Source: a bacterium
GTDB lineage: Bacteria; Patescibacteriota; UBA1384; 2-12-FULL-50-11
DNA length: 64,000 bases
Direction of reading: 5' to 3'
Assembly: GCA_021463485.1 (NCBI GenBank)
Contig: JAJTYJ010000003.1
Location: 23,292 to 87,291, forward strand
This document shows, one piece after another, positions 1 through 64,000 of this stretch. The position numbers were made by a program, and so were the translations under genes. The notes below the pieces were generated by a model. The model had not been told where the DNA came from and did no database searches. It saw only the letters and a list, made by a program, of their open reading frames with translations. How positions within the stretch are numbered: position 1 is the first letter of the stretch; the number at the start of each line of letters is the position of its first letter.

Positions 1-35
1 GATTATCCGGCTCGTGCGAATTCTGTAGGGCTTCC

Positions 36-67
36 GGGCGACACAACGTTGTGTCGCCCATTTTTTA
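36..67 (+). terminator. Rho-independent terminator (GC hairpin gggcgacacaacgttgtgtcgccc + T-run) closing an upstream gene outside the window
   Basis: Perfect 9-bp inverted repeat followed by TTTTTTAT, seen directly in sequence. Confidence 0.6.
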
Positions 68-114
68 TCTAATTTATGGAAAAAAACAGGTTTGTACTGT
101 AAAATTATCACGTT

Positions 115-188
115 GCGCCTGTAGCTCAGCGGATTAGAGTACTTGTCTTCGGAACAAGGGGTCGCAGGTTCGAATCCTGCCAGGCGCG
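115..188 (+). tRNA. tRNA-Arg (anticodon TCG)
   Basis: Cloverleaf: acceptor GCGCCTG/CAGGCGC, D-arm GCTCAGCGGATTAGAGT, anticodon stem CTTGT/ACAAG with loop CTTCGGA (anticodon TCG), T-arm GGTTCGAATCC; no encoded CCA. Confidence 0.85.
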
Positions 189-244
189 CAGTAGAAAAAA
201 ACAATTAACTAAATTATGATCGACTCAGATCCAGGAGGATTTAC

Positions 245-871
245 ATGCCCCTTATTATAGGAGTTGAACACGATCGGATAATTCGACGTCTTGTGGAAAG
301 TGGAGTGATTTTATCGGGTCACTTTGAACTTCATTCCGGTCGTCATAGCGATCGGTACCTCGATAAGCGATTGTTCATGCAAGAGCTAGTTGAGGAATAC
401 GACCAGTTTTGTGCGTTAATTGCTGATCGAATCGTTACTGAGGGTTACAGCGCGATTATAGCCCCGGAAGCGGCTGGGATGATGGTGGCGGAACGGGTTC
501 TTGGACATATTCGATCACGCAGTTACAAAGTTGGTTACGCACCGGCGTATAAAACTGACAACGGTTTTGTGATCGAATCTAACTACAAGCGAGAGATCGC
601 CGGACGGTGTGTCGCTGTTATCGAGGACGTAATTACGACTGGCGACACAGCGGTAAAAGCTGCTCAGCTTGCCCGTTCGATGGGCGCTAGCGTCAACTCT
701 GTTTACTGTTTGTTCGAGCGCGGAACTCACCGACGGATCGGTGGCATACCGATTCATCCCGTGGTCAACGTAGAGCTGTCAGACTGGACACCGCCGTGTC
801 GACTCTGCGAGCAGGGAATCCCGCTTTCACCGAAGCCAATGGGCGGCTCGCAACTTGCCCTTAGCGACTAA
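245..871 (+). CDS. Type I phosphoribosyltransferase, orotate phosphoribosyltransferase-like (PyrE family) with a C-terminal CxxC-containing extension
   Basis: RBS AGGAGG 8 nt upstream; N-terminal GHFELHSGRHS resembles OPRTase GEFxLxSGxxS; PRPP-binding motif VIEDVITTGDT. Confidence 0.6.
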   Translation: MPLIIGVEHDRIIRRLVESGVILSGHFELHSGRHSDRYLDKRLFMQELVEEYDQFCALIADRIVTEGYSAIIAPEAAGMMVAERVLGHIRSRSYKVGYAPAYKTDNGFVIESNYKREIAGRCVAVIEDVITTGDTAVKAAQLARSMGASVNSVYCLFERGTHRRIGGIPIHPVVNVELSDWTPPCRLCEQGIPLSPKPMGGSQLALSD

Positions 872-896
872 CCCGCCGTTGGCGGGTACTTTTTTA
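872..896 (+). terminator. Rho-independent terminator after PRTase gene
   Basis: cccgcc-gtt-ggcggg hairpin followed by T-run. Confidence 0.6.
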
Positions 897-961
897 CTTG
901 CTTCTAGTATCTGGCTGTGTTTCTATTGGGTTCGAACCGATTCGTCGGTTGTGGAGGGAAA

Positions 962-1990
962 ATGTCTGTTATCGAGTTTGATCGCGAGCGAGCGATAGTT
1001 ATCTTTCGCGATCTTGCCGCTCGGTGGCAGAATCGCGAAGCGCCCTTTAATACCGAAAAGTTTATCTCACCAGAACGGAAGTACCACCCCAAAGGAGTGA
1101 CAGTGGGCTCAATCGAGCACGCTCAGTTCCTGTTCTTTAGCGGCTGGCTCAATAGAAACGGCAAAACTGCTACCGAGCTGTTTCGTGATGCTCGGAACAT
1201 CGCAGAGCAGTCACCGTGGATTATTGATCCGCGCGACTCGCGAAGCTTAGAGCGTGAGCGGTTTGACCTTCTAGAGAGGGTAATACCGTTCGCTAGCCAC
1301 GAGAAGTACACCGCACGAGTTGACTGGTGGTACCGAGACTGTATGGGGCTGTTACGAGATTTCTACGAGAGTGATCCGAGGAACATCTTTGTAACGGCAG
1401 AACTTTCTGGCGACTGGCGGGCTGATCGAGATTTGCTGCTGAAGCGGCTAATGTCGTTTTTTGGCACCGGACCAAAGATCGCCCAGCTAATTATGCTCTT
1501 CTTCCAGGAAGTTGATTGGCTGGACAATCACCAACATCGTTGGGAAGCAGTTCGTCGAGTACCGTCGATTGCGGCCGACATGTGGGTGATGAGACTCATG
1601 CGTCAACTAAATATCGTAGTAAGCTGGGAATCGGACATATCGACAAAGATTAGTTCTGAAATCTCAGATTTTATCTGCGAGATTTGTTTTGACGAGAGCA
1701 TCCCACACACTCACCTCATTCAAGCGCTCTGGCATACCGGTGCCGTGATTTGCGGTCGGATGCGACCAAAAGACCAGACGGTTGCTCGACCGTTCTGTCA
1801 TAACATTTGTCCAGTTGGAAAGAGCTGTGTAGGGATCGTTCCGGCCAATTACGTAAGTAACGGCAGGCTCTCGCTCTACGCTACGAAAAATGGCAAGCAA
1901 CGTACCACACAGCGGCTGGCAAGTCTTCGCTACGACGAGATAAGACCGCATCCGTTAACGTTCGACGACCTCTGGCATGACCCAGAATAA
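962..1990 (+). CDS. HhH-GPD superfamily DNA glycosylase-like protein with C-terminal Cys4 (putative 4Fe-4S) cluster; long unassigned N-terminal region. Alternative GTG start at 917
   Basis: Helix-hairpin-helix GxG motif FFGTGPKIAQLI, Asp ~20 aa downstream (AADMWVMRL), and C-terminal cluster C-x14-C-x3-C-x5-C (CGRMRPKDQTVARPFCHNICPVGKSC) reminiscent of, but spaced differently from, Nth/MutY; GGAGGG RBS before ATG 962. Confidence 0.45.
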   Translation: MSVIEFDRERAIVIFRDLAARWQNREAPFNTEKFISPERKYHPKGVTVGSIEHAQFLFFSGWLNRNGKTATELFRDARNIAEQSPWIIDPRDSRSLERERFDLLERVIPFASHEKYTARVDWWYRDCMGLLRDFYESDPRNIFVTAELSGDWRADRDLLLKRLMSFFGTGPKIAQLIMLFFQEVDWLDNHQHRWEAVRRVPSIAADMWVMRLMRQLNIVVSWESDISTKISSEISDFICEICFDESIPHTHLIQALWHTGAVICGRMRPKDQTVARPFCHNICPVGKSCVGIVPANYVSNGRLSLYATKNGKQRTTQRLASLRYDEIRPHPLTFDDLWHDPE

Positions 1991-2016
1991 GCCGGCCACA
2001 AGCCGGCTATTTTTTA
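1991..2016 (+). terminator. Rho-independent terminator
   Basis: gccggc-cacaa-gccggc hairpin + TATTTTTTAT. Confidence 0.6.
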
Positions 2017-2089
2017 TTTGACACGCAATTTTTTTGACTGTACGACGAGTATAGGGGATCGTCAGTTCTTTAACCTACAGGAGGGTAAT

Positions 2090-3325
2090 TTGTCAGATTC
2101 TACAGCTATCGTTCGCGGAGAACCGGGGTTTGTCGACCCCTTCAACGTCTGTGTTTTCCGCCAAGTCCGCGATGGCGAGGAATCACACTACCAGGGGATC
2201 ACGGAGCTTGCAGAGAGTATAGCCGGGAACCATTTGCTGACTCCCCTCACAATTTGTGTTTGGGACGAAGCTACAACCGAACAGTACGCGCAACTGATTA
2301 AGCAGATATTCAACGGCGACGGGGGCTTCGTTTTTGAAGCGAAACAACCGTACGCCGACGGAAAGAATCGAGTCTTAGTTGCCGGCCACCGTCGGCGACA
2401 AGCGCTCCATCGATTGCGGTTTGAGGGTAGCGATGTCTATCGACAGAACTTTCCCGAGCAATCGAGCGAGGAATGCTTCCTTGATCAGTTCAAAGGAGAT
2501 CGGAATCATCCGTTGCCCGGCTTTGTGCCGGCGATGATCTACACCGATATTCCAGCCGAGCGAGGCGTGAGTCTCCAGCTCGAAGAGAACATCAACCGTC
2601 GCAATATCTCATCGCCCACTCAAGCAAAAGCGATTAAAGGTCTCTACGATCTAAAAGCGCTGCAGCAAGGGGATGCGAGTCTCAGTATGGCTGAGTTTGC
2701 ACGGCAGAGTCAGATAAGTCTCAACGTCGTTCGCGACGCGCTTCGCTTCTGCGAACTGCCGAAATCTATCCGCTATGCGGTAGAAAACGGCGCGTTCAAA
2801 TGGAGTTGCGCGCTTGAGCTGACGGTGATTCACCGGATGTTACGCGAGCGACCGAAACCAGACGGCACCATGCGTGATGCGAAGGAAATCGAGTACACGC
2901 TACTCTCGCTCTCAGCGAGTGAAGCGGCCTCGAAAAATCTCCAAGCGTTTCGCAAGTACTTACAGACTTGGGTTACCGAAGTGCTTGGACAGCTGGTAAT
3001 GTTCGAGGAACTCGCGCTAACTCCTCAACAGATCGCCACCCAACTCTTGGGCGACGAGATGGTTCGAGGGAGCGCTGAGCACACGATCTTTTTGCAGCGC
3101 GTCACGTACGCGCTCAGAAACGGCTGGATCAAGGATGGTAAACTGGTGCCGCTTCATCGTCACGAAGCGAGAAAAGCGATCGCAGCGATACTCGCCGAAC
3201 AGCGAGCGTTGCTGCCGATGCTGCAGCTCGTGCTCGATCAAGCAACTGCCGAGGAACTGGAAAACCTTTGCACTGACAGTCAGAAAGCGCTGGACGCGGT
3301 TTCTGCTTTAGCCGTCAATTCCTAA
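2090..3325 (+). CDS. ParB/Spo0J-like protein (ParB N-terminal nuclease/CTPase-like domain + HTH); orphan, no parA adjacent. ORF open from 2018; TTG 2090 follows AGGAGGG RBS
   Basis: ParB-box-like VLVAGHRRRQALHRL (GxRRxxA motif), downstream HTH region SMAEFARQSQISLNVVRDALRFCELPKSIRYAVENGAF typical of ParB. Confidence 0.6.
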   Translation: MSDSTAIVRGEPGFVDPFNVCVFRQVRDGEESHYQGITELAESIAGNHLLTPLTICVWDEATTEQYAQLIKQIFNGDGGFVFEAKQPYADGKNRVLVAGHRRRQALHRLRFEGSDVYRQNFPEQSSEECFLDQFKGDRNHPLPGFVPAMIYTDIPAERGVSLQLEENINRRNISSPTQAKAIKGLYDLKALQQGDASLSMAEFARQSQISLNVVRDALRFCELPKSIRYAVENGAFKWSCALELTVIHRMLRERPKPDGTMRDAKEIEYTLLSLSASEAASKNLQAFRKYLQTWVTEVLGQLVMFEELALTPQQIATQLLGDEMVRGSAEHTIFLQRVTYALRNGWIKDGKLVPLHRHEARKAIAAILAEQRALLPMLQLVLDQATAEELENLCTDSQKALDAVSALAVNS

Positions 3326-3359
3326 CCCGTTTCTCCGTTCGGAGAGCGGGTATTTTTTT
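3326..3359 (+). terminator. Rho-independent terminator
   Basis: cccgtttctcc...ggagagcggg hairpin followed by TATTTTTTT. Confidence 0.6.
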
Positions 3360-3381
3360 ACTTCTCTGGTATTATGCAACT

Positions 3382-3666
3382 ATGGATCAGCAGGAAAAAG
3401 ACAGGATTTTAGATCGCCTTGTTAACTCAATCGAAAAAGCTTACCATCGCCCTGGTCGCTTGATGTGGCGAGGTTTTCTTATTGGGCTAGCTTCAGGTAT
3501 CGGCGGGACGCTCGGAATTGCGCTCGTTATAATAATGCTAACATTGCTCGTTGGGAAGCTCGGCGGAATACCGGTTATAGGCGAGGCTCTAAGGGATTTA
3601 CTTGATATTATTAATCGAGGGGCGGATACGCAGTCGTTTATCCAGTACGTACGACTACTCGTTTAA
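3382..3666 (+). CDS. Small membrane protein, hypothetical
   Basis: 94 aa ORF with central hydrophobic Gly-rich TM segment; stop overlaps start of next gene (TAATG). Confidence 0.5.
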   Translation: MDQQEKDRILDRLVNSIEKAYHRPGRLMWRGFLIGLASGIGGTLGIALVIIMLTLLVGKLGGIPVIGEALRDLLDIINRGADTQSFIQYVRLLV

Positions 3667-4283
3667 TGGCAGACTGGATTATTGATTTTATTTCTACTGG
3701 AGGTTATCCGGCGATCGCGGCGTTGATGCTGCTTGAGACAATCTTTCCGCCGATTCCGTCGGAACTAGTGGTACCATTTGCTGGATTTGCAGCCGCCCAA
3801 GGACGTCTCGATATCTGGCTGGTTGTGATCTCAGCCTTTGTTGGCTCTGTCTCAGGAGCGTTAGTGTTGTACTGGGTTGGAAAACTAATTAAAGACGAGA
3901 AACTAGAGCAATTCGTTCAAAAACACGGACGTTGGCTAACGTTAGATGTCGATGACTTACGAAAGTCTCGTCGATGGTTTGATCGTTATAGTCGAACTGC
4001 GGTGCTGTTTGGGAGACTCATTCCGGCAATTCGATCTCTTATTTCGATACCAGCTGGCATTACTAAAATGAGTATAGTGTCTTTCTTTATATTCTCGGCG
4101 ATCGGTACCGCTGTCTGGTCGTCGGTGCTGGCTTGGACCGGGTACCTACTTGGACAAGATTACGAACGAATTCGCCACATCATCGACCCAGTAACGTCGA
4201 TCATTGTCCTATTAGTTGTTGTAATCTATTTGTATCGACTAATTTTTCCTAGGCGTAAATCTGGATCAGCTGTAACAGATTAG
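3666..4283 (+). CDS. DedA / TVP38-TMEM64 (SNARE-associated) family membrane protein
   Basis: Multi-TM 205 aa protein with DedA signature region LLETIFPPIPSELVVPFAG and GRLIPAIRSLISIPAG. Confidence 0.75.
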   Translation: MADWIIDFISTGGYPAIAALMLLETIFPPIPSELVVPFAGFAAAQGRLDIWLVVISAFVGSVSGALVLYWVGKLIKDEKLEQFVQKHGRWLTLDVDDLRKSRRWFDRYSRTAVLFGRLIPAIRSLISIPAGITKMSIVSFFIFSAIGTAVWSSVLAWTGYLLGQDYERIRHIIDPVTSIIVLLVVVIYLYRLIFPRRKSGSAVTD

Positions 4284-4307
4284 GTATAATTTTATTTGCT
4301 AGATATT

Positions 4308-4382
4308 GGGGCATTAGTTCAGTGGCAGAACAACGGACTCTTAATCCGTGTGTCAGTGGTTCGAATCCACTATGCCCCACCA
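4308..4382 (+). tRNA. tRNA-Lys (anticodon CTT), CCA encoded
   Basis: Acceptor GGGGCAT/ATGCCCC, anticodon stem ACGGA/TCCGT loop CTCTTAA, T-arm GGTTCGAATCC, 3' ACCA. Confidence 0.85.
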
Positions 4383-4483
4383 TTAAATACTGTTAATAAC
4401 CGTTGATATACTACTAATGGCGGAGTATAATTTGCTCCACTCCTGGTTAGACCAGGCGTAGATTACATACAGGAGGTTAACAT

Positions 4484-5416
4484 GTGGTGGAAAAACTCCC
4501 TAGAATCGTAGTTGAGAAGCAAGGGTCGCATTCCGAGAACCCGCCGAAGGGTATCGAAATTCCGATCCGTGATGCGTTAGCGCGTCACGGCTTCACGGAA
4601 GGTAGTTGGTGTATGAAAGTTCGCATGGTGCACGCTCGTGGCGAAAGCCATAGCTATCGCGGTGCACACTTCAAAAGCCTTCGGAATTACGCTCGTAACG
4701 TCATCGACGTTGTGTCTCAGCCGGGCGCCGCTCATACGGCTTTCCCAGCAGACTTGATTGTCCCGGAGTGTTACGACGCAACTCACGTTCTCAACACGGT
4801 TCGACAGATCAACACCCTTGATCCGAACAAAGACGAGGACCTGGAGATGCTCAAGAAAGCATCGCAGTTCGACGTCGGCGCTTCTGCTAAGAGGCGCAGC
4901 AACGAACCTATCGCGTCAGTCCGTCGAAGCAACGAAGCGCGACAACAACGGATCGCCAAGTTCCTCGATAAGCCAAAAAACATCGACGCAGTCGGAGTAG
5001 TGATCCAGCGAGAATCTCTCAACGGTTCCGTTCCGATCAGCGTCCTGGATAAGGCGATCCGGGAAACGCTGCCATTTCAAATCTCAAGAGATGAGTTAGC
5101 GAGTACGCGAGCGATCTTCGTCTTAAACGAGGATCTTCTGCAGCCAGGTGATGGCGTGTACCACCTCTCCGAACGCGGCCAACTCTGGATCGAGAGCTTA
5201 CGTCAGCGTGAGCGCGACAACGAAGCGTTAGCGCAGCAAATGCAGCAGCAGCTTCTTTGGCGGCAGCTTGAGAAATGCGAACGCAGCCTTCGACAGTTCG
5301 ACGAACGGGTCGAGGCCGAGCGATCGTCGAGGCTTGAGACCATTCAACGACTCAAATCACAACTCGGGATTTCCGAGCAAGGAAGTGACGAACATGTATT
5401 GGTGTTGATGAGCTAA
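4484..5416 (+). CDS. Hypothetical protein (310 aa) with C-terminal coiled-coil/Gln-rich region; no recognisable domain
   Basis: GTG start 8 nt after AGGAGG; long ORF; sits immediately 3' of tRNA-Lys; appears GC-richer than neighbours by eye. Confidence 0.5.
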   Translation: MVEKLPRIVVEKQGSHSENPPKGIEIPIRDALARHGFTEGSWCMKVRMVHARGESHSYRGAHFKSLRNYARNVIDVVSQPGAAHTAFPADLIVPECYDATHVLNTVRQINTLDPNKDEDLEMLKKASQFDVGASAKRRSNEPIASVRRSNEARQQRIAKFLDKPKNIDAVGVVIQRESLNGSVPISVLDKAIRETLPFQISRDELASTRAIFVLNEDLLQPGDGVYHLSERGQLWIESLRQRERDNEALAQQMQQQLLWRQLEKCERSLRQFDERVEAERSSRLETIQRLKSQLGISEQGSDEHVLVLMS

Positions 5417-5422
5417 CACAAT

Positions 5423-5450
5423 GCCCCAGCTAGTCTGGGGCGTTTATTTT
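5423..5450 (+). terminator. Rho-independent terminator shared by convergent genes
   Basis: gcccca-gctagtc-tggggc hairpin followed by GTTTATTTT. Confidence 0.55.
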
Positions 5451-6110
5451 AATGTATTTACCTGGCTCGATATCGCCAAGCTCAAAGCGACCCAGTCGAG
5501 TGCGCGTTAGCTGTAACACTTCAATTCCGACAGCGGCACAAACACGGCGGACGATATGATTTCGGCCATCATGAATAGTAATAAGAAAATCAATTTTGTT
5601 TTGACGAATTTTACGCAACTCTAAATTATCGATCGTCACTGCACCGTCTTTCAGCTTTATCGGCTGGCGTAGCTTTTCCCAGGCTAGTTCGGGGTTTTTT
5701 GCCGATCCGACAACGTGATACTCTTTTTTATGCTCAAACTTCGGATGAGTAAGTTGATAACACAAATTACCGTCGTTTGTGAGCACTACCAACCCCATCG
5801 TTTCGGCGTCTAGTCGACCGCACGGGAAGACACGGGGGATGCTCGGCACGAGACTCGTAACGGTCGGTCGATTCTGAGGATCATTAGCGGTCGTTATCAC
5901 CCCTTTTGGTTTATTAAGTAGATATACCACCGGCTGATCACTGAGTGTGAGTAACTTATTGTTAAGTGTGACGTTGTCGTTTTCATTAATTTCGGTTGCA
6001 AGATTAGTGCAAACCGCTCCGTTTATTTTTACCTGCCCGCTAATAATAAGCTCATCTGCTTTTCGGCGAGAAAACTCGGTGGTACTGGCGATAAATTTAT
6101 TAATTCTCAT
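5430..6110 (-). CDS. 16S/23S rRNA pseudouridine synthase, RsuA/RluB family (S4 domain + pseudouridine synthase catalytic domain)
   Basis: N-terminal S4-like MRINKFIA...RRKADELIISGQVKING and catalytic motif PCGRLDAETMGLVVLTNDG (conserved Asp); likely start at Met13 of the track ORF. Confidence 0.8.
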   Translation of the reverse strand: MRINKFIASTTEFSRRKADELIISGQVKINGAVCTNLATEINENDNVTLNNKLLTLSDQPVVYLLNKPKGVITTANDPQNRPTVTSLVPSIPRVFPCGRLDAETMGLVVLTNDGNLCYQLTHPKFEHKKEYHVVGSAKNPELAWEKLRQPIKLKDGAVTIDNLELRKIRQNKIDFLITIHDGRNHIVRRVCAAVGIEVLQLTRTRLGRFELGDIEPGKYIKINAPD

Positions 6111-6195
6111 TACGCTCGAATTATTGTTATTGTTCTCCAAATACACTACAACTGAAACATATGATTTTACAAATAGCTAAGGTTGAGGAGGAAAA

Positions 6196-6828
6196 ATGAG
6201 CGGAGAAGGAAAGTTCTTTGGAATTGTGGCAATCGTTGCCATTGTAATAGTTGGCTTAGTCGTTATCTTTTCACGAGGCGGCGAAAAAGTAGTTGACGTC
6301 TCGGGCGGTGAAGCCTACAAAATTGGTCCAGACGACGCCAAAGTAAAGATTATCGCATTCGAAGATTTTCAATGTCCGGCTTGCAAAGCTGCTGAGCCAG
6401 CGCTTCGTCAAATGGTCAAGGATTATCCGACAACCGTTCAGTTTGTGTTTCGTCATTTCCCGCTTCCGATCCACCCCAACGCCGAGGAAGCAGCACTCGC
6501 CGCTGAGGCGGCTGGGGTTCAGGGTAAATTTTGGGAGATGAAAGAGTTGATCTACGATACTCAGGAAAACTGGTCAACGATGTCTAACCCCGACAACTAT
6601 TTCGGTGATTTAGCAAAAGAGCTCGGGCTAGATCTCGACAAATTTAAGGATAGTTACCGTTCAGATAGTTTAAAGCAAAAAATTAAAGCTGATATTAACG
6701 CCGCTGGAGCGGCGCAAGTTAACCAGACCCCAACATTTTTTGTTAATGGGAAGAGGGTAACCGGTGCGCAATCGCTAGATGACTGGAAGAAGTTAATCGA
6801 CGAAGCGTCGAGTACGCCTACAGAGTAA
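6196..6828 (+). CDS. Thiol:disulfide oxidoreductase, DsbA-like thioredoxin-fold protein with N-terminal TM anchor
   Basis: CxxC active site FQCPACKAAEP, RBS GAGGAGG upstream. Confidence 0.7.
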   Translation: MSGEGKFFGIVAIVAIVIVGLVVIFSRGGEKVVDVSGGEAYKIGPDDAKVKIIAFEDFQCPACKAAEPALRQMVKDYPTTVQFVFRHFPLPIHPNAEEAALAAEAAGVQGKFWEMKELIYDTQENWSTMSNPDNYFGDLAKELGLDLDKFKDSYRSDSLKQKIKADINAAGAAQVNQTPTFFVNGKRVTGAQSLDDWKKLIDEASSTPTE

Positions 6829-6834
6829 ATCGGT

Positions 6835-7608
6835 ATGCAGCTTGAGTCGAAGCAGCTTTTGCTGTCTAAAAATAACGAGCTCGAGCAGCTGCGATCGAAC
6901 TGGAAAAGTCCTCCTGGGATAGCGTTAATCTGGGTTGGTGACGATCAGCAAACTGCTGCGTTTGTTCGGGTTAAACAACGAAAAGCTAAAGAGCTTTCTT
7001 GTGTATTTATGCTTCATCGCTTCCCAACCATAACCGATCGTCAGCTAAGTGCTGTAATAAACAGTTTGAACGCACGTAAAGATATACACGGTATCGTACT
7101 ACAGCTACCACTGCCAAAGAATGTCGACACCGATCGGGCAATTATGGAAATCGCTTCCCAAAAAGACATCGATGGCTTGCGCAGCGATAGTCGACTAACG
7201 GCGCCAACCGCTCAAGGAATTGTAGAGTTGTTAAAGAATAACAATGTAGATTTGCGGAACTTGAAGACCGTAATATTAGGTGACGGTCGCTTGGTTGGGC
7301 ATCCACTTGCAGAGATTTTCAAGGAAAAGAATTGGGACTTTACTCAATACTCAACTGATGCCAAGCGACACAGTGCTGAAATCCGGTCGCACGACGTGCT
7401 AATTTCTGCAACGGGACAGAATGGGTTGGTAAGTGCGGAGATGGTTCATAAAGATATGGTGGTAGTTGATGGCTCGGGAGTTGACGTTGATATTGAAGTA
7501 ATTGAACCACTTGTCGCTTCAATTACGCCGAAAAAGGGCGCGATCGGCCCCTTAACGGTTTGTAATTTGTTCGAAAATTTACTTACTTCTTCGTCGCACG
7601 AGGCTTGA
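6835..7608 (+). CDS. folD: Bifunctional methylenetetrahydrofolate dehydrogenase / methenyl-THF cyclohydrolase FolD
   Basis: Motifs IALIWVGDDQQTAAFVRVKQRKAKE, IHGIVLQLPLP, VILGDGRLVGHPLA matching FolD. Confidence 0.8.
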   Translation: MQLESKQLLLSKNNELEQLRSNWKSPPGIALIWVGDDQQTAAFVRVKQRKAKELSCVFMLHRFPTITDRQLSAVINSLNARKDIHGIVLQLPLPKNVDTDRAIMEIASQKDIDGLRSDSRLTAPTAQGIVELLKNNNVDLRNLKTVILGDGRLVGHPLAEIFKEKNWDFTQYSTDAKRHSAEIRSHDVLISATGQNGLVSAEMVHKDMVVVDGSGVDVDIEVIEPLVASITPKKGAIGPLTVCNLFENLLTSSSHEA

Positions 7609-8047
7609 TGACGTTTTCAACTAAACAGGAGGAGTAAGTAACAGTTGCTGTCGAAATCCCAGTTGTCATACATGTATCAACAGCAACTTTCTCAGCAGCG
7701 GTAATCGTACCAAGATCAAAGTTAATTTTGGTAGGATACCTTAAACCCGGAAAACCTTGCTGCCCTATCCAACTACCAATCGTATCGGTATCGAGAATTA
7801 TTGTCGTCGGGATACTTATTGATTTGGCCTTACTGTATAGGTCTGTCTCTTTCCACCCGATACTAACGATACCATTTAGATCGTTTTCGGTACTAACGCC
7901 GGTACTGGTATTAGGTTGTACGGCTGCTGGTAGCATATATGCCTCTAAATTTAAAAGCTGTGCCAGCGAACCTCGAAAGCCAAAACCTACTAATACGCCG
8001 ATCAACAATCCGACTAAACCGATTACAATTACTCTTGGTGTGTTCAT
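7583..8047 (-). CDS. Small secreted/membrane-anchored hypothetical protein
   Basis: N-terminal TM/signal segment, strong RBS AAGGAGGG before ATG; the opposite-strand ORF 7728-8087 has no RBS and poor composition. Confidence 0.5.
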   Translation of the reverse strand: MNTPRVIVIGLVGLLIGVLVGFGFRGSLAQLLNLEAYMLPAAVQPNTSTGVSTENDLNGIVSIGWKETDLYSKAKSISIPTTIILDTDTIGSWIGQQGFPGLRYPTKINFDLGTITAAEKVAVDTCMTTGISTATVTYSSCLVENVIKPRATKK

Positions 8048-8075
8048 ATCCCTCCTTATGTATTATTACTTCTAT

Positions 8076-9818
8076 CTAACTGAGTAACGAGAACTCTGTC
8101 AAATACGATACAAGCTTCTTAATATCAACAGTTTTTTGTTCTTGAGTTGAGCGGATTCTTAGGGTAACTTTCTTTTCGGCAAGCTCTTTTTCGCCAATTA
8201 CCGCAATTACCGGCACTTTTTCCAGCTCGGCTGTCCGGATTTTTTTACCTAGTGTTTCTTCAGTAATATCCAACTCTGCTCGGAATTGCTTCGTTATTTC
8301 GTCAAATACCTCTTTGCTAAATGCGGCTGCTTTCTCGGAGACACTCAAGATTTTTATCTGGGTTGGTGCAACCCAAAACGGAAAGTCGCCAGCGTAATGT
8401 TCGATAAGCACGGAGATAAAACGCTCCAACGAACCCATGACAGCAACATGAATCATAACTGCGCGCTCTTTTTCTCCCTGTTCGTTAATGCAGTACAGAT
8501 CAAATCGCTCCGGCATATTGAAATCGAGTTGTATTGTCGCGACTTGCCATTGGCGACCGATCGAGTCTTTCGCCATAAAATCAACCTTCGGACCGTAGAA
8601 CGCTGCTTCGCCCTCTTGTTCTATTACCGCTACTTTTCGTGATTTGGCTATCGAGCGCAGCGTCTGCTCGGCTTGCTGCCACTGCTCCGGTTTACCAAGG
8701 TATTTCTCCGGTTCTTTCGGGTCGCTTAAGCTCAACCTAACCTCTAGCTTAAAGCCGAATTTTTTGTAAAACGTGTCGACGATATCCCAAGTATCTTTAA
8801 CTTCTTTTTCGATCTGGCTTGGGCGGCAGAAAATGTGCGCGTCGTCTTGAGTAAAGCCACGAACCCTAGAAAGCCCCGCTAACTCGCCTGACTGTTCGTC
8901 GCGATAAACCATTGTCGTATTCGAGTAACGCTGCGGCATATCGCGGTAGCTTCGTTGTTCTGAAGCAAAGATTTGAGTATGGTGCGGGCAGTTCATCGGC
9001 TTCATCGCAAATTCGTGACCCTCACGAGTTTTAACTAAGAACAGCTCGTCTTTAAATTTCTCCCAATGGCCGGAAGTAATGTATAAATCTTTTTTAGTAA
9101 TGTGAGGAATCTCAACTTTTTGATACCCCTTTTCTTTACGTAACTCCCAAACAGCGTCGTCGAGAACATTACGCAAGACGGTGCCCTTCGGCTTCCAAAG
9201 CGGCAACCCGCTGCCGACTAACTCGGAAAAGGTGAATAGTCCGAGTTTCGGACCGAGTACCTTATGATCGCGGCGCTTGGCCTCGGATAGCTGCTCAAGA
9301 TATTCTTTTAGTTGTTTTTCACTTTCGAACGCAGTGCCGTAAATACGAGTTAGCATCGGTTGGTGCTCGTCGCCGCGCCAGTATGCACCGGCCGTAGAAA
9401 GGAGTTTAAGCGCTTTAATTTCGTTAGTAGATTTTACGTGCGGTCCTTTACATAGATCCCAAAAACTATCTATGCCATAGAAACTCAACTCTGTGTCCTC
9501 AAGATTTTCGGCAAGCTCGAGCTTATAAGGCTGTTGGTCTTTTCGATACTGTTTTTCGGCTTCAGATTTCTTTAGTGTTTTACGAACTACAGGAAAATTT
9601 TTGTTAATAATTTTCCACATGCTTTTTTCCAACACTGAGAGATCCTTTTCAGTAAGAGTTTTAGAAAGCTGGAAGTCGTAGTAAAACCCGTTTTCGATCG
9701 GCGGACCGATCGCCAGTTTTGCGTCTGGATCCCACTCTAATACAGCCATCGCCAAAACGTGGGCAGCGGTGTGGCGAATTTTGTATAGATTTGACTCTTC
9801 GTATGAGGCGTTATTCAT
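8076..9818 (-). CDS. thrS: Threonyl-tRNA synthetase (catalytic + anticodon-binding domains; no N-terminal TGS extension)
   Basis: Class II aaRS motifs, HTAAHVLAMAV editing-site-like region, FESE..., 580 aa. Confidence 0.9.
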   Translation of the reverse strand: MNNASYEESNLYKIRHTAAHVLAMAVLEWDPDAKLAIGPPIENGFYYDFQLSKTLTEKDLSVLEKSMWKIINKNFPVVRKTLKKSEAEKQYRKDQQPYKLELAENLEDTELSFYGIDSFWDLCKGPHVKSTNEIKALKLLSTAGAYWRGDEHQPMLTRIYGTAFESEKQLKEYLEQLSEAKRRDHKVLGPKLGLFTFSELVGSGLPLWKPKGTVLRNVLDDAVWELRKEKGYQKVEIPHITKKDLYITSGHWEKFKDELFLVKTREGHEFAMKPMNCPHHTQIFASEQRSYRDMPQRYSNTTMVYRDEQSGELAGLSRVRGFTQDDAHIFCRPSQIEKEVKDTWDIVDTFYKKFGFKLEVRLSLSDPKEPEKYLGKPEQWQQAEQTLRSIAKSRKVAVIEQEGEAAFYGPKVDFMAKDSIGRQWQVATIQLDFNMPERFDLYCINEQGEKERAVMIHVAVMGSLERFISVLIEHYAGDFPFWVAPTQIKILSVSEKAAAFSKEVFDEITKQFRAELDITEETLGKKIRTAELEKVPVIAVIGEKELAEKKVTLRIRSTQEQKTVDIKKLVSYLTEFSLLS

Positions 9819-9892
9819 CTCAACTATTGTAGGCTATATACCAACCTGAAAAAAGGTTTGCGATATAGGGTGGTTTTGTTACTGTTAATTAA

Positions 9893-12800
9893 ATGAGGAG
9901 GGTGGCAACGGCTATTTCTAAGTCCTGGGCTCGAATTATCCGTGCGCTGGCGTACTATCCGCTCGGTTTTTACCTAGGCTTGTTACTAATTGTCGCAGCC
10001 GCGTTTCTATACTGGGCGCAAACAGATCTGGGTTGGAAATTTGATTGGGTACAGTTACAGCGGTGGATTTCAAACCACGCCATGGCGATACTAGCCTTGT
10101 TTACAGGCTTGCTCGGTTTAGTGCTAATCGGAAGTGCGATCGCGTATAAACAGGTAATTGACCTATCGAAACAGGAGTACGTACTATGGCTCCATCAACG
10201 AGCGACGAAAGTACTTTTCCCGGTTTTTTCTCCGCTGCACGACTGGATCCGTTTGCGCAGCCGAATATATCATTGGTGGCACGCTCAATCGTTCTCAAAC
10301 GTTACGCACTATTTCTTGCTTATTATCGCAATCGGTGGATTAGCAAAAACCACTGTTAACTACATTAGTTCAGCTCAAGCGTCGCACGGCTGTTCGGATG
10401 CGGTAACGATTACTGTTAATACAACCTGGTCAACGAACCAATGCCACGGTGATGTCGTGATTCGAAACGGCGCAACCTTAACAATTAACGGCGGCATAAC
10501 AGCCGATTTGAGTAGCCTAAGCGTCGGTAGCGACTCGCCGGCAGAGAACGGATTTATTGTCGCTAAAGGGGACACATTAAACAATCTGGGGGTCGTGTTA
10601 AATGTTGATGGAGCTGTTTACGTCCGAGCTAGTAGCTCAATTAATGCCGACGCTCAGGGTTACCTTGGTGGTCGGTCCGGTGACGTAAACGGTAAGGGCC
10701 CTGGCGGTGCAACGACAGACGGGACAAGTACCGCAGGGGGTGGTGGATACGGAGGCGCAGGCAGCAATGGTTCTGGTTCAAATGCCGGAGGAAGCTCCTA
10801 CGGCACTCTAGCTGCCCCAGTTGATCTAGGATCTGGTGGTGGATTTGCTACAGGCTGTTGTAGTAATAACGGTGGCGATGGTGGTGGTGCTATTAAGATT
10901 AATGCACCCTCGAGCACGGTCACGTTAAACGGAACAATATCTGCAAATGGTGGAGCAGGTGGCAGCGGATGTTGCGCTTATGCTGGTGGTGGATCAGGCG
11001 GAAGTATCTGGGTTGTTGCTAACACTCTGGCCGGGTCCGGGGAGGTTAGAGCCCACGGCGGTGCTGGTGGCTCTGGTGGAGCTGGTGAAAGTAATAACGG
11101 CGGAGCAGGGGCGGGTGGACGTGTTCAACTGACATTCTCCTCTGACATATCAACGATCACTAAGTTGGCATATGACGGGGGTAACAACGGTGCTAACCGT
11201 CGCGGTGCTGCAGGAACTGTTTCAACTAGCAGTGAGTTGATTATTGCAAACAACGCTTCGCCAACAATTCTGCCAACCGTGGCTACTCCGCTCTCTGGTT
11301 CATTGAGTTACGCAAACACAACTATAAAAGATAATGCTTACGTTACATTGGCGTCGGGTGCAAATCTTTCTGGCGGTACAACCCTAATCCAAAATAATAC
11401 TAAAACAACGTTACTTGCGAGTAATACAGTTTGGTCTGGGGGCTCTCTAACGGTTCAAACCGGTGCGAATACAATTAATATACCTAAAGACGTGTCTACA
11501 GAACCAAATTTTTCCTCGATTAATATTGGTACAGGAACGCTACAACACGACTCTCATACAAGTACCCACACCTATTCGTTAATTTTAAGCACTTCGGGTT
11601 CTGTCACCATCACGGGTACGATCAATGTAGACGATAAGGGATATGCCGGAGGGACTTCAGGCTCCGCGGATGGTAAGGGGCCGGGAGGTGGTTTAGACGG
11701 AGCTTCTAATGATGCTCCTGGAGCAGGTCACGGTGGAACCGGCGGTAACGGGGCAACAGTTAACGGCGGTGCAAGCTACGGTAATTTATCTTCACCGACA
11801 GATCTTGGCTCTGGTGGGGGTGGGACTTCCTCAAGCTCGTTTAATAATGGCGGTAATGGCGGTGGAGCGGTAAAGATTACTGCGTCATCCGGTACCGTGA
11901 CGGTCAACGGAACGATTACTGCTAACGGTTCTACTGGGTTCTCCGCATGTTGTAACTACGCTGGCGGCGGCTCTGGTGGAAGTATCTGGATTATCGCTAA
12001 CACACTTGCTGGCTCTGGCACGGTCAGAGCCAACGGCGGTGCTGGTGGTTCTGGTGGAGCTGGTGAGAGCAATAACGGCGGCGCTGGTGCAGGTGGAAGA
12101 ATACAGCTCACATATAGTAGTGATACCTCGAGTATCACTAAACTGGCCTTTGATGGAGGCAATAATGGGGCAAATCGTCGCGGTGCCGCGGGAACTGTTT
12201 CAACTAGTAGTGGCTTAACCGTCGCTAACAGCACATTGGTAACAGTAATGCCCGTTGTTTCGACACCAATAAGTGGGACGCATAACTACCCAGCTACAAG
12301 TATTAAGGATTATGTCTACGTGACACTTGCAGCTGGTGCTAATCTTTCCGGTGGAACAACCACAATCGAGAATAACACCCGCACAACCCTACTTGGGGAT
12401 GATACTGTTTGGACTGGTGGGGCGCTCACAGTTCAAACCGGTACTAATACGATAAATGTTAAGCCAACTATTAGCACTAAACCTCTTTTTTCAAGTATCA
12501 ACTTTAGTAGCGGGAACGTATACCACGATGATCATACAACCGCAGATAACTACCATATTATTCTTAGTGCTACCGGCAATATTACGGTTGGAACTACCAT
12601 TAATCTAACTGGTTTAGGATTCTCTGGGGGAGCAGCAAACAGCACAGGTAACGGTACGGGCCCAGGGGTTGGAGGTGTTACTATACATGCCGGTGGTGCC
12701 CACGGTGGGAATGGTGGAACAGGTGCAAGTAGCGGCGGCGCTGGTGGTACTGCCTATGGATCAACGCTTACTCCTATAACACTTGGCTCGGGGGGCGGTG

Positions 12801-15601
12801 GCGCTGAAGGAATTAATGGTGGTGATGGCGGTGGGGGAAGGATCGCGAGACACTATACCAGTTCCACATACTCGGGTACTGTCTCCGTAGTCAAGGGTTC
12901 TGGTTCGTGTGCTGCAGGTCAAAATGGTACTAATCAGACAGTCGGTGCAGTGACGGACCTAATAGTGACTGGGATCTCTACCCCGCGAACGGCTGGCATC
13001 ACGAGCTCGGTTGTAGTCGAGGCGCGTGACGCGTCTAATAACCGCAATTACGCGTATACAAAAGCTATCACATTTACTTCAACCGACTCCCAGGCGACGT
13101 TGCCGGGAAATTACACGTTTACGATTGCCGATGCGGGACTTGCAACAATCCCTGGAGTCATTCTTAAAACCGCCGGCACACAAACGGTGACAGCTGACCA
13201 AACCGATGATGGGACTGTCGACGGAACACACGCCAACATAACCGTAAATGCAGGTAGCGTTACGAATTTAGTCGTCAGCGGTGTAACTGATCCTGTGACC
13301 GCTGGCACATCTACAAGCCCAACTGTTACTGCTAAAGACGCATATACAAATACCGTTAGCGGGTATACCGGCACCGTCACGTTTACATCAAGTGACTCGC
13401 AGGCGACGTTGCCAGTCAATTACACATTTGTTGGCGGCGATGCCGGTGTGAAAACGTTTACCAACGGAGTCGTCTTAAAAACAACTGGCGTGCATTCAAT
13501 TACTGCCAGCGACGGTACGATCAGTGGAACAATCCAGAACATCAATGTAACTGCCGGACAACCGACGAAGCTAAAAATTAGCAATATTACTTCACCGATC
13601 GCAGCTAATACCCCTGCTTCCCCGACAGTAGCGGTTCAAGACCAGTACAACAACACAGCAACTGGTTACACCGGAACTATTACCTTTAGCTCAAGCGACG
13701 CCGCTGCAACGCTACCGAGTAATTACGCGTTTTCAGTGAGCGATCAGGGTGTTCGAACATTTACGAACGGTGTAACCTTTGCGACTGGTGGGACACATTC
13801 ACTAATTGCAACGGACGTTAGCTCGCCAACGATCAATGGTACGTTATCAAGCATCGTCGTAACGGCTGCACCAAGCCCCGGTAGTACAAGCCAACCGTCG
13901 TTAACGATTGTGCTAATCCAGCCGTCGGAAGGTACCTTCTTTGGAACGATCACACAACAAGTAAACGGATTACCATTAGAAATTACCGTAACTGGGACCG
14001 TGAAAGGCAACCAAATAAACGGCACCGTCTCGGGTACTTACAACGAGCAGCCAGTAACTGGAACGATCACCGGTACAGTTAAAGGACAAAAAATTGAGTC
14101 GGCGATACTAACGCTCTTCAACGCGAACGACCCAGGATTTAACCTTACGGTCGTAGTTGGTGGGGTAATTAGTCCGCCAGATAGTCCTAAACAAGAACCC
14201 GACTGTAAGCTTCGTGGTACGCTCGAGCTGACAATCGACGGTAAAAAGTTTAGTGGCGAGGTCCAGTTAACAATTAGCCCAGATGGTAGCGTCACGGGGA
14301 GAGCAAAAGGATTTCTAGACAACGATCGGGTATTTGGTACGTTCAGCGCCAGCTCGGTTGAGGGTAGGCTGATCGGTGGAACAGTTACGTTAACAAGTAA
14401 TAATAACAACTCACCGATCACCGGCGAGATAATCGGTAGCGTTCGAGATGGTGAAATACAGTTAACCAATGCCGAACACTGCAATATATCTACTGATGTT
14501 TTAATTGATACCGATGAAGACGGCGACGCTGATGGCGAGGGTACGGGCAACGTCGAGATCGACGAACCGGTTTCATCGAGTGATGTTATAAACGGTTCGA
14601 TCATCGGAACTGTCGAGGGACAAACAGCTAACGAAGATGTAATCGTTAACGGATTATTTGAAGCGCTAGTCTCAGATGTTGTGATTAAACCGACAGAGCT
14701 AAAATTTGAGACAAACGAACAGAACGACTTAATCTCTGGCGCGCTGGCAGTGGTGAGCGGTTTGTCTGTTCTACCAATCCTGCCTGCTGTCCAGAGTATC
14801 CTTCTGACATCTTCAACTCGGGGTTTCACTTTCATTCATTGGTTCTTCTTTGGCTATACGCCTCGCAAACGACGCAAGTTCTGGGGAGTTATTAAAGATA
14901 AAACAACCGGCGTTCCAGTTGCAGGAGTACTTGTTAAGCTAGTAGACGTTCATAATGATCGGGTAATAAACCAGTACCGAACTGATAAGACGGGTCGTTA
15001 CGGTTTCTTAGTGGAAACGGTGGGGGACTACCGAATAACAATTATTGATCCGTTGTATGCTGCCTTTAGTAGTAAAGAATTCTCAGTCGATAGCTTGAAA
15101 CAACCGATAGTAACCGGGGATATTCAGCTAACTCCAGTTCACCAGAGACAGCTGCAACTTCTAAATAAGACGTTTGTCTGGGTTGCGGCGATAAAAGTTC
15201 TTAATATCATCCACTGGTCGTTGCTGATTGGAGGAACAATCCTTTCGGTTATGCTTGTTGCTGATCATCCGACGACGTTAAGAACCTTAATTGCGTCGCT
15301 GTATTCGGTACTGTGGTTGTCGAAATTACTCGGATATCGTCGAGAACGGCATTACGGACAAGTAACGGATACAGACGGCGCACCACTTGCTCGTGCAGTC
15401 GTACAGCTAACAAACCAATCCGGTGAAACAACAGCACATATTCACTCGACAGTTACCGACGCTAAAGGTCGATTTGTCCTATTGGTAAAGCCCGGAGTTT
15501 ATACTGTTATTGTTGCCAAAGACGGGTATAAGACTCGACAAGGCGCTGTTATTGCTGACGAGGCGAATATGACTATTCGTCTCGAACGAGTAGATTCTTA
15601 A
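9893..15601 (+). CDS. Giant (1902 aa) membrane-anchored surface protein: N-terminal 2 TM helices, ~2.3 tandem Gly/Asn/Ser-rich beta-helix-like modules with paired Cys (GCC), 4 Ig-like (Big/invasin-type) repeats, Thr-rich region, C-terminal TM helices with two carboxypeptidase-regulatory-like beta-sandwich domains
   Basis: Direct reading of translation: repeated GGAGGSGGAGESNNGGAGAGGR modules, repeated VT.L.VSG.T.P..AG..TS..V.A.DAY.N....YTGT.TF.SSD..ATLP.NY.F blocks x4, C-terminal YRTDKTGRYGF / TDAKGRFVLLVKPGVYTV CarbopepD_reg-like motifs. Confidence 0.7.
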   Translation: MRRVATAISKSWARIIRALAYYPLGFYLGLLLIVAAAFLYWAQTDLGWKFDWVQLQRWISNHAMAILALFTGLLGLVLIGSAIAYKQVIDLSKQEYVLWLHQRATKVLFPVFSPLHDWIRLRSRIYHWWHAQSFSNVTHYFLLIIAIGGLAKTTVNYISSAQASHGCSDAVTITVNTTWSTNQCHGDVVIRNGATLTINGGITADLSSLSVGSDSPAENGFIVAKGDTLNNLGVVLNVDGAVYVRASSSINADAQGYLGGRSGDVNGKGPGGATTDGTSTAGGGGYGGAGSNGSGSNAGGSSYGTLAAPVDLGSGGGFATGCCSNNGGDGGGAIKINAPSSTVTLNGTISANGGAGGSGCCAYAGGGSGGSIWVVANTLAGSGEVRAHGGAGGSGGAGESNNGGAGAGGRVQLTFSSDISTITKLAYDGGNNGANRRGAAGTVSTSSELIIANNASPTILPTVATPLSGSLSYANTTIKDNAYVTLASGANLSGGTTLIQNNTKTTLLASNTVWSGGSLTVQTGANTINIPKDVSTEPNFSSINIGTGTLQHDSHTSTHTYSLILSTSGSVTITGTINVDDKGYAGGTSGSADGKGPGGGLDGASNDAPGAGHGGTGGNGATVNGGASYGNLSSPTDLGSGGGGTSSSSFNNGGNGGGAVKITASSGTVTVNGTITANGSTGFSACCNYAGGGSGGSIWIIANTLAGSGTVRANGGAGGSGGAGESNNGGAGAGGRIQLTYSSDTSSITKLAFDGGNNGANRRGAAGTVSTSSGLTVANSTLVTVMPVVSTPISGTHNYPATSIKDYVYVTLAAGANLSGGTTTIENNTRTTLLGDDTVWTGGALTVQTGTNTINVKPTISTKPLFSSINFSSGNVYHDDHTTADNYHIILSATGNITVGTTINLTGLGFSGGAANSTGNGTGPGVGGVTIHAGGAHGGNGGTGASSGGAGGTAYGSTLTPITLGSGGGGAEGINGGDGGGGRIARHYTSSTYSGTVSVVKGSGSCAAGQNGTNQTVGAVTDLIVTGISTPRTAGITSSVVVEARDASNNRNYAYTKAITFTSTDSQATLPGNYTFTIADAGLATIPGVILKTAGTQTVTADQTDDGTVDGTHANITVNAGSVTNLVVSGVTDPVTAGTSTSPTVTAKDAYTNTVSGYTGTVTFTSSDSQATLPVNYTFVGGDAGVKTFTNGVVLKTTGVHSITASDGTISGTIQNINVTAGQPTKLKISNITSPIAANTPASPTVAVQDQYNNTATGYTGTITFSSSDAAATLPSNYAFSVSDQGVRTFTNGVTFATGGTHSLIATDVSSPTINGTLSSIVVTAAPSPGSTSQPSLTIVLIQPSEGTFFGTITQQVNGLPLEITVTGTVKGNQINGTVSGTYNEQPVTGTITGTVKGQKIESAILTLFNANDPGFNLTVVVGGVISPPDSPKQEPDCKLRGTLELTIDGKKFSGEVQLTISPDGSVTGRAKGFLDNDRVFGTFSASSVEGRLIGGTVTLTSNNNNSPITGEIIGSVRDGEIQLTNAEHCNISTDVLIDTDEDGDADGEGTGNVEIDEPVSSSDVINGSIIGTVEGQTANEDVIVNGLFEALVSDVVIKPTELKFETNEQNDLISGALAVVSGLSVLPILPAVQSILLTSSTRGFTFIHWFFFGYTPRKRRKFWGVIKDKTTGVPVAGVLVKLVDVHNDRVINQYRTDKTGRYGFLVETVGDYRITIIDPLYAAFSSKEFSVDSLKQPIVTGDIQLTPVHQRQLQLLNKTFVWVAAIKVLNIIHWSLLIGGTILSVMLVADHPTTLRTLIASLYSVLWLSKLLGYRRERHYGQVTDTDGAPLARAVVQLTNQSGETTAHIHSTVTDAKGRFVLLVKPGVYTVIVAKDGYKTRQGAVIADEANMTIRLERVDS
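10640..12860 (+). repeat. Intragenic tandem duplication (period ~975 bp, ~2.3 copies) inside the giant protein gene, conserved at nucleotide level
   Basis: e.g. 10990-11140 (ggtggatcaggcggaagtatctgggttgttgctaacactctggccgggtccggg...) nearly identical to 11962-12110 (ggcggcggctctggtggaagtatctggattatcgctaacacacttgctggctctggc...). Confidence 0.75.
12940..13870 (+). repeat. Four tandem ~300-bp Ig-like domain repeats within giant protein gene
   Basis: Repeated protein blocks ...TFTS[ST]DSQATLP.NYTF... seen four times. Confidence 0.65.
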
Positions 15602-16746
15602 GCTAGTATCGAGACGATTTTTTCGGCGAGTTTTTCTAACTCTTGATTAGTAATACCTTTGGTTGTGATCGCACAGGTGCCGATCCTGATCCCACTTGGG
15701 TCTTGCGGCGGAGCGTCGTCGTACGGGATTGAGTTCTTGTTAACGATAATACCGTTATCTTCTAGACGTTGCTGAGCGACTGCGCCCGTTATTCCTTGTG
15801 GCCTTAAATCAATAAGAAAGAGGTGATTATCTGTGCCACCGGTCACAATATTCATACCTTTTTTTGTAAGTAATTCAGCCAGCATCTGGGCGTTAGCAAC
15901 CACCTGCTGACAATAGGCTTTATAGGATGGTAACAGCGCTTCTTCTAACGCAACACCGATCGCGGCGATGGCGTTCATATGCGGTCCGCCTTGTAATCCA
16001 GGGAAGACCGCTTTGTCAATTTTTTTCGCGTGCTCAGGTTTACAAAAGAGCATCGCGCCGCGCGGACCGCGAAGTATTTTATGCGTCGTCGTCATTACAA
16101 AATCTGCATAACCAAACGGCGACTGATGTAATTCGGTCGCTATTAGGCCAGAAATATGGGAGATATCGGCTAAGTGGAGCGCACCGACAGTATGAGCAAT
16201 TTCGGAGATGCGTTTAAAGTCGATCTCTCGCGAGTAGGCGGAAGCGCCGGAAATAATCAGTTTTGGCCTTACTTCATTAGCTTCACTCTCGAGCTGATCG
16301 TAGTCGAGCAGCCCAGTCTTTTCGTTAACAAAATAAGCGTAACGGTCGTAGAGCTTGCCCGAAATCGTAACTGGATGACCGTGTGTTAAATGACCGCCGT
16401 GCGAGAGCTCCAGTCCCATAATCGGATCATGTGGCTGGAGAAATCCAAAGTAAACCGCCAAATTCGCTATCGAACCCGAGTAAGGCTGAACATTGACGTG
16501 GTAATCAGTATTAAAAACTTCTTGGGCTAATTCTTTAACGCGGTTTTCAATCTTATCGACAATCTCAACACCGCCGTAATATCGCCAGCCAGGCTGCCCT
16601 TCGGCGTATTTATTAGTCAAATCTGAGCCAAGCACTGCCTTTACTTCATCGGAAACAAAGTTTTCAGAGGCGATCAAATTGATAACCGAATTTTGGCGTC
16701 GTGACTCTTCGGCGGTAAGCTCTGAGATAGTTGGTTTGTGACTCAT
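15598..16746 (-). CDS. glyA: Serine hydroxymethyltransferase
   Basis: N-terminal ELTAEESRRQNSVINLIASENFVS, PLP-lysine region TTTHKILRGPRGAMLFC (TTHKTLRGPRG motif). Confidence 0.9.
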   Translation of the reverse strand: MSHKPTISELTAEESRRQNSVINLIASENFVSDEVKAVLGSDLTNKYAEGQPGWRYYGGVEIVDKIENRVKELAQEVFNTDYHVNVQPYSGSIANLAVYFGFLQPHDPIMGLELSHGGHLTHGHPVTISGKLYDRYAYFVNEKTGLLDYDQLESEANEVRPKLIISGASAYSREIDFKRISEIAHTVGALHLADISHISGLIATELHQSPFGYADFVMTTTHKILRGPRGAMLFCKPEHAKKIDKAVFPGLQGGPHMNAIAAIGVALEEALLPSYKAYCQQVVANAQMLAELLTKKGMNIVTGGTDNHLFLIDLRPQGITGAVAQQRLEDNGIIVNKNSIPYDDAPPQDPSGIRIGTCAITTKGITNQELEKLAEKIVSILA

Positions 16747-16796
16747 TGCTGGTATTCTATCAGGAAATCTGAGAATTTTCAGGTAGAATAAGAGCG

Positions 16797-17231
16797 ATGA
16801 AGGCAGTGCATCGCAATAAAAAAGCCACCTTCGATTACGAAATACTCGACCGGCTTGAGGCAGGAATAGTTTTACTCGGCCCAGAAATTAAGGCAATTCG
16901 CGAAGGAAGAGCAACGATCGCTGGAAGCTATGTTAAACCGCTGTTGACTAACGGCATGGTTGAGATGTGGTGGGTCGGGAGCAACTTTCACGTTACTAGC
17001 GGAGATCCAACAAGAACAAAAAAACTATTACTACATAAAACAGAGATTAAAAAACTATTAGGTAAATTAAGCGCTGGCGAGTATACGATCGTACCGATCG
17101 ACCTTCATCTCGTTCGTGGTAAGGCAAAACTTACGATCGGGCTAGCAAGCAGACGAAAAAAGTACGACAAACGACAGAAGATTAAAGAGCGGGATATCGA
17201 GAAGAACCTTCGAGAGCGTTTTCGGGATTAG
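16797..17231 (+). CDS. smpB: SsrA-binding protein SmpB
   Basis: NKKATFDYEILDRLEAGIVLLGPEIKAIREGRATIAGSYV ... LLLHKTEIKKL conserved SmpB sequence. Confidence 0.9.
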   Translation: MKAVHRNKKATFDYEILDRLEAGIVLLGPEIKAIREGRATIAGSYVKPLLTNGMVEMWWVGSNFHVTSGDPTRTKKLLLHKTEIKKLLGKLSAGEYTIVPIDLHLVRGKAKLTIGLASRRKKYDKRQKIKERDIEKNLRERFRD

Positions 17232-18082
17232 TTATCTTGCACCGGTTCAGAGCTCGATGAGTTTGTCTCGCCCTGTTGGTTTGATCGTAAATTATTATCG
17301 GCTTTCAACTCGTCAGCAATCTTAGCTAGCTCGGTTTTAAAGTTAGATAATGATGTTCGAGCAGCTTTTAGCTGAGCCTTGGCGCTGGTAAGTAGATCTT
17401 TGTTGGTAGTAGAACTTGGGTTAGAAAGAACCTTCTTATATGTGTCGATTGCTGCCATTAGTGAGCTCTCGGCGCTGGCTAATTCCTTCTCTAAGACGGT
17501 GGTGTCAACTTGCTTCTCTTTCAATTTAAGAATTAATGGATCAAATCGATCATTAATTCGGTCTAAAATTTTACCAGCCCGACATAAACCGCTAATCGCG
17601 GGGTTGATATACATAAAGACCCTAGTTTTTTCGATCGCTGACTTTAGTTCTGTCCTTGCTGATTCGGCGCTTTCAGCCGCTTTAATTTTTGCGAGCGCTG
17701 CGTTAAGGTCGTTTCTTAGCGTTGTGATTGCGGCAGTGATTGGCGTTTTAACGTCAACAGAAGTAACTTTCGAGCAGTTGGCGCCTGAGAGTCGTCGCTC
17801 CTGCTCTGTGAGCACTTTTAATCTAACGTTAATTTGTTTTTCGGCGTAGGTAACCGTTCTCGTTTTTAGCGCTTCGGCTCGCTCAATACTACGCGCTTCT
17901 TTATACGCGCTACGCTCGAGCTTCATTGCTTCCAGATCAGTTTTAAATTTAGCTCTCACAGAGTCGCTTGTGGTCGTTGTCTGGTTTGTGCCTTGAGATT
18001 CTTGCGCAAAAACCAGCGGCGACGCCAGTAACATAACGATGAGCGCGATCACGGCGATAATAATTAATATTCGTTTCATCAC
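17228..18082 (-). CDS. Secreted alpha-helical/coiled-coil hypothetical protein with signal peptide
   Basis: N-terminal MMKRILIIIAVIALIVMLLASPLVFAQ signal-like segment; Ala/Lys/Glu-rich helical repeats. Confidence 0.5.
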   Translation of the reverse strand: MMKRILIIIAVIALIVMLLASPLVFAQESQGTNQTTTTSDSVRAKFKTDLEAMKLERSAYKEARSIERAEALKTRTVTYAEKQINVRLKVLTEQERRLSGANCSKVTSVDVKTPITAAITTLRNDLNAALAKIKAAESAESARTELKSAIEKTRVFMYINPAISGLCRAGKILDRINDRFDPLILKLKEKQVDTTVLEKELASAESSLMAAIDTYKKVLSNPSSTTNKDLLTSAKAQLKAARTSLSNFKTELAKIADELKADNNLRSNQQGETNSSSSEPVQDN

Positions 18083-18381
18083 AAATCGCTCGTATCGTCC
18101 TCGGTTGAAGCCAGACTTTCGTCGATCTCAGCCAACTCTTGGTCTAGTTCGTTACCCAGCGCTGTTAGGTCTGTTTCAGACTGACTAATATCTGTATTAA
18201 TATCGCTTTCGGTTGTCGATTGCTCGGTTGAGACACCGTCGTTAGAGCTGTCGGTACTACCGTCTCGATAATACATAAAGGCAACAGCAGCAAAAATCGC
18301 ACCAACTACTAACAAACCCAGAAGCCAAAAAACAAGTTTACTCATTGGCTTTTCTTCCTGAAGTACCGGCTCAGTGTCCAT
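18079..18381 (-). CDS. Small single-TM protein with highly acidic Ser/Thr/Asp/Glu-rich C-terminal tail
   Basis: TM LVFWLLGLLVVGAIFAAVAFMYY followed by acidic low-complexity tail; 4-bp overlap (ATGA) with downstream gene. Confidence 0.45.
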   Translation of the reverse strand: MDTEPVLQEEKPMSKLVFWLLGLLVVGAIFAAVAFMYYRDGSTDSSNDGVSTEQSTTESDINTDISQSETDLTALGNELDQELAEIDESLASTEDDTSDL

Positions 18382-18418
18382 ACGTTCATGGTACTGAGCC
18401 GGTGGGCACTGTCAAGTG

Positions 18419-18778
18419 TTACTGGATTTTCTCGAGTTTCCAGCTAATTGTGTCGGTAGATTTCGTCTGGTAGTCGGCTGCGCCAACCTGAGCCAGCTCG
18501 CCGTTGACGTAAAATGCCCAAAATTCATCACTACCGGCTTTCCGGCCGTTGATCGACAGAACCATCTGGCCAAAGTCGAATTTCTGTGTCTCAATTTCGT
18601 AACTAGCGTCAAGTAGCTCTAACGCATTTTTGCCGTCAACGCCCTTGTAGCTAATTTCTGTGGTCTGTTCTTGACCAACCGGAGTTGCGGTATCGCTTGA
18701 TCTTGGAATCACCAAGTACAAACCAAATGCTAATATAATCGCCATCGCGGCGTAGAGTAGTGTTCGTTGTTGTTTCAT
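18419..18778 (-). CDS. DUF4430-like (transcobalamin-like fold) small secreted protein
   Basis: N-terminal TM/signal, C-terminal FWAFYVNGELAQVGAADY resembling DUF4430 W.YYVNG motif; RBS GGAG 4 nt before ATG. Confidence 0.5.
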   Translation of the reverse strand: MKQQRTLLYAAMAIILAFGLYLVIPRSSDTATPVGQEQTTEISYKGVDGKNALELLDASYEIETQKFDFGQMVLSINGRKAGSDEFWAFYVNGELAQVGAADYQTKSTDTISWKLEKIQ

Positions 18779-18840
18779 CGAACTCCTTTCAAATAAAATC
18801 CCTCGCGAGCAGTAACGAGGGTTACTATGTTCTGCTCGGA
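18779..18840 (-). promoter_or_regulatory. Leader with intrinsic-terminator-like hairpin (18800-18821, then U-run) immediately upstream of the RBS of the DUF4430 gene, plus an overlapping alternative hairpin (18806-18838): attenuator/riboswitch-like
   Basis: Minus-strand RNA ...CGAGCAGAACAUAGUAACCCUCGUUACUGCUCGCGAGGGAUUUUAUUUGAAAGGAGUUCAUG; two mutually exclusive stems seen in sequence. Confidence 0.4.
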
Positions 18841-19003
18841 ACTTTGAGTGAAGTTTTGTTAGGATCGGGCTTTAACCGTTGCGGCACAGCAGCCAAATTT
18901 CATGGCTTTCACTAACAAGACTTTTATAGTCAAAGAACTTCTCTAGGTATACTGTTCGACCTCCTACCTGTCAAGCAGGCATTTTTACGGGTAAAATACT
19001 CAT

Positions 19004-20077
19004 ATGAGTCTTGAGATAGGTATTGTTGGGTTACCAAACGTTGGAAAGTCCTCATTATTTAACGCACTAACTAAAGCCGGCGCCCAAGCTTCAAACTTTC
19101 CGTTTACAACAATCGAACCGAACGTTGGGATCGTTGAAGTTCCTGATGAGCGATTAGATTTTTTAGTCGAAACGTTCTTATCGGCAAAGCGCGTTCCAGC
19201 AACGATAAAATTTGTTGATATTGCCGGACTTGTGAAGGGTGCCTCAAAGGGTGAAGGTCTCGGTAATCAATTTTTAAGTAATATCCGAACCTGCGACGCT
19301 ATTGCCGAAGTCGTACGGTGCTTTGAAGATCCGCAAATTATTCACGTTGCTGGCAAGGTGGATCCGGACGACGATATCACAACTATTAACACCGAATTAC
19401 TGCTTTCCGATATCGAGCAAGCTGAAAAGGCTAAAAGATCTCTTGAGGAACGAGCGAAAAGACAAGATAAGGAGGCGCAAAAACTATTGCACCAAATAGA
19501 AAAAGCAATAGCGCTCCTAACAGCCGAACGTCCATTGCGAGTAGAGCCCGAGCTATGCCAAGAGTTAGTCTCTTATAACTTTCTAACAGCTAAACCACTA
19601 CTCTATATCGCAAACGTCGGTGAGAACGCGGAGCAAGATCGGGTGCAAAAAGTTCGTCAACACGCCGACAAAGAAAGCGCAAAACTAGTTGTAATCTCAG
19701 TTAAAAGCGAATTAGAAATTATTGAAATGTCGCCTGAAGAGCAAGAAGAGTTTAGGCGAGAATTGGGTTTAACTTCAGGATTAAACGAAGTAATTAAAGC
19801 CGGGTACGCGTTACTAAATCTTGAAACCTTCTTTACCGCCGGTCCGAAAGAGGCTCACGCGTGGACTATTACCAAAGGTATGAAAGCGCCGCAGGCAGCG
19901 GGTAAAATTCATACTGATTTTGAGAAGGGGTTTATTCGAGCGCAAGTATATAACGTGACGGATTTACAAGAACTAAAATCAGAAGCGGCTATCAAACAGG
20001 CTGGCAAGCTCCGGAGCGAAGGCAAGGAATACACCGTCAAGGATGGTGATGTAATAGAATTTCTCTTCAACGTTTAA
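19004..20077 (+). CDS. ychF: Ribosome-binding ATPase YchF (Obg-family GTPase)
   Basis: G1 GIVGLPNVGKSSLFNALT, NFPFTTIEPNVG, C-terminal TGS domain. Confidence 0.9.
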   Translation: MSLEIGIVGLPNVGKSSLFNALTKAGAQASNFPFTTIEPNVGIVEVPDERLDFLVETFLSAKRVPATIKFVDIAGLVKGASKGEGLGNQFLSNIRTCDAIAEVVRCFEDPQIIHVAGKVDPDDDITTINTELLLSDIEQAEKAKRSLEERAKRQDKEAQKLLHQIEKAIALLTAERPLRVEPELCQELVSYNFLTAKPLLYIANVGENAEQDRVQKVRQHADKESAKLVVISVKSELEIIEMSPEEQEEFRRELGLTSGLNEVIKAGYALLNLETFFTAGPKEAHAWTITKGMKAPQAAGKIHTDFEKGFIRAQVYNVTDLQELKSEAAIKQAGKLRSEGKEYTVKDGDVIEFLFNV

Positions 20078-20742
20078 AACTGCAGTAAGTCGTGATGGTC
20101 GGTCAACCAACGTTCCGCTTTCTTGTATTGAGGGTAGTAAGAGTTAACTAGTTCCCAAAATTTTTTAGAGTGATTCATCTGCGATAAATGTGCTAGCTCG
20201 TGGTATATGACGTAGTCCGAGACCCAGTCTGGCGTGAGGATAAGTCGCCAGTTAAGCGAGATTGTTTTGCGGCTTGAGCACGAACCCCAACGAGTACGCT
20301 GTGAACGAATTGTTACGTTTAACACGTCGTGGTTAATTACGTCGCAAAGTAGTAGTACTCGTTCGGAGAAGTATTTCTTTGCTGTTTTTACGTACCACTT
20401 TTCAAGGATCTTACGGACCGTTTCGTGTTCCTCACTCCCAGCCGTTACCACAATCTGGTTGCTGACAATTTTAACGGTTGGCGAGACGCTGTTGGTTATT
20501 TGCAATTTAAATTGATACTCGCGACCGCGGACTAACAGGGTTTTTGGTTGGGTGATTAGCGCTTCGCGCCGGCTCTGAATTAGTGAGAGCTTCTCCGCAA
20601 TCCAAGATTCGTGCTCAGTAAGAAAGTTATCGATCGTCCGCTGCGGAGTGAACGGGTGACAAGTTAGGACCACTTCACCTTTTGGCAGAACTCGCAGTCG
20701 CAGATGACGAGCGGTCCGGATTCGCTTAATCTTAACTTCCAT
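20074..20742 (-). CDS. YgjP-like metal-dependent hydrolase (DUF45 / M48-like, HExxH)
   Basis: C-terminal zinc motif VIYHELAHLSQMNHSKKFW characteristic of YgjP/DUF45. Confidence 0.7.
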   Translation of the reverse strand: MEVKIKRIRTARHLRLRVLPKGEVVLTCHPFTPQRTIDNFLTEHESWIAEKLSLIQSRREALITQPKTLLVRGREYQFKLQITNSVSPTVKIVSNQIVVTAGSEEHETVRKILEKWYVKTAKKYFSERVLLLCDVINHDVLNVTIRSQRTRWGSCSSRKTISLNWRLILTPDWVSDYVIYHELAHLSQMNHSKKFWELVNSYYPQYKKAERWLTDHHDLLQF

Positions 20743-20747
20743 TGGCC

Positions 20748-20781
20748 AACAATAACAAAAACGTCAGCATCTGCCGACGTT
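20748..20781 (-). terminator. Rho-independent terminator (minus strand) between tRNA-Asp region and ygjP-like gene
   Basis: Minus-strand AACGUC-GGCAGAUGCUG-GACGUU followed by UUUUGUUAUUGUU. Confidence 0.65.
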
Positions 20782-20795
20782 CCTTTGCGCAGTGG

Positions 20796-20880
20796 ACGGG
20801 AAAGTTCGCTGCGCTCACTTGCGCTCCGCCTATCGGCGGATCGCGGTTGCACCCGGCGCGGGTTCAACTCTCCGTCCACA
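20796..20880 (-). repeat. tRNA-Asp 3'-fragment repeats: 17-bp direct copy of tRNA-Asp 3' end (20796-20812 = 20912-20928) plus an inverted degenerate copy of its T-arm/acceptor 3' half (20852-20880); the enclosed ~80 nt can fold as a multi-hairpin structure
   Basis: ttgcgcagtggacggga occurs twice in the same orientation; ggcgcgggttcaactctccgtccac on + strand resembles the minus-strand tRNA 3' half GGTCGCGGGTTCAAGTCCCGTCCAC. Confidence 0.6.
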
Positions 20881-20915
20881 AAAAAATACCCGATAAATAT
20901 CGAGTATCTTACTTG

Positions 20916-20989
20916 CGCAGTGGACGGGACTTGAACCCGCGACCCCCGCCGTGACAGGGCGGTGCTCTAACCAACTGAGCTACCACTGC
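20916..20989 (-). tRNA. tRNA-Asp (anticodon GTC)
   Basis: Minus strand GCAGTGGTAGCTCAGTTGGTTAGAGCACCGCCCTGTCACGGCGGGGGTCGCGGGTTCAAGTCCCGTCCACTGCG; anticodon loop CTGTCAC. Confidence 0.85.
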
Positions 20990-21043
20990 AAAGTCGCAAT
21001 GCTCATTATACTCGAGCCGGTATCAATTCTTCAAGAAGCCAGA

Positions 21044-22090
21044 CTAAATTGGGACGTAGATCTTAATTTTATAGTTTGGCTTAATGCTCGCGTACCACTC
21101 CTCATAAGTTTGGTAGTTATTACCGGTCTTCTCCGTAACTTGGATAATGTGATAACCAAATTTGCTCTGAACAGGACCCAATATTTTATTCACTTCGCCG
21201 TTAAACGCCGCTTCCTCGAAGCCAGGTGCGATCTGGGCGCTGAGCTCGCCCTTTGTCCAGTAACCTAAGTCGCCGCCGGCTTCTTTTGTTTGTGCGTCTT
21301 GGCTAAATTCGCGAGCAGCAGTTTCGAAGACTTTTCCGCCTTCAATTTGTTTCTTGGCCTCATTTGCCGCACTTTCTGTGGCCGTCAGAATATGTCTGAC
21401 TTTTACACGAGTTAGAACACTAGCCTTAACCTTTTCTTTCAAGATTCGTTCGGCGAGCACTTGCTTAAACTCGCCCGGCTTCATGCCGTAGAGTTCGTGT
21501 ATTCGTTTCTCGAAATTTTCCGTTGTTTTTTTCTGCTGCTCGTACGATTTGTCGAGCTCTTCTTGTGAAACGCTAACACCTCGATTTTGAGCCTCGAGAA
21601 AAACAATCTTATCTTCGACTAGCCCGGCGATAATCTTCTCTCTAAGCTGCGCGTCGGTTGGGATAGCGCTAGCGACGTCTTTTGAGGCCTGAGATTGGAA
21701 GGTGATTAGAAAACGAAGTCTTTGTAAAAAATGGTGGCTCCAGATATACGATTGATTCACTCGTACGGCCGGCATCGGGTAGAGCAAGCTAATCGTCTCG
21801 CTAAACGCACTCTCAGATTTCTTTTGGTAGATATTGTAGTAACCTGCGGCGCCGAAGATTAAGTAAATCGACAAGATAAATATTGCGATATCAATAAAAA
21901 TTGTTGATGGGTTATGTACGTGGCGCTGAACTAGCGCCTCGAGAAACGGCAGACGCAATCTCAACCATACGAATACTTTTTCGTATAGTACGTAAATGGC
22001 ACGACCGACTCTTTTTAGAATCAATAAAGCGCTCTGAAGAAACTCAGATATTTTCTTTAGAATGGGGTTAATTGCGGAAAGTTTGCCCAT
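21044..22090 (-). CDS. Membrane-anchored parvulin-type peptidyl-prolyl cis-trans isomerase (PrsA/SurA-like)
   Basis: Parvulin domain VRHILTATESAANEAKKQIEGG...EAGGDLGYWTKGELSAQIAPGFEEAAFN...GYHIIQV; N-terminal TM. Confidence 0.75.
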   Translation of the reverse strand: MGKLSAINPILKKISEFLQSALLILKRVGRAIYVLYEKVFVWLRLRLPFLEALVQRHVHNPSTIFIDIAIFILSIYLIFGAAGYYNIYQKKSESAFSETISLLYPMPAVRVNQSYIWSHHFLQRLRFLITFQSQASKDVASAIPTDAQLREKIIAGLVEDKIVFLEAQNRGVSVSQEELDKSYEQQKKTTENFEKRIHELYGMKPGEFKQVLAERILKEKVKASVLTRVKVRHILTATESAANEAKKQIEGGKVFETAAREFSQDAQTKEAGGDLGYWTKGELSAQIAPGFEEAAFNGEVNKILGPVQSKFGYHIIQVTEKTGNNYQTYEEWYASIKPNYKIKIYVPI

Positions 22091-22632
22091 ATAATACTAC
22101 CTACTACTACCATAACAGTTACCGCCACAAACAAAAAATGTCGAACAAGCTGGAACGAGCCCTGGCTGTCGCGTAGCTCGATCAGCCGCCAGAATAAGTA
22201 GAAGCAGATACCGCTTAAGAGCGCTCGGTTAAAGAAGGAGATCGGCCAGTGGCTAAATATGGTGTTAACCTGAGAAAGTCCTAAACCAAGTAGTAACCAA
22301 AAAGTAATTGGTGTTCTTGCGTTATCGTCAGTTTCCTCGATAACTCTGCCGATAAGCACTGCCGCCAAGATTAAAACCGCGTTACCGATTACTCCGTTAA
22401 TAGATTCGTCGAGCAGCCAATAGTTGACGCTCACAAGTACCAGAAACATTGTTGAGAGTCCGGCGATACGCCCCTGTTTTAGCAGGATGTTGATAGTCGA
22501 AAAAACAAACAGTAGTACATAAGCGATCTGAGAAGTTGTGGTTGGTAAAAATCGCCAAGTAATTACAGTGCCGAGTACCAATATCGCCCAAAATACCGCT
22601 AGATGCGGACGCAAGAATCTCAAAGAATTCAT
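22057..22632 (-). CDS. Polytopic membrane protein, hypothetical
   Basis: 191 aa with >=5 hydrophobic helices; overlaps downstream PPIase gene by 34 bp. Confidence 0.45.
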   Translation of the reverse strand: MNSLRFLRPHLAVFWAILVLGTVITWRFLPTTTSQIAYVLLFVFSTINILLKQGRIAGLSTMFLVLVSVNYWLLDESINGVIGNAVLILAAVLIGRVIEETDDNARTPITFWLLLGLGLSQVNTIFSHWPISFFNRALLSGICFYLFWRLIELRDSQGSFQLVRHFLFVAVTVMVVVGSIIWANFPQLTPF

Positions 22633-22633
22633 A

Positions 22634-24001
22634 CTACTTTACTTGGTAGCTGCTACCGACAGTTATTACAATATCTGCTTGTATCTCGGTAGCTGGTGCT
22701 TTCGAGGTACTAGTAATAGCAAAGCGTTTTTTGAGCAGGCTCATTGTGTACGGATCGTTCTTGCTCTCACTTAACGCCGATTTTACTTGGGCGTTTGGCG
22801 AGGCGGTGCTGCCTACAACGGTATAACCGAGCCTCGTTAGGCTATCGACAATCTTTTTCGTATTGGTCTCTTTGCCGGTTGCGTTAATTACGTAGACCTT
22901 CGCCGCTTCCTTGATGATGTACGGCTCTGGGAATACAGTCTGAACGAATTCCTTAACTTCGCTGAAGTCGTCTGCGCCCTTTTTAGGAATAATAATGTAA
23001 GCGCCGCCGCCGTTGGTACTAGATTTGAGCGGGCTATCAACGCTGGCGTCCAACACTTTAGTTGTGATTTTTTTGCTATCAACCGTTTTTATTAACGAGT
23101 AAAGCTTGGTGATTTCTTCAACTGTCATATCGGTTCGTAAGTTTGAGCCAACGATACTGATCATCGTTGTTAGTTTTTTCGGATTAGAAATAATATCGAT
23201 AACGCCAAGCTTATCTTTAATCGCTAACATCACCTGCTGTTGTCGGCGTGATCGGTCGAAGTCGTTTGTAGTCTGTCGGCTTCGAGCGTACTTCAGGGCG
23301 GTATCGCCGTTCATTCGTTGCATCCCAGCCGGAATATAGAGCGGTTCATATCCAGTGTTGGTTTTATTGGGAAACTTCGGATCGCTAAGCGGTTTGTCGA
23401 CGTATACTTGTATACCGCCAACAGCGTCTACTAGTTTCTTAAGACCCTCGAAATTGATTCGCGCGAAATAGTGGACATCGATTCCTAATGTGTTTTCAAG
23501 AACGTCTTTCAACGCTTCTGCTCCGTAGTCGATTTCCGGATCACACGTACTGGTTTTCTTTGTGCACCTCTTTTGAGACTGGTTATATACTCCGTTGATT
23601 CTAGTTTTACCGAGTTTCGGCGCTGTAACGTATAAATCGCGGGGGACTGAGAGCATCGAAAGCGACGAGTTAATTGGGTCGATTGAGATAATTTGGATCG
23701 TGTCGCTTAAACCTGCGGCGTTGTCGACGCCAAGCGCTAGAATATTAATTCGGCCATCACCCTCGTTGGCTAGCTGGTCTGGAGTAGTGTTGCCGCCAAA
23801 TTTAAAAAACGACGGCTTATCGTCGGTGTTTTTTGCTGAGATATTGTTGAGCGCAATAATACCTGTCGCCCCGATCCAACCGACAACTCCGAGCACCAAA
23901 ATGAACAGCGTCCACAAAAATACTCGCAATTTTTTATTGCGCGGTTTGACGATTCGATTAATAGTTTCTGGTCCTGATGAAAATTTTCGTCGAAATAGCA
24001 T
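22634..24001 (-). CDS. LCP (LytR-CpsA-Psr) family cell-envelope glycopolymer transferase with N-terminal TM and C-terminal LytR_C-like region
   Basis: LCP core RINILALGVDNAAGLSDTIQIISIDPINSSLSMLSVPRDLYV ... GAEALKDVLENTLGIDVHYFARINFEGLKKLVDAVGGIQV. Confidence 0.8.
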   Translation of the reverse strand: MLFRRKFSSGPETINRIVKPRNKKLRVFLWTLFILVLGVVGWIGATGIIALNNISAKNTDDKPSFFKFGGNTTPDQLANEGDGRINILALGVDNAAGLSDTIQIISIDPINSSLSMLSVPRDLYVTAPKLGKTRINGVYNQSQKRCTKKTSTCDPEIDYGAEALKDVLENTLGIDVHYFARINFEGLKKLVDAVGGIQVYVDKPLSDPKFPNKTNTGYEPLYIPAGMQRMNGDTALKYARSRQTTNDFDRSRRQQQVMLAIKDKLGVIDIISNPKKLTTMISIVGSNLRTDMTVEEITKLYSLIKTVDSKKITTKVLDASVDSPLKSSTNGGGAYIIIPKKGADDFSEVKEFVQTVFPEPYIIKEAAKVYVINATGKETNTKKIVDSLTRLGYTVVGSTASPNAQVKSALSESKNDPYTMSLLKKRFAITSTSKAPATEIQADIVITVGSSYQVK

Positions 24002-24045
24002 TAGACTTAGGTTAATTTACCACACTTTACGATTAGATATAAGGT

Positions 24046-24426
24046 TCAATTTGCGTGCAGTGTTTTAGTAATCTCAAATTTTTTCCCGTTTTTTATTTCC
24101 TGTGAAAGTGAAGATAGTTCGCCAGCTGCGGTGAATAACGGCACGTTAATCACCCAAGCTAGAGTATTTGCAACGGCGATACCGATACGCTGACCTGTTA
24201 GTGAGCCGTCGCGGCAAATCACGCCAATAGCGGTTACCGAACTGAGATTGCTCGATGCTTCTTTGAAAATTTCTTCAAGTAATACTAATAATTCTTGAGC
24301 TCGTTGTTGCTCAGTCTTACAAATTACCGTGTTCGCTGTAACCAGCGCGGCGCTCGTTGATTGAGGGTCGTTAGTGTCGAGCAGTAGAATTCGTGGGAAA
24401 TCGGAGATGTCGTACTTGTTGGCCAT
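24046..24426 (-). CDS. tsaB: tRNA threonylcarbamoyladenosine biosynthesis protein TsaB-like (YeaZ, N-terminal domain only, 126 aa)
   Basis: ILLLDTNDPQSTSAALV...TAIGVICRDGSLTGQRIGIAVANTLAWVINVPL matches YeaZ N-lobe; overlaps tsaE 3' end. Confidence 0.65.
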   Translation of the reverse strand: MANKYDISDFPRILLLDTNDPQSTSAALVTANTVICKTEQQRAQELLVLLEEIFKEASSNLSSVTAIGVICRDGSLTGQRIGIAVANTLAWVINVPLFTAAGELSSLSQEIKNGKKFEITKTLHAN

Positions 24427-24817
24427 GTATGTCGATTGTAGCTTCTTTGGTATCTTTCGGCAGTAACTCTTGAACCCGGTCCGGCCACTCTATAATCACT
24501 AGCTTATCTTTTTGGTTAAGATACTCCGACCAGTCGAATTTTTTAACTTCAGTGGTATTGAGTCGATATAAGTCTAGGTGGATGACCTCGGTGATTTTCT
24601 TGTAATCGACGCGGTAGCGTCGTTCTAGAACGAACGTCGGGCTACTGACACGCCCGGTGTAACCCATCTTTTCTAGAATGGCCCGAGTTAGCGTTGTTTT
24701 TCCGGCTGCGAGTTGCCCTTTAAGCGCTAAAATGTCACCGGCTTTCAGTTCTTTTAACAGCTTTGCGGCGACGGAAGAAATTTTACTTTCTGTAAATTCG
24801 ATATCCAGCATAGACAT
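24371..24817 (-). CDS. tsaE: tRNA t6A37 biosynthesis ATPase TsaE (YjeE)
   Basis: Walker A GQLAAGKTTLTRAIL and HLDLYRL motif; probable start at Met9 of track ORF. Confidence 0.75.
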   Translation of the reverse strand: MSMLDIEFTESKISSVAAKLLKELKAGDILALKGQLAAGKTTLTRAILEKMGYTGRVSSPTFVLERRYRVDYKKITEVIHLDLYRLNTTEVKKFDWSEYLNQKDKLVIIEWPDRVQELLPKDTKEATIDIHGQQVRHLRFPTNSTARH

Positions 24818-24858
24818 ATATTTTACTTTGGAATCGCACACAAAAAAATACCCCGTGG

Positions 24859-25458
24859 TTAGACGGGGACGTTGAGGGCGTCGCAGAACTGCTGGTATTG
24901 AAACTCCTTCGAACCTGATTCGATGAAATTAACTGGCCAGCCGCCACGTTGGAGAGTTAGAGCTTCGTCGTTCCAGTTACTACTGGTTTCGACGCGGCGT
25001 TGGGCGACCTCCGGCGAATCGCCGCGATCGATCATCCGATTGTACAGCTCGTAATCGTCGGGCGAGAGTAAGAAGAAATAGTGCTGACGATCTTGCGGCA
25101 ATACTCTCCAAGCGATCGGAACAGTGTCGGGTGTGACAACGATCAGACTATACTCGTACTGAAGTAGCGCCGTATGAAATTGGGCAAAAACGTTTCCGTA
25201 GTGATAACCGTGTGCCTCGACGCACCACGTAACCTCACCTGTTTCGCGCAATTCTGAGAGCTGCTCTTCGGTTAGATATTCGTACTCTCTCGAATCGTCG
25301 TCGACGCGCGGCGCTCGGGTAGTGAAGCTTCGGATCATTCCGGCGTACGGTTGATGCTCCTTGATAAAACGACGTACTAACGTGGTCTTGCCGCTGCCAG
25401 GCCTGCCGATAATGCCAAACATACTGTGAGCGAAAGGAACGTCCCAAAACTGAGTCAT
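24859..25458 (-). CDS. gmk: Guanylate kinase-like nucleoside monophosphate kinase
   Basis: P-loop GRPGSGKTTL and SFTTRAPRVDDDSREYEYL (TTRxPRxGE.DGxxYxF) motif. Confidence 0.65.
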   Translation of the reverse strand: MTQFWDVPFAHSMFGIIGRPGSGKTTLVRRFIKEHQPYAGMIRSFTTRAPRVDDDSREYEYLTEEQLSELRETGEVTWCVEAHGYHYGNVFAQFHTALLQYEYSLIVVTPDTVPIAWRVLPQDRQHYFFLLSPDDYELYNRMIDRGDSPEVAQRRVETSSNWNDEALTLQRGGWPVNFIESGSKEFQYQQFCDALNVPV

Positions 25459-25546
25459 CTTTTCACCTATCTATGTACAAATCGCTTCCGGGCTTGGAAT
25501 ATCCCATTTAGGCAATCCAAACCCGATAGCGCGACCGATGGTCTCG

Positions 25547-25617
25547 CTCCCGGGCTTGGATTCGAACCAAGATACCTGCCTCCAAAGGGCAGTGTCCTAC
25601 CGTTAGACGACCCGGGA
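25547..25617 (-). tRNA. tRNA-Gln (anticodon TTG)
   Basis: Minus strand TCCCGGGTCGTCTAACGGTAGGACACTGCCCTTTGGAGGCAGGTATCTTGGTTCGAATCCAAGCCCGGGAG; loop CTTTGGA. Confidence 0.8.
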
Positions 25618-25673
25618 ATACTCGCTAATTATATCTGCAAATTGGCAAAATGTCAGGTAGAAAATAGCGGCCC

Positions 25674-25991
25674 TTAGGCCGCTGGGTCTTCGTCTATCCA
25701 TTCGATTTCTACCGGAATTGGTAAAAATTGATCAGTGGCGGTAATGACGAAAGCGATCTCGATTTGGCCGATAGTATGTTTGTAGCGCTTATTGCCCTTT
25801 GATGCAGTTCGCAATTCTGTCATCTCAACGACGCCGCAAACAAATCGTGAAGCGCTATCGTGCACGATAACTTCAACCTTCCCCTCACCCTTATCACGGA
25901 TTGTCTTGCGCTGTTGGGGGTTTAGGATCGACGCCGCTTCCTTCAAAAGCCATTCGTTTGGTGATGTCCATTTCCGCTTTAATGTACGCAT
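25674..25991 (-). CDS. Small hypothetical protein (~105 aa from internal Met; track ORF extends into RNase P RNA and is probably over-extended)
   Basis: ORF MRTLKRKWTSPNEW...; hairpin gcggcccttaggccgc overlaps its stop. Confidence 0.4.
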   Translation of the reverse strand: MRTLKRKWTSPNEWLLKEAASILNPQQRKTIRDKGEGKVEVIVHDSASRFVCGVVEMTELRTASKGNKRYKHTIGQIEIAFVITATDQFLPIPVEIEWIDEDPAA

Positions 25992-26140
25992 CGCAGCCTC
26001 CTGCTTTTTGTAAAAATACACAAAAGCGCTTCCTTGCGGAAGCGCTTCGTGGAAGCCGGTAAGCCGGGTTCTGTTTATACGACCATCTCTCTGATGCGTT
26101 GAGACCATTCGTAACTGCGAGACCGCAGTGGAGCTCGGTG

Positions 26141-26405
26141 TTTCTCTCGAAACGTTGAACTTAATTTACGAAGGGCCCACTCAACTTGCACCACGCTGGG
26201 TTTGGCTTCCAATCCGTATTACTACGGAAGTTGTGAGCTCTTACCTCACTCTTTTCATCCTTACCCACCAATTGGCGGGCGGTTTGGTTTCTGTGCCACT
26301 TTCCCGTGCCTTGCGACAGCCAGCCGTTAGCTGGAGCGCGTCTCTACGGTGCCCGGACTTTCCTCATGTTAAATAACACGCGATCGTTTCGACTTCGACA
26401 AAAGA
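26141..26405 (-). ncRNA. rnpB: RNase P RNA (bacterial type A), compact ~265 nt
   Basis: Minus strand contains GAGGAAAGUCCGGGCAC (P4 5' strand), GGUAAGAGCUCAC (P10-P12 region), ACAGAAACCAAACCGCC, and terminal helix UCGAAACG/CGUUUCGA (P1); ends approximate. Confidence 0.8.
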
Positions 26406-26419
26406 CTAACAGAATTAAG

Positions 26420-27034
26420 CTATGTTTTCAACCAGTTAAGATACGTTTTTCGGTGTAACGGCGACGGTCCAATCTCGTCAATTTTTCGTTTGTGATTGGC
26501 TGTGCCGTATCCGACGTTAGTTTGCCAATAGTATTGTGGAAAGAAGCGACCGTAGCTTTTCATAAGCTGATCCCGATAAGTTTTGGCGATAATCGAAGCG
26601 GCAGCGACTGGGTAGAAAAGTGAGTCGCCCCGAACTGCACGAATAGTTTTGTATTTTTTGGGCAATCGAACAAAGTCGGTTAGGAAAAGGTCGGCATTAA
26701 TTTTCTCTAGGGCTCTAGCATATGCTAATTCTTGAGCTTTTGTGATCCCAATGCTGTCGATCTCGTCGTTGCTGGCTTGTCCAAGTGATACTTGTTTGGC
26801 GTTGGCAATCAGTAGGGGAGTGAGTTCTGTTCTGGAAATGGCAGATAGCCTTTTCGAATCACAAACGTTCGGCAGCACAACGTTAATCTCGATCGCCGCA
26901 ACGACGATCGGTCCAGCTAACGCACCGCGCCCAACTTCGTCTAAGCCAACAATTCTACTAAATTGATATATGCTTTTTAACTCGTTGATAAACGATGGAT
27001 CGGGGTTAGGCAGCGACTTTTTGCTCGCGCTCAT
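26420..27034 (-). CDS. rnhB: Ribonuclease HII
   Basis: GLDEVGRGALAGPIVVAA and DSKRLS catalytic motifs. Confidence 0.9.
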   Translation of the reverse strand: MSASKKSLPNPDPSFINELKSIYQFSRIVGLDEVGRGALAGPIVVAAIEINVVLPNVCDSKRLSAISRTELTPLLIANAKQVSLGQASNDEIDSIGITKAQELAYARALEKINADLFLTDFVRLPKKYKTIRAVRGDSLFYPVAAASIIAKTYRDQLMKSYGRFFPQYYWQTNVGYGTANHKRKIDEIGPSPLHRKTYLNWLKT

Positions 27035-29849
27035 GTTGTTCTTCCCTCAAGAACCGACCTGTAATCGACTGTTCACACTTAATGATGTCTTCTGGCGTAC
27101 CTTCAGCTACTACTTCGCCGCCTCTTGTTCCGCCGTCTGGACCGAGATCAACGATCCAGTCAGCGCAGCGAATAACGTCAGTGTTATGCTCGATAACAAT
27201 TACGGTATTGCCTTTATCAACTAACTGGTAGAGCACTTGCAGTAAGCGCTGAATGTCTTCGAAGTGAAGACCGGTTGTTGGCTCATCAAGAATATAGAGT
27301 GTTTTACCGGTATCGCGCTTAGCTAATTCAGCGGCAAGTTTAATTCGTTGCGCCTCTCCGCCTGAGAGCGTTGTTGCTGGTTGACCGAGGCGAACGTAAC
27401 CTAATCCAACAGCCTGCAAGATATCAAGTTTTTCTCGAACTTCGATTTGATCCTGAAAGAAGGTGAGCGCTTCGTCGACGGTCATCGCCAAGATATCGCT
27501 AATGTCCTTACCGCGATAACGAATCTCAAGCGTCTCGGTGTTGTAGCGTTTCCCTTTGCACTCGGTACAAGTAACGTAAACGTCTGGCAAGAAGTTCATC
27601 TCAATTTTTATCTGACCGTCGCCGCGACAGTTCTCGCACCGTCCGCCCCGCAGGTTAAAACTAAATCGAGATGGGTCGTATCCACGATCCATCGCCTCTC
27701 TGGTATTGGCGAATAGCTCGCGAATCGGGCCGAGCGCGCTGGTGTAAGTTGCTGGGTTTGAGCGCGGTGTGCGACCGATCGGTGATTGATCGATATTAAT
27801 AATATTGTCGATCGCTTCCATACCTGTTATTTTTTCGTAAGGTGCCGCTTCGTTTGTTGAGCTACGGAAGTGATTCTCAACTGCTATAGCAAGCGTATCT
27901 TCAACTAACGTCGATTTACCCGAACCGGAGACGCCGGTAACACAGATGAGTTTGTTGAGAGGAAAATTGGCGGTGACGTTTTTTAAATTATTCCCTGTCG
28001 CACCGTGGACAGTTAAAACTTGCTCGGCGTGATCGTGTCGGTGTTGCGGGAGGCGAATCAGCTTGCGGTTTGACAGATACTGACCGGTGATCGAGTTGCT
28101 GTCCGCCATCACTTCTTTCGGTGTGCCCTGCGAGATTATCTCGCCGCCCTGTTCGCCGGCTCCTGGTCCCATGTCGATAAGATAGTCTGCTCGAAGCATC
28201 GTCTCTCGATCGTGTTCTACGACTATAACGGTATTGCCGCGCTCCTTAAGCTCCTCGATTGTTTTTAGTAATTTCTCATGATCGCGAGCGTGTAAGCCGA
28301 TCGACGGCTCATCAAGGATATAAACAACACCCGTTAAGCCAGAACCGAGCTGGTTAGCCAAACGAATTCGCTGCGCCTCGCCGCCGGCTAAGGTTGAGCT
28401 GGTGCGATTAAGCGTGAGATACCCCAAGCCGACTTCAAGGAGGTACTCAAGCCGAGAGGTGATTTCTTTTGTGATCGGCTCTGAAATCTTCTGGTCGGCG
28501 CTTACTGTGCTCTTTTGGAGTTTTTTAAAGAACGCCAATGCTTCCTCGATTGTCTGACTGGTAAGATCAATGATATTTTTATCCTCAATTTTAATCGAGA
28601 GCACTTCAATGCGCAGACGCTGGCCGTTACAGACATGGCAGAGTTTCTCGACCATATACTTTTCGATTTCGGCTTTAAGATAGTCTGAGTCAGTCTCCTG
28701 ATATCGGCGTTCAAGGTTCGGTAATACTCCTTCGAATCGATCGTCGTTCTCGCCAGCTTCGCCGTTGAGAATAATATCAAGCGTGTCTTTCGGTAAGTCG
28801 CCGACCGGTGTGTCGAGGCTAAATTTATACTTGACGGATAAATCATGTAGCGCTTTCTGATACCAGCTAGTCTGCGATGTCGTTCGACTCCACGGACGAA
28901 TCGCACCCTCTGCCAGAGTTAAACGGGGATTCGGTAATACCAATTCTGGTTCTGCTACGAGCCGTACCCCTAATCCCTGGCAAGACTGACACGCTCCTTC
29001 AGGGTTATTAAACGAAAAGAGGCGCGGCTCGATGTCGGGGAACTGCCAACCGCATTGATGACAGGCGTACTTTTGGGAGTAAAATCGCTCTTTCTCATTA
29101 ATCGGCGAAACTCCGATGACCAAACCGCTGCCAATTTTTAGCGAGCGCTCGACAGTTTTAAGTAAATCAGCAAAAACTACCTCACGAGACTGATCGTTGC
29201 TGACCGGAAAGTCCATCGAACCAGTTAAAAATTCGATAGTGTGTCGTTTGTTTTTATCGATCGTTAGGCCGATCGCTTCGTCGATGTCCATCTCAACACC
29301 GTCGATGCGTGCCTTCAATACTCCGCTTTTTTTACCTTGTTTAAGATGGTATTTATGTTCGCCTTTACGACCCTGAATAATGACGGCATACAGTTTTACT
29401 TTTAGTGTATCGTCGTTTGTAAATTCTTCTAAAATCAATTTTGCGATCGTTTCGGGATTTTGCTGTTTAACGACGATACCGCATTTCGGGCAGTACGGTT
29501 TGCCGAGTCGCGAGAAAAGCAAGCGGAGAAAGTCATAAATTTCGGTTGTCGTTGCTACTGTTGAACGAGGGTTGCGTGCTGCTGTCTTTTGATCGATCGC
29601 GATTGCTGGGGCAAGCCCGTCGATGTAGTCAAAGTCGGGTTTTTCGATGTCGCTCATAAACTGTCTGACGTACGACGAGAGGCTCTCGACGTAACGGCGC
29701 TGACCTTCAGCGAAAATTGTGTCGAATGCGAGCGAAGATTTCCCAGAACCGGAAAGGCCAGTGATCACTGTGATCTGGTTTTTTGGTATTTCAACGGTGA
29801 GGTTTTTTAGATTGTGGGTTCTGGCGCCAACAACGTGAATTTTTTCCAT
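27006..29849 (-). CDS. uvrA: Excinuclease ABC subunit A (UvrA), full-length, paralog 1
   Basis: Two ABC ATPase modules ([15 protein letters not shown] ; [11 protein letters not shown]), zinc-finger Cys clusters, LSGGEAQRI signatures, 947 aa. Confidence 0.95.
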
Positions 29850-29985
29850 AAATATGAACTAGTTTGTGCTGTTGGCAAGTGTAGCATGTTTTACGGTGGT
29901 CATACAAGGGTCTGAGGGTCTTGCAATTTGGTAGCCAACAGTTACAACTGTGAAAGAGAAAAAAGGAGTAATGAAGGAGGAAGTA

Positions 29986-30459
29986 ATGTTAAAAACTGGT
30001 CCGAATGATGGTGTAAGCGGTCCTGGTACAGTTGTCGGCGTTAACGTCGCGCTATCAGGTACGCTGAAAGATCAGAACGATATCGCAGTGTACGGTATGG
30101 TCGACGGCGAAGTAGTCTCAGATAAGTCTGTGACAGTCGGTCAAACCGCTCAAGTAAAGGGTCCTGTTCGCGGTAAGGTAATAACAATCGCCGGCGTGGT
30201 GCGCGGCTCGATCGACGCGTCGGAGAAGCTGGAGATACTTGAGACTGGAAAAGTTTTCGGTAGTATCGCTACTCGCGATTTAGTGGTCCGCTCAGGTGCG
30301 GTGATCGCCGGCAAGGTCGCAATGGGCGCTGACGAAGGCGAAGAACCAGAGATAAAAGCCCCTGAAGATACAGAGCAAAAAGATGAGTCGATCGAACAAT
30401 CGACCGAGCCCGAGGCGCCAGCTCAGGAAACGGCAGAACTAACACCGGACGAGGAGTAA
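29986..30459 (+). CDS. Bactofilin (DUF583 polymer-forming cytoskeletal protein) with acidic C-terminal tail
   Basis: Beta-helical repeats GTLKDQNDIAVYGMVDGEV...VRGSIDASEKLEIL...GAVIAGKV; start chosen at ATG 5 nt after GGAGG (alternatives 29950 GTG, 29971 ATG). Confidence 0.7.
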   Translation: MLKTGPNDGVSGPGTVVGVNVALSGTLKDQNDIAVYGMVDGEVVSDKSVTVGQTAQVKGPVRGKVITIAGVVRGSIDASEKLEILETGKVFGSIATRDLVVRSGAVIAGKVAMGADEGEEPEIKAPEDTEQKDESIEQSTEPEAPAQETAELTPDEE

Positions 30460-30484
30460 TTAGCTGCCATTGGCGGCGAAGTAG

Positions 30485-31213
30485 ATGTACTACTACATCC
30501 TTGAATCCCCATCGAGTCGTGCGATCCGTCAGAATTATCAGCGTTTGCGTGATCTGCTGACGAATTTTGGTATCGCCGGCGAAATGGTAACCGCGAGTCC
30601 GGCTCGTACTCCGGCCGAACTTACGAATATGGGGATCTCAAAGGGATATTCGACAATTGTTGCTGTCGGATCAGACGCTCACATTAATCAAATTGCCACC
30701 TCCTTACTCGGAAGAGCGGTGCTGGGAATTATCCCGATCGGCGCCAGCGACGAAATCGTCGAACTAATCGGCAGTGCCGATATTAAAAGCGCCGCTGAGT
30801 CGCTTAAACAACGCAAGATTAGTTTGCAGCCCACGTTGTTCATCGAACCAGATACACTAGTATTTCTAGATGGTGTAATCGAGACACAGCAGCTTTGCAA
30901 AATCACAATCGTTTGTGACAACAAAGTCCGGATCCACGCCTACTTTAATAAACTTCGTGTTAACCGAAATTTAGAGATTGATCTCGAAAGTACTCACACA
31001 ACAGAAGTTAAGCGGTTCTTGGGTATTTTTGGTCCGACCGCGCAAAGCGTTACTTCAAGAAGCCATTTTCACGGAAAAAACGTTCGTATCGTCACAGACC
31101 CGCCGCTAAAACTGACCGTCGCTGGTGAGGCGGTTGCGACCGCTCCACTCCAGTTACGATACGTCCCCGAGTCCTTGAAACTGATTACCAAACGTGGTAC
31201 AGTTCTTGAGTAA
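30485..31213 (+). CDS. Diacylglycerol kinase catalytic-domain (DAGK_cat/YegS-like) family protein, GGDGT motif degenerate
   Basis: MYYYILESPSS...TIVAVGSDAHINQIA resembles lipid kinase N-terminal NAD-kinase-like fold; motif diverged. Confidence 0.45.
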   Translation: MYYYILESPSSRAIRQNYQRLRDLLTNFGIAGEMVTASPARTPAELTNMGISKGYSTIVAVGSDAHINQIATSLLGRAVLGIIPIGASDEIVELIGSADIKSAAESLKQRKISLQPTLFIEPDTLVFLDGVIETQQLCKITIVCDNKVRIHAYFNKLRVNRNLEIDLESTHTTEVKRFLGIFGPTAQSVTSRSHFHGKNVRIVTDPPLKLTVAGEAVATAPLQLRYVPESLKLITKRGTVLE

Positions 31214-31295
31214 CATGGGTGTCAAGTTTTTACCCAGTGGTAATGTACATTAAACCTCACGAAGTGACGGTAGTTTTGATTGTGGGAGCCTAGCA

Positions 31296-31799
31296 ATAGA
31301 AAAAGAACTTCGAATTAACGAAGAGATAACCGCAGACAAAGTCCACCTGATTATGGAGGACGGACGATCGGCTGGCGACGTCTCGCTCGATCAAGCCCGC
31401 TATCTTGCGGCGCAGTACGATCTAGACCTTGTAGAGATCGCCCCCAAAGCTGTACCTCCGGTCGCGCGTATCCTCGATTACAACAAATACCGTTATCAAC
31501 AAGAGAAACACGCTCGTCAAACTGGTAAGAATACCAAAGGGAACGAGATGAAAGAAGTTAGACTCGGTTTTAAGACCGACGAGCACGATTTAACCACCAA
31601 GGCTAAGCGCGCTAAGCAGTTCCTAGAACAGGGTAACTTCGTTCGTGTCTTCATCACACTCCGCGGTCGTGAGAATATTTTTCCGGACAAAGCTAAGCAA
31701 ACTCTACAGGAGTTTCAACAGCTTGTCGGAGCCACTGCCGAACAACCAATTACCCACATCGGCAATAAAGTCGCCGTTATATTAAAGAATAAGAAATAA
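31296..31799 (+). CDS. infC: Translation initiation factor IF-3, probable non-AUG start (AUA at 31296 after GGGAG; alternatively AUU 31314); track ATG 31353 is internal
   Basis: Conserved IF3 N-terminus INEEITADKVHLIMEDGRSAGDVSL lies upstream of the first ATG in an open frame (open from 31254); IF3 C-domain VRLGFKTDEHDL...FVRVFITLRGRE. Confidence 0.8.
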   Translation: MEKELRINEEITADKVHLIMEDGRSAGDVSLDQARYLAAQYDLDLVEIAPKAVPPVARILDYNKYRYQQEKHARQTGKNTKGNEMKEVRLGFKTDEHDLTTKAKRAKQFLEQGNFVRVFITLRGRENIFPDKAKQTLQEFQQLVGATAEQPITHIGNKVAVILKNKK

Positions 31800-31801
31800 A
31801 G

Positions 31802-31996
31802 ATGCCAAAAATTAAATCCCATAAAGCAGTTACTAAACGATTCCGAACCACCGGGTCTGGATTGTTGGTTGGTCGAAAAATGTCGGTCGCACACCGAGCC
31901 AGGTTCAAATCTAAACGGGCCAAGCAAAACGCCGGTAAGACTTTAGTTGTATCAAACGGGCACGCTAAGAAATTACGAAAGGTTGTAGGTAAGTAA
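31802..31996 (+). CDS. rpmI: 50S ribosomal protein L35
   Basis: [20 protein letters not shown]...; classic infC-rpmI-rplT order. Confidence 0.9.
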
Positions 31997-31998
31997 AC

Positions 31999-32358
31999 AT
32001 GGCACGCATTAAACGAGGTCTACAAGTAAAGAAACGTCACAAGAAGCTATTACGGCTAACAAAAGGCTATAAACTCGGCCGGAATAATCTCTTCCGACAA
32101 GCGAAACAAGCGCTACTGAAAGCCGGACAGTTTGCGTATCGCGATCGCCGTAATAAAAAGCGAGACTTTCGCAAGCTCTGGATTGTCCAATTAAACGCTG
32201 CAGCTCGAGTTAACGGCCTAAGCTATAGTAAGCTAATCGCTGGGTTAAATAAGGCCGAGATTACTCTCAACAGAAAAGTGTTAGCAGAATTGTCGATTTC
32301 AGCGCCGGAGCAGTTCGCGGCTATCGCCGAAAAGGCAAAAAAAGCGCTTCAGGATTAG
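31999..32358 (+). CDS. rplT: 50S ribosomal protein L20
   Basis: [80 protein letters not shown]. Confidence 0.95.
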
Positions 32359-33125
32359 TTCCTGCGTCGTCGAAAGATAAAGTTCTTAATTACTAAACCG
32401 ACGCTGTTTCGTTCGATGCGCGGTCCGTGCATCTTCCAAAACAAAATATAAACTAAAACAATTAGTGCAAGGTAGACGAGCGCTTCAACACGACCGTTGC
32501 TACCTGCGAAATCTGCTCGAAGGGTTTTAATTAGTAACTCCCCAAGAAACAGCCCTTCAAGTGCCAGAAAGAAAACTACGCCGTCGCTCAAGCGTTTTGT
32601 TAGCCACGTTCGAAAGAGAAGAACTCCAACGATGATCGCCCAAATCGCGCTGAAAATATCGATCGGAAATACTCCGTTGACTGCCAAAAAGCTGTCAGTC
32701 GGTCGCCCGATCGAACAGGTTGAGAGAAAACAACCAAACTTACCGACTGCCCAAGCAGCGAGCAAACCGAGCGCTGCGATGTCGAGAGACTGCCATACCG
32801 AATCTTTCTCCTTACGAATAAAATAAAGATACGTCAGAAATCCGACGATAATCCCACCGAGTGCGACAAGCCCCCCTTGCCAGAAGTACAATACCTGCCA
32901 AAAGTTCTGGAACTGATTAGAATAAATAAAGTAATACGTCAATCGGGCGCCGATCAACGAGAATAGTAGAGTATAAAGTATGGTGTCAAAAAGGTGGTGC
33001 GTTTTTAGCTTTCGATATTTGGAAGCGCGAAATATTAGTACTCCGCCGATAATCGTGCCAAGGGCAATAAAGGTGCCGAATGAGTAGAACTTGAATCGAC
33101 CGATCTCGAATAGGATTGGGAGCAT
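32355..33125 (-). CDS. lgt: Prolipoprotein diacylglyceryl transferase
   Basis: Polytopic membrane protein with [23 protein letters not shown] start and Lgt signature region [12 protein letters not shown]; start taken at Met15 of track ORF. Confidence 0.7.
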
Positions 33126-33210
33126 TACCTTGACAGTATTGCCGATTCTCACCCGCTGGTCAAACAATTTACTCGAGAATTCTAGAAAATACAGGTATAC
33201 TTTTGACCAA

Positions 33211-33282
33211 GCGCGGTTAGCTCAGCGGCAGAGCATTACCTTCACACGGTAGGGGTCAGTGGTTCAAATCCACTACCGCGCA
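33211..33282 (+). tRNA. tRNA-Val (anticodon CAC)
   Basis: GCGCGGTTAGCTCAGCGGCAGAGCATTACCTTCACACGGTAGGGGTCAGTGGTTCAAATCCACTACCGCGCA; loop TTCACAC. Confidence 0.8.
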
Positions 33283-33322
33283 CAATGGTAATACAAATAA
33301 TTTCCGGTACAATTTTTCAGTA

Positions 33323-33862
33323 ATGTCACGATACTCATCGGTATTTGAAGTTTTTCGAGTGATCGCCATCGTTTTTATCTCGGCGGTTATTATTCGCTAC
33401 TTTCTGTTTCAGCCGTTTATCGTTGAAGGATCGAGCATGGAACCAAACTATCACAACAGCGAGTATCTATTTATCGAGAAAGTCTCGTATCGTTTTCGTG
33501 AACCGAAGCGCGGTGAAGTTGTGGTATTCCGGTACCCAAATAACCCGAGCATCAACTACATTAAAAGAATTATCGGAGTACCAGGCGATACTGTTCGAAT
33601 TGAAAACGGGGTCGTTTCCGTTAACGGAAAACAACTTTCTGAAGAATATCTAGAAGAAGGTACAAAAACGATCGTCAATCGATCACCGGATTTGCCGTAT
33701 GAAGTAACGATCCCGAACCATAAATATTTCGTGATGGGCGATAATCGTTCGCACTCGTCAGATTCGCGTGATGGTTGGTTGGTTGATCGTCAGATGATCA
33801 TCGGGCGATCAGCGGCGACGCTTTACACTAATTCTTCGTCTCAATCTCCAGTTACGTTTTAA
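33323..33862 (+). CDS. lepB: Signal peptidase I
   Basis: Catalytic Ser box EGSSMEP, Lys box YIKRIIGVPGD, and GDNRSHSSDSR motif. Confidence 0.9.
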   Translation: MSRYSSVFEVFRVIAIVFISAVIIRYFLFQPFIVEGSSMEPNYHNSEYLFIEKVSYRFREPKRGEVVVFRYPNNPSINYIKRIIGVPGDTVRIENGVVSVNGKQLSEEYLEEGTKTIVNRSPDLPYEVTIPNHKYFVMGDNRSHSSDSRDGWLVDRQMIIGRSAATLYTNSSSQSPVTF

Positions 33863-34896
33863 CGCGGAGTGTGCGTTTGAATCCAGTCTAATATTTGGTT
33901 TATCCCGTCTTTTTTAATAGCTGAGATCGCTACTTGGTCGAAACGAGAGAGGTGTCGGTGGGTTTGTACGTTCGGATTTTCTAATAGATCGGTCTTGTTG
34001 AAGACGACCAGAACTGGTTTACCGAGCTCTTTAGCGTAATAAATTAAATGGAGGTCGCCTCTAGTACTGCCGGCAGTTGAGTCGAGCACAGCAATCACGA
34101 TATCGGCTTGAGTTATTGCTGTTAGTGTTCGTTTAACGCTAAACGCCTCGGGTCCGCGATCAATTTTGCCGCGCCGACGAACTCCGGCGGTATCGGCGAG
34201 AACGTACTCTTGAGCGCCGATCGTTACTTTTTCAGTGACGATATCTCGGGTTGTACCGGCAAGCGGACTAACTACCGCCCGTTGAGTGTTTGTTAATGCG
34301 TTTAATAGTGTAGATTTCCCGACGTTCGGTCTTCCAACTAACGCGATAACTGGCTGTGTGTGGGACGGGATTCTTACGTTTGGTAAATAATGACAAATTG
34401 CTTCTAGTAGATCGCCGGTCCCGCGTCCGCTACTGGCTGAAACTTCATAGTACGGCAGACCGATATCCGATAATCGCTCGAGCTTATGAAGTCTGTCGAT
34501 CGAATCGACTTTATTCGCTACCAGCCAAACGGTTCGCTTTCCTCGGAGTTGGTTAAGGAAGTTCTTATTTCGATCGTGAAGACCGGTTGCGGCGTCGTAC
34601 ACAAAAAGCACTAAATCTGCTTCTTCAGTTGCCTTTTGCATCTGTTCAAAAATCTGTGGCGTCAGCTCAGAATCGTCGTCAACTAAGCCGCCGGTGTCGA
34701 CCAAACTAAAGTACTGTCCTTGCCACTCTACCTCGCCGTACACCCTGTCTCGGGTTGTCGATTCCTCTTTGGCAGTAACAGCTTGCCATGAACCTGTTAA
34801 TCGATTAAAAAGTGAAGATTTTCCGGCGTTTGTTGGTCCGATTAGCGCTACGAGCGGCAAGACCGAGTGATCAGTTGTTGTTGAAAGGTTTTCCAT
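33859..34896 (-). CDS. der: GTPase Der/EngA with two tandem G domains; C-terminal KH-like domain absent
   Basis: G1 ALIGPTNAGKSSLFNRL...DTGGL...ANKVD; G2 IALVGRPNVGKSTLLNAL...DTAGV...FNKTDL; protein ends right after G5 of second G domain. Confidence 0.75.
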   Translation of the reverse strand: MENLSTTTDHSVLPLVALIGPTNAGKSSLFNRLTGSWQAVTAKEESTTRDRVYGEVEWQGQYFSLVDTGGLVDDDSELTPQIFEQMQKATEEADLVLFVYDAATGLHDRNKNFLNQLRGKRTVWLVANKVDSIDRLHKLERLSDIGLPYYEVSASSGRGTGDLLEAICHYLPNVRIPSHTQPVIALVGRPNVGKSTLLNALTNTQRAVVSPLAGTTRDIVTEKVTIGAQEYVLADTAGVRRRGKIDRGPEAFSVKRTLTAITQADIVIAVLDSTAGSTRGDLHLIYYAKELGKPVLVVFNKTDLLENPNVQTHRHLSRFDQVAISAIKKDGINQILDWIQTHTPR

Positions 34897-34900
34897 TAGA

Positions 34901-36583
34901 ATGCAGGTGATGTTATATGCAGAGGTAATCGTGGCGACTCGAACTAACACACAAGAACTTACCTACGCTGTTAGTGCTCAAATTGTACCTTATATAAGGT
35001 TGGGTAGTCTAGTTACCGTACCGCTCCGGCGCAAAACCGTACGCGGTGTTGTGGTTCGATTGCGTCAAAGCGTTCCAATTCAAATTAAATCGAAACTTCG
35101 TGAGATTCTTAATATTGATCGTAGCGGAATGATCGCTCCAGCATCAATTAAAGTTATGCAATCACTCTCAGAGCACTACGGAGCGAGTTTGGCAGAGGTT
35201 GCCTACCACCTATTAAGAGAAACAACGCCGTCGGCAAGTAGCGGTTCTGTTGGCCAAAACAATGACCCGATCTACGTCCAAGCAGCGTGGCTGCAGCGTC
35301 AAGAACAATATATGTCGTTGGTTAAAGCGTTTCCGGGGAGAGTGCTTTTACTTTTTTCACAACAAGAATACCTTGCTTCGTTTGAGCGTTCGTTATTACA
35401 AACTCCAGCGCTGCGAAGACGGTGCTTGTTAAAAACCTTATCTGGCGCTTTCTCCCAGTTACCACTAGGCTCGATGATTATCGTCGACCAACCGTATCAC
35501 ATTGGTGGAAAGTCGATGCGTCGACCGTTTATGACTACAAAATCGATCGCTGAAACTCGAGCGCAGTACGAGGGGCATCAACTTGTACTAGGTAACGGAG
35601 TGCTCGGGTTCGAAGAGATAATAAATGTGAGCGAGAAAAAAGCAGAACTTGTTTCTATCTCGCCGCCGTCCGTATCGTTTGTAGTCACTAAACAAACTAC
35701 GCGTCAGGGTATCGGCGAGACGACGATTAACCAAATTAACGAGGTGTTATCTGAGCAAAAAAATGTCGCTGTCATTACCCCATCTGGGAGTTGGGCACCG
35801 GCGTTCTTTTGCTCAGATTGCCAAAGCACACTTCAATGTCCGCGCTGCGCGCGGCCGATCGGGCTAATTTCACCTACAACTCACCAGTGTCAGTATTGCG
35901 GTTATACACAACAGCGATTAGCCGTCTGCCCGAGTTGCCAGAGCGAGAATCTAGTCGAAGTCGGCGTTGGGGTTCGACAGCTGCAAGCGTTTATTAAAAA
36001 GCACATCCCGAAGTCGGTGGTTGTTGAGTTAGGCGATAAAGACCTAGATAACAGCGGTAAAATACTCGTCACTAATGAAAAGTTTTTCAGCAACCCCATT
36101 CATCGGTTTGGCTTAGTTGTATTAGTCGGTTGGGATCGATTAGTTTCCGGCGTTTTTCCTGACGGCAACTGGCGTCTACTTAACACTATCATCGAGATTC
36201 AAGGCCAAGTACCGTCGATTGTGGTTGAGACACTCTACCCTGAACACTACTGCTGGGGGAACGTTACAGCCAAAAAACTACGTCGTTTTTTTGAAGAAGA
36301 GCTGAAAGAGCGACGACGCTTATCGCTCCCGCCGTACGGGCAGATTATCGAGGTTGTCGGTCGCGGTTCGATTCGTACGCTAGAGCATCAACAGGAAGAA
36401 TTACTACAAAAACTTGAGTCAAAAGGATACACTGTCTTACCAAAATCCTCGCTCGTTCGCGGCAGAAGTTACGAACTATCATTATCTGTCTTTTCTTCAA
36501 AAAAGTTTTCAACCAAACAGAAGCAACAGATCCGTGAGCAGCTACCGCCAAGTTGGCATTTAGATGTCGACATTGCGAGTTAG
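34901..36583 (+). CDS. PriA-like primosomal protein lacking helicase ATPase motifs (pseudo-helicase): 3' DNA-binding domain + Cys-rich zinc-binding region + C-terminal domain retained
   Basis: N-terminal 3'BD-like YAEVIVATRTNTQELTYAVSAQIVPYIRLGSLVTVPLRRKTVRGVVVRL; PriA Cys cluster FFCSDCQSTLQCPRCARPIG...HQCQYCGY...CPSCQS; where Walker A (GSGKT) and DEEH would be there is VLLLFSQQEY and IIVDQPYH. Confidence 0.6.
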   Translation: MQVMLYAEVIVATRTNTQELTYAVSAQIVPYIRLGSLVTVPLRRKTVRGVVVRLRQSVPIQIKSKLREILNIDRSGMIAPASIKVMQSLSEHYGASLAEVAYHLLRETTPSASSGSVGQNNDPIYVQAAWLQRQEQYMSLVKAFPGRVLLLFSQQEYLASFERSLLQTPALRRRCLLKTLSGAFSQLPLGSMIIVDQPYHIGGKSMRRPFMTTKSIAETRAQYEGHQLVLGNGVLGFEEIINVSEKKAELVSISPPSVSFVVTKQTTRQGIGETTINQINEVLSEQKNVAVITPSGSWAPAFFCSDCQSTLQCPRCARPIGLISPTTHQCQYCGYTQQRLAVCPSCQSENLVEVGVGVRQLQAFIKKHIPKSVVVELGDKDLDNSGKILVTNEKFFSNPIHRFGLVVLVGWDRLVSGVFPDGNWRLLNTIIEIQGQVPSIVVETLYPEHYCWGNVTAKKLRRFFEEELKERRRLSLPPYGQIIEVVGRGSIRTLEHQQEELLQKLESKGYTVLPKSSLVRGRSYELSLSVFSSKKFSTKQKQQIREQLPPSWHLDVDIAS

Positions 36584-36686
36584 CGCAGGCTAGCTAACGA
36601 TCACTAGCCTAGATTCTGAACAACTTGTTGTGAAAAACGAGCCCTAGCGCTCGATTATCTCCTCCTGTTAGAGTAAAATTACTCCT

Positions 36687-38042
36687 ATGGATGTTCGAAT
36701 AATTTACGAACCGATCTTACGCCAAGTGATGAAGCCGGTCACGGTTTTTGACGAGCGATTAAAAAAAGAAGCCGACGAGATGGTCGCTACGATGCATCGC
36801 CAAAACGGTATCGGATTAGCGGCTAATCAAGTTGGCTTAGATAAGCAACTAATTGTTCTCGAATTCACGCCGCAAAAGGACGATGAGACACCAGCCATTC
36901 CTCGAACGCAGCTCTGCAACCCTAAAATTGTTAAAAGCTCGAGCGAAACAGAAGTTATGACTGAGGGCTGCTTGTCGTTGCCTGGTCTTGAATTACCTGT
37001 TCGTCGCAGTCTCGCAGTCGTGGTTGAGGCGCAAAATCTTCGAGGGGAAAAAGTAACAATTAAAGCCAAGGGACTATTTGCTCGAGTGCTTCAGCACGAG
37101 ATCGACCATCTTAACGGGGTTCTTTTTACTGATCGGACTGAAAAAACCAACACTATAAAGCCGTATACGTTCGCTAAAGTAGTATTTTTTGGCAGCGACG
37201 ATTTTAGCCTACCAGTTCTTAGAAGCGTTATTGAAACTGGCTACCAAGTGGTGGCTGTTTTCTGTGAGTCTGACAAACGTGGCGGGCGTGGGGATAATCG
37301 TATCATCTCACTAGTTAAAACGTTCGCCGAGCAACACAGCATTGCTGTATTTAGCCCTGAAACTAAAGAAGAGATCGCGCCGCTGCTTGCACAGATTAAA
37401 CCTGATCTCTTGGTATTGGCGTCCTATGGAAAGATCCTACCCGAGGAGGCATTGCGTCAACCGGTTTTCGGTTGTCTAAATGTTCACCCATCGCTATTAC
37501 CAAAATACCGCGGCGCAACACCGATTCAATCCGCCATATTAAACGGAGAAACCGAAACTGGCGTAACGATTATGTCGATGGCTAAATCTGTCGATGCCGG
37601 TGGAGTTATTGCGCAGCGAACAGCCCCGATCCTACCGAGCGATACTACGCCAGTACTCAGGGAGAAGCTGGCTGAACTTGGATCTCAACTACTAGTTGAA
37701 TTATTGCCAAAGTATTTAAGCGGTCAGGCAAAAATTATCGCTCAAGACGATGCACTGGCTACGCAGACAACCAAACTTTCTAAAGAGCTTGGTCGAATAA
37801 ATTGGGACGAACCAGCTGAACTGATTGTTAGAAAAATTAGAGCATTCTTGCCCTGGCCAGGAACGTATACGACGTTGAACGGGAAGCGCTTCATTATTCT
37901 TGAAGCAACGGTGAAGGATAGTACTGTGTTACCAATACGGGTACAGCTAGAGGGTAAAACCGCCGTGAATTGGGAGGATTTCTTGCGTGGATACCAAAGC
38001 CAATTGACTCGAGAACCCTGGTACGGTAAAATTTATCGGTAA
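36687..38042 (+). CDS. def-fmt: Fusion protein: peptide deformylase (N-terminal ~165 aa) fused in frame to methionyl-tRNA formyltransferase (C-terminal ~285 aa)
   Basis: Def motifs GIGLAANQVG, EGCLSLPG, HEIDHLNG followed without stop by Fmt N-domain KVVFFGSDDFSLPVL and HPSLLPKYRGATPIQSAILNGE; single continuous 451-aa ORF. Confidence 0.85.
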   Translation: MDVRIIYEPILRQVMKPVTVFDERLKKEADEMVATMHRQNGIGLAANQVGLDKQLIVLEFTPQKDDETPAIPRTQLCNPKIVKSSSETEVMTEGCLSLPGLELPVRRSLAVVVEAQNLRGEKVTIKAKGLFARVLQHEIDHLNGVLFTDRTEKTNTIKPYTFAKVVFFGSDDFSLPVLRSVIETGYQVVAVFCESDKRGGRGDNRIISLVKTFAEQHSIAVFSPETKEEIAPLLAQIKPDLLVLASYGKILPEEALRQPVFGCLNVHPSLLPKYRGATPIQSAILNGETETGVTIMSMAKSVDAGGVIAQRTAPILPSDTTPVLREKLAELGSQLLVELLPKYLSGQAKIIAQDDALATQTTKLSKELGRINWDEPAELIVRKIRAFLPWPGTYTTLNGKRFIILEATVKDSTVLPIRVQLEGKTAVNWEDFLRGYQSQLTREPWYGKIYR

Positions 38043-38458
38043 TGTTAGTTATTCGTTTACGCCGCGTCGGCAAAAAAAACAAACCAACGTATCGAATTGT
38101 TGTTGCAGAACACTCTTTTCCGGTTGACGGCAAATTTACTGCTGATTTAGGGTTTTATAACCCACACACCAAGGCAGTGGGCCTAAAAAAGGAAGAAGCG
38201 GTTGACTGGATGAATAAAGGCGCTCAGCCTTCTAATACTGTTGCCAAAATTCTCGAAAAGGAAAAAGTTAAGCACGGTTCCGTTGTTGTAATAAAAAAGA
38301 AGAAGCAACCAAAAAAGGCGACCGAACCGAAAGAACCAAAAACTGCTGAACATTCAGCTCCAGAAGAAGCTGCTGAAGTTACCCCAACGACTGAGCCAAC
38401 AACAGAAGTGGCTGAAGGTACTCCAGCAAGCGAAGACTCGAGCGATACTCAAGCCTAA
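38042..38458 (+). CDS. rpsP: 30S ribosomal protein S16 with Lys/Glu/Pro-rich C-terminal extension
   Basis: MLVIRLRRVGKKNKPTYRIVVAEHSFPVDGKFTADLGFYNPHT. Confidence 0.9.
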   Translation: MLVIRLRRVGKKNKPTYRIVVAEHSFPVDGKFTADLGFYNPHTKAVGLKKEEAVDWMNKGAQPSNTVAKILEKEKVKHGSVVVIKKKKQPKKATEPKEPKTAEHSAPEEAAEVTPTTEPTTEVAEGTPASEDSSDTQA

Positions 38459-38506
38459 CTGCTGGGCAGCGGCTTAACGCGCTGCTAAACTAAAATCAGG
38501 AGGGAA

Positions 38507-38878
38507 GTGGTAACAGGATTTTTTCGGTGGTGGTATAGCGAAGGAATTGTTCAAAGCGGACAGATTGTCTTGTACGCCGTTAATCGGATTACTGATTTCT
38601 TTTCGTTACCGATACTTATTAAAACTTGGACTGCGCCGTGGAAAGACGATCGTCTCGCGGCCGACAACGCCTCGCTTTCTGATCAAGTAAAGATACTCGA
38701 ATTAAATTTTGCCAGTCGAGTCGTCGGATTTTTAGTACGAACTGTTGTAATCGCGGTGGTTCTATTAATTTTAGCGGTACTTATAATACTGGCTGTAGTT
38801 GGCTTGGCGATTTGGATTTTAGTTCCGTTTGCCTGGCTATTACTACCAACAGTAGCAGTGATTGTGAGTTATCAATGA
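38507..38878 (+). CDS. Membrane protein, hypothetical (123 aa), translationally coupled to downstream AAA+ gene
   Basis: C-terminal hydrophobic helices VVIAVVLLILAVLIILAVVGLAIWILVPFAWLLLPTVAVIV; stop overlaps next start (ATGA). Confidence 0.45.
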   Translation: MVTGFFRWWYSEGIVQSGQIVLYAVNRITDFFSLPILIKTWTAPWKDDRLAADNASLSDQVKILELNFASRVVGFLVRTVVIAVVLLILAVLIILAVVGLAIWILVPFAWLLLPTVAVIVSYQ

Positions 38879-41292
38879 AGCAAAAGCTGCGAACGCAATC
38901 GATTCTCTTTTTCGACTCAACAACTATATTGGTTATTAGAATATTTTCGCACTTCTTGGGCGCTGTGAGCGTGCTGCTAATCATCGCGGCCTTGTTTTTC
39001 GAGCTTTCCCCGGCTGTTATCGGGCTAGCAGTCTTATTTACGACGCCATCGGTTCTATTTCTTGGTTACGGTTGGTATATTAACTTCCTTAAAATTAACC
39101 CAAGTTACGGGCTAACTTCGCGAGATCTCGAGTTGCCAGAGAACAGGTTGGATTTTGCGGTTTGGGAAGCGGTACTAGCAATGCAAAAAGGCGGTTGGAG
39201 CGGTTTTTGGCGGCGCATCAGCAGTGATGTTAATGCCCTGGAAGTATTATTGCGCCTACAGCTTTCCGAGGCTAAGTTAATAGAACTTTTTGAGAGCAAG
39301 GTGTCGAGTGGTGATTTAACTTCTGTACTAATCCGGGAAGTTGGGCAAACAATTAACGATGGCTCGGTGGGGACGGTTTTTGATCTTCTTTCGATTACGC
39401 TAAGTCACCAGGAATTTGCGCCACATTTTACAGCGCTAAAAATCTCTCCCGAAGAAGTTGAGCAGTTAATTGGGTACTATCGGGATCGACACGCACGGTT
39501 TCGCGCTCGACAGTTGTTTTGGCTTCATCCAGAACTGGCTAGAACCGGCGGATTTGCTGCTGGTTGGGCGTTGAGTTATACATCGACACTTGATCGATTT
39601 ACAGAAGAAATTACCTCCTCGATTAAATTCCATACCGAGCAGACGCCGTTATTTTCTCGATCGAGCGTTGTTGACTTAGTAATTTCTGAGCTCCAAAAAC
39701 AATCGAACCACAACGTATTGCTCGTAGGAGAAGAGGGGAGCGGGCGCAAAGAAATCTTTTATCACGTTGCGGATAAGCTTCTGCACTACCAATCAAATAC
39801 GCCGCTCGACGGCATCCAGGTACGGCTTCTCGACTCCGCGCGGTTAGTTGCGGCAACTGATAGCGTCGAACACTTACAGCAATTACTTGATCAAATTTTT
39901 ACGGAGATCAGTCGCTCGGGAAGAATTGTACTATTTATCGATCAACTCGAATCGTTACTTTCGGACAACAGCGTCGGAACAGTGAATCTGAGCCAGGTGT
40001 TAGCGAAATATCTTCAAGACGAGCGGATCCACATCGTCGCTACAATACAAACTAAAACTTACGTCACGCAAATTAAACCTGACGCTACGCTCGCTTCAAT
40101 TTGGGCAAAAATAGATATCGCGCCGCCTCCTAGTGCCGATTTACCGCTAATTATACTCTCCCATATCGCCCGCATTGAAAACCGTTACGACGTCTTCTTT
40201 AGCTATACTGCCTTGCGAGCGGTTACGCAGCTCTCCGGTCAGTATCTAACCGACTTACCTTCACCTGAGCGTGAGTTGATGATTACCGAGGAAGTAGCGG
40301 CGCGCAATCACGGTGAAAATAACCGAATTGTTGAGCCAAACGCTGTCACGAAGGTGATCGAGCAAAAAAGCGGAGTGCCGATAGAAGTCGGTGAGTCGGA
40401 AAAAGTGAAGCTCCAAGATCTGCCAAACATTCTCCATCAGCGAGTGATCGGCCAGGATGAAGCGATCCAGGCGGTGAGTGACGCTCTCTTGCGGGCTAGA
40501 GCAGGTATCGGAACGGGGAAGAAACCGCTCGGAACCTTCCTATTTCTCGGACCGACCGGGGTTGGGAAAACTGAAACAGCTCGTACGCTTGCCCAAATGT
40601 ATTTTGGCAGCCCAGATAAACTTATTCAGCTCGATATGACTGAGTACGGAGCCGAGGACGGCTTACAAAAACTACTCGGGACTGACGCGGTTTCACAGCC
40701 AGGTACGCTAACTATTGCGCTCGAAAAAAATCCGTCAGCGGTCCTTTTGTTCGACGAGTTCGAAAAGGCTCACCAGCTCGTGCAAAACACCTTACTCCAA
40801 ATCCTCGATGAGGGTAGGCTAACCACCAACTTCGGTAAGGTACTGCATTTCACCAACACAATTATTATCGCCACCAGCAACGCCGGCTCAAACTTTATTA
40901 AGCAGCAAGTTGAATCTGGACAAACAGTAAAATCCTTTAGTAAACAGCTAATCGATCAGTTAATTGCTGAGCGCGTGTTCACGCCTGAGCTTCTTAATCG
41001 TTTCGATACTGTTGCTGTTTACTCGCCGCTTTCGGCTAGCCAAATTGAGGCGATCGCAAAATTAAGAATCAACGAAACGCTCCAGAGTATCGAGCGAGAT
41101 AAAGGTATAATCGTTAGAGTTAACGATGCGGTAATTACGGAAATCGCAAAAAAGGGCTACGATCCAGTGTTCGGAGCTCGAGCTCTCTCACGAGTTATCA
41201 AATCAGAACTCGAAACTCAGATCGCTAGAAAAATTATTAGCGAGTCGCCCCAACCCGGCGCGACGCTAACCATCGATTCGCTGAGTAAGTAA
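38875..41292 (+). CDS. Membrane-anchored ClpB/ClpC-like double AAA+ ATPase: 2 N-terminal TM helices, Clp_N-like repeats, degenerate AAA+ D1 (Walker A GEEGSGRKE; Walker B FIDQLE), canonical D2
   Basis: D2: GPTGVGKTETARTLA (Walker A), VLLFDEFEKAH (Walker B), sensor/Arg finger region; D1 motifs degenerate as quoted; N-terminal hydrophobic segments. Confidence 0.7.
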   Translation: MKQKLRTQSILFFDSTTILVIRIFSHFLGAVSVLLIIAALFFELSPAVIGLAVLFTTPSVLFLGYGWYINFLKINPSYGLTSRDLELPENRLDFAVWEAVLAMQKGGWSGFWRRISSDVNALEVLLRLQLSEAKLIELFESKVSSGDLTSVLIREVGQTINDGSVGTVFDLLSITLSHQEFAPHFTALKISPEEVEQLIGYYRDRHARFRARQLFWLHPELARTGGFAAGWALSYTSTLDRFTEEITSSIKFHTEQTPLFSRSSVVDLVISELQKQSNHNVLLVGEEGSGRKEIFYHVADKLLHYQSNTPLDGIQVRLLDSARLVAATDSVEHLQQLLDQIFTEISRSGRIVLFIDQLESLLSDNSVGTVNLSQVLAKYLQDERIHIVATIQTKTYVTQIKPDATLASIWAKIDIAPPPSADLPLIILSHIARIENRYDVFFSYTALRAVTQLSGQYLTDLPSPERELMITEEVAARNHGENNRIVEPNAVTKVIEQKSGVPIEVGESEKVKLQDLPNILHQRVIGQDEAIQAVSDALLRARAGIGTGKKPLGTFLFLGPTGVGKTETARTLAQMYFGSPDKLIQLDMTEYGAEDGLQKLLGTDAVSQPGTLTIALEKNPSAVLLFDEFEKAHQLVQNTLLQILDEGRLTTNFGKVLHFTNTIIIATSNAGSNFIKQQVESGQTVKSFSKQLIDQLIAERVFTPELLNRFDTVAVYSPLSASQIEAIAKLRINETLQSIERDKGIIVRVNDAVITEIAKKGYDPVFGARALSRVIKSELETQIARKIISESPQPGATLTIDSLSK

Positions 41293-41376
41293 TTTACAAC
41301 GAGAGATAACTTTGTTACAACTGATGACAAGTTGCAGCAAGTAGGTCGAACTGTGGAGAGTTGACAGGAGATCCAA

Positions 41377-41691
41377 ATGGCAGAAATGACTGATCAAGAA
41401 TACGTAGAAAGCATGGTTAAGCCGCTTGTTGATAACGTCGATGACGTGGTTACTACTCGTACACTCGACGAACGAGGCGTTTTAATCCAATTGACGGTAA
41501 ATCAGGCAGATATGGGGAAAGTAATCGGTCGTGATGGACGAACCGCAAAAGCAATTCGCTCGCTTCTTCGTGTCTTTGGTGCGCGTAGCAACGCACGGAT
41601 TAACTTAAAAATCGTTGAGCCAGACGGCCAAGAGGTCGCAATTCCGGAAGAAAAAGCTGCCGGAACCGAGCAAGCCACAGGCGTAATCTAA
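41377..41691 (+). CDS. KH-domain RNA-binding protein (YlqC/UPF0109 family), the usual rpsP-operon member
   Basis: GKVIGRDGRTAKAIRSLL KH GxxG motif; RBS GGAG upstream. Confidence 0.75.
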   Translation: MAEMTDQEYVESMVKPLVDNVDDVVTTRTLDERGVLIQLTVNQADMGKVIGRDGRTAKAIRSLLRVFGARSNARINLKIVEPDGQEVAIPEEKAAGTEQATGVI

Positions 41692-41751
41692 AAATAAACA
41701 AAGAGCGCTTCGGAGATATCGGGGCGCTTTTTGTGTAGGTATACTATAGCT

Positions 41752-42393
41752 ATGCAAATCGATGTTATTACGCTATTTCCGGAGATGATCAACCAAGCGT
41801 TGTCTCATTCGATACCCGCCCGGGCGCAGAAGAGTAATAAGGTAAAAGTTACGGCTCACTTCTTGCGTAACTGGGCAATCGATAAGCGTGGCACAGTTGA
41901 TGACACACCGTACGGCGGCGGTCCGGGTATGGTACTTCGAGTTGACGTTGCGCACGCAGCGTTAACAGCGGTTGATCCGCGTCACAAAGCTCATCGAGTC
42001 ATGCTTTCACCGGATGGCGACAGGCTCGACCAGAAGTTAGTTAAAACGCTGTCAGAAAAAAAGCAGTTAGTACTGTTGTGCGGCCGATACGAGGGATTTG
42101 ATGCACGAATAGAAAAATATGTCGATCAAAAAATCTCGATCGGCGACTACGTTGTAAGCGGCGGTGAGCTACCGGCACTCGTACTAATAGACGCAGTTAC
42201 CAGGTTAATACCAGGAGTTTTGGGTAACGCCGAGTCGTTAGAGCACGAAACGTTCGAGAACGACGTTACCGATTTTCCACAGTACACTCGGCCAGAAGTC
42301 TACGAAAAGGTTTCGGTACCGCCAGTTCTACTTTCCGGGCATCACGCCGAAATTACCGCCTGGCGACGATCGCAACAGACGCAAACACGTTGA
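41752..42393 (+). CDS. trmD: tRNA (guanine37-N1)-methyltransferase
   Basis: MQIDVITLFPEM..., DDTPYGGGPGMVL, LLCGRYEGFDARI, SIGDYVVSGGELPALVLIDAV. Confidence 0.9.
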   Translation: MQIDVITLFPEMINQALSHSIPARAQKSNKVKVTAHFLRNWAIDKRGTVDDTPYGGGPGMVLRVDVAHAALTAVDPRHKAHRVMLSPDGDRLDQKLVKTLSEKKQLVLLCGRYEGFDARIEKYVDQKISIGDYVVSGGELPALVLIDAVTRLIPGVLGNAESLEHETFENDVTDFPQYTRPEVYEKVSVPPVLLSGHHAEITAWRRSQQTQTR

Positions 42394-42429
42394 CATCTAC
42401 CCTGTTGTTTAGGTAAGATAGACGCACGT

Positions 42430-42738
42430 ATGCGTTCACTACAAGACGAGATTCGACAAACCCAACGTGAGTTATCTTGTCCTGTCTGTGGACGTTCGTT
42501 CGATTTGCGTGATATCCGTGTTCGTTCGTATCTTGGTAATAATTCAGTTGAGCTGTCTGTGGTTTGTAGCCGCGGTCACTCACCGATCATTCTCTTGGTC
42601 CCGATTAATTTAAAAGAAGTGGCTAAGGCTGGTCCGATTACCGAGAAAGAGCTAAAAACGATTCACAAAAAAATCGACAACGTCGAAGAAAGTATTAACG
42701 AATTACTAAAAGAAAAAAATGACCGCAAAAAAGATTGA
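42430..42738 (+). CDS. Small zinc-ribbon-like hypothetical protein (CPVCG...C.RGH), Lys/Glu-rich C-terminus
   Basis: 102 aa ORF with SCPVCGRSF and VVCSRGHS; overlaps rplY start by 20 bp. Confidence 0.4.
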   Translation: MRSLQDEIRQTQRELSCPVCGRSFDLRDIRVRSYLGNNSVELSVVCSRGHSPIILLVPINLKEVAKAGPITEKELKTIHKKIDNVEESINELLKEKNDRKKD

Positions 42739-43420
42739 ATTACAAGCCGAACGCCGAACTATTGTTGGTAAGAAAGTAAAGCGCAGTCGTGCCAAGGGCC
42801 TACTACCGGCTGTCGTTTACGGACACGGTCAAGAATCGACGCCAATTTTTATTGATGAACGCGAGTTTAAAAAAACTTATAAAGAAGCCGGTACAAGTGC
42901 ATTGATTGATCTTACGATCGACCAAGATAAGGCGATTAAGGTGCTGTTGCACGAGCCACAGGAACACTACCTCCATGGCGGGCCGGTCCACGCCGATTTC
43001 TACGCGGTAAAAATGACCGAAAAGATCGAGACTGCAATTCCGATCCACTTTACTGGCACTTCGGCAGCCGTCGAAGAGCTGGAAGGTAACTTGATTACTA
43101 ATAAGGACGAGCTTGAAATTCGCTGTCTGCCAGCTGATCTCATTCCGGCGGTTGAAGTAGATCTTTCGGCGTTGGCGACGTTTGACGATAGTATTCGTGT
43201 CAGCGATATTAAAGTACCAGAAACGATCGAAATTATGCTTGATCCCGAAGAAGTTATCGCAACTGTTGCTGCTCCGATCTCTGAAGAAGAGCTTGAAGCA
43301 GAACTAGCAACCGATACCACCGAAGCCGAAGCTGCAGCTGTTGAGGAGCTTGGCAAGGAAGAAGCTCCAGCTGAAGGTGAAGCCGCAGAAGGCGAATCGA
43401 ACGAAGAAAAATCTGAGTAA
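42719..43420 (+). CDS. rplY: 50S ribosomal protein L25 / general stress protein Ctc form with acidic C-terminal tail
   Basis: LQAERRTIVGKKVKRSRAKGLLPAVVYGHGQESTPIFIDEREF... typical L25/Ctc N- and C-domains. Confidence 0.85.
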   Translation: MTAKKIELQAERRTIVGKKVKRSRAKGLLPAVVYGHGQESTPIFIDEREFKKTYKEAGTSALIDLTIDQDKAIKVLLHEPQEHYLHGGPVHADFYAVKMTEKIETAIPIHFTGTSAAVEELEGNLITNKDELEIRCLPADLIPAVEVDLSALATFDDSIRVSDIKVPETIEIMLDPEEVIATVAAPISEEELEAELATDTTEAEAAAVEELGKEEAPAEGEAAEGESNEEKSE

Positions 43421-43433
43421 ACGCAAACTAACA

Positions 43434-43461
43434 AAAAAACACCCGGAAGGGTGTTTTTTTG
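43434..43461. terminator. Bidirectional rho-independent terminator (A-run, hairpin acaccc-ggaa-gggtgt, T-run)
   Basis: aaaaaaacacccggaagggtgttttttt seen in sequence between convergent genes. Confidence 0.7.
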
Positions 43462-43462
43462 T

Positions 43463-43666
43463 TTAAGTCCAAGAACTTATATCTTTAAGTGCAAATGAGC
43501 GTAACGCCTTTTTCTCTAAATCGTGCGCATCTAATAGCCACTGCGGATCAGGGTGGTACTTAGTTGAACCAAACCAAATTTTAATCGGAATAATTGCTCG
43601 TGTCCCGGTTTCTCCACGATAATTTTTATACGTAATAGTTACGGTCTGGTTGATATTATCTTGCAT
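43463..43666 (-). CDS. Small hypothetical protein (67 aa) starting 4 nt after the 3' end of tRNA-Thr
   Basis: ORF MQDNINQTVTITYKNYRGETGTRAIIPIKIWFGSTKYHPDPQWLLDAHDLEKKALRSFALKDISSWT; no family assigned. Confidence 0.35.
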   Translation of the reverse strand: MQDNINQTVTITYKNYRGETGTRAIIPIKIWFGSTKYHPDPQWLLDAHDLEKKALRSFALKDISSWT

Positions 43667-43669
43667 CTG

Positions 43670-43741
43670 AGCCGAAGGCGGGATTTGAACCCGCGACCTC
43701 TGCTTTACGAAAGCATTGCTCTACCACTGAGCTACTCCGGC
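43670..43741 (-). tRNA. tRNA-Thr (anticodon CGT)
   Basis: Minus strand GCCGGAGTAGCTCAGTGGTAGAGCAATGCTTTCGTAAAGCAGAGGTCGCGGGTTCAAATCCCGCCTTCGGCT; loop TTCGTAA. Confidence 0.8.
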
Positions 43742-43892
43742 ACAATACGAAAATTATAGCGCAATTACCCTGTAATTTCACGGGTAAACTATTTTGACTT
43801 AACTCGATATCGACTTGATTGAACCTCTTTATCGGGCGACCATCGAACCGAACGTGTTAACGCAGTTGCACATTAACACTAAGGAGAACGCG

Positions 43893-44687
43893 ATGAGCAA
43901 AACTCTTCCAGCCCCGAAACTTGCTGCCCGCCTCGGCGTCGGTAAGGTTTTCATTCCTCGGATCATGCCAAGCAAAGACTCTGAATTGCCGCGCAGTCGA
44001 GATCTGGCGATCCTAGAATCGACGCTAAAAGGAGTACTTCGTCGAGCTGCCGATTTGCGATCACAGATCCACGCCCCGGTCTTTGGGGTAGAAACGGTAG
44101 ATACCGATCAGCTACAAACCGAGCTGGAGTGGCGACTGGAATACGCGGAGCACGCGCGACGCGTACTTCTGCCGCGCATCCACAACTACCCAATTCTAAG
44201 CGCCGAACCGCTAACGTGGCGCGACGAGCAAGGTTTTCCGAAGCTGGTGATCGTTCCGATCGACAGAGCCGGAGAGGTTGAGATCAGCGCCAACCGCGAC
44301 CGCTGGCACTACCGGCCGATCGGTACTGGAAGCGACGTTGACTACGGCGATTTTGGTCAAGAGATTATCACCCCGTGTTACGAGTCGGTCGGCGAGGTAC
44401 TAAGAAAACAAGCGCCGTACGGCGGCCTGATCTCGATCAAAACGACGCTCAACGGTTTACTAATGCCGAAAAAAACACGCGAGAAAATCGCGGCAGCACG
44501 CGCCCACTTTGGCAAGCAAATCTTCCTGATCGCCGAAGCACCGCAGCCGTGGGAGATCAACGTCGTCGTGCCGCCAAAACCAGACCCATTGGTGGTTGGT
44601 TACGAGAACGGCCTACTCTTCTTGATTGACACGTTCAATATGACCCGAATCGAACGCGTCGTCGCTGCCGAATACACTCTCGGGTAA
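43893..44687 (+). CDS. Hypothetical protein (~265 aa), no recognisable domain, visibly GC-richer than surroundings
   Basis: ATG 6 nt after AAGGAG; ORF ends at a strong terminator; Arg/Pro-rich composition. Confidence 0.5.
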   Translation: MSKTLPAPKLAARLGVGKVFIPRIMPSKDSELPRSRDLAILESTLKGVLRRAADLRSQIHAPVFGVETVDTDQLQTELEWRLEYAEHARRVLLPRIHNYPILSAEPLTWRDEQGFPKLVIVPIDRAGEVEISANRDRWHYRPIGTGSDVDYGDFGQEIITPCYESVGEVLRKQAPYGGLISIKTTLNGLLMPKKTREKIAAARAHFGKQIFLIAEAPQPWEINVVVPPKPDPLVVGYENGLLFLIDTFNMTRIERVVAAEYTLG

Positions 44688-44692
44688 CGTCC

Positions 44693-44720
44693 AACCTGCC
44701 GCGGTGCGGCAGGTTTTTTA
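44693..44720 (+). terminator. Rho-independent terminator
   Basis: cctgccgc-ggt-gcggcagg hairpin + TTTTTTATTT. Confidence 0.7.
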
Positions 44721-45488
44721 TTTAAGCGCTTTACGGAACGATAGAACAGTGAAGCTAACGAGGACGACAAACATTACCCCTGCAGCAATGAAGCCCTGAG
44801 TAATAGCTGGGTCACCGAAGCCGTAAAGCACCAAAGCGCGGATCGCCTCGATAATGTAGGTTACTGGATTAAGATCGGTTGCTCGTGCGAACGTCTCTGG
44901 CAGTAGCTCGCGAGGCGCAGCCGAGGTTGTAATTGATAGTAACGGGAAGACTAGCAGGAACATGGACTGAACTAGACGAGCGTTCTGTGCGCGTAAGGCA
45001 ATGATCATACCGATACAGCTCCAGGCCATAGCAAACAACATCAGGATACCGAAGATCGTTATTACACCGAGTACACCAGACTCGAAATTTACACCCCAAA
45101 GCAATAGCAGCACTAACATAATTAATCCCTGCATTATTGCTTGGAACGCTACTTCAACTAGCTTTGCTAAAACGATCGACAATTTATTGATCGGCATAAT
45201 CACCAATTTCTTGAAGTAGCCGCCAGTGATGTCTTGAACCAACTCGATACCAGCGTTACCAGCTGAGAAGAAAATTGCAGTAAAAATAGCAACCGGAGCG
45301 ATAAAGTCTTTATAGGAAACGTCCGGGAATCCGGGCACCTGAGAAAAAGCGGTTAGCGAAAGTGAGTTGACCACAAAGAAAAAGATCGGCATAAACAACG
45401 ACGGGATCAACGCCATAATCGGCCGCCAAATCAGTTTGATGTTACGGATCGAAAGGTAAAACCAGTCAGAAAAAAATGTGTTCATCAT
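44718..45488 (-). CDS. ABC-2 type transporter permease
   Basis: 6-TM 256 aa protein with ABC-2 family architecture; 4-bp overlap with upstream ATPase gene. Confidence 0.8.
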   Translation of the reverse strand: MMNTFFSDWFYLSIRNIKLIWRPIMALIPSLFMPIFFFVVNSLSLTAFSQVPGFPDVSYKDFIAPVAIFTAIFFSAGNAGIELVQDITGGYFKKLVIMPINKLSIVLAKLVEVAFQAIMQGLIMLVLLLLWGVNFESGVLGVITIFGILMLFAMAWSCIGMIIALRAQNARLVQSMFLLVFPLLSITTSAAPRELLPETFARATDLNPVTYIIEAIRALVLYGFGDPAITQGFIAAGVMFVVLVSFTVLSFRKALK

Positions 45489-46306
45489 CTCCTCGCTCTT
45501 ATATACGGATCGCTCGCATTTTCGTTTACTTCCTCGTTGGCTAGGTTGCTACCCGTTGTTTTTAGAAAAACTTCTTCTAAGTTCTTAGACTGATGTTTTT
45601 TCTTTAACTCGTCCGGTGTACCGATTGTTACAATTTTCCCTTTATCCATTATAGCGATGCGCTCACAGAGTTGTTCCGCCTCTTCCATAAAGTGGGTGGT
45701 TAAGAAAATTGTCATACCCTGACGGTTTAATTCACGAATGTGTCCCCAAATGAGCTGTCTAGCGTGCGGATCTAGACCTTGTGTCGGCTCGTCGAGAAAT
45801 AAAATTTTTGGTTTGTGGATTAACGAGAGCGCTAGATCGAATCGACGTCGCATACCTCCGGAGTATGTAGAGGTAAACTTGTCGGCAACTTTCTCCAGTT
45901 CAACAAGCTTTAGGAGTTTACTAATCTGTTCCTTAATTTCAGCCGGTTGTAAGTGGTAGAGGCGACCGTGCAGCTCCATCATCTCGCGGGCTGTTGCTAC
46001 CTCGTCTAACCCAACTTCTTGCATCGCAAATCCAACTCGCTTATAAACTTCGTCTGCGTGTTCCGTTACCTCAAATCCGTCGATTTTAACGGAACCACTG
46101 GTTTTCTTAACTAGATTAACCAGCATATTCATTGTTGTAGATTTACCGGCGCCGTTTGGCCCTAAAAATCCGAAAAATTCGCCTTCACGAACTTGGAACG
46201 AAACACTGTCGACGGCTTTTGTGCCGCCAGGATAAACTTTTGTGAGGTTTTTTACCTCGATGATCGATTTAGTACTTTTTGGCATTAATTTAGTATGAAC
46301 GATCAA
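45485..46306 (-). CDS. ABC transporter ATP-binding protein
   Basis: Walker A GPNGAGKSTT, signature YSGGMRRR, Walker B ILFLDEPT. Confidence 0.9.
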   Translation of the reverse strand: MIVHTKLMPKSTKSIIEVKNLTKVYPGGTKAVDSVSFQVREGEFFGFLGPNGAGKSTTMNMLVNLVKKTSGSVKIDGFEVTEHADEVYKRVGFAMQEVGLDEVATAREMMELHGRLYHLQPAEIKEQISKLLKLVELEKVADKFTSTYSGGMRRRFDLALSLIHKPKILFLDEPTQGLDPHARQLIWGHIRELNRQGMTIFLTTHFMEEAEQLCERIAIMDKGKIVTIGTPDELKKKHQSKNLEEVFLKTTGSNLANEEVNENASDPYIRARR

Positions 46307-46383
46307 TTCATGTGTGTAAAGGAGCCTTTACATAGACGAGAGTTTGGAACTATTGACGAAACCAGCACGGGATTTTGGTAATT

Positions 46384-46401
46384 ATTGGCCTATTTGCCAA
46401 T
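46384..46401. promoter_or_regulatory. Inverted repeat ATTGGC-N6-GCCAAT followed by TGATACT (-10-like), ~80 bp upstream of ABC transporter operon: candidate operator
   Basis: attggcctatttgccaat has perfectly complementary 6-bp arms; position between operon start and tRNA-Gly. Confidence 0.35.
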
Positions 46402-46528
46402 GATACTCGTGCGCGATGAGGGTACTGTAAGCCCATGGTTAATGTAGTGTTGGTAGCGTTCGAAAAGCATCAGGACGATCATCCAACTTGACGAGGCGGC
46501 GCAGGACATCGTGAACCGTAGTGTTCCA

Positions 46529-46560
46529 CCTCAACTCTAGCAAATACCCCCAGGCGACGA
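46529..46560 (-). terminator. Hairpin terminator downstream of tRNA-Gly (minus strand)
   Basis: ccccagg-cgacgac-cctgggg 7-bp stem flanked by T-rich sequence on both strands. Confidence 0.5.
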
Positions 46561-46582
46561 CCCTGGGGTATTTGCTATCTAG

Positions 46583-46654
46583 AGCGGGAGACGGGGTTCG
46601 AACCCGCGACCTCTTCCTTGGGAAGGAAGCATTCTACCACTGAACTACTCCCGC
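46583..46654 (-). tRNA. tRNA-Gly (anticodon CCC)
   Basis: Minus strand GCGGGAGTAGTTCAGTGGTAGAATGCTTCCTTCCCAAGGAAGAGGTCGCGGGTTCGAACCCCGTCTCCCGCT; loop TTCCCAA. Confidence 0.8.
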
Positions 46655-46804
46655 ATTTTGACCAGATTGTATCACGCTCCAGGTTCGTCTCCAAAGCGTG
46701 CAGGGTAAGGGGGTGTGGGGGTTTAGGGGCTGCCTCGCAGTTAAGCCCCTCTACCCCCACATTTACTCTTTATAAATTGATAATATTCTCGTACATTAAT
46801 ACCA

Positions 46805-47818
46805 ATGAGGGGAAAGATTGTCTTTTTTGAAGTTGACCAGTACGAACAAGAACTTTTTCGGGAGAAATTAAGTGGCGAAGGCGAGCTCGTGTTTTACCCA
46901 CACCGCTTAACGCACGACAACATTGACGAAGCCAAACCCGCCGATTACATCGTCAGTTTTATCTATTCTGACCTTTCGGATCGAATGTTAGACCAACTCC
47001 CAAACCTCAAAGGTATCGCTACGATGTCGGTTGGGACGGATCATATCGGGCTCGAAGAAACAACCAGACGCTCTATCCCGGTCTGCAACGTGCCAGCCTA
47101 CGGGCCAAACACTGTTGCTGAACACGCCGCCGCACTACTCTTGGCGCTTTCGCGACGGATCGTTGAGTCTGTCGATCGAACCCGAGAAGGTGTTTACGAG
47201 TACACTGGCTTAACGGGGTGGGACTTAAAAGGAAAAACGATAGGTATTGTTGGTACCGGCAAGATCGGGGCTCACGTGGCGCGTATTGCCAACGGCTTTG
47301 AGATGAAGATTATCGCCTACGACCCACACCCAAATACCGAGCTAACAGAAAAATACGGCGTCGAATTTATGGAGATGCCGCAGCTTCTCCATCGATCCGA
47401 CGTTGTTACGTTACACGTTCCGCTCACGCCAGAAACTAAACATATGATCGGCCAAGAACAATTTTCGCAGATGAAACCGGGCATGGTACTCATTAATACC
47501 GCTCGTGGCGCCCTAATAGACCCAAACGCGTTACTTGATGCGCTCGAGAAGGGTGTAATCTCACAGGCAGGCATCGATGTACTAGAAGACGAAGGCATAC
47601 TAAAAGAAGAGAAAGAGTTCTTCTCCAGCTACTTCAAGCTCCAAGATTATCAAACGGCGTTAGCGAATCATGCCTTAATGAGACACCCGAAAGTAATCGT
47701 CACGCCTCATAACGCTTTTAATAGTAAAGAAGCGTTACAGAATATTACTCAAACGACGGTCGATAACATTAAGGGGATGTTAAGCGGCGATCGTGTTAAT
47801 CAAGTTAATCACACCTGA
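46805..47818 (+). CDS. D-isomer-specific 2-hydroxyacid dehydrogenase (D-lactate dehydrogenase / phosphoglycerate dehydrogenase family)
   Basis: NAD-binding GIVGTGKIGAHVARIA, catalytic RGALID...HNAF motifs. Confidence 0.85.
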   Translation: MRGKIVFFEVDQYEQELFREKLSGEGELVFYPHRLTHDNIDEAKPADYIVSFIYSDLSDRMLDQLPNLKGIATMSVGTDHIGLEETTRRSIPVCNVPAYGPNTVAEHAAALLLALSRRIVESVDRTREGVYEYTGLTGWDLKGKTIGIVGTGKIGAHVARIANGFEMKIIAYDPHPNTELTEKYGVEFMEMPQLLHRSDVVTLHVPLTPETKHMIGQEQFSQMKPGMVLINTARGALIDPNALLDALEKGVISQAGIDVLEDEGILKEEKEFFSSYFKLQDYQTALANHALMRHPKVIVTPHNAFNSKEALQNITQTTVDNIKGMLSGDRVNQVNHT

Positions 47819-47824
47819 GTCGCA

Positions 47825-48250
47825 ATGCTATTTTTAGCTGCTGACCACGCCGGGTACGAAATGAAGGAATTTATTCGTCATAAATTGGCTACTCGTAACG
47901 TTGCGTTCGAAGACTTTGGTACGTTCTCAGACGAGCCTGTCGATTATCCTGGTTACGCTCATAAAGTGGCACGAGCCGTAGTAAAGCATAAGGGTCGAGG
48001 CATTCTTTTTTGCCGCTCGGGACAGGGTATGGCGATAGCAGCCAATCGGCACAAAGGCGCCCGTGCCTCGGTGGTCTGGAGTAAAGAAATCGCTCAAGAA
48101 ACCCGTGAAGATAACGACGCCAACATCCTTTCGTTGCCCGCTCGTTTTATCGATCAAGACACGGCGTGGGAGATCGTCTCAGCGTTTTTATCGACAACAT
48201 TTAGCCATGAAGACCGACACAAAAGAAGGATAAGCCAGCTTGAGCCATGA
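47825..48250 (+). CDS. rpiB: Ribose-5-phosphate isomerase B
   Basis: LAADHAGYEMKEFI..., GILFCRSGQGMAIAANR. Confidence 0.9.
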   Translation: MLFLAADHAGYEMKEFIRHKLATRNVAFEDFGTFSDEPVDYPGYAHKVARAVVKHKGRGILFCRSGQGMAIAANRHKGARASVVWSKEIAQETREDNDANILSLPARFIDQDTAWEIVSAFLSTTFSHEDRHKRRISQLEP

Positions 48251-48897
48251 GATCGAAATCACCAATTATCCCAGCAGTACTCACAACTAATATCGATGTG
48301 TTTTCTCAGCATTTAGAGTTTGCAAAAGAAGTCGGAAACTCGCTCCATATCGACGTGATCGATAACGATTTCTGTCAAGGAAAGTCGTTGGAAATTCGAG
48401 ATTGGCCGGAGCTGTTAATCGAATACACCGAAGCGCACCTGATGGTGCGTGAGCCGTTATCGTACTTAAGCGAATTAGCGGCAAAAAAAGTGACCCGTGC
48501 AATAATTCATATCGAGTCGAATTTCGACCTCATTGAATTAGCCGACCAAGCGAGACGGTTAGATATTTTGCTTGGCTGGGCGGTTAATCCAGACACAGAC
48601 TTAGATAAGTTGCGCAATTTCTATCCAGTCTCTAACTATATTCAACTAATGGGCGTTCAGCCGGGTCTTACCGGTCAGCCGTTTATCGACACAGTATACC
48701 CAGCTATTAGATATTTAGCGAAAAATCCTGCACGAAGGCTGATTGTATCTGTCGATGGTGGCGTAAGCCTCGAGACAACGCCGAAGTTAATCGCTGCCGG
48801 TGCCGACTATTTGGTGAGTAGCGCTGCCATTTTCGAGCGTGGTAATACTTGGAAAGCTAATTATGAGCAGCTGGAGCAAATAATTCATGACCGTTAA
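48247..48897 (+). CDS. rpe: Ribulose-phosphate 3-epimerase
   Basis: IIPAVLTTNIDVF...HIDVIDNDFC...AHLMV...VDGGV...AGADYLV pattern of Rpe TIM barrel. Confidence 0.8.
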   Translation: MRSKSPIIPAVLTTNIDVFSQHLEFAKEVGNSLHIDVIDNDFCQGKSLEIRDWPELLIEYTEAHLMVREPLSYLSELAAKKVTRAIIHIESNFDLIELADQARRLDILLGWAVNPDTDLDKLRNFYPVSNYIQLMGVQPGLTGQPFIDTVYPAIRYLAKNPARRLIVSVDGGVSLETTPKLIAAGADYLVSSAAIFERGNTWKANYEQLEQIIHDR

Positions 48898-49729
48898 AGA
48901 ACTGCAGCTTAAGGCAACGGAAATTCGAACATCGATAATCGAGATGTTGCTTGAAGCTGGCTCAGGACACTCTGCGGGGCCTCTAGGAATGGCCGATATT
49001 TTTACTGCACTCTATTTTGAGGTAATGAATATCGATCCAAACAAACCTGATTGGGCGGATCGCGATCGCTTGGTGTTATCGTGTGGCCACATCTGCCCAG
49101 TACTGTACGCAACGTTAGCGTATCGCGGTTATTTCCCACGCAGCGAACTAATGACATTGCGCCGGTACGGCACTCGATTGCACGGACATCCGCACAATCT
49201 GGCGTTGCCGGGTATCGAGACATCTTCGGGACCGTTAGCGCAAGGCTTAAGCCAAGCCGTGGGGATGGCACTAGCTGCAAAAATGGACGACAAAAAGTGG
49301 CGGACGTATGCGATACTCTCTGACGGCGAGCATAACGAAGGCCAATTATGGGAAGCAATTATGTTTGCCGGCAAGAACAAATTAAACAATCTAACTGCGA
49401 TTGTTGACAGGAATAATATCCAGATCGACGGATTCACTGAGGACGTGATGCCGCTCGAACCGTTACCGGATAAGTACCGCTCGTTCGGTTGGTACGTCCT
49501 GGAGATCGACGGTCATAACTTTAACGAGATCATCGCCGCTCTTCGTCACGCCCGGGCGGTCTTTGAGAAGCCGACTGTCATTATCGCTCACACAGTCCCA
49601 GGTAAAGGGGTTGATTTTATGGAGAACGACTACCGCTGGCACGGTAAACCGCCGAAGGCAGATGAAGCGAAAATAGCGCTTCGCGAGCTCCGGACGCTAC
49701 GCGGTAAAATTATTGGGGAGCACGAGTAA
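48887..49729 (+). CDS. tkt: Transketolase, N-terminal (TPP-binding pyrophosphate) subunit
   Basis: GSGHSAGPLGMADIF, LSCGHICPVLYA, GHPHNLALPGIETSSGPLAQGLSQAVGMA, DGEHNEGQ. Confidence 0.9.
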   Translation: MTVKELQLKATEIRTSIIEMLLEAGSGHSAGPLGMADIFTALYFEVMNIDPNKPDWADRDRLVLSCGHICPVLYATLAYRGYFPRSELMTLRRYGTRLHGHPHNLALPGIETSSGPLAQGLSQAVGMALAAKMDDKKWRTYAILSDGEHNEGQLWEAIMFAGKNKLNNLTAIVDRNNIQIDGFTEDVMPLEPLPDKYRSFGWYVLEIDGHNFNEIIAALRHARAVFEKPTVIIAHTVPGKGVDFMENDYRWHGKPPKADEAKIALRELRTLRGKIIGEHE

Positions 49730-50706
49730 TGCGGTATTTGACGGATCTCGCTAGCTCATTCTCGAATTTAATACCGCCGCGTGATGGCTTCGGTGAAGCG
49801 TTGGTGGAATTGGGGAAAAATAATCAAAATGTTGTAGCGCTAACCGGTGATTTACTCGAGAGTACTCGTGTACAAGCGTTCGCCGAGAAATACCCTGAGC
49901 GATTTGTGGAGATGGGCGTGGCTGAGCAGAATATGGCGGGGGTTGCTGCCGGGATGAGTTTAGCTGGCAAGATTCCTTTTATTACCTCATACGCCGTTTT
50001 TTCGCCTGGACGGAATTGGGACCAAGTGCGTGTCTCGATTTGTTATTCGAAAGCTAATGTAAAGATAGTCGGAGCGCACGCCGGAATCTCCGTTGGACCC
50101 GATGGAGCGACGCACCAAGCCTTGGAAGACGTAGCAATAACAAGAGTTTTACCAAACTTAGTGGTGGTTGTTCCAACGGATAGTATCGAAGCTAAAAAAG
50201 CGACGTTAGCGATCGCTGAGCACGTCGGTCCGTGTTATATCCGCTTCGGTCGGGAAAAAAACCCTGTAATTACAACCGAGAAAACCCCGTTTATCTTAGG
50301 CAAAGCCTTACCGATGATTTCCGGTGATGACGTTACTGTTCTTGCCAACGGTCAGATGGTGGCTCGAGCGATCGAGGCGGCGAAACGTCTAGCAGCCCGA
50401 GATATCAGCGTTGGCGTCGTGAACGTTCATACGGTTAAGCCGCTGGATCAAAAGACTATTATTAATGTAGCGAAAGATACAGGCGCAATCGTCACCGCAG
50501 AAGAACATCAAAAAATTGGTGGCCTTGGCAGCGCAGTGGCTGAGGTATTGGGCGAACATTTTCCGGTACCAATGGAGCGAGTCGGTATTAACGATACATT
50601 CGGTGAGTCGGGCGAACCAAATACACTGATGGATCATTACGGTCTGGCGGTTGACGATATTATTAAAGCCGTTGAGAGAGTATTGGAGCGAAAGCATGCT
50701 CGTTAA
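49729..50706 (+). CDS. tkt: Transketolase, C-terminal (pyrimidine-binding + C-terminal domain) subunit
   Basis: RDGFGEALVELGKNN..., EMGVAEQNMAGVAAGMSLAGKIPF, start ATG overlaps stop of N-subunit (TAATG). Confidence 0.9.
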   Translation: MRYLTDLASSFSNLIPPRDGFGEALVELGKNNQNVVALTGDLLESTRVQAFAEKYPERFVEMGVAEQNMAGVAAGMSLAGKIPFITSYAVFSPGRNWDQVRVSICYSKANVKIVGAHAGISVGPDGATHQALEDVAITRVLPNLVVVVPTDSIEAKKATLAIAEHVGPCYIRFGREKNPVITTEKTPFILGKALPMISGDDVTVLANGQMVARAIEAAKRLAARDISVGVVNVHTVKPLDQKTIINVAKDTGAIVTAEEHQKIGGLGSAVAEVLGEHFPVPMERVGINDTFGESGEPNTLMDHYGLAVDDIIKAVERVLERKHAR

Positions 50707-51538
50707 TTGCAAACAAATTCTTACTAAAGCCGATCAAGAGCGCTACGCGATCGGTGGTTTTAATATCACCAGTCTTGAAACGGCACTTGGTATTATTCAG
50801 GCGGCTGAGGAGCAAAAATCGCCCGTAATATTACAAATTAGCGAGAAGACGATCGATTACATGGGTTTGGAAGTCGTAACTAGTATCGCCCGTACGTTGG
50901 CCGACCGCGCATCTGTGCCAATAGCGGTGCATTTTGACCACGGTCGGAACTTCGAGTTAGTTTGGCGTTCGATCGAGATCGGTTTTTCTTCCGTGATGCT
51001 CGACGTCTCGAAAATGCCGCAGGGCGAACGCATTCCGTTTGTTAAAGATTTTTCCCTGCGAGCGCATCAGCGAAACGTGACTGTCGAAGTTGAAGAAGAT
51101 GTAATCGGAGGACGCGAGGATTATATAGAAGGAAAAGGCTGGAAGTTTACCGATCCAAAGCGAGCAGCAATTTTTGCCAAAGAAACTGGTTGCGATATGT
51201 TTGCCGTTTCAATCGGCAATAGTCACGGGAAGGCGCTACCAGACGAAACACTTGATATGAAGTTGTTATCGGAGATCGACGCCGCTGTTTCGGTGCCGCT
51301 CGTGCTTCACGGGGCTTCCTCAACACCAGATGAGAAAATTCGTGATGCGATTAGTCGAGGCGTTCGGAAAATTAACATAGACACGGACCTGAGACTGGCA
51401 GTAAACGACGCGATCCGTGCTACGCTAAAAGACGAAGCTTTGTACGATCCCAGAGATATCCTCAAGAGTTCGATCGAAGTAGTAAAAAAAGTAGTAAGCG
51501 AAAAAATTCAATTATTTGGAAGTAATGGAAAGGCGTAA
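50696..51538 (+). CDS. fba: Class II fructose-1,6-bisphosphate aldolase
   Basis: KADQERYAIGGFNITSLE..., PIAVHFDHG, FSSVMLDVS, NIDTD; ATG 50696 overlaps end of tkt. Confidence 0.85.
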   Translation: MLVNCKQILTKADQERYAIGGFNITSLETALGIIQAAEEQKSPVILQISEKTIDYMGLEVVTSIARTLADRASVPIAVHFDHGRNFELVWRSIEIGFSSVMLDVSKMPQGERIPFVKDFSLRAHQRNVTVEVEEDVIGGREDYIEGKGWKFTDPKRAAIFAKETGCDMFAVSIGNSHGKALPDETLDMKLLSEIDAAVSVPLVLHGASSTPDEKIRDAISRGVRKINIDTDLRLAVNDAIRATLKDEALYDPRDILKSSIEVVKKVVSEKIQLFGSNGKA

Positions 51539-52534
51539 ATGGTAAAAATTGCGATCAACGGTTTTGGAAGAATTGGGCGTACGGCGGCACGAATACTGCT
51601 AAAACAGTACGCAAATAAAGCAGAGCTAGTGGCGGTTAACGATCTAACGGATCCGAAAACACTGGCTTATCTTTTCACGTATGACTCAAATTATCGTCAA
51701 TTTGAGCACGCAGCCAAAAGCGATTCAGACGAGTTAATAATCGGCGACAAAAAGATTCGGGTTTACGCCGAGAAAGATCCGACAAAGTTGCCATGGGACG
51801 AACTTGAAGTTGATGTTGTACTCGAATGCACTGGACGGTTTACCGATGCCGATAGCGCTAACGGCCATATTAAGGCTGGCGCGCGCAAGGTTGTTATTTC
51901 GGCACCGGCAGAAAACGTACCGACGCACGTTATTGGTGTTAACGACGATAAAGTTGGTGATGCAGCGATAATTAATAACGCGTCGTGTACCACTAACTGT
52001 ATTACGCCTGTTGCTGCGATACTCCATAGCCACTTCGGGATCGCCAAAGCGATGATGACGACCATCCATTCGTATACGCAGGATCAGAATCTTCAGGATG
52101 GCCCGCATAAAGATTTACGTCGAGCGCGCGCGGCCGCTCAAAATATCGTGCCGACCACTACCGGTGCGGCTAAAGCAACAACGGAAGTTATTACCGAACT
52201 CAAAGGGTTATTCGACGGTTTGGCTATTAGAGTACCAACGCCGGTTGGATCGTTATCCGATTTCACGTTCGTCTTAAAGAAAAAGACAACAATTCAGGAG
52301 GTTAACGAAGTATTAACTGATGCCGCGGCGATGCCACGATTTCGCGGCGTATTAGAAGTAACCAACGAACCGATCGTTTCAACGGATATTATCGGTTCAA
52401 GTGCCTCAGCTATTGTCGATTTAAGCTTAACACAGGTTGTTGACGGCGATTTAGTAAAAGTGATCGCCTGGTACGACAACGAATTTGGCTACTCAAATCG
52501 TCTAGTAGAGATGGCGATGGAGGTGGGTAAATGA
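51539..52534 (+). CDS. gap: Glyceraldehyde-3-phosphate dehydrogenase (type I)
   Basis: MVKIAINGFGRIGR, ASCTTNC catalytic Cys, WYDNEFGYS. Confidence 0.95.
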   Translation: MVKIAINGFGRIGRTAARILLKQYANKAELVAVNDLTDPKTLAYLFTYDSNYRQFEHAAKSDSDELIIGDKKIRVYAEKDPTKLPWDELEVDVVLECTGRFTDADSANGHIKAGARKVVISAPAENVPTHVIGVNDDKVGDAAIINNASCTTNCITPVAAILHSHFGIAKAMMTTIHSYTQDQNLQDGPHKDLRRARAAAQNIVPTTTGAAKATTEVITELKGLFDGLAIRVPTPVGSLSDFTFVLKKKTTIQEVNEVLTDAAAMPRFRGVLEVTNEPIVSTDIIGSSASAIVDLSLTQVVDGDLVKVIAWYDNEFGYSNRLVEMAMEVGK

Positions 52535-53208
52535 AGCAGGGAACGTTCGAAGGCGCAACAATTACGGCACTCGGTCACGCAGGCTTCGTTATTGAGTTTG
52601 CCGAGAAGAAACTACGCATCGCCTTTGACCCGTACGATATCAAAGAAGAACAGCCAGTCGATTATATTTTTGTTAGTCACCAGCACTTCGACCACTGCGA
52701 CCCCGTATCGATTCGCAAATTATTAAAGAATTCGACACGTATTATCGCTCCGTCTTGCTGTGAGCGAGAATTATCAGAGTTTGGCCAACAATTAGAGCTA
52801 TTAAAAGACAAAGAAAAACACAAGCTTAAGCAATGTATCTACTGGGCGTTGCCGGCGTACAACGTCAATAAATTCCGAACGCCAAACGAAGTATTTCATC
52901 CCAAAGATATGGGTGGGGTTGGATTTGTTGTTGAAGTAGATGGCTTTCGTATGTACCACGCCGGTGATACCGACAGGATCCCAGAGATGGACGGTCTGAA
53001 AAAACTCGATTTAGCTTTTCTGCCGATTTCGGGAACGTTTGTTATGACGCTCGAAGAAGCGATCGAGGCGGCACAGATATTAAAACCGAAAATGGTTATT
53101 CCGATGCACTTCGGTAAACTTTTGGGGAGCGTCGGCGACGCTAACCGTTATCACAATATGTTGCGTGACTTAATTCCGGTAATGGTGTTAACTGACGCCG
53201 CGTACTAA
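52531..53208 (+). CDS. Metallo-beta-lactamase fold hydrolase
   Basis: HxHxDH motif IFVSHQHFDHCDP, later HAGDT and MHFG metal-ligand positions. Confidence 0.65.
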   Translation: MKQGTFEGATITALGHAGFVIEFAEKKLRIAFDPYDIKEEQPVDYIFVSHQHFDHCDPVSIRKLLKNSTRIIAPSCCERELSEFGQQLELLKDKEKHKLKQCIYWALPAYNVNKFRTPNEVFHPKDMGGVGFVVEVDGFRMYHAGDTDRIPEMDGLKKLDLAFLPISGTFVMTLEEAIEAAQILKPKMVIPMHFGKLLGSVGDANRYHNMLRDLIPVMVLTDAAY

Positions 53209-53244
53209 TTGATCTTTTAACACCAACGGAGTAAAATTTGGGGC

Positions 53245-54372
53245 ATGTCAAAAGCTGTTTACGCAGATTACGCCGCCATTACTCCGATCGACGATCGAGT
53301 TATTTTGGCGATGAACGAAGCGTCTGGGCAGTACGGCAATCCGTCGAGTCGGCACTTATACGGCCGAGCGTCGCGCCAATTATTAGATAAATCGCGACAG
53401 ACAGTTGCGCAATTTCTTAGTTGCTCAGATGCCGAAGTAACCTTCACAGCTTCCGGTACAGAGAGTAACAATCTGGCGGTACTGGGGATCGCTCGAGCAA
53501 ATAAAGCGAGAGGAAACCATATCGTAACGAGCTCGATTGAGCACCCAAGTGTTATTAACGCCTGTCGAGCGCTTGAACGAGATGGTTTTAAAGTAACATA
53601 TCTACCTGTTAACTCTAACGGTGTTGTAGATCCTGCCAAGTTACAAGAGGCACTGACCGATGAGACGATACTAATATCGATTCATTTAGCTAACTCTGAA
53701 ATCGGTGTTGTTCAGGATATACCGGCGCTCTCAGAAATTATTCGTACGCACTCGTCGGCGCGATTTCATACCGATGCTTGTCAGGCAGCTGCCTATACTG
53801 ATTTAAATGTTCAGAAACTCGGTGTTGATAGCTTAACGTTTAACGGCACTAAGCTATACGGTCCAAGAGGTATAGCGGCGTTATATGTGAAAGAAGGTAC
53901 TGATATTTTTCCGTTGGTCTACGGCGGCGGCCAAGAAAAGTCACTTCGCTCTGGTACGGAGAATGTTCCTGCAGTTGTTGGTTTTAGTGTGGCTCTGGAG
54001 ATAGCAGTTGAGAACCGTGATAGCGAAGGCCGACGAATTGAAAAACTTCGCGATATTCTACAAGAGCAGCTATCTCGTCAATTGAGTATATCTATTAACG
54101 CCAATCAAAGCCGACGATTACCGAATCATCTCTCGATTACGCTTGTTAATTGCCGTGAGAGCGACGTTGTTCGGGCGATGGACGAGCGTGGTGTCGCCGT
54201 TTCTTCCGGCTCTGCGTGTAGTTCAAAATCGTTAACTGATTCACATGTCTTAAAGGCGATCGGACTAACGAACGAGCAGATGAATCGTACGCTGAGGATT
54301 ACTCTCGGCCGCGGTACTATCGAGAGCGACATAGAAAAGATTGTCTCAGCTGTGGCCAAAATCAATCAATAA
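53245..54372 (+). CDS. Cysteine desulfurase (NifS/IscS class V aminotransferase)
   Basis: TFTASGTESNNLAV, SIEHPSV, PLP-Lys region FNGTKLYGPRG, catalytic Cys loop SSGSACSS. Confidence 0.85.
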   Translation: MSKAVYADYAAITPIDDRVILAMNEASGQYGNPSSRHLYGRASRQLLDKSRQTVAQFLSCSDAEVTFTASGTESNNLAVLGIARANKARGNHIVTSSIEHPSVINACRALERDGFKVTYLPVNSNGVVDPAKLQEALTDETILISIHLANSEIGVVQDIPALSEIIRTHSSARFHTDACQAAAYTDLNVQKLGVDSLTFNGTKLYGPRGIAALYVKEGTDIFPLVYGGGQEKSLRSGTENVPAVVGFSVALEIAVENRDSEGRRIEKLRDILQEQLSRQLSISINANQSRRLPNHLSITLVNCRESDVVRAMDERGVAVSSGSACSSKSLTDSHVLKAIGLTNEQMNRTLRITLGRGTIESDIEKIVSAVAKINQ

Positions 54373-54395
54373 AAAAACCGCATCTTACGATGCGG
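54371..54395 (-). terminator. Rho-independent terminator for ruvC (minus strand), overlapping its stop codon
   Basis: ccgcatc-ttac-gatgcgg hairpin; on minus strand followed by TTTTTTTATTGATT. Confidence 0.6.
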
Positions 54396-54972
54396 CGAGC
54401 TCGGATACGACTCGTCGGCGTCCGAAGTCTACCAAACAGATGGCGTCGGCGACGTGCGGCGATTTAACCCGGTGTCCGACGATATCTGAAGCGTGAGATA
54501 CGGCGTACTCTTCGAGTGCTTTTTGGCCGCGGATATTGCCGTACGACTTTTTTAGAATCGTCCGCTGCCACTTCGTAGCGTCCACCATATCCACCAAGAG
54601 GTACGGTGACAACTCTGACAAGTACCGCTTCCAGTACCTTGTGATATTTGACAAGTACGGCGACTGGTTGAGTTTTTTCGATTTTGGCTCCCGACGAACG
54701 ATACGACGGGTCGGTTGCTCAACGTAGGAGTACCCCAATACCACACCATTATCGTGCTGTCCGATTTTGGTGACTGCCTGCTGTAGGACATTGCCAGGAG
54801 TAGAGTAAGCGACAGCCGCGCAGAACTCACCGTAACTACAATGGCGAACGTGGAAGTCGCGAGTTAGCTCGATCTGTCCGTGAAACATCACATCGTCTGG
54901 TCGCTGGATAGCGACACCGCAATATCGTGTTCCCGGATCGATGCCGATGATTAAAGGTTCGTTATTTCGGAT
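54385..54972 (-). CDS. ruvC: Crossover junction endodeoxyribonuclease RuvC; N-terminus extends upstream of the first ATG, probable AUC (or other non-AUG) start 7 nt after GGAGG
   Basis: Conserved RuvC start IIGIDPGTRYCGVAI (catalytic Asp) encoded upstream of track ORF Met; in-frame stop at 54976-54978 limits the frame; later VEQP (Glu) and HVADAICLV (Asp) motifs. Confidence 0.7.
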   Translation of the reverse strand: MRNNEPLIIGIDPGTRYCGVAIQRPDDVMFHGQIELTRDFHVRHCSYGEFCAAVAYSTPGNVLQQAVTKIGQHDNGVVLGYSYVEQPTRRIVRREPKSKKLNQSPYLSNITRYWKRYLSELSPYLLVDMVDATKWQRTILKKSYGNIRGQKALEEYAVSHASDIVGHRVKSPHVADAICLVDFGRRRVVSELAAS

Positions 54973-55068
54973 AGTCTAACCTCCAAAATTAATTGTAACA
55001 GTATAGCTGTTGTGTTATTTGGGTTCAAGACGTTATGGCTGTATTATAGGCAATAATGAAAGGGGAAA

Positions 55069-55653
55069 ATGTTAGAAGCTAAAACGTTCGAATCGATAAG
55101 GCAACTAGACGGAATCAGTGAGAGAACAATGTCCGAGCATTACAAGCTCTACGAAGGATACGTTAAGAAATTCAATGAAATTTCAGAGAAATTACTAACA
55201 GTGGATCTCGATGCGGCTAATCCGTCCTATAGTGAAGTAAGAAGTTTAAAAACAGAGTACTCATTTGCGCTAAACGGCGTTAAAAACCACGAGATCTATT
55301 TTGGTCATCTTGGAGGTGATGGTGCCGTACCGTCAGGCAGATTGTCCGAGCAGCTCACAAGAGATTTTGGCAGTTTTGAGAAGTGGCAGTCGGAAATGAA
55401 AGCAACTGCGATGGCAGCGCGCGGCTGGGCATGGTTGGTTTGGGATAAAGATCTTAAAAAACTTGTAAATATTTCCGGAGACACTCAGAGCACCTACTTG
55501 GTTTGGAACTGTGTACCGTTAGTGGCGCTAGACGTCTACGAGCACGCTTACTTTATTGATCACGGGATCATGCGACGTGATTATATCGATGCTTTCTTCA
55601 AGAATCTTAATTGGTCGGTAACTGAAAAAGCCTTTGATATGGCAATTAAATGA
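55069..55653 (+). CDS. sod: Fe/Mn-family superoxide dismutase
   Basis: Metal ligand context EHYKLYEGYV (His), NGVKNHEIYF (His), DVYEHAYF (Asp/His); WAWLVWD. Confidence 0.8.
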   Translation: MLEAKTFESIRQLDGISERTMSEHYKLYEGYVKKFNEISEKLLTVDLDAANPSYSEVRSLKTEYSFALNGVKNHEIYFGHLGGDGAVPSGRLSEQLTRDFGSFEKWQSEMKATAMAARGWAWLVWDKDLKKLVNISGDTQSTYLVWNCVPLVALDVYEHAYFIDHGIMRRDYIDAFFKNLNWSVTEKAFDMAIK

Positions 55654-55678
55654 TAAAGAATTTTCTGAGGCGAAGCCT

Positions 55679-56509
55679 ATGGTAGTTGGCGCTCACGTTC
55701 CGACAGCTGGCGGATTGAAAACTGCGCTCAAAATTGGGACAGAAATAGAAGCAGAAGCGTTGCAAATATTTCCGTCAGCACCGCTGCAGTGGAAAATACG
55801 AGGCTGGTCGGACGATGACTGTGCCGTTTTTAAAACTGAATGGCCAAAAAAATTTTCAGAAGTGGTGTTTCACGGTATTTACCTTACAAATCTAGCGGGT
55901 GCGTCTGCTGAAAATTTAGAAAAAACCAAAACCGCTCTTATAGATACGTTAACGCTAGCACCTAAAATTGGCGTTCGAGGCACGGTATTTCATCCCGGAA
56001 CCTACAACGGCGGTTTAGAGAAAAATGCGAGACAAATTAAAACACTAATTAAAGAGATACTTAACGCAACACCAAATGACTCATTACTGGTGTACGAGAA
56101 CTCTGCTGGCTCAACGATCGGCGCAACTTTGGAAGATTTAGCTTGGCTGATCGAAAACTCGAGCGACAAGAATCGTGTTGCAGTTTGTTTGGATACTTGC
56201 CACGCGTTTGCTGCTGGTTACGATATCACAACCAAAGAAGGATACGACGAATATATTGAGAAAGTCGACTCACTTATCGGCTTAGACAAGGTATTTTGCT
56301 GGCATCTGAACGATTCGAAATTTGGTCTTGGAGAAAAGCGAGATCGTCATGAGAATATCGGGCAAGGAAAAATGGGTGCCGAGCCATTCCGAATATTGCT
56401 AAACGATTCGCGGTGGGCGAACACCGCGGGATATCTTGAAGTACCGGGGTTTTCCGAAACTGGGCCTGATCTTAAAAACGTTACAATACTCAAGGATCTG
56501 CGCGCTTAA
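55679..56509 (+). CDS. nfo: Endonuclease IV (AP endonuclease family 2)
   Basis: MVVGAHVPTAGGL, CLDTCHAFAAGYDI, HLNDSKFGLGEKRDRHENIGQGKMG. Confidence 0.85.
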   Translation: MVVGAHVPTAGGLKTALKIGTEIEAEALQIFPSAPLQWKIRGWSDDDCAVFKTEWPKKFSEVVFHGIYLTNLAGASAENLEKTKTALIDTLTLAPKIGVRGTVFHPGTYNGGLEKNARQIKTLIKEILNATPNDSLLVYENSAGSTIGATLEDLAWLIENSSDKNRVAVCLDTCHAFAAGYDITTKEGYDEYIEKVDSLIGLDKVFCWHLNDSKFGLGEKRDRHENIGQGKMGAEPFRILLNDSRWANTAGYLEVPGFSETGPDLKNVTILKDLRA

Positions 56510-56570
56510 CGCGATTATCTAATTGTCTTTATATAAATAAAACTATTTGTTACAGTGACGGCGTATCGCT

Positions 56571-56957
56571 TTGGCGATGCGCGCACATGAGGAACTTATG
56601 GATGGAGAACGATTACGTTTCAATCAAGAAACGCTCAACGGTCTTACCAACGCATTTCGTGGTGTTCGGTCCGATGTCGAAACGAGAGTTCTAATCGGCC
56701 TTGACCGCGTAATCATGACTCCGCAATCAAGCCCAGATCAGTCCGAACTCGTCGCAGCGATTAGGGCTTCAGAGGAATACGTTGTGATTCGTCGCGAAGG
56801 ATTCCCGGTCATCGGCGTTGAAGTCGAGGTAGGTGGACAGCAGCTACAGATCTTCCCAAACCGTGAACGGGGCAACACCAACTTGGTGAACTTCATCACG
56901 ATTCAAAAGGCAGATAAGGAGTTTGCTGGTCAACTAATGGAATGGGCTGCGTCTTAG
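56571..56957 (+). CDS. Hypothetical protein (128 aa)
   Basis: ORF only; followed by a strong terminator. Confidence 0.35.
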   Translation: MAMRAHEELMDGERLRFNQETLNGLTNAFRGVRSDVETRVLIGLDRVIMTPQSSPDQSELVAAIRASEEYVVIRREGFPVIGVEVEVGGQQLQIFPNRERGNTNLVNFITIQKADKEFAGQLMEWAAS

Positions 56958-56967
56958 ATCTTTACCG

Positions 56968-56994
56968 TTGTGCCCATGTGGCACAATTTTTTTG
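56968..56994 (+). terminator. Rho-independent terminator
   Basis: ttgtgcc-catgt-ggcacaa hairpin + TTTTTTTGTTTT. Confidence 0.7.
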
Positions 56995-57026
56995 TTTTGC
57001 TACTATAAAATTCAAAGGAGTTAAAA

Positions 57027-57446
57027 ATGGTTGATGCTTCAAATATCGCAATTAACTGGTGGGCAATACTTGCCTGCGGTGTTGCTTCGATGGTAATTGG
57101 ATTTATTTGGTACATGCCGAAAGTAATGGGAAATATGTGGATGGCAGCGATTCAAAAAACGCCGGAGGATGTTGCTAAAGGCTGGCAGCCGTCGATGTTT
57201 CTAAAAACGTTTGCGCTGGCGTTACTCACAGCTTATATTCTTTCGCATTTTACTCAGCTCGTGCGCGCAGACACGTTCGCAAATTATCTTACTACGGCGT
57301 TCTTTATCTGGCTGGGGTTCGTCTTTACGGTTATGGCAATGAATATTATGTACGAAGGCAAATCTTCGAAACTCCTTGTCGTTAACGGTTTGTATCAGCT
57401 CATCACGCTCCAAGTGATGGCCGCCATTCTCTATTACTGGCAGTAA
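57027..57446 (+). CDS. DUF1761-like small polytopic membrane protein
   Basis: MVDASNIAINWWAILACGVASMVIGFIWYMP... four hydrophobic helices, family resemblance to DUF1761. Confidence 0.5.
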   Translation: MVDASNIAINWWAILACGVASMVIGFIWYMPKVMGNMWMAAIQKTPEDVAKGWQPSMFLKTFALALLTAYILSHFTQLVRADTFANYLTTAFFIWLGFVFTVMAMNIMYEGKSSKLLVVNGLYQLITLQVMAAILYYWQ

Positions 57447-57480
57447 ATAAAAAAACCGCCTCGGCTGAGAGCCGGGCGGT
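57447..57480 (-). terminator. Terminator hairpin for the minus-strand gene (A-run on +, i.e. U-run after hairpin on -)
   Basis: aaaaaaaccgcctcggctgagagccgggcgg. Confidence 0.55.
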
Positions 57481-57490
57481 TGGAACGTTC

Positions 57491-57961
57491 TCAGGTTCTT
57501 TGGAACCCAATAATCCGTGACGCCTGTTGCATGCATCCTGCTTTAATCCTCCGTAGCCAACTTGATCCAAGTGAGATTTCAGGATCAACGAACGTTCGTA
57601 CCCACACGGGCGTCTGACTTTTTGGCTCAGCCGTCATCTCTTTGCCATTCCAGCTGTAGACGACGGCGTGGCTTTTGTTCCCGGTTGCGACCGTAACCAT
57701 TGTCGGTGCTTCCGATGACCAAAAGTTTAGCCTGATTGTCAGTCGATTCCCCAGAGCGGTAACGAGGGCGAAGCTCAAGTCTCCAGTACGCTGGTCGCTT
57801 GTAACTACAATTCCTCGTTCCTTAGCAGCTCGTTGTAGTTCCCACAAACACTTGTCGGCGATAGGAGGACTGCTGTCTGACACGGTAGTGATGTTAAAGG
57901 CGCTGGCGATGAACCTTGCGGCCGCCACCAACGCATCGTTGTTGTGAAGCCGGTAGGCCAT
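57491..57961 (-). CDS. Hypothetical protein with conserved-looking Cys...His pair (possible papain-like fold hydrolase)
   Basis: Start ATG 57961 preceded by GAGGTG; residues IADKCLWEL and NKSHAVVYSW suggest Cys/His dyad; no firm family. Confidence 0.35.
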   Translation of the reverse strand: MAYRLHNNDALVAAARFIASAFNITTVSDSSPPIADKCLWELQRAAKERGIVVTSDQRTGDLSFALVTALGNRLTIRLNFWSSEAPTMVTVATGNKSHAVVYSWNGKEMTAEPKSQTPVWVRTFVDPEISLGSSWLRRIKAGCMQQASRIIGFQRT

Positions 57962-58093
57962 AATTTTCACCTCGCGTGATGCGATTGGCATATAGTATAG
58001 CAATCATATGTGGCTAAATCAATTTACTTATCACAAATTTTTCGCTAACTTTTAACAAAGAATTGTATTCGCATACTCTAAAAAGGAGGAGAA

Positions 58094-58537
58094 ATGCAAA
58101 GAACGTTACTATTAGTACTATTTATCGTTATTTTAGCGGTCGGCGGGTATTTCTTGCTCAAATCGCAATCACAAGAGCCGGCTGAGACGACAAATACAAA
58201 CGAGCTGTCGGATGTAGAGCCAAAGAACACCGACGATAAAACCCCGATAACTACCAAAGAATCTGCTGAAGTTACCGTACTGTACGGTTCAAATGGCTAC
58301 TCACCGGCGACTGTAACGATTAAACGAGGGCAAAAGGTTACTTTTAAAAACGAGAGCGGTAAACAAATGTGGGTCGCGTCCGACGATCACCCAAGTCATT
58401 TAATCTACCCAGAATTTGACGCCAAAATCGGAGCTGCAACTGGATCGTCATACGAATTTGTTTTCGACAAGGTCGGGACGTGGCGGTACCATGACCACCT
58501 ATCGCCAAGCCGAACTGGTATCGTTATCGTCGAATAG
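58094..58537 (+). CDS. Cupredoxin-like (plastocyanin/EfeO-type) small secreted protein with N-terminal TM/signal
   Basis: Beta-sandwich-like VTFKNESGKQMWVASDDHPSH...WRYHDHLSPSRTGIVIV with His/Asp cluster; RBS AAGGAGG. Confidence 0.5.
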   Translation: MQRTLLLVLFIVILAVGGYFLLKSQSQEPAETTNTNELSDVEPKNTDDKTPITTKESAEVTVLYGSNGYSPATVTIKRGQKVTFKNESGKQMWVASDDHPSHLIYPEFDAKIGAATGSSYEFVFDKVGTWRYHDHLSPSRTGIVIVE

Positions 58538-60169
58538 TTATTCGCTGTGCTTTAACGATTTTTTCCGCTGCCGTGTGCGCTGGAAATTAAGACCGTAACG
58601 ATGAACTTCATCGCGGATGCGAGCTAGTAAAAGTAATCCTTTATGAAACCGCTTCGCTGGAACCGGTGTTTTACGGTTTGGGACAAATATTCGGTCTGGC
58701 TTTTTTGCAAGTGAAATAATTCGGACGGAATCACGCTGTGATTGGTTTAAGGCAGCGACGGCAAATTTCAACTGCTCAGGACCGCCATCAATTACTAATA
58801 AATCTGGTAACGGTCGAACAGTGTCGCTGAGTCGACGTGAAACTACTTCGCAAATCATCGCAAAATCGTTCTGGCCTTGAACTGTTTTAATAATATAACG
58901 CCGGTATTCGTTTTTTTCTGGCTGACCATGAATGAAACAAACGGAAGCACCAACTGGTTCGCTTGCTCCGAGGTTTGAGATGTCGATAGCCTCAAGTCGT
59001 TCCGGTATCGCCGGTAAGCCCAGTAATTCCTTCAGAGCAATTAGCCCTTCGAAAGCCCTATCTTGGTTAATAAGACGCTGCTGGAGTTTTGATTCGGCGT
59101 TTCTACTAGATAGCTGCACCATTTGCAATTTCTCACCGCGTTCTGCCGTTCGAAGCTCCACTCGACGCCCGCTCTGCTGGGAGAGCAATAGCTCGATCAG
59201 CTGCTGATCTTCAAGTACTTCAGAAATCGCAACAAGTTGTGGGATAGCGTGAAGCGTCGGATACATTGTGGTTAAAAAGTCGCGCAGAATTTTTCTGTTG
59301 AATTCCCCTGAATAGTTCTCAACGAAAAAGTGTTGCTGCCCGCTAACACGACCGTCTCGGATATGAGTTACACAAATAATAGCTGTAGTACTTGAACTAA
59401 ATACTCCGAGGGCGTCGTAGTCTTCGTTGTGCGTTGAGATTACCGACTGTGGCGTGGTGATCTGTTGGCTGGCATGGAGTCGATCGCGAAGTTTTGCTGC
59501 TCGCTCAAATTGTTTTGTTTCAGCAGCGCGTTCCATTTCCAGTTGTAAATCGTTAAGAATATTTTTGCGCTTACCTCTAAGAAATAACGTCGCCTTATCT
59601 ACTTTCTCCTCGTAAGCTTCTTGGCTAATTTCGCCAGCGCACGGACAGGGGTGCCCAGTTAGTTGGCAGTGAAAGCATGCTCTAGTTTTATTCACCTGTA
59701 ACGGTTTGTCGCTGATATGAATACCGTAGAGATCTCGCAAGAACTCAAGTGTGAATTGTGCGGATCGTGCCGATAAATACGGTCCGAAATAGTGTTCGTT
59801 AGTTTTACTGGTACGACGGCGAACGATTGAGAAGCGGGGAATTAACTCGCCGCGACTTAGTTTAATAAACGGGTAAGTTTTGTCGTCTGTGAGTTTGATA
59901 TTAAACTTTGGCAAATACTGTTTGATTAATGTTGATTCGAGCATTAATGCTTCAAGCTCGTTTGTGACAATTGTAGTTTCAATGCGCTTAATTAAACCAA
60001 TCATGACTGCGATCCATGGTCGGTCAGAGTGAGCGCCTGAAAAGTAGCTCCGAACCCGGTTTCGCAAATTGATCGCTTTACCGACGTAGAGCACCGAATC
60101 GGTCTCGTCGTAGAACATATATATTCCGGGTTTTGCCGGAATCTCTTTAAGCTGATCGCTGATTTTCAT
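58538..60169 (-). CDS. uvrC: Excinuclease ABC subunit C, lacking C-terminal (HhH)2 domain
   Basis: GIY-YIG PGIYMFYDETDSVLYVGKAINLRNRVRSY, UvrBC-interaction region, RNase H-like endonuclease region ending ...DEVHRYGL. Confidence 0.9.
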   Translation of the reverse strand: MKISDQLKEIPAKPGIYMFYDETDSVLYVGKAINLRNRVRSYFSGAHSDRPWIAVMIGLIKRIETTIVTNELEALMLESTLIKQYLPKFNIKLTDDKTYPFIKLSRGELIPRFSIVRRRTSKTNEHYFGPYLSARSAQFTLEFLRDLYGIHISDKPLQVNKTRACFHCQLTGHPCPCAGEISQEAYEEKVDKATLFLRGKRKNILNDLQLEMERAAETKQFERAAKLRDRLHASQQITTPQSVISTHNEDYDALGVFSSSTTAIICVTHIRDGRVSGQQHFFVENYSGEFNRKILRDFLTTMYPTLHAIPQLVAISEVLEDQQLIELLLSQQSGRRVELRTAERGEKLQMVQLSSRNAESKLQQRLINQDRAFEGLIALKELLGLPAIPERLEAIDISNLGASEPVGASVCFIHGQPEKNEYRRYIIKTVQGQNDFAMICEVVSRRLSDTVRPLPDLLVIDGGPEQLKFAVAALNQSQRDSVRIISLAKKPDRIFVPNRKTPVPAKRFHKGLLLLARIRDEVHRYGLNFQRTRQRKKSLKHSE

Positions 60170-60205
60170 CCAGAGTAGTATACCTGAAAATAAGGTGATA
60201 GTCCG

Positions 60206-60234
60206 TTGACATTAGCCCATTTAAACCATATAAT
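60206..60234 (+). promoter_or_regulatory. Near-consensus sigma70-type promoter TTGACA-17-TATAAT for the GGDEF gene
   Basis: ttgacattagcccatttaaaccatataat; GGAGG RBS and ATG 60265 follow. Confidence 0.6.
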
Positions 60235-60264
60235 CGATGAACCGTGTCACACGGAGGTGTACCT

Positions 60265-61014
60265 ATGAGTATTGAGAAAATCCTAACTGGGATGAATATT
60301 CCCGGCACGATCGTCCACATCAACGGGACGGTCAACGTTTACCACTTTTCCAGTGCGCTCCGGCGCATTCGGGGAGTCGAGGATGACGCGTCGTATGAAG
60401 AGCTGGCGCACGAGGTCCTGGCAATCCAAGACGACCCGTCGTATGTTCGGATCGAGCTTGGCGATCGCCGATTTCTGTTTGTCCCTAGAGAGCTCTCGGA
60501 TGTGATGGCGGTGTATACCGCAAGCATCAGAGACCAGCTGACGAACACGTTTAACCCGAGAGGATTAGCGGTCGCGTATTCGCAGCTTCGGTCGAGATCT
60601 AGCTCCGAAGGCGTGCTGATCGTGCTGTACCTCGATGCCAACAGATTCAAAGTCGTCAACGACGATTTTGGTCACGATGTCGGTGATCGAGTGCTAAAAG
60701 CGATGTGCAACCGCCTTCGTGGCCAACTCAAGCAAGACGACGTTGTTGCTAGGATCGGGGGCGACGAGTTTGTCGCGCTGGTCTGGCTTCCGAATGAAGA
60801 GCTAAAAAGCTACTTCATGGACACTCGACTTCCGCTAATCCAAGAGGTCGTTTGCGGGGAGCCGTACGCGATTAAGGACGGCAAGAAGATGTTGCCGACA
60901 GGTTTTGCGCTCGGTGTGCATATCCACTCGGGGGAGCTGCCGGAGAACTACACTGAGTTGCTGCGCCAAGCCGAGCTTGGCATGTACGCAGACAAAGGCG
61001 CTGTGGCGCGCTAA
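60265..61014 (+). CDS. GGDEF-domain diguanylate cyclase with N-terminal unassigned region
   Basis: LDANRFKVVNDDFGHDVGDRVLKAM ... RIGGDEFVALV (GGDEF active site). Confidence 0.8.
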   Translation: MSIEKILTGMNIPGTIVHINGTVNVYHFSSALRRIRGVEDDASYEELAHEVLAIQDDPSYVRIELGDRRFLFVPRELSDVMAVYTASIRDQLTNTFNPRGLAVAYSQLRSRSSSEGVLIVLYLDANRFKVVNDDFGHDVGDRVLKAMCNRLRGQLKQDDVVARIGGDEFVALVWLPNEELKSYFMDTRLPLIQEVVCGEPYAIKDGKKMLPTGFALGVHIHSGELPENYTELLRQAELGMYADKGAVAR

Positions 61015-61028
61015 ACAATTCCGGATCC

Positions 61029-61054
61029 GCGGGGCGAAAGCCCCGCATTTTTTA
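61029..61054 (+). terminator. Rho-independent terminator
   Basis: gcggggc-gaaa-gccccgc hairpin + ATTTTTTAT. Confidence 0.75.
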
Positions 61055-63889
61055 TAGAATCTTAGCTAAGACCTTACCAGTTAGAGACTTAGGCTCTCGC
61101 GCAATTTGTTCTGGAGTACCCTTGGCGACAATTTCACCGCCATTGACACCGCCGCCAGGACCGAGATCGATAATCCAGTCAACAGATTTAATCACATCTA
61201 AATTATGTTCGATCACCACAATAGTATTACCGCGATCTACTAATTTTTGCAGTACTGCCAGTAATTTCTCTATGTCCGCAAAATGCAATCCAGTGGTTGG
61301 CTCGTCGAGGATATAAAGGGTTCTCCCAGTGTCGCGGCGAGATAGCTCGGCAGCAAGCTTAATACGCTGTGCTTCGCCGCCAGAGAGGGTTGGGGCGCTT
61401 TGACCAAGCCGAACGTACCCCAACCCAACTTGCTGCATCGTTACGAGCTTGTCTACAAGATTTGGAACCGGCTCAAAAAATTCAATAGCTTCATCGACAG
61501 TCATATTTAGAACTTGGTTAATGTTTTTTCCCTTCCAAAGTACTTCGAGCGTTTCACGGTTATACCGCGCGCCCTTACATACGTCACAAGTAACGTAGAC
61601 GTCTGGTAAGAAATTCATCTCGATCTTAATTTGTCCGTCACCCTGACAATTTTCGCAGCGACCACCGACCACGTTGAAACTAAAGCGCCCAGGTTTATAA
61701 CCGCGACTACGAGCCGCTGGAGTAGCGGCAAAAAGCTGACGAATTAAATCGAAAGACTTAGTGTAAGTAACCGGGTTTGAGCGCGGTGTTCGACCGATCG
61801 GGGATTGGTCTATCTCGATAATTTTGTCGATTTGATCGGTACCGGTAATGCCGGTATGTTTGCCGGGAACGCTGCTCCGAACTCCAAGCGTACGCGAGAT
61901 ACCCTTACTTAGAATCTCGGTAATAAGAGTTGATTTACCAGAACCTGAAACACCGGTCACGGCAGTAAATCGTCCAAGTGGAAAGCTAACAGAAACATTC
62001 TTTAAATTATTTTCGCTCGCTCCGTGAACAATAATATACGGATGTCTTTTTTCTATTGGGCGTCGTTCTGGAATTGTGATTGCCTTTTTGCCGTTAATAT
62101 ACGGAGCAGTAATAGAATTGGGATTGTTTAGTACTTCTTCTAAAGTTCCGGCGGCTACAATTTGTCCGCCGTGTTCGCCGGCGCCAGGCCCGATATCAAC
62201 CACGTAATCGGCGGCTTTTATAGTTTCTTCATCGTGTTCGACAACTACGACCGTATTACCTAAATCTCGCAGTTTTTTTAATGTCTCGATTAGTCGGTCA
62301 TTATCGGTTGGATGAAGTCCGATCGTCGGCTCGTCTAAAACGTATAAAATCCCCACTAACGCGGAGCCGATCTGTGAGGCTAATCGTATTCGCTGACCCT
62401 CACCGCCAGCCAATGTCGTTGCTGAACGATCAAGAGTTAAGTAAGTTAGCCCGACCTTACTTAAGAATTCGAGTCGATTGGTAATTTCATAAACCACTTT
62501 TTCTGCGATCGCTAGCTCGCGGCCGGTCAGTTTTAAGTTCTTAAAAAATTGGTACGCGTTATCAATTGAGAGCTGCGAGACTTCGGCGATATTTTTTTCG
62601 TTCACTTTTACGATTAGCGCTTCTTCTTTGAGGCGAGCACCTTTACAAGTTTGACACTCGTTGGTGAGCATATACTTTTCTATCTCATCTCGTACCGAAT
62701 CGGATTCGGTTTCGCGGTACCGTCCTTCAAGGTGAGGGACTAGTCCTTTGTACCAAACGTTGAAATACTGTGCTGTCCCACCGCTGAAATAGCGAAGTTT
62801 CATCTGGAACGGCGCGCCAGTGCCGTAGAGTAATTTTTTTATTTTCGACTCGTCCTGGCCTTCGAGCGGAGCATCAAAATCAAGCCCGAAATGCTCGCAG
62901 GCGTTACGAAGGAGTACGCCGTAATAGTTTGTTGCTGAATACGTCCACGGCATAATTGCTCCCTCGGAAACTGAAAGTTTTTTATTTGGAATAATAAGTT
63001 CTTCGGTGATTTCTTTTTTAAATCCGAGTCCGTGACAGTCTTCGCACGCACCGTACGGGCTATTAAACGAGAACGATCGCGGGGAGATCTCGCCTAGACT
63101 AAAGCCGTCGTACGGACAAGATAGCTCTTCAGAAAGCAGGATCTCGTCTTTTGGTTGGCTGTCTTCCCCAAGCACCGAAACAGCCACTAATCCTTTACTT
63201 AATTTCATTGCTGTTTCCATGGCATCGGTTAGACGCGACGGCGAAGACTGACCAATAATTAAGCGATCAACTAAAACCTCGATAGTATGAGCTTTGTATC
63301 GATCGAGCTCGATTCGGTCAGATAAGCTATAAGTTACGCCGTTTACTCTCGCAGAACCGAATCCGCCCTTAAATAAATCGTAAAGTAATTGATGGTACTC
63401 ACCCTTACGACCGCGAACCACTGGTGCGTAGATAATAATTCGAGTGCCTTCCGGCAAACCAGTGATTAAGTCGACCATCTGATCGACGCTTTGTCTTGTT
63501 ATTTTACGGCCGCACTTTGGGCAGTACGGTACGCCGATTCTGGCATAAAGAAGTCGTAAGTAATCGTAAATTTCGGTGACAGTACCAACTGTCGAGCGCG
63601 GGTTGTGGGAAACGGTTTTTTGATCGATCGAGATGGCAGGGGATAGCCCTTCAATGTAATCGACGTCAGGTTTTTCCATCTGCCCTAAAAATTGCCGGGC
63701 GTAGCTGGATAACGACTCCATATAACGACGCTGACCTTCGGCGTAAATTGTATCGAAAGCAAGCGAAGATTTGCCCGATCCGGATAGACCAGTTAATACA
63801 ATTAACTGATTGCGTGGTAATTCAACGTCAATGTTTTTGAGGTTGTGTTCGCGAGCTCCCTTGATAAAGATGACATCTTTCTGAGACAT
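61052..63889 (-). CDS. uvrA: Excinuclease ABC subunit A (UvrA), full-length, paralog 2
   Basis: [56 protein letters not shown]..., second [13 protein letters not shown], 945 aa; ~60% identical by eye to the copy at 27006-29849. Confidence 0.95.
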   Translation of the reverse strand: MSQKDVIFIKGAREHNLKNIDVELPRNQLIVLTGLSGSGKSSLAFDTIYAEGQRRYMESLSSYARQFLGQMEKPDVDYIEGLSPAISIDQKTVSHNPRSTVGTVTEIYDYLRLLYARIGVPYCPKCGRKITRQSVDQMVDLITGLPEGTRIIIYAPVVRGRKGEYHQLLYDLFKGGFGSARVNGVTYSLSDRIELDRYKAHTIEVLVDRLIIGQSSPSRLTDAMETAMKLSKGLVAVSVLGEDSQPKDEILLSEELSCPYDGFSLGEISPRSFSFNSPYGACEDCHGLGFKKEITEELIIPNKKLSVSEGAIMPWTYSATNYYGVLLRNACEHFGLDFDAPLEGQDESKIKKLLYGTGAPFQMKLRYFSGGTAQYFNVWYKGLVPHLEGRYRETESDSVRDEIEKYMLTNECQTCKGARLKEEALIVKVNEKNIAEVSQLSIDNAYQFFKNLKLTGRELAIAEKVVYEITNRLEFLSKVGLTYLTLDRSATTLAGGEGQRIRLASQIGSALVGILYVLDEPTIGLHPTDNDRLIETLKKLRDLGNTVVVVEHDEETIKAADYVVDIGPGAGEHGGQIVAAGTLEEVLNNPNSITAPYINGKKAITIPERRPIEKRHPYIIVHGASENNLKNVSVSFPLGRFTAVTGVSGSGKSTLITEILSKGISRTLGVRSSVPGKHTGITGTDQIDKIIEIDQSPIGRTPRSNPVTYTKSFDLIRQLFAATPAARSRGYKPGRFSFNVVGGRCENCQGDGQIKIEMNFLPDVYVTCDVCKGARYNRETLEVLWKGKNINQVLNMTVDEAIEFFEPVPNLVDKLVTMQQVGLGYVRLGQSAPTLSGGEAQRIKLAAELSRRDTGRTLYILDEPTTGLHFADIEKLLAVLQKLVDRGNTIVVIEHNLDVIKSVDWIIDLGPGGGVNGGEIVAKGTPEQIAREPKSLTGKVLAKIL

Positions 63890-64000
63890 CTCGTTATTGT
63901 ACCAAACAAATACCGAATGATTATTATCAATAACAAAATAGGGCCTTCCGACCCTATTTTGTGCAAAGAACAGTTTTACTGATTTTGTTCTTTAGTTTGC

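What the first reader, a model, noticed from the sequence alone, without database searches (positions are those of the whole stretch)
34901..36583. PriA-like protein that has lost its helicase ATPase motifs (pseudo-helicase)
The protein retains a recognisable PriA 3'-DNA-binding domain, the PriA-specific Cys4 zinc-binding region (FFCSDCQ...CPRCA...CQYCG...CPSCQ) and a C-terminal domain. At the positions of Walker A and the DEEH box it has VLLLFSQQEY and IIVDQPYH. It therefore cannot be an ATP-driven helicase, yet it is conserved enough to be expressed. This suggests a structural replication-restart or fork-recognition role, or dependence on a partner helicase.
Basis: partly seen in the sequence, partly recalled or inferred. 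Interest (0 to 1): 0.55.

Follow-up and report, generated by a model that had tools for sequence, protein, structure and literature searches.

The report
PriA restart protein without helicase motor
This gene is the replication-restart protein PriA of a tiny Patescibacteria (CPR) bacterium; it keeps PriA's DNA-fork-recognition parts and overall fold but has lost every ATP-motor motif, a more extreme and far more widespread version of the "pseudohelicase" PriA described so far only in Deinococcus.

Summary
The ORF at 34901-36583 (+) is real, intact and under purifying selection (dN/dS 0.08-0.12). It is a full-length PriA homologue: profile-profile probability 100%, E 3.6e-60; predicted structure pLDDT 86, with PriA structures as the top nine PDB matches.

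It keeps the 3'-DNA-binding domain, both RecA-like lobes, the eight-Cys (two-zinc) region and the C-terminal domain. It sits in the ancestral priA-(def)-fmt position.

All SF2 helicase motifs are gone and the winged-helix domain is absent. Its "Walker A" (VLLLFSQQEY) is really motif Ia; the true Walker A position reads AAW-LQRQEQY. The conclusion that no P-loop exists still holds.

This gene is not an oddity. 148 of the 150 best cluster representatives, and 55 of 115 further relatives, lack both Walker A and motif VI. The named ones come from Patescibacteria, Omnitrophota and Caldatribacteriota.

The best reading is an ATP-independent fork-recognition and replisome-reloading scaffold. Precedents are E. 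coli priA300 (K230R) and D. radiodurans PriA.

I rate it a new, extreme variant of a known kind. Whether the genome also holds a canonical priA could not be tested.

The parts
34901..36583 (+). priA-like ORF, 560 aa. The likely true start is the ATG at 34910, giving 557 aa beginning MLYAEV.
   Evidence: ORF list. Relatives start at MLYA[EQ]V. hhalign to canonical PriA gives probability 100%, E 3.6e-60. AF2 pLDDT 86 with PriA top hits. dN/dS 0.08-0.12.
34922..35206 (+). 3'-DNA-binding domain (3'BD), residues 8-102.
   Evidence: Pfam PF17764 E 8.9e-12. Second most conserved region of the family, mean majority-residue frequency 0.71.
35216..35266 (+). Short low-confidence linker, about residues 106-122, where canonical long PriAs carry the winged-helix domain. 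The WH domain is absent.
   Evidence: About 100-150 alignment columns are gapped relative to canonical PriA. pLDDT below 50 at 109-116. A strong Foldseek TM (0.75) is to the E. coli PriA WH-deletion structure 6dcr.
35270..35311 (+). Walker A-equivalent segment, residues 124-137 (IYVQAAWLQRQEQY). The P-loop is erased. W130, R133 and Y137 are invariant in the family.
   Evidence: Aligns to LLxGVTGSGKTEVY. Invariants. No G....GK[ST] found.
35342..35374 (+). Motif Ia-equivalent, residues 148-158 (VLLLFSQQEYL).
   Evidence: Aligns to ALVLVPEIGLT of canonical PriA.
35477..35533 (+). Motif II/IIa-equivalent block, residues 193-211 (IIVDQPYHIGGKSMRRPFM). DEEH has become DQPYH. The following loop corresponds to the aromatic-rich, fork-junction loop of E. 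coli PriA.
   Evidence: Alignments. This is the most conserved block of the family at 0.77, with D196, P198, G202, R208 and P209 invariant. The role of the loop in E. coli comes from PMC10175261 and PMC5778457.
35768..35800 (+). Motif IV-equivalent, residues 290-300 (AVITPSGSWAP in place of LLFLNRRGYAP).
   Evidence: W298 is invariant in the family.
35810..35941 (+). Cys-rich region, residues 304-347, with four CxxC pairs (eight Cys, two predicted zinc sites) inserted in RecA lobe 2.
   Evidence: All eight Cys are invariant in the family and in canonical PriA.
36065..36097 (+). Motif V-equivalent, residues 389-399 (LVTNEKFFSNP in place of LIGTQMLAKGHHFP).
   Evidence: E393 and P399 are invariant.
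36194..36208 (+). Motif VI-equivalent, residues 432-436 (EIQGQ in place of QVAGRAGR). The arginine fingers are lost.
36236..36580 (+). C-terminal domain, residues 446-560, including LSLPPYG and WHLDVD.
   Evidence: Aligned end to end with the canonical PriA CTD. L476, P477 and P478 are invariant. Pfam PriA_C itself is not detected.
36687..38042 (+). Downstream def-fmt fusion gene (peptide deformylase plus Met-tRNA formyltransferase). It serves as the synteny anchor that marks the ancestral priA position.
   Evidence: ORF. Pfam domains of the orthologues in L001, L003 and L004. The priA-(def)-fmt order also holds for canonical priA in Halobacillus and for degenerate PriAs in Falkowbacteria, Omnitrophota and Caldatribacteriota.
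33859..34896 (-). Divergently transcribed der/engA GTPase gene. Its start codon lies 4 nt (or 13 nt) from the priA-like start codon.
   Evidence: Sequence read. Called as 345 aa with two MMR_HSR1 domains in L001 and L003.

Best explanation
This is the lineage's priA orthologue (primosomal protein N', the replication-restart initiator). It has evolved into a complete pseudohelicase.

Shown:
- The protein keeps the PriA fold and the parts that in E. coli PriA grip an abandoned fork. These are the 3'BD for the nascent leading-strand end, the loop after motif II that wedges at the fork junction, and the CRR, RecA lobe 2 and CTD that form the pore around lagging-strand ssDNA.
- It has no P-loop, no catalytic Glu and no arginine fingers, and it has no winged-helix domain.
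- It evolves under purifying selection and sits in the conserved priA-(def)-fmt position.

Inferred:
- It binds stalled forks and D-loops without using ATP.
- It then acts as a landing pad that recruits the replicative helicase DnaB, directly or through SSB or a loader, to reload the replisome.
- Any removal of lagging-strand duplex is left to other factors, or is unnecessary in a roughly 0.7-Mb genome.
- The former nucleotide cleft has been rebuilt with new family-invariant residues (W130, R133, Y137, D196-Q-P-x-H, R208-P209, E393, D412-R413). These probably fix the two RecA lobes in one DNA-binding conformation.
For: Homology and fold:
- establish PriA homology.
- hhalign gives probability 100%, E 3.6e-60 over 577 columns.
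- The AF2 model has pLDDT 86.3 and pTM 0.86.
- The nine best Foldseek PDB hits are all PriA, TM 0.64-0.79.

Motif loss:
- Searches show all helicase motifs replaced.

Selection:
- dN/dS is 0.083 (vs L001) and 0.121 (vs L002). It stays below 0.3 in every domain with measurable dS.
- The neighbouring genes give 0.097 (def-fmt) and 0.027 (der).
- The 3'BD and the motif II/IIa block are the most conserved regions of the family.

Orthology by position:
- The order lepB / der(-) / priA-like / def-fmt / rpsP holds in L001, L003 and L004.
- The same neighbourhood surrounds the less degenerate Berkelbacteria protein.
- priA-like lies next to def and/or fmt in Falkowbacteria and Omnitrophota.
- The Caldatribacteriota pseudo-PriA shares the gene order yicC-remA-gmk-rpoZ-coaBC-priA-(def)-fmt-rsmB with canonical Halobacillus priA.
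- tblastn with canonical PriAs finds no second PriA locus in the window or in any fetched locus.

Precedent:
- ATPase-dead E. coli PriA K230R supports restart (PMC5778457).
- D. radiodurans PriA lacks ATPase and helicase activity yet binds ssDNA, forks and DnaB (PMC4504706).
- The fork-binding roles of the 3'BD, HD1 loop, CRR, HD2 and CTD come from the cryo-EM structure (PMC10175261).
Against: - No biochemical or genetic data exist for this protein or any close relative. DNA binding, DnaB/SSB interaction and the absence of ATPase activity are all inferred.
- Only about 9% of the genome is in the window. A related 685-kb contig (BOKZ01000001.1) is visible for only 21 kb, so a second, canonical priA elsewhere is not excluded.
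- The WH domain, which contacts the parental duplex in E. coli, is missing. HD1 is shortened by about 25 residues in this subclade. Fork recognition may therefore differ from E. coli.
- The PriB-docking residues of the CRR (T482 and H483 in E. coli) are not conserved, so the partner is unknown.
- The protein evolves 2-4 times faster than its neighbours: dN to L003 is 0.40, against 0.18 for def-fmt and 0.09 for der.
Confidence: 0.7

Rival explanations
1. Neofunctionalised PriA derivative. The protein still binds branched DNA through the PriA scaffold, but it now serves something other than replisome reloading, such as fork protection, a recombination or repair adaptor, or regulation. A canonical PriA or another restart route may exist elsewhere in the genome.
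For: New, strongly conserved family-specific motifs replace the helicase motifs: DQP[YD]H.G.KS..RPFM, ARGWA, ATEKIFSFP and DRLLSG. This indicates new constraints rather than mere decay. The protein evolves faster than its neighbours. The rest of the genome could not be inspected.
Against: It occupies the ancestral priA slot next to def-fmt. A graded series of less degenerate PriAs occupies the same slot in other lineages. No second PriA-like sequence is seen in the window or loci. The elements needed for fork recognition are the best conserved.
Confidence: 0.17
2. It is still an NTP-dependent motor or switch that uses a non-canonical nucleotide site. One candidate is the conserved G-[GA]-K-S after motif II. 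Another is the proposed second, weak nucleotide site of PriA.
For: HIGGKS is conserved. The literature mentions a second, unlocated nucleotide-binding site in E. coli PriA (PMC5778457).
Against: The K of GGKS aligns with the ancestral [FY]K[QE] of motif IIa in canonical PriA. It lies in the loop after the Walker B strand, not between strand 1 and helix 1 where a P-loop sits. Walker A, the catalytic Glu and both motif VI arginines are all absent.
Confidence: 0.05
3. It is a decaying relic, a gene on its way to loss in a reduced genome, with no selected function.
For: The loss of catalytic motifs and a domain, together with fast evolution, fits reductive evolution in Patescibacteria.
Against: Full-length ORFs are intact in more than 40 clusters at 50% identity. 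dN/dS is about 0.1 in all domains. About 60 residues are invariant across relatives that share only about 35% identity with the window protein, including all eight Cys. The predicted fold is confident.
Confidence: 0.02

Closest known systems
Canonical PriA (primosomal protein N') of E. coli / K. pneumoniae (PDB 4NL4, 6DGD, 8FAK)
   Same: The domain order is the same: 3'BD, RecA lobe 1, RecA lobe 2 with an inserted eight-Cys zinc region, then the CTD. Whole-chain structural match has TM 0.64-0.79. hhalign gives probability 100%. The gene sits in the same position next to (def)-fmt as in Firmicutes-type genomes.
   Different: Motifs I, Ia, II, III, IV, V and VI are all replaced. There is no winged-helix domain. 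HD1 is shortened. The PriB-docking residues are not kept. Identity is only about 20%, and it scores far below the NCBIfam PriA cut-offs.
Deinococcus radiodurans PriA pseudohelicase (Lopper et al. 2015, PMC4504706)
   Same: It is a natural PriA orthologue whose Walker A and B motifs depart from consensus. That one was shown to lack ATPase and helicase activity while still binding ssDNA, forks and DnaB. This makes it the conceptual precedent for an ATP-independent PriA.
   Different: According to the paper, Deinococcus-Thermus PriAs keep a recognisable P-loop with Lys changed to Arg. Here the P-loop is erased and all seven motifs are overwritten. It is a different phylum (Patescibacteria), so presumably an independent origin. 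No biochemistry exists here.
E. coli priA300 (PriA K230R) engineered ATPase-dead allele
   Same: It shows that a PriA without ATPase, helicase or translocase activity can still assemble primosomes and support the PriA-PriB restart pathway in vivo (PMC5778457).
   Different: It is a laboratory point mutant in an otherwise canonical protein. It depends on PriB and DnaT, which are not expected in Patescibacteria. It fails in the PriA-PriC pathway.
E. coli PriA winged-helix deletion (PDB 6DCR) and natural short canonical PriAs (e.g. P0124 from Margulisbacteria, 659 aa)
   Same: The same WH-less architecture. 6dcr is among the best structural matches, TM 0.75. P0124 and P0147 carry Walker A at residues 151-155, directly after the 3'BD.
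   Different: Those proteins retain all the helicase motifs.
Walker-A-less PriAs of other Patescibacteria, Omnitrophota and Caldatribacteriota (e.g. P0193, P0205, P0195, P0239)
   Same: Walker A and motif VI are lost while the 3'BD, CRR and CTD are kept. The genomic position is the same.
   Different: Those proteins keep remnants such as P[ED]I in motif Ia, D[ED]E[HQ] in II, GS..P in III, FLNRRG in IV and GTQ in V. They are still named 'primosomal protein N'' by NCBI. The window's clade has lost these remnants too, and NCBI names its members 'hypothetical protein'.

Membership tests
PriA / primosomal protein N' (replication restart protein) | N-terminal 3'-DNA-binding domain (Pfam PF17764) | tested here: met
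   E 8.9e-12, 45 bits against a 22.7-bit cut-off, residues 8-102.
PriA / primosomal protein N' (replication restart protein) | Two RecA-like SF2 lobes (fold) | tested here: met
   AF2 model pLDDT 86. Whole-chain Foldseek matches to PriA at E 1.9e-32, with other SF2 helicases from 3e-6.
PriA / primosomal protein N' (replication restart protein) | SF2 helicase motifs I (GxxGxGKT), II (DEEH) and VI (QxxGRxGR), which confer ATPase and helicase activity | tested here: not met
   The aligned positions read AAW-LQRQEQY, DQPYH and EIQGQ. Regular-expression scans are negative. Pfam DEAD and Helicase_C are not detected.
PriA / primosomal protein N' (replication restart protein) | Cys-rich region with four CxxC pairs (two Zn) inserted in lobe 2 | tested here: met
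   C304, 307, 313, 316, 330, 333, 343 and 346 are invariant in the family and aligned with the canonical Cys. Zinc binding itself was not tested.
PriA / primosomal protein N' (replication restart protein) | C-terminal domain (PriA_C, S10-like) | tested here: met
   Aligned to the canonical CTD through to the last residues by hhalign and included in the structural matches. The Pfam PF18074 model itself does not reach threshold.
PriA / primosomal protein N' (replication restart protein) | Winged-helix domain between the 3'BD and the helicase core | tested here: not met
   A gap of about 100-150 columns relative to long PriAs. The domain is not universal, because canonical short PriAs also lack it.
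PriA / primosomal protein N' (replication restart protein) | Scores above the curated equivalog cut-off (NCBIfam TIGR00595 / PRK05580) | tested here: not met
   107.5 bits against 230.35 for TIGR00595, and 130.9 against 813 for NF004066. NCBI names its close relatives 'hypothetical protein'.
PriA / primosomal protein N' (replication restart protein) | Conserved genomic position upstream of (def)-fmt | tested here: met
   Seen in the window, in L001, L003 and L004, and around canonical Halobacillus priA.
PriA / primosomal protein N' (replication restart protein) | Structure-specific fork or D-loop binding and primosome or DnaB loading | not testable with these tools
   Requires biochemistry or genetics.
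PriA pseudohelicase (Deinococcus-Thermus type, Lopper 2015) | PriA orthologue with non-consensus Walker A and B motifs | tested here: met
PriA pseudohelicase (Deinococcus-Thermus type, Lopper 2015) | P-loop retained with the catalytic Lys replaced by Arg (as described in PMC4504706) | tested here: not met
   No P-loop-like G-rich segment exists at the aligned position. The comparison relies on the paper's description; no Deinococcus sequence was aligned here.
PriA pseudohelicase (Deinococcus-Thermus type, Lopper 2015) | Demonstrated lack of ATPase and helicase activity with retained DNA and DnaB binding | not testable with these tools
   Requires purified protein.

The most novel reading that the evidence does not exclude
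PriA's motor may have been discarded across a large part of bacterial diversity, not just in Deinococcus-Thermus. The lineages would include many Patescibacteria classes, Omnitrophota and Caldatribacteriota. ATP-independent, scaffold-only replication restart would then be a common natural mode. This clade would be its end-point: the former ATP cleft has been rebuilt with a new invariant residue set (W130, R133, Y137, DQPxH, R208-P209, E393, D412-R413). That set either locks the RecA lobes in a fork-bound conformation or creates a new partner- or ligand-binding site. The protein is also the only PriA in its genome.
Probability: 0.35. Interest if true: 0.65.

Novelty: new variant of a known kind. 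Interest (0 to 1): 0.5.

Why it matters
[quoted passage not shown] Why cells keep the motor is unsettled, because ATPase-dead PriA suffices for the main E. coli pathway.

The data here show that motor-less PriAs are numerous. 148 of the 150 nearest 50%-identity cluster representatives lack the motor motifs. The state occurs in at least three candidate phyla or superphyla. This Patescibacteria clade is the most extreme case.

That provides many natural experiments on what PriA does without a motor. It also provides a minimal PriA of about 557 aa (no WH domain, no ATP site) for structural and biochemical study of fork recognition and DnaB recruitment in organisms that lack PriB and DnaT.

There is also an annotation caveat. 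NCBI names members of this clade "hypothetical protein". Comparative surveys would therefore wrongly score these genomes as lacking PriA.

Tried and rejected
- **Second canonical priA.** tblastn with three canonical PriAs against the window and all 13 loci held at that point (L001-L013) found only the known locus in each. The whole genome could not be scanned. Only 21 kb of the 685-kb BroJett034 contig is held.
- **AFDB fold search.** I wanted organism and annotation names from afdb50, but the library was unavailable.
- **Literature.** I found no paper on PriA motif loss in Patescibacteria or CPR. The only PriA pseudohelicase paper concerns D. radiodurans.
- **Counting independent losses.** In a crude neighbour-joining tree of 297 PriA-like proteins, all 82 canonical proteins form one pure clade. 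The motif-less ones form a grade ending in the window's clade. With midpoint rooting and very long branches, this cannot separate one loss from several, so I draw no conclusion.
- **Cluster-member look-ups for taxon names.** These gave few names.
- **Promoter and terminator scan around the gene.** Counts were at chance level.
- **GGKS after motif II as a cryptic P-loop.** Rejected, because it aligns with the ancestral [FY]K[QE] of motif IIa and lies after the Walker B strand.
- **Partner helicase or loader in the window.** None was found among the annotated ORFs.
Full report
**1. The observation**

The window holds a 560-codon ORF at 34901-36583 on the + strand. Most relatives start at the internal Met that corresponds to 34910 (MLYA[EQ]V). 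I therefore take 34910 as the likely start.

The start codon of the divergently oriented der (engA) gene is at 34896 on the minus strand. That is only 4-13 nt away.

The ORF is PriA-like by every measure tried:
- Pfam detects only the PriA 3'-DNA-binding domain, residues 8-102, E 8.9e-12.
- NCBIfam PriA equivalog models match at E 5e-38 to 6e-31, but far below their trusted cut-offs. TIGR00595 scores 107.5 bits against 230.
- phmmer finds the E. coli and Klebsiella PriA chains of the PDB at about E 3e-21.
- A profile of 20 relatives aligned to a profile of 24 canonical PriAs gives hhalign probability 100%, E 3.6e-60, with 577 aligned columns from the first to the last residue.
- An AlphaFold2 model built on the family alignment is confident, mean pLDDT 86.3 and pTM 0.86.
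- The nine best Foldseek matches of that model in the PDB are all PriA, E 1.9e-32 to 8.8e-25 and query TM 0.64-0.79. They include the E. coli winged-helix-deletion protein 6dcr. The next protein, Mfd, is at 3e-6.

**2. The motifs**

Three independent alignments agree on the register (MAFFT; hhalign).

| Canonical motif | Canonical sequence | Window protein |
|---|---|---|
| I (Walker A) | LLxGVTGSGKTEVY | IYVQAAW-LQRQEQY, residues 124-137; the G-rich P-loop is gone |
| Ia | ALVLVPEIGLT | VLLLFSQQEYL |
| II | I(L/I)DEEHD | IIVDQPYH |
| III | GSATP | GNGVL |
| IV | FLNRRGYAP | ITPSGSWAP |
| V | GTQMLAKGHHFP | TNE---KFFSNP |
| VI | QVAGRAGR | EIQGQ |

The conclusion that there is no Walker A still holds. 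The loss extends to all seven SF2 motifs, including the catalytic Glu and the arginine fingers.

No G....GK[ST] is present in this protein or in its 20 closest relatives.

The eight cysteines of the Cys-rich region (four CxxC pairs, two predicted zinc sites) are invariant. The C-terminal domain aligns to the end, including LPPYG.

The winged-helix domain of long PriAs is absent. That is not peculiar to this protein. Short canonical PriAs such as P0124 (Margulisbacteria) also carry Walker A directly after the 3'BD.

**3. Is it a live gene, and is it the priA orthologue?**

Codon alignments with orthologues from other assemblies give dN/dS of 0.083 (96% identical protein, L001) and 0.121 (69%, L002). 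The value stays below 0.3 in every domain where dS is measurable.

The adjacent def-fmt gene gives 0.097 and der gives 0.027 over the same distance.

The protein evolves faster than its neighbours. Its dN to L003 is 0.40, against 0.18 for def-fmt and 0.09 for der. It is nonetheless clearly under purifying selection.

About 60 positions are invariant across relatives that share only about 35% identity with the window protein.

Gene order is conserved:
- lepB, der (opposite strand), priA-like, def-fmt fusion, rpsP in L001, L003 and L004.
- A less degenerate Berkelbacteria homologue lies in the same lgt-lepB ... def-fmt neighbourhood.
- The Falkowbacteria and Omnitrophota homologues lie next to def and/or fmt.
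- A Caldatribacteriota homologue lies in exactly the order found around canonical priA of Halobacillus: yicC-remA-gmk-rpoZ-coaBC-priA-(def)-fmt-rsmB.

These proteins are therefore positional orthologues of priA, not extra paralogues.

tblastn with canonical PriAs finds no second locus in the window or any fetched locus. The rest of the genome could not be searched.

**4. Where it comes from and how common it is**

The nearest genome is Patescibacteria group bacterium BroJett034 (BOKZ01000001.1, a 685-kb contig). It is 97% identical in protein and about 95% in DNA.

Other members of the close family come from MAGs labelled Patescibacteria, Berkelbacteria and Saccharibacteria. NCBI names them "hypothetical protein".

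A family profile searched against 1.84 billion cluster representatives found 14,592 proteins at E <= 1e-3. About 41 representatives belong to the close family (at least 341 bits). A second tier of proteins of roughly 580-660 aa follows.

Of the 150 best representatives, 148 lack both Walker A and motif VI.

A second search seeded with 45 second-tier proteins returned 115 new proteins. These split cleanly: 55 lack both motifs and 60 have both.

Named motif-less proteins come from Berkelbacteria, Falkowbacteria, Kuenenbacteria, Parcubacteria, "Patescibacteria group", Omnitrophota and Caldatribacteriota.

These second-tier proteins keep remnants: P[ED]I, D[ED]E[HQ], GS..P, FLNRRG and GTQ. The window's clade has replaced even those with its own conserved motifs: DQP[YD]H.G.KS..RPFM, ARGWA, ATEKIFSFP and DRLLSG. 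It is the far end of a gradient.

A crude NJ tree places all canonical proteins in one clade and the motif-less ones in a grade. I do not regard this as able to count losses.

**5. How it most likely works**

In the E. coli PriA/PriB/fork cryo-EM structure, different parts of PriA grip different parts of the fork (PMC10175261):
- The 3'BD holds the nascent leading-strand 3' end.
- A loop of helicase lobe 1 is wedged at the fork junction.
- The CRR, lobe 2 and the CTD form a pore around the lagging-strand template.
- The WH domain touches the parental duplex.

In the present family, the two best conserved regions are the 3'BD (mean majority-residue frequency 0.71) and the block that aligns with motif II plus the following loop (0.77). 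The CRR, lobe 2 and CTD are all retained.

ATPase-dead PriA (K230R) supports PriA-PriB restart in E. coli (PMC5778457). D. radiodurans PriA has no ATPase or helicase activity, yet it binds ssDNA and forks with near-normal affinity and binds DnaB directly (PMC4504706).

I therefore infer an ATP-independent fork-recognition scaffold that recruits the replicative helicase. The rebuilt cleft probably fixes the two RecA lobes in a DNA-binding conformation. The steps after [quoted passage not shown] are inference.

**6. Rivals**

- **A PriA-derived protein with a new role, possibly alongside a canonical priA elsewhere.** This is not excluded, because the genome could not be scanned. It is disfavoured by the synteny series.
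- **A non-canonical nucleotide site.** The conserved GGKS might suggest one. It is unlikely, because that Lys is the ancestral motif IIa Lys and sits after the Walker B strand.
- **A decaying relic.** The selection data contradict this.

**7. Comparison with what is known, and novelty**

The kind (a PriA pseudohelicase) is known from Deinococcus-Thermus (PMC4504706). The 2017 review treats that phylum as the only exception (PMC5778457). My literature searches found nothing on PriA motif loss in Patescibacteria.

This case differs in three ways:
- Degree: the P-loop is erased rather than changed from K to R, all motifs are overwritten, and HD1 is shortened.
- Lineage: Patescibacteria rather than Deinococcus-Thermus.
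- Scale: it is part of a very large, previously undescribed set of motor-less PriAs.

I rate it a new variant of a known kind, of moderate interest (0.5).

Noticed in passing
window 36687-38042 (+): Peptide deformylase and Met-tRNA formyltransferase are fused in one 451-aa ORF (def-fmt). The fusion is conserved in L001, L003, L004 and L014. Falkowbacteria and Caldatribacteriota have separate def and fmt genes.
   Followed up: partly
window 38812-41292 (+): A ClpB/ClpC-like protein (826-aa ORF, called as 805 aa in L001) has hydrophobic N-terminal segments. Only the second AAA+ module is intact (GPTGVGKT at 580, VLLFDE at 644). The D1-equivalent region reads GEEGSGRKE and FIDQLE, so its Walker A and B look degenerate. 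This would be a second decayed ATPase module in the same genome.
   Followed up: partly
window 27006-29849 (-) and 61052-63889 (-): Two full-length UvrA paralogues (947 and 945 aa, 51% identical). Each keeps both Walker A motifs. uvrC lies at 58538-60169.
   Followed up: partly
window 18852-18930 (-), with ORF 17228-18082 (-): An AdoCbl-II (B12) riboswitch aptamer (46.8 bits, above the gathering score) lies upstream of a 284-aa ORF that has no Pfam match.
   Followed up: no
window 9893-15601 (+): A giant 1902-aa ORF. Its only Pfam matches are a C-terminal CarboxypepD_reg-like domain (E 1.2e-19) and an overlapping weak phage_tail_N match, so it is otherwise essentially unannotated.
   Followed up: no
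window 34896 / 34901-34910: The der and priA-like genes are divergent, with start codons only 4-13 nt apart. Each promoter must therefore lie inside the other gene. A weak sigma-70-like match on the minus strand at 35011-34982 lies inside the priA-like ORF, but the scan counts were at chance level.
   Followed up: partly
L004 11819-12559 and L005 1973-2713: In the P0012 subclade, a 246-aa ORF with no Pfam match is inserted between the priA-like gene and def-fmt. It is absent from the window.
   Followed up: no
L016 6001-7860 (Omnitrophota) and L018 5001-7064 (Caldatribacteriota): PriA orthologues outside Patescibacteria also lack Walker A and motif VI. The Caldatribacteriota gene lies in the same yicC-remA-gmk-rpoZ-coaBC-priA-def-fmt-rsmB order as canonical Halobacillus priA in L017.
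   Followed up: partly
window 245-3325 and 4484-5416 (+): Four consecutive sizeable ORFs (208, 357, 435 and 310 aa) have no Pfam match at E <= 1e-5.
   Followed up: no

What the first reader, a model, noticed from the sequence alone, without database searches (positions are those of the whole stretch)
36687..38042. Natural in-frame fusion of peptide deformylase and methionyl-tRNA formyltransferase
def and fmt are usually adjacent but separate genes. Here one 451-aa ORF carries all three Def metal-site motifs (GxGxAAxQ, EGCLS, HExxH) followed directly by an intact Fmt. The two enzymes act on opposite ends of the N-formyl-Met cycle, so a covalent fusion is mechanistically odd and may co-localise them on the ribosome.
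Basis: seen in the sequence. Interest (0 to 1): 0.55.

Follow-up and report, generated by a model that had tools for sequence, protein, structure and literature searches.

The report
Conserved deformylase–formyltransferase fusion gene
This is a real single gene joining the enzyme that formylates the starting methionine of bacterial proteins to the enzyme that removes the formyl group; it is conserved across a group of tiny-genome (CPR) bacteria, and the same kind of fusion is already known and shown to work in Exiguobacterium, so it is only mildly unusual.

Summary
Window 36687-38042 (+) is one uninterrupted 451-aa ORF. It carries a complete peptide deformylase domain (residues 1-149, all three metal and catalytic motifs), a 14-residue linker, and a methionyl-tRNA formyltransferase (164-451, above NCBIfam's equivalog cut-off).

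It is not an assembly artefact. The identical protein sits on 5 independent contigs. At least 120 protein clusters (96-40% identity) have the same architecture, and the catalytic residues of both halves are invariant in 85 aligned members. Named relatives are Patescibacteria (CPR). About 20 kb around the gene is collinear with a complete Candidatus Berkelbacteria genome that carries the same fusion.

The fusion is not clade-wide in CPR: 15 other CPR loci that carry both genes keep them separate. It has arisen several times elsewhere, with unrelated linkers (Exiguobacterium, Fermentithermobacillaceae, Nealsonbacteria).

A 2025 paper reported the Exiguobacterium fusion and showed that it complements E. 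coli Δdef-fmt. UniRef already names some of these "Multifunctional fusion protein".

The kind is therefore known; this CPR family is a new, undescribed member. The AlphaFold model (pLDDT 95.7, pTM 0.90) suggests a rigid unit without the free C-terminal helix that anchors E. coli deformylase to the ribosome. Ribosomal co-localisation remains untested.

The parts
36687..38042 (+). def-fmt fusion gene, 451 codons plus TAA
   Evidence: Single ORF. Pfam and NCBIfam hits to both families are above the curated cut-offs. The identical protein is found on 5 contigs.
36687..37133 (+). Peptide deformylase domain (residues 1-149)
   Evidence: PF01327 at 6-154, 1.6e-48. PDB sequence hits to deformylases reach 2.9e-31.
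36807..36830 (+). Def motif 1, GIGLAANQ (G41-Q48)
   Evidence: Read from the sequence. G43 and Q48 are invariant in 85 fusion homologues.
36963..36977 (+). Def motif 2, EGCLS (E93-S97; C95 is a metal ligand)
   Evidence: Read from the sequence. E93, C95 and S97 are invariant.
37095..37109 (+). Def motif 3, HEIDH (H137-H141; two His metal ligands and the catalytic Glu)
   Evidence: Read from the sequence. H137, E138, D140 and H141 are invariant.
37134..37175 (+). Linker RTEKTNTIKPYTFA (R150-A163), with no in-frame ATG/GTG/TTG
   Evidence: It is the least conserved stretch (0.38 versus ~0.6 elsewhere), but its length is conserved: 19 residues between D149 and G169 in 56 of 85 sequences. It is non-helical, with pLDDT about 88, in the AF2 model. 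Codons were read.
37176..37703 (+). Fmt N-terminal (formyltransferase, Rossmann-type) domain, residues 164-339
   Evidence: PF00551, 2.4e-40. TIGR00460 at 259.6 bits against a cut-off of 201.5.
37287..37289 (+). R201, aligned with E. coli Fmt Arg42 in the tRNA-recognition loop (RGGRGD against PAGRGK)
   Evidence: Alignment to 1fmt. Invariant in 85 homologues. The role of Arg42 is from my own knowledge of E. coli Fmt.
37479..37487 (+). N265-V-H267 of the NVHPSLLPKYRG motif (catalytic Asn and His, aligned with E. coli N108/H110)
   Evidence: H267 is invariant and N265 is conserved in >=90% of sequences.
37593..37595 (+). D303 (catalytic Asp, aligned with E. coli D146)
   Evidence: Invariant.
37773..38039 (+). 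Fmt C-terminal (tRNA-binding, beta-barrel) domain in the short CPR form, residues 363-451
   Evidence: PF02911 matches only profile positions 1-50 of 100. There is a deletion of about 25 residues relative to Bacillota fusions. Foldseek still aligns about 303 columns to full-length Fmt structures, TMt 0.82-0.85.
34901..36583 (+). Upstream neighbour: PriA-like protein
   Evidence: PF17764 PriA_3primeBD. The same neighbour is present in L081 and in Berkelbacteria CP066697.1.
38042..38458 (+). Downstream neighbour: ribosomal protein S16 gene, whose ATG overlaps the fusion's stop codon (TAATG)
   Evidence: PF00886. The overlap was read. The same order is seen.

Best explanation
The gene encodes one bifunctional polypeptide. 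Its C-terminal Fmt part formylates Met-tRNAfMet from 10-formyl-tetrahydrofolate. Its N-terminal metallo-deformylase part removes the formyl group from nascent chains. It most likely arose when the stop codon was lost between the adjacent, co-transcribed def and fmt genes that lie between priA and rpsP. The short Def C-terminal tail became the 14-residue linker. The fusion then became fixed in a Berkelbacteria-related lineage of Patescibacteria (CPR).

Shown here: the single ORF, the integrity and invariance of both catalytic sites, conservation across the lineage, independence from the other fusion lineages, and a confidently predicted compact three-domain structure.

Inferred: both activities are present, by analogy with the tested Exiguobacterium fusion. 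The benefit of fusion is obligatory 1:1 co-production in a streamlined genome. With Def placed first, any truncating mutation in def also removes Fmt. That would turn a lethal defect (formylation without deformylation) into the viable def-fmt double-null state.
For: One ORF with no internal stop and no in-frame start codon in the linker. Both families score above their curated cut-offs. The Def metal and catalytic residues G43, Q48, E93, C95, H137, E138 and H141 are invariant in 85 homologues of 39-78% identity, as are Fmt H267, D303 and R201; N265 is conserved in >=90%. The identical protein is on 5 contigs. There are >=120 clusters with all three Pfam domains. The same priA / def-fmt / rpsP order, within ~20 kb of collinear genes, is present in the complete Ca. 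Berkelbacteria genome CP066697.1. The AF2 model has pLDDT 95.7 and pTM 0.90; the Fmt part is only 64% of the chain, so this pTM requires a confident placement of Def relative to Fmt (inference). The Fmt part superposes on solved Fmt structures, including the tRNA complex 2fmt, with TMt 0.82-0.85. In many unfused genomes def and fmt lie in the same frame separated by a single stop codon, so one mutation is enough to fuse them. The Exiguobacterium def-fmt fusion rescues E. coli delta-def-fmt (PMC12690207). Loss of def is lethal, but fmt def double mutants are viable (PMC4745127).
Against: No biochemical or genetic test exists for this family. The 1:1 stoichiometry and 'fail-safe' rationales are inferences. 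Fmt acts on free tRNA while Def acts at the ribosomal exit, so a tight fusion could constrain one of them. The Fmt C-terminal domain is shortened and only half of PF02911 matches. I could not check whether these genomes carry a second, stand-alone def, as Exiguobacterium does; only the 64 kb window was scanned and it has none.
Confidence: 0.82

Rival explanations
1. Sequencing or assembly artefact: a lost stop codon or a frameshift has merged two separate genes.
For: In many other genomes def and fmt are in frame and separated by only one stop codon, so a single base error could mimic a fusion.
Against: The identical 451-aa protein is on 5 independent contigs. A 96%-identical cluster has 27 member sequences, and >=120 clusters down to 40% identity share the architecture. 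A complete genome, CP066697.1, has it too. Linker length is conserved across the family.
Confidence: 0.01
2. Emergent function: the fusion tethers Fmt and Def together on the ribosome, or Fmt replaces the missing Def ribosome anchor, coupling initiation and N-terminal processing in space.
For: The predicted unit is compact and rigid (pTM 0.90). The free C-terminal helix that anchors E. coli PDF to L22 (PMC8712518) is absent; the model has only a short helix at 147-150 before Fmt strand beta-1. The downstream rpsP start codon overlaps the fusion's stop codon.
Against: There are no data on ribosome binding. Unfused CPR Defs also have only short C-terminal tails of 14-21 residues, so the short tail is a lineage trait and not a consequence of fusion. 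Independent fusions have linkers from about 0 to 58 residues, which argues against one required geometry. The Exiguobacterium fusion works with E. coli ribosomes (PMC12690207).
Confidence: 0.1
3. One half is a degenerate, non-catalytic module (a pseudo-enzyme), and the real activity is supplied by a stand-alone paralogue elsewhere in the genome.
For: Exiguobacterium genomes with the fusion also encode a second PDF (PMC12690207). Only 64 kb of this genome could be inspected.
Against: All catalytic and metal-binding residues of both halves are invariant or nearly so across 85 diverged homologues. Both halves exceed the equivalog cut-offs. Conservation is as high in the Def domain (0.64) as in the Fmt domains (0.61 and 0.59).
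Confidence: 0.04
4. The C-terminal part is a different formyltransferase (ArnA/sugar-type or 10-formyl-THF hydrolase-like), not Met-tRNA formyltransferase.
For: It shares the fold and the N-H-D triad with those enzymes, and ArnA and related families also give hits. The C-terminal domain is atypically short.
Against: Only TIGR00460 (fmt) passes its curated cut-off; ArnA scores 163.8 against 777. Solved Fmts are the best matches at 32-36% identity, against 26-28% for ArnA. The counterpart of E. coli Arg42 in the tRNA-recognition loop is invariant. The gene occupies the canonical fmt position directly after def.
Confidence: 0.03

Closest known systems
Exiguobacterium def-fmt fusion (461 aa, e.g. 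WP_021067074.1; reported and tested in PMC12690207, Mol Biol Evol 2025)
   Same: Same order (Def N-terminal, Fmt C-terminal), one ORF, and all catalytic motifs present. It is conserved within its genus. UniRef names it 'Multifunctional fusion protein'. It complements E. coli delta-def-fmt.
   Different: It is only 41% identical to the window protein. Its linker is unrelated and shorter (LFTDKLAVPDKGTDQRIVFMG). Its Fmt C-terminal domain is full length. It falls apart from the window's clade in the Fmt-domain tree, so the fusion event was independent. Its host is a cultured Bacillales genus that also has a second PDF.
Other natural Def-Fmt fusions found here: Candidatus Fermentithermobacillaceae and other Bacillota (L003, L004, L016, P0144), and Candidatus Nealsonbacteria (P0151, UniRef 'Multifunctional fusion protein')
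   Same: Same two-enzyme architecture in a single ORF.
   Different: The linkers differ in length (about 0 to 58 residues) and in sequence. The Fmt C-terminal domains are of the long type. They form separate clades.
Canonical def-fmt operon (E. coli, B. subtilis): separate PDF (~170 aa) and Fmt (~315 aa)
   Same: Same gene order and neighbourhood (priA upstream in many bacteria), the same catalytic residues and the same folds.
   Different: In the operon a stop codon lies between the two genes, and E. coli PDF ends in a free C-terminal helix that docks on ribosomal protein L22 (PMC8712518). Here that segment is a 14-residue non-helical linker.
ArnA (bifunctional formyltransferase/decarboxylase)
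   Same: It is a formyltransferase domain of the Fmt fold fused to a second enzyme of the same pathway.
   Different: The partner domain, its order in the chain and the substrate all differ. ArnA's NCBIfam model is far from met (163.8 against 777 bits).

Membership tests
Peptide deformylase (PF01327 / TIGR00079) | Profile score above the curated cut-off | tested here: met
   PF01327 scores 164.7 bits (cut-off 22.8); TIGR00079 scores 159.2 (cut-off 103.95).
Peptide deformylase (PF01327 / TIGR00079) | Three motifs GxGxAAxQ, EGCxS and HExxH, carrying the Cys and two His metal ligands and the catalytic Glu | tested here: met
   All are present, and the key residues are invariant in 85 homologues.
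Peptide deformylase (PF01327 / TIGR00079) | Deformylase activity on fMet-peptides | not testable with these tools
   Inferred from conservation and from the tested Exiguobacterium fusion (PMC12690207).
E. coli-type (1B) PDF | Free C-terminal alpha-helix that binds ribosomal protein L22 | tested here: not met
   Only 14 residues separate D149 from the start of Fmt. The AF2 secondary structure shows no long helix after 142. The alignment with E. coli PDF is. This feature defines a subtype, not the family.
Methionyl-tRNA formyltransferase (TIGR00460 equivalog) | Equivalog score above the cut-off, and better than for related formyltransferases | tested here: met
   259.6 bits against a cut-off of 201.5. 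The ArnA, PurN and PurU models are all far below their cut-offs.
Methionyl-tRNA formyltransferase (TIGR00460 equivalog) | Catalytic Asn-His-Asp triad and the SLLPxxRG motif | tested here: met
   N265, H267 and D303 align with E. coli N108, H110 and D146. H267 and D303 are invariant; N265 is conserved in >=90%.
Methionyl-tRNA formyltransferase (TIGR00460 equivalog) | tRNA-recognition loop 1 with the Arg42 equivalent | tested here: met
   RGGRGD aligns with PAGRGK of 1fmt. R201 is invariant.
Methionyl-tRNA formyltransferase (TIGR00460 equivalog) | C-terminal beta-barrel tRNA-binding domain | tested here: inconclusive
   PF02911 matches only its first half, and about 25 residues are deleted. The model nevertheless aligns over ~303 columns with full-length Fmt, TMt 0.82-0.85. 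Unfused CPR Fmts align to the end of the same family profile.
Methionyl-tRNA formyltransferase (TIGR00460 equivalog) | Formylation of Met-tRNAfMet | not testable with these tools
Natural Def-Fmt fusion proteins ('Multifunctional fusion protein') | Def and Fmt in one ORF, Def first, conserved among related genomes | tested here: met
Natural Def-Fmt fusion proteins ('Multifunctional fusion protein') | Both activities supplied by the single polypeptide (complementation of delta-def-fmt) | not testable with these tools
   Shown only for Exiguobacterium alkaliphilum (PMC12690207).
Exiguobacterium fusion lineage specifically | Common descent of the fusion event (homologous junction, one clade) | tested here: not met
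   The linkers are unrelated. The two lie in separate positions in the NJ tree of Fmt domains, with unfused Fmts in between. Unfused CPR Fmts score higher against the family profile (up to 339 bits) than the Bacillota fusions do (243-279 bits).

The most novel reading that the evidence does not exclude
In this CPR family Def and Fmt are not beads on a string. They would form a rigid, co-evolved single enzyme in which the Fmt body replaces the ribosome-anchoring C-terminal helix of Def. N-terminal deformylation would then use a different docking mode on the CPR ribosome, or would occur off the ribosome, and formylation and deformylation capacity would be physically coupled. This would be a distinct solution to the organisation of the fMet cycle in minimal cells.
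Probability: 0.1. Interest if true: 0.55.

Novelty: new member of a known kind. Interest (0 to 1): 0.25.

Why it matters
The finding shows that the formylation/deformylation pair has been welded into one gene repeatedly, and stably, in a whole lineage of ultra-small CPR bacteria. GenBank names the protein only 'methionyl-tRNA formyltransferase'. A name-based survey could therefore score these genomes as lacking peptide deformylase. That matters for gene-content surveys of CPR bacteria and for the assumption that PDF inhibitors have a stand-alone target. The family also offers a natural, compact bifunctional enzyme. It could be used to ask how a PDF without a free ribosome-binding helix finds nascent chains. 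Beyond that it is an ordinary fusion of two neighbouring pathway genes.

Tried and rejected
1. A Foldseek search of AFDB50, meant to list full-length fusion models with their organisms, could not run because the library was unavailable. The PDB search found no chain spanning both domains.

It returned mostly distant, unfused def/fmt pairs and not the close relatives. I reused it as a fused-versus-unfused survey. The sample is biased towards in-frame neighbours by the tblastn ranking, so the '3 of 80' figure and the frequency of single-stop junctions are not population estimates.

3. I looked for a second def or fmt in the window with phmmer on the six-frame translation and found none. The rest of the genome, and the complete Berkelbacteria genome, could not be scanned.

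4. The supplement of PMC12690207 did not contain the Exiguobacterium sequence. I recovered it through the representative search and the cluster look-up instead.

5. The promoter and terminator scan around the gene gave nothing above background that bears on the finding.

6. Strict regular expressions for the four motifs fail in 15 of 42 distant fusion representatives. These are motif variants under my strict patterns, and I did not take them as evidence of inactivation.

7. The NJ tree (251 columns, BLOSUM62 distances) is rough. Its 17 state changes should be read as 'several independent origins', not as a count.

8. Literature searches for a described CPR/Patescibacteria Def-Fmt fusion found nothing.

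Full report
**Observation**

The window holds a single ORF at 36687-38042 (+): ATG start, 451 codons, TAA stop. The three deformylase motifs are present as GIGLAANQ (G41-Q48), EGCLS (E93-S97) and HEIDH (H137-H141).

Pfam places Pep_deformylase at residues 6-154 (1.6e-48), Formyl_trans_N at 164-339 (2.4e-40) and Formyl_trans_C at 363-412 (7.8e-16; only profile positions 1-50 of 100). NCBIfam's equivalog models are both passed: fmt TIGR00460 scores 259.6 bits against a cut-off of 201.5, and pept_deformyl TIGR00079 scores 159.2 against 103.95. The ArnA, PurN and PurU models all fall far below their cut-offs.

Against PDB sequences, the C-terminal part matches Fmt (3q0i, 1fmt; E ~1e-55) and the N-terminal part matches deformylases (1lme; 2.9e-31). 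The only correction is that the linker is residues ~150-163, not 160-175.

**Not an artefact**

- The exact 451-aa protein is encoded on five contigs of independent assemblies.
- A search of 5.8 billion clustered proteins returned at least 120 clusters, from 96% down to 40% identity, and all but one partial protein carry all three Pfam domains. Nearly all of these are 448-467 aa long.
- In an alignment of 85 of them (39-78% identity), the Def residues G43, Q48, E93, C95, S97, H137, E138, D140 and H141 are invariant. So are Fmt H267, D303 and R201. N265 is conserved in at least 90%.
- By the alignment to 1fmt, N265/H267/D303 correspond to the E. coli catalytic triad N108/H110/D146. R201 corresponds to Arg42 of the tRNA-recognition loop. 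These residue roles come from my own knowledge of E. coli Fmt.
- Conservation is similar in the Def (0.64), Fmt-N (0.61) and Fmt-C (0.59) regions and lower in the linker (0.38). The linker length is nevertheless fixed: 19 residues between D149 and G169 in 56 of 85 sequences.
- No in-frame ATG, GTG or TTG lies between D149 and G169. Fmt therefore cannot be started separately near the junction.

**Host and gene context**

Named relatives come from Patescibacteria (CPR) MAGs: 'Patescibacteria group', Candidatus Berkelbacteria and Candidatus Saccharimonadales.

The gene order around the fusion is uvrA, bactofilin, a DAGK-like gene, infC, rpmI, rplT, lgt, lepB, der, priA, def-fmt, rpsP, a small membrane ORF, a ClpB-like ATPase, a KH protein, trmD, L25 and an ABC transporter. 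The same order occurs in the complete 768,650-bp Candidatus Berkelbacteria genome CP066697.1, whose fusion protein (P0046, QQG50227.1) is 57% identical. The window therefore comes from a Berkelbacteria-related CPR bacterium. The fusion occupies the canonical def-fmt position after priA. The S16 start codon overlaps the fusion's stop codon (TAATG). No second def or fmt lies in the 64 kb window.

**How widespread, and how many origins**

In a scan of GTDB species genomes, 80 loci were kept and only 3 have def and fmt in one ORF. Two are Fermentithermobacillaceae and one is another Bacillota.

Fifteen CPR loci in that set that carry both genes keep them separate. They come from Saccharibacteria, Woesebacteria, Buchananbacteria, Doudnabacteria, Paceibacterota/Parcubacteria, Magasanikiibacteriota, Microgenomatus and unclassified Patescibacteria. 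The fusion is therefore a trait of one sub-lineage and not of CPR as a whole.

Many unfused pairs are in the same frame and separated by a single stop codon. This shows how easily a fusion can arise, although the sample is biased towards such cases by the ranking method.

An exhaustive HMMER search of 1.84 billion 50%-identity representatives gave 6,563 hits at E<=1e-30. Of the top 150, 55 are fusions. This is a small minority, probably of the order of 1% of relatives.

Cluster look-ups identified other fusion lineages:
- Exiguobacterium (P0131, 461 aa; UniRef name 'Multifunctional fusion protein')
- Candidatus Fermentithermobacillaceae (P0144)
- Candidatus Nealsonbacteria (P0151; UniRef name 'Multifunctional fusion protein')

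Linker lengths range from about 0 to 58 residues, and linker sequences are unrelated between lineages. A rough NJ tree of 220 Fmt domains needs 17 fused/unfused changes. It places the window in an all-fused clade of 15 sequences, apart from Exiguobacterium and from the Bacillota clade. I read this as several independent fusions.

The short Fmt C-terminal domain of the window's family lacks about 25 residues. Unfused CPR Fmts align to the end of the same family profile, whereas non-CPR Fmts stop near position 250. The short form therefore looks like a lineage trait and not a by-product of fusion.

**Structure**

AlphaFold2 run on the 85-sequence alignment gives a mean pLDDT of 95.7 and a pTM of 0.90, with about 88 for the block containing most of the linker. 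Fmt makes up only 64% of the chain. A pTM of 0.90 therefore implies that Def is placed confidently relative to Fmt, giving a compact unit.

After the HExxH helix (129-142) the model has only a short helix (147-150) before Fmt strand beta-1 (164-168). The long C-terminal helix through which E. coli PDF binds ribosomal protein L22 (PMC8712518) is not present as a free element. Unfused CPR Defs also have only 14-21 residue tails.

Foldseek against the PDB finds full-length Fmts, including the fMet-tRNA complex 2fmt, at TMt 0.82-0.85 over ~303 columns. No solved chain covers both halves.

**Mechanism**

The best-supported reading is a bifunctional enzyme: Fmt formylates Met-tRNAfMet and Def deformylates nascent chains, both from one polypeptide. 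Integrity, conservation and architecture are shown here. Activity is inferred, supported by the Exiguobacterium fusion restoring growth of E. coli delta-def-fmt (PMC12690207, Fig. S1).

Loss of def is lethal, while def fmt double mutants are viable (PMC4745127). A Def-first fusion therefore guarantees that formylation is never expressed without deformylation, and that truncating def mutations also remove Fmt. This rationale, together with 1:1 co-production in a streamlined genome, is my inference and is untested.

**Comparison and novelty**

Natural Def-Fmt fusions are a known kind. They were reported and functionally tested for Exiguobacterium in 2025 (PMC12690207), and UniRef labels several of them 'Multifunctional fusion protein'.

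The family in this window is deposited in GenBank only as 'methionyl-tRNA formyltransferase'. I found no paper describing it. It is an independent fusion event with its own conserved linker and a compact predicted structure. I file it as a new member of a known kind, of modest interest (0.25).

The most novel reading still open is a rigid, co-evolved enzyme that docks on the ribosome differently because Fmt replaces the Def anchor helix. I give that about a 10% chance.

Noticed in passing
window 18852-18930 (-) and ORF 18419-18778 (-): An AdoCbl-II (cobalamin) riboswitch (RF01689, 46.8 bits) lies directly upstream of a 119-aa protein with an N-terminal hydrophobic segment and a DUF4430 domain (3.5e-15). 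DUF4430 is, from my own recollection, related to cobalamin-binding proteins. Together they look like a B12-regulated cobalamin-capture protein in a CPR genome.
   Followed up: partly
window 34901-36583 (+): The 560-aa PriA-like protein upstream of the fusion matches only the PriA 3'-DNA-binding domain in Pfam. No helicase or ATPase domain is detected at E<=1e-3. It may be a degenerate or highly divergent PriA. The precomputed Pfam annotation of its counterpart in the Berkelbacteria genome likewise lists only PriA_3primeBD.
   Followed up: no
window 38042-38458 (+): The ribosomal protein S16 gene starts with an ATG that overlaps the fusion's TAA (TAATG). The protein is 138 aa. The S16 domain covers only residues 8-64, and it is followed by a long Lys-rich and then acidic/Pro/Thr-rich tail.
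   Followed up: no
window 38507-38878 and 38812-41292 (+): A small hydrophobic ORF with no Pfam hit is followed by an 826-aa protein. That protein has hydrophobic N-terminal segments and a single ClpB-D2-type AAA_2 module plus ClpB_D2-small. It may be a membrane-anchored ClpB-like ATPase. The pair is conserved next to rpsP in Berkelbacteria.
   Followed up: no
window 9893-15601 (+): A very large ORF of 1902 aa in a small-genome CPR context. It was not characterised.
   Followed up: no
window 26044-26400 (-): A full-length bacterial class A RNase P RNA (195.1 bits). Seven tRNA genes are scattered through the window, none of them tRNA-Met.
   Followed up: no
loci L001, L002, L005, L006, L008, L012-L014, L020, L024, L025 and others: In many genomes from unrelated phyla, def and fmt are in the same reading frame and separated by exactly one stop codon. 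In L001, L002 and L020 the fmt start codon follows the stop immediately. Loss of one stop codon would then give a fusion. The sample is biased by tblastn ranking, so the true frequency is unknown.
   Followed up: partly
L048, L049, L005, L015, L055 (genome contigs records titled 'uncultured Gammaproteobacteria'): In L048 and L049 the Fmt aligns to the end of the CPR-family profile, which is the short CPR-type C-terminal domain. The submitters' taxonomic label for these two records may be wrong. The other three records align only to about position 250, like non-CPR Fmts.
   Followed up: no
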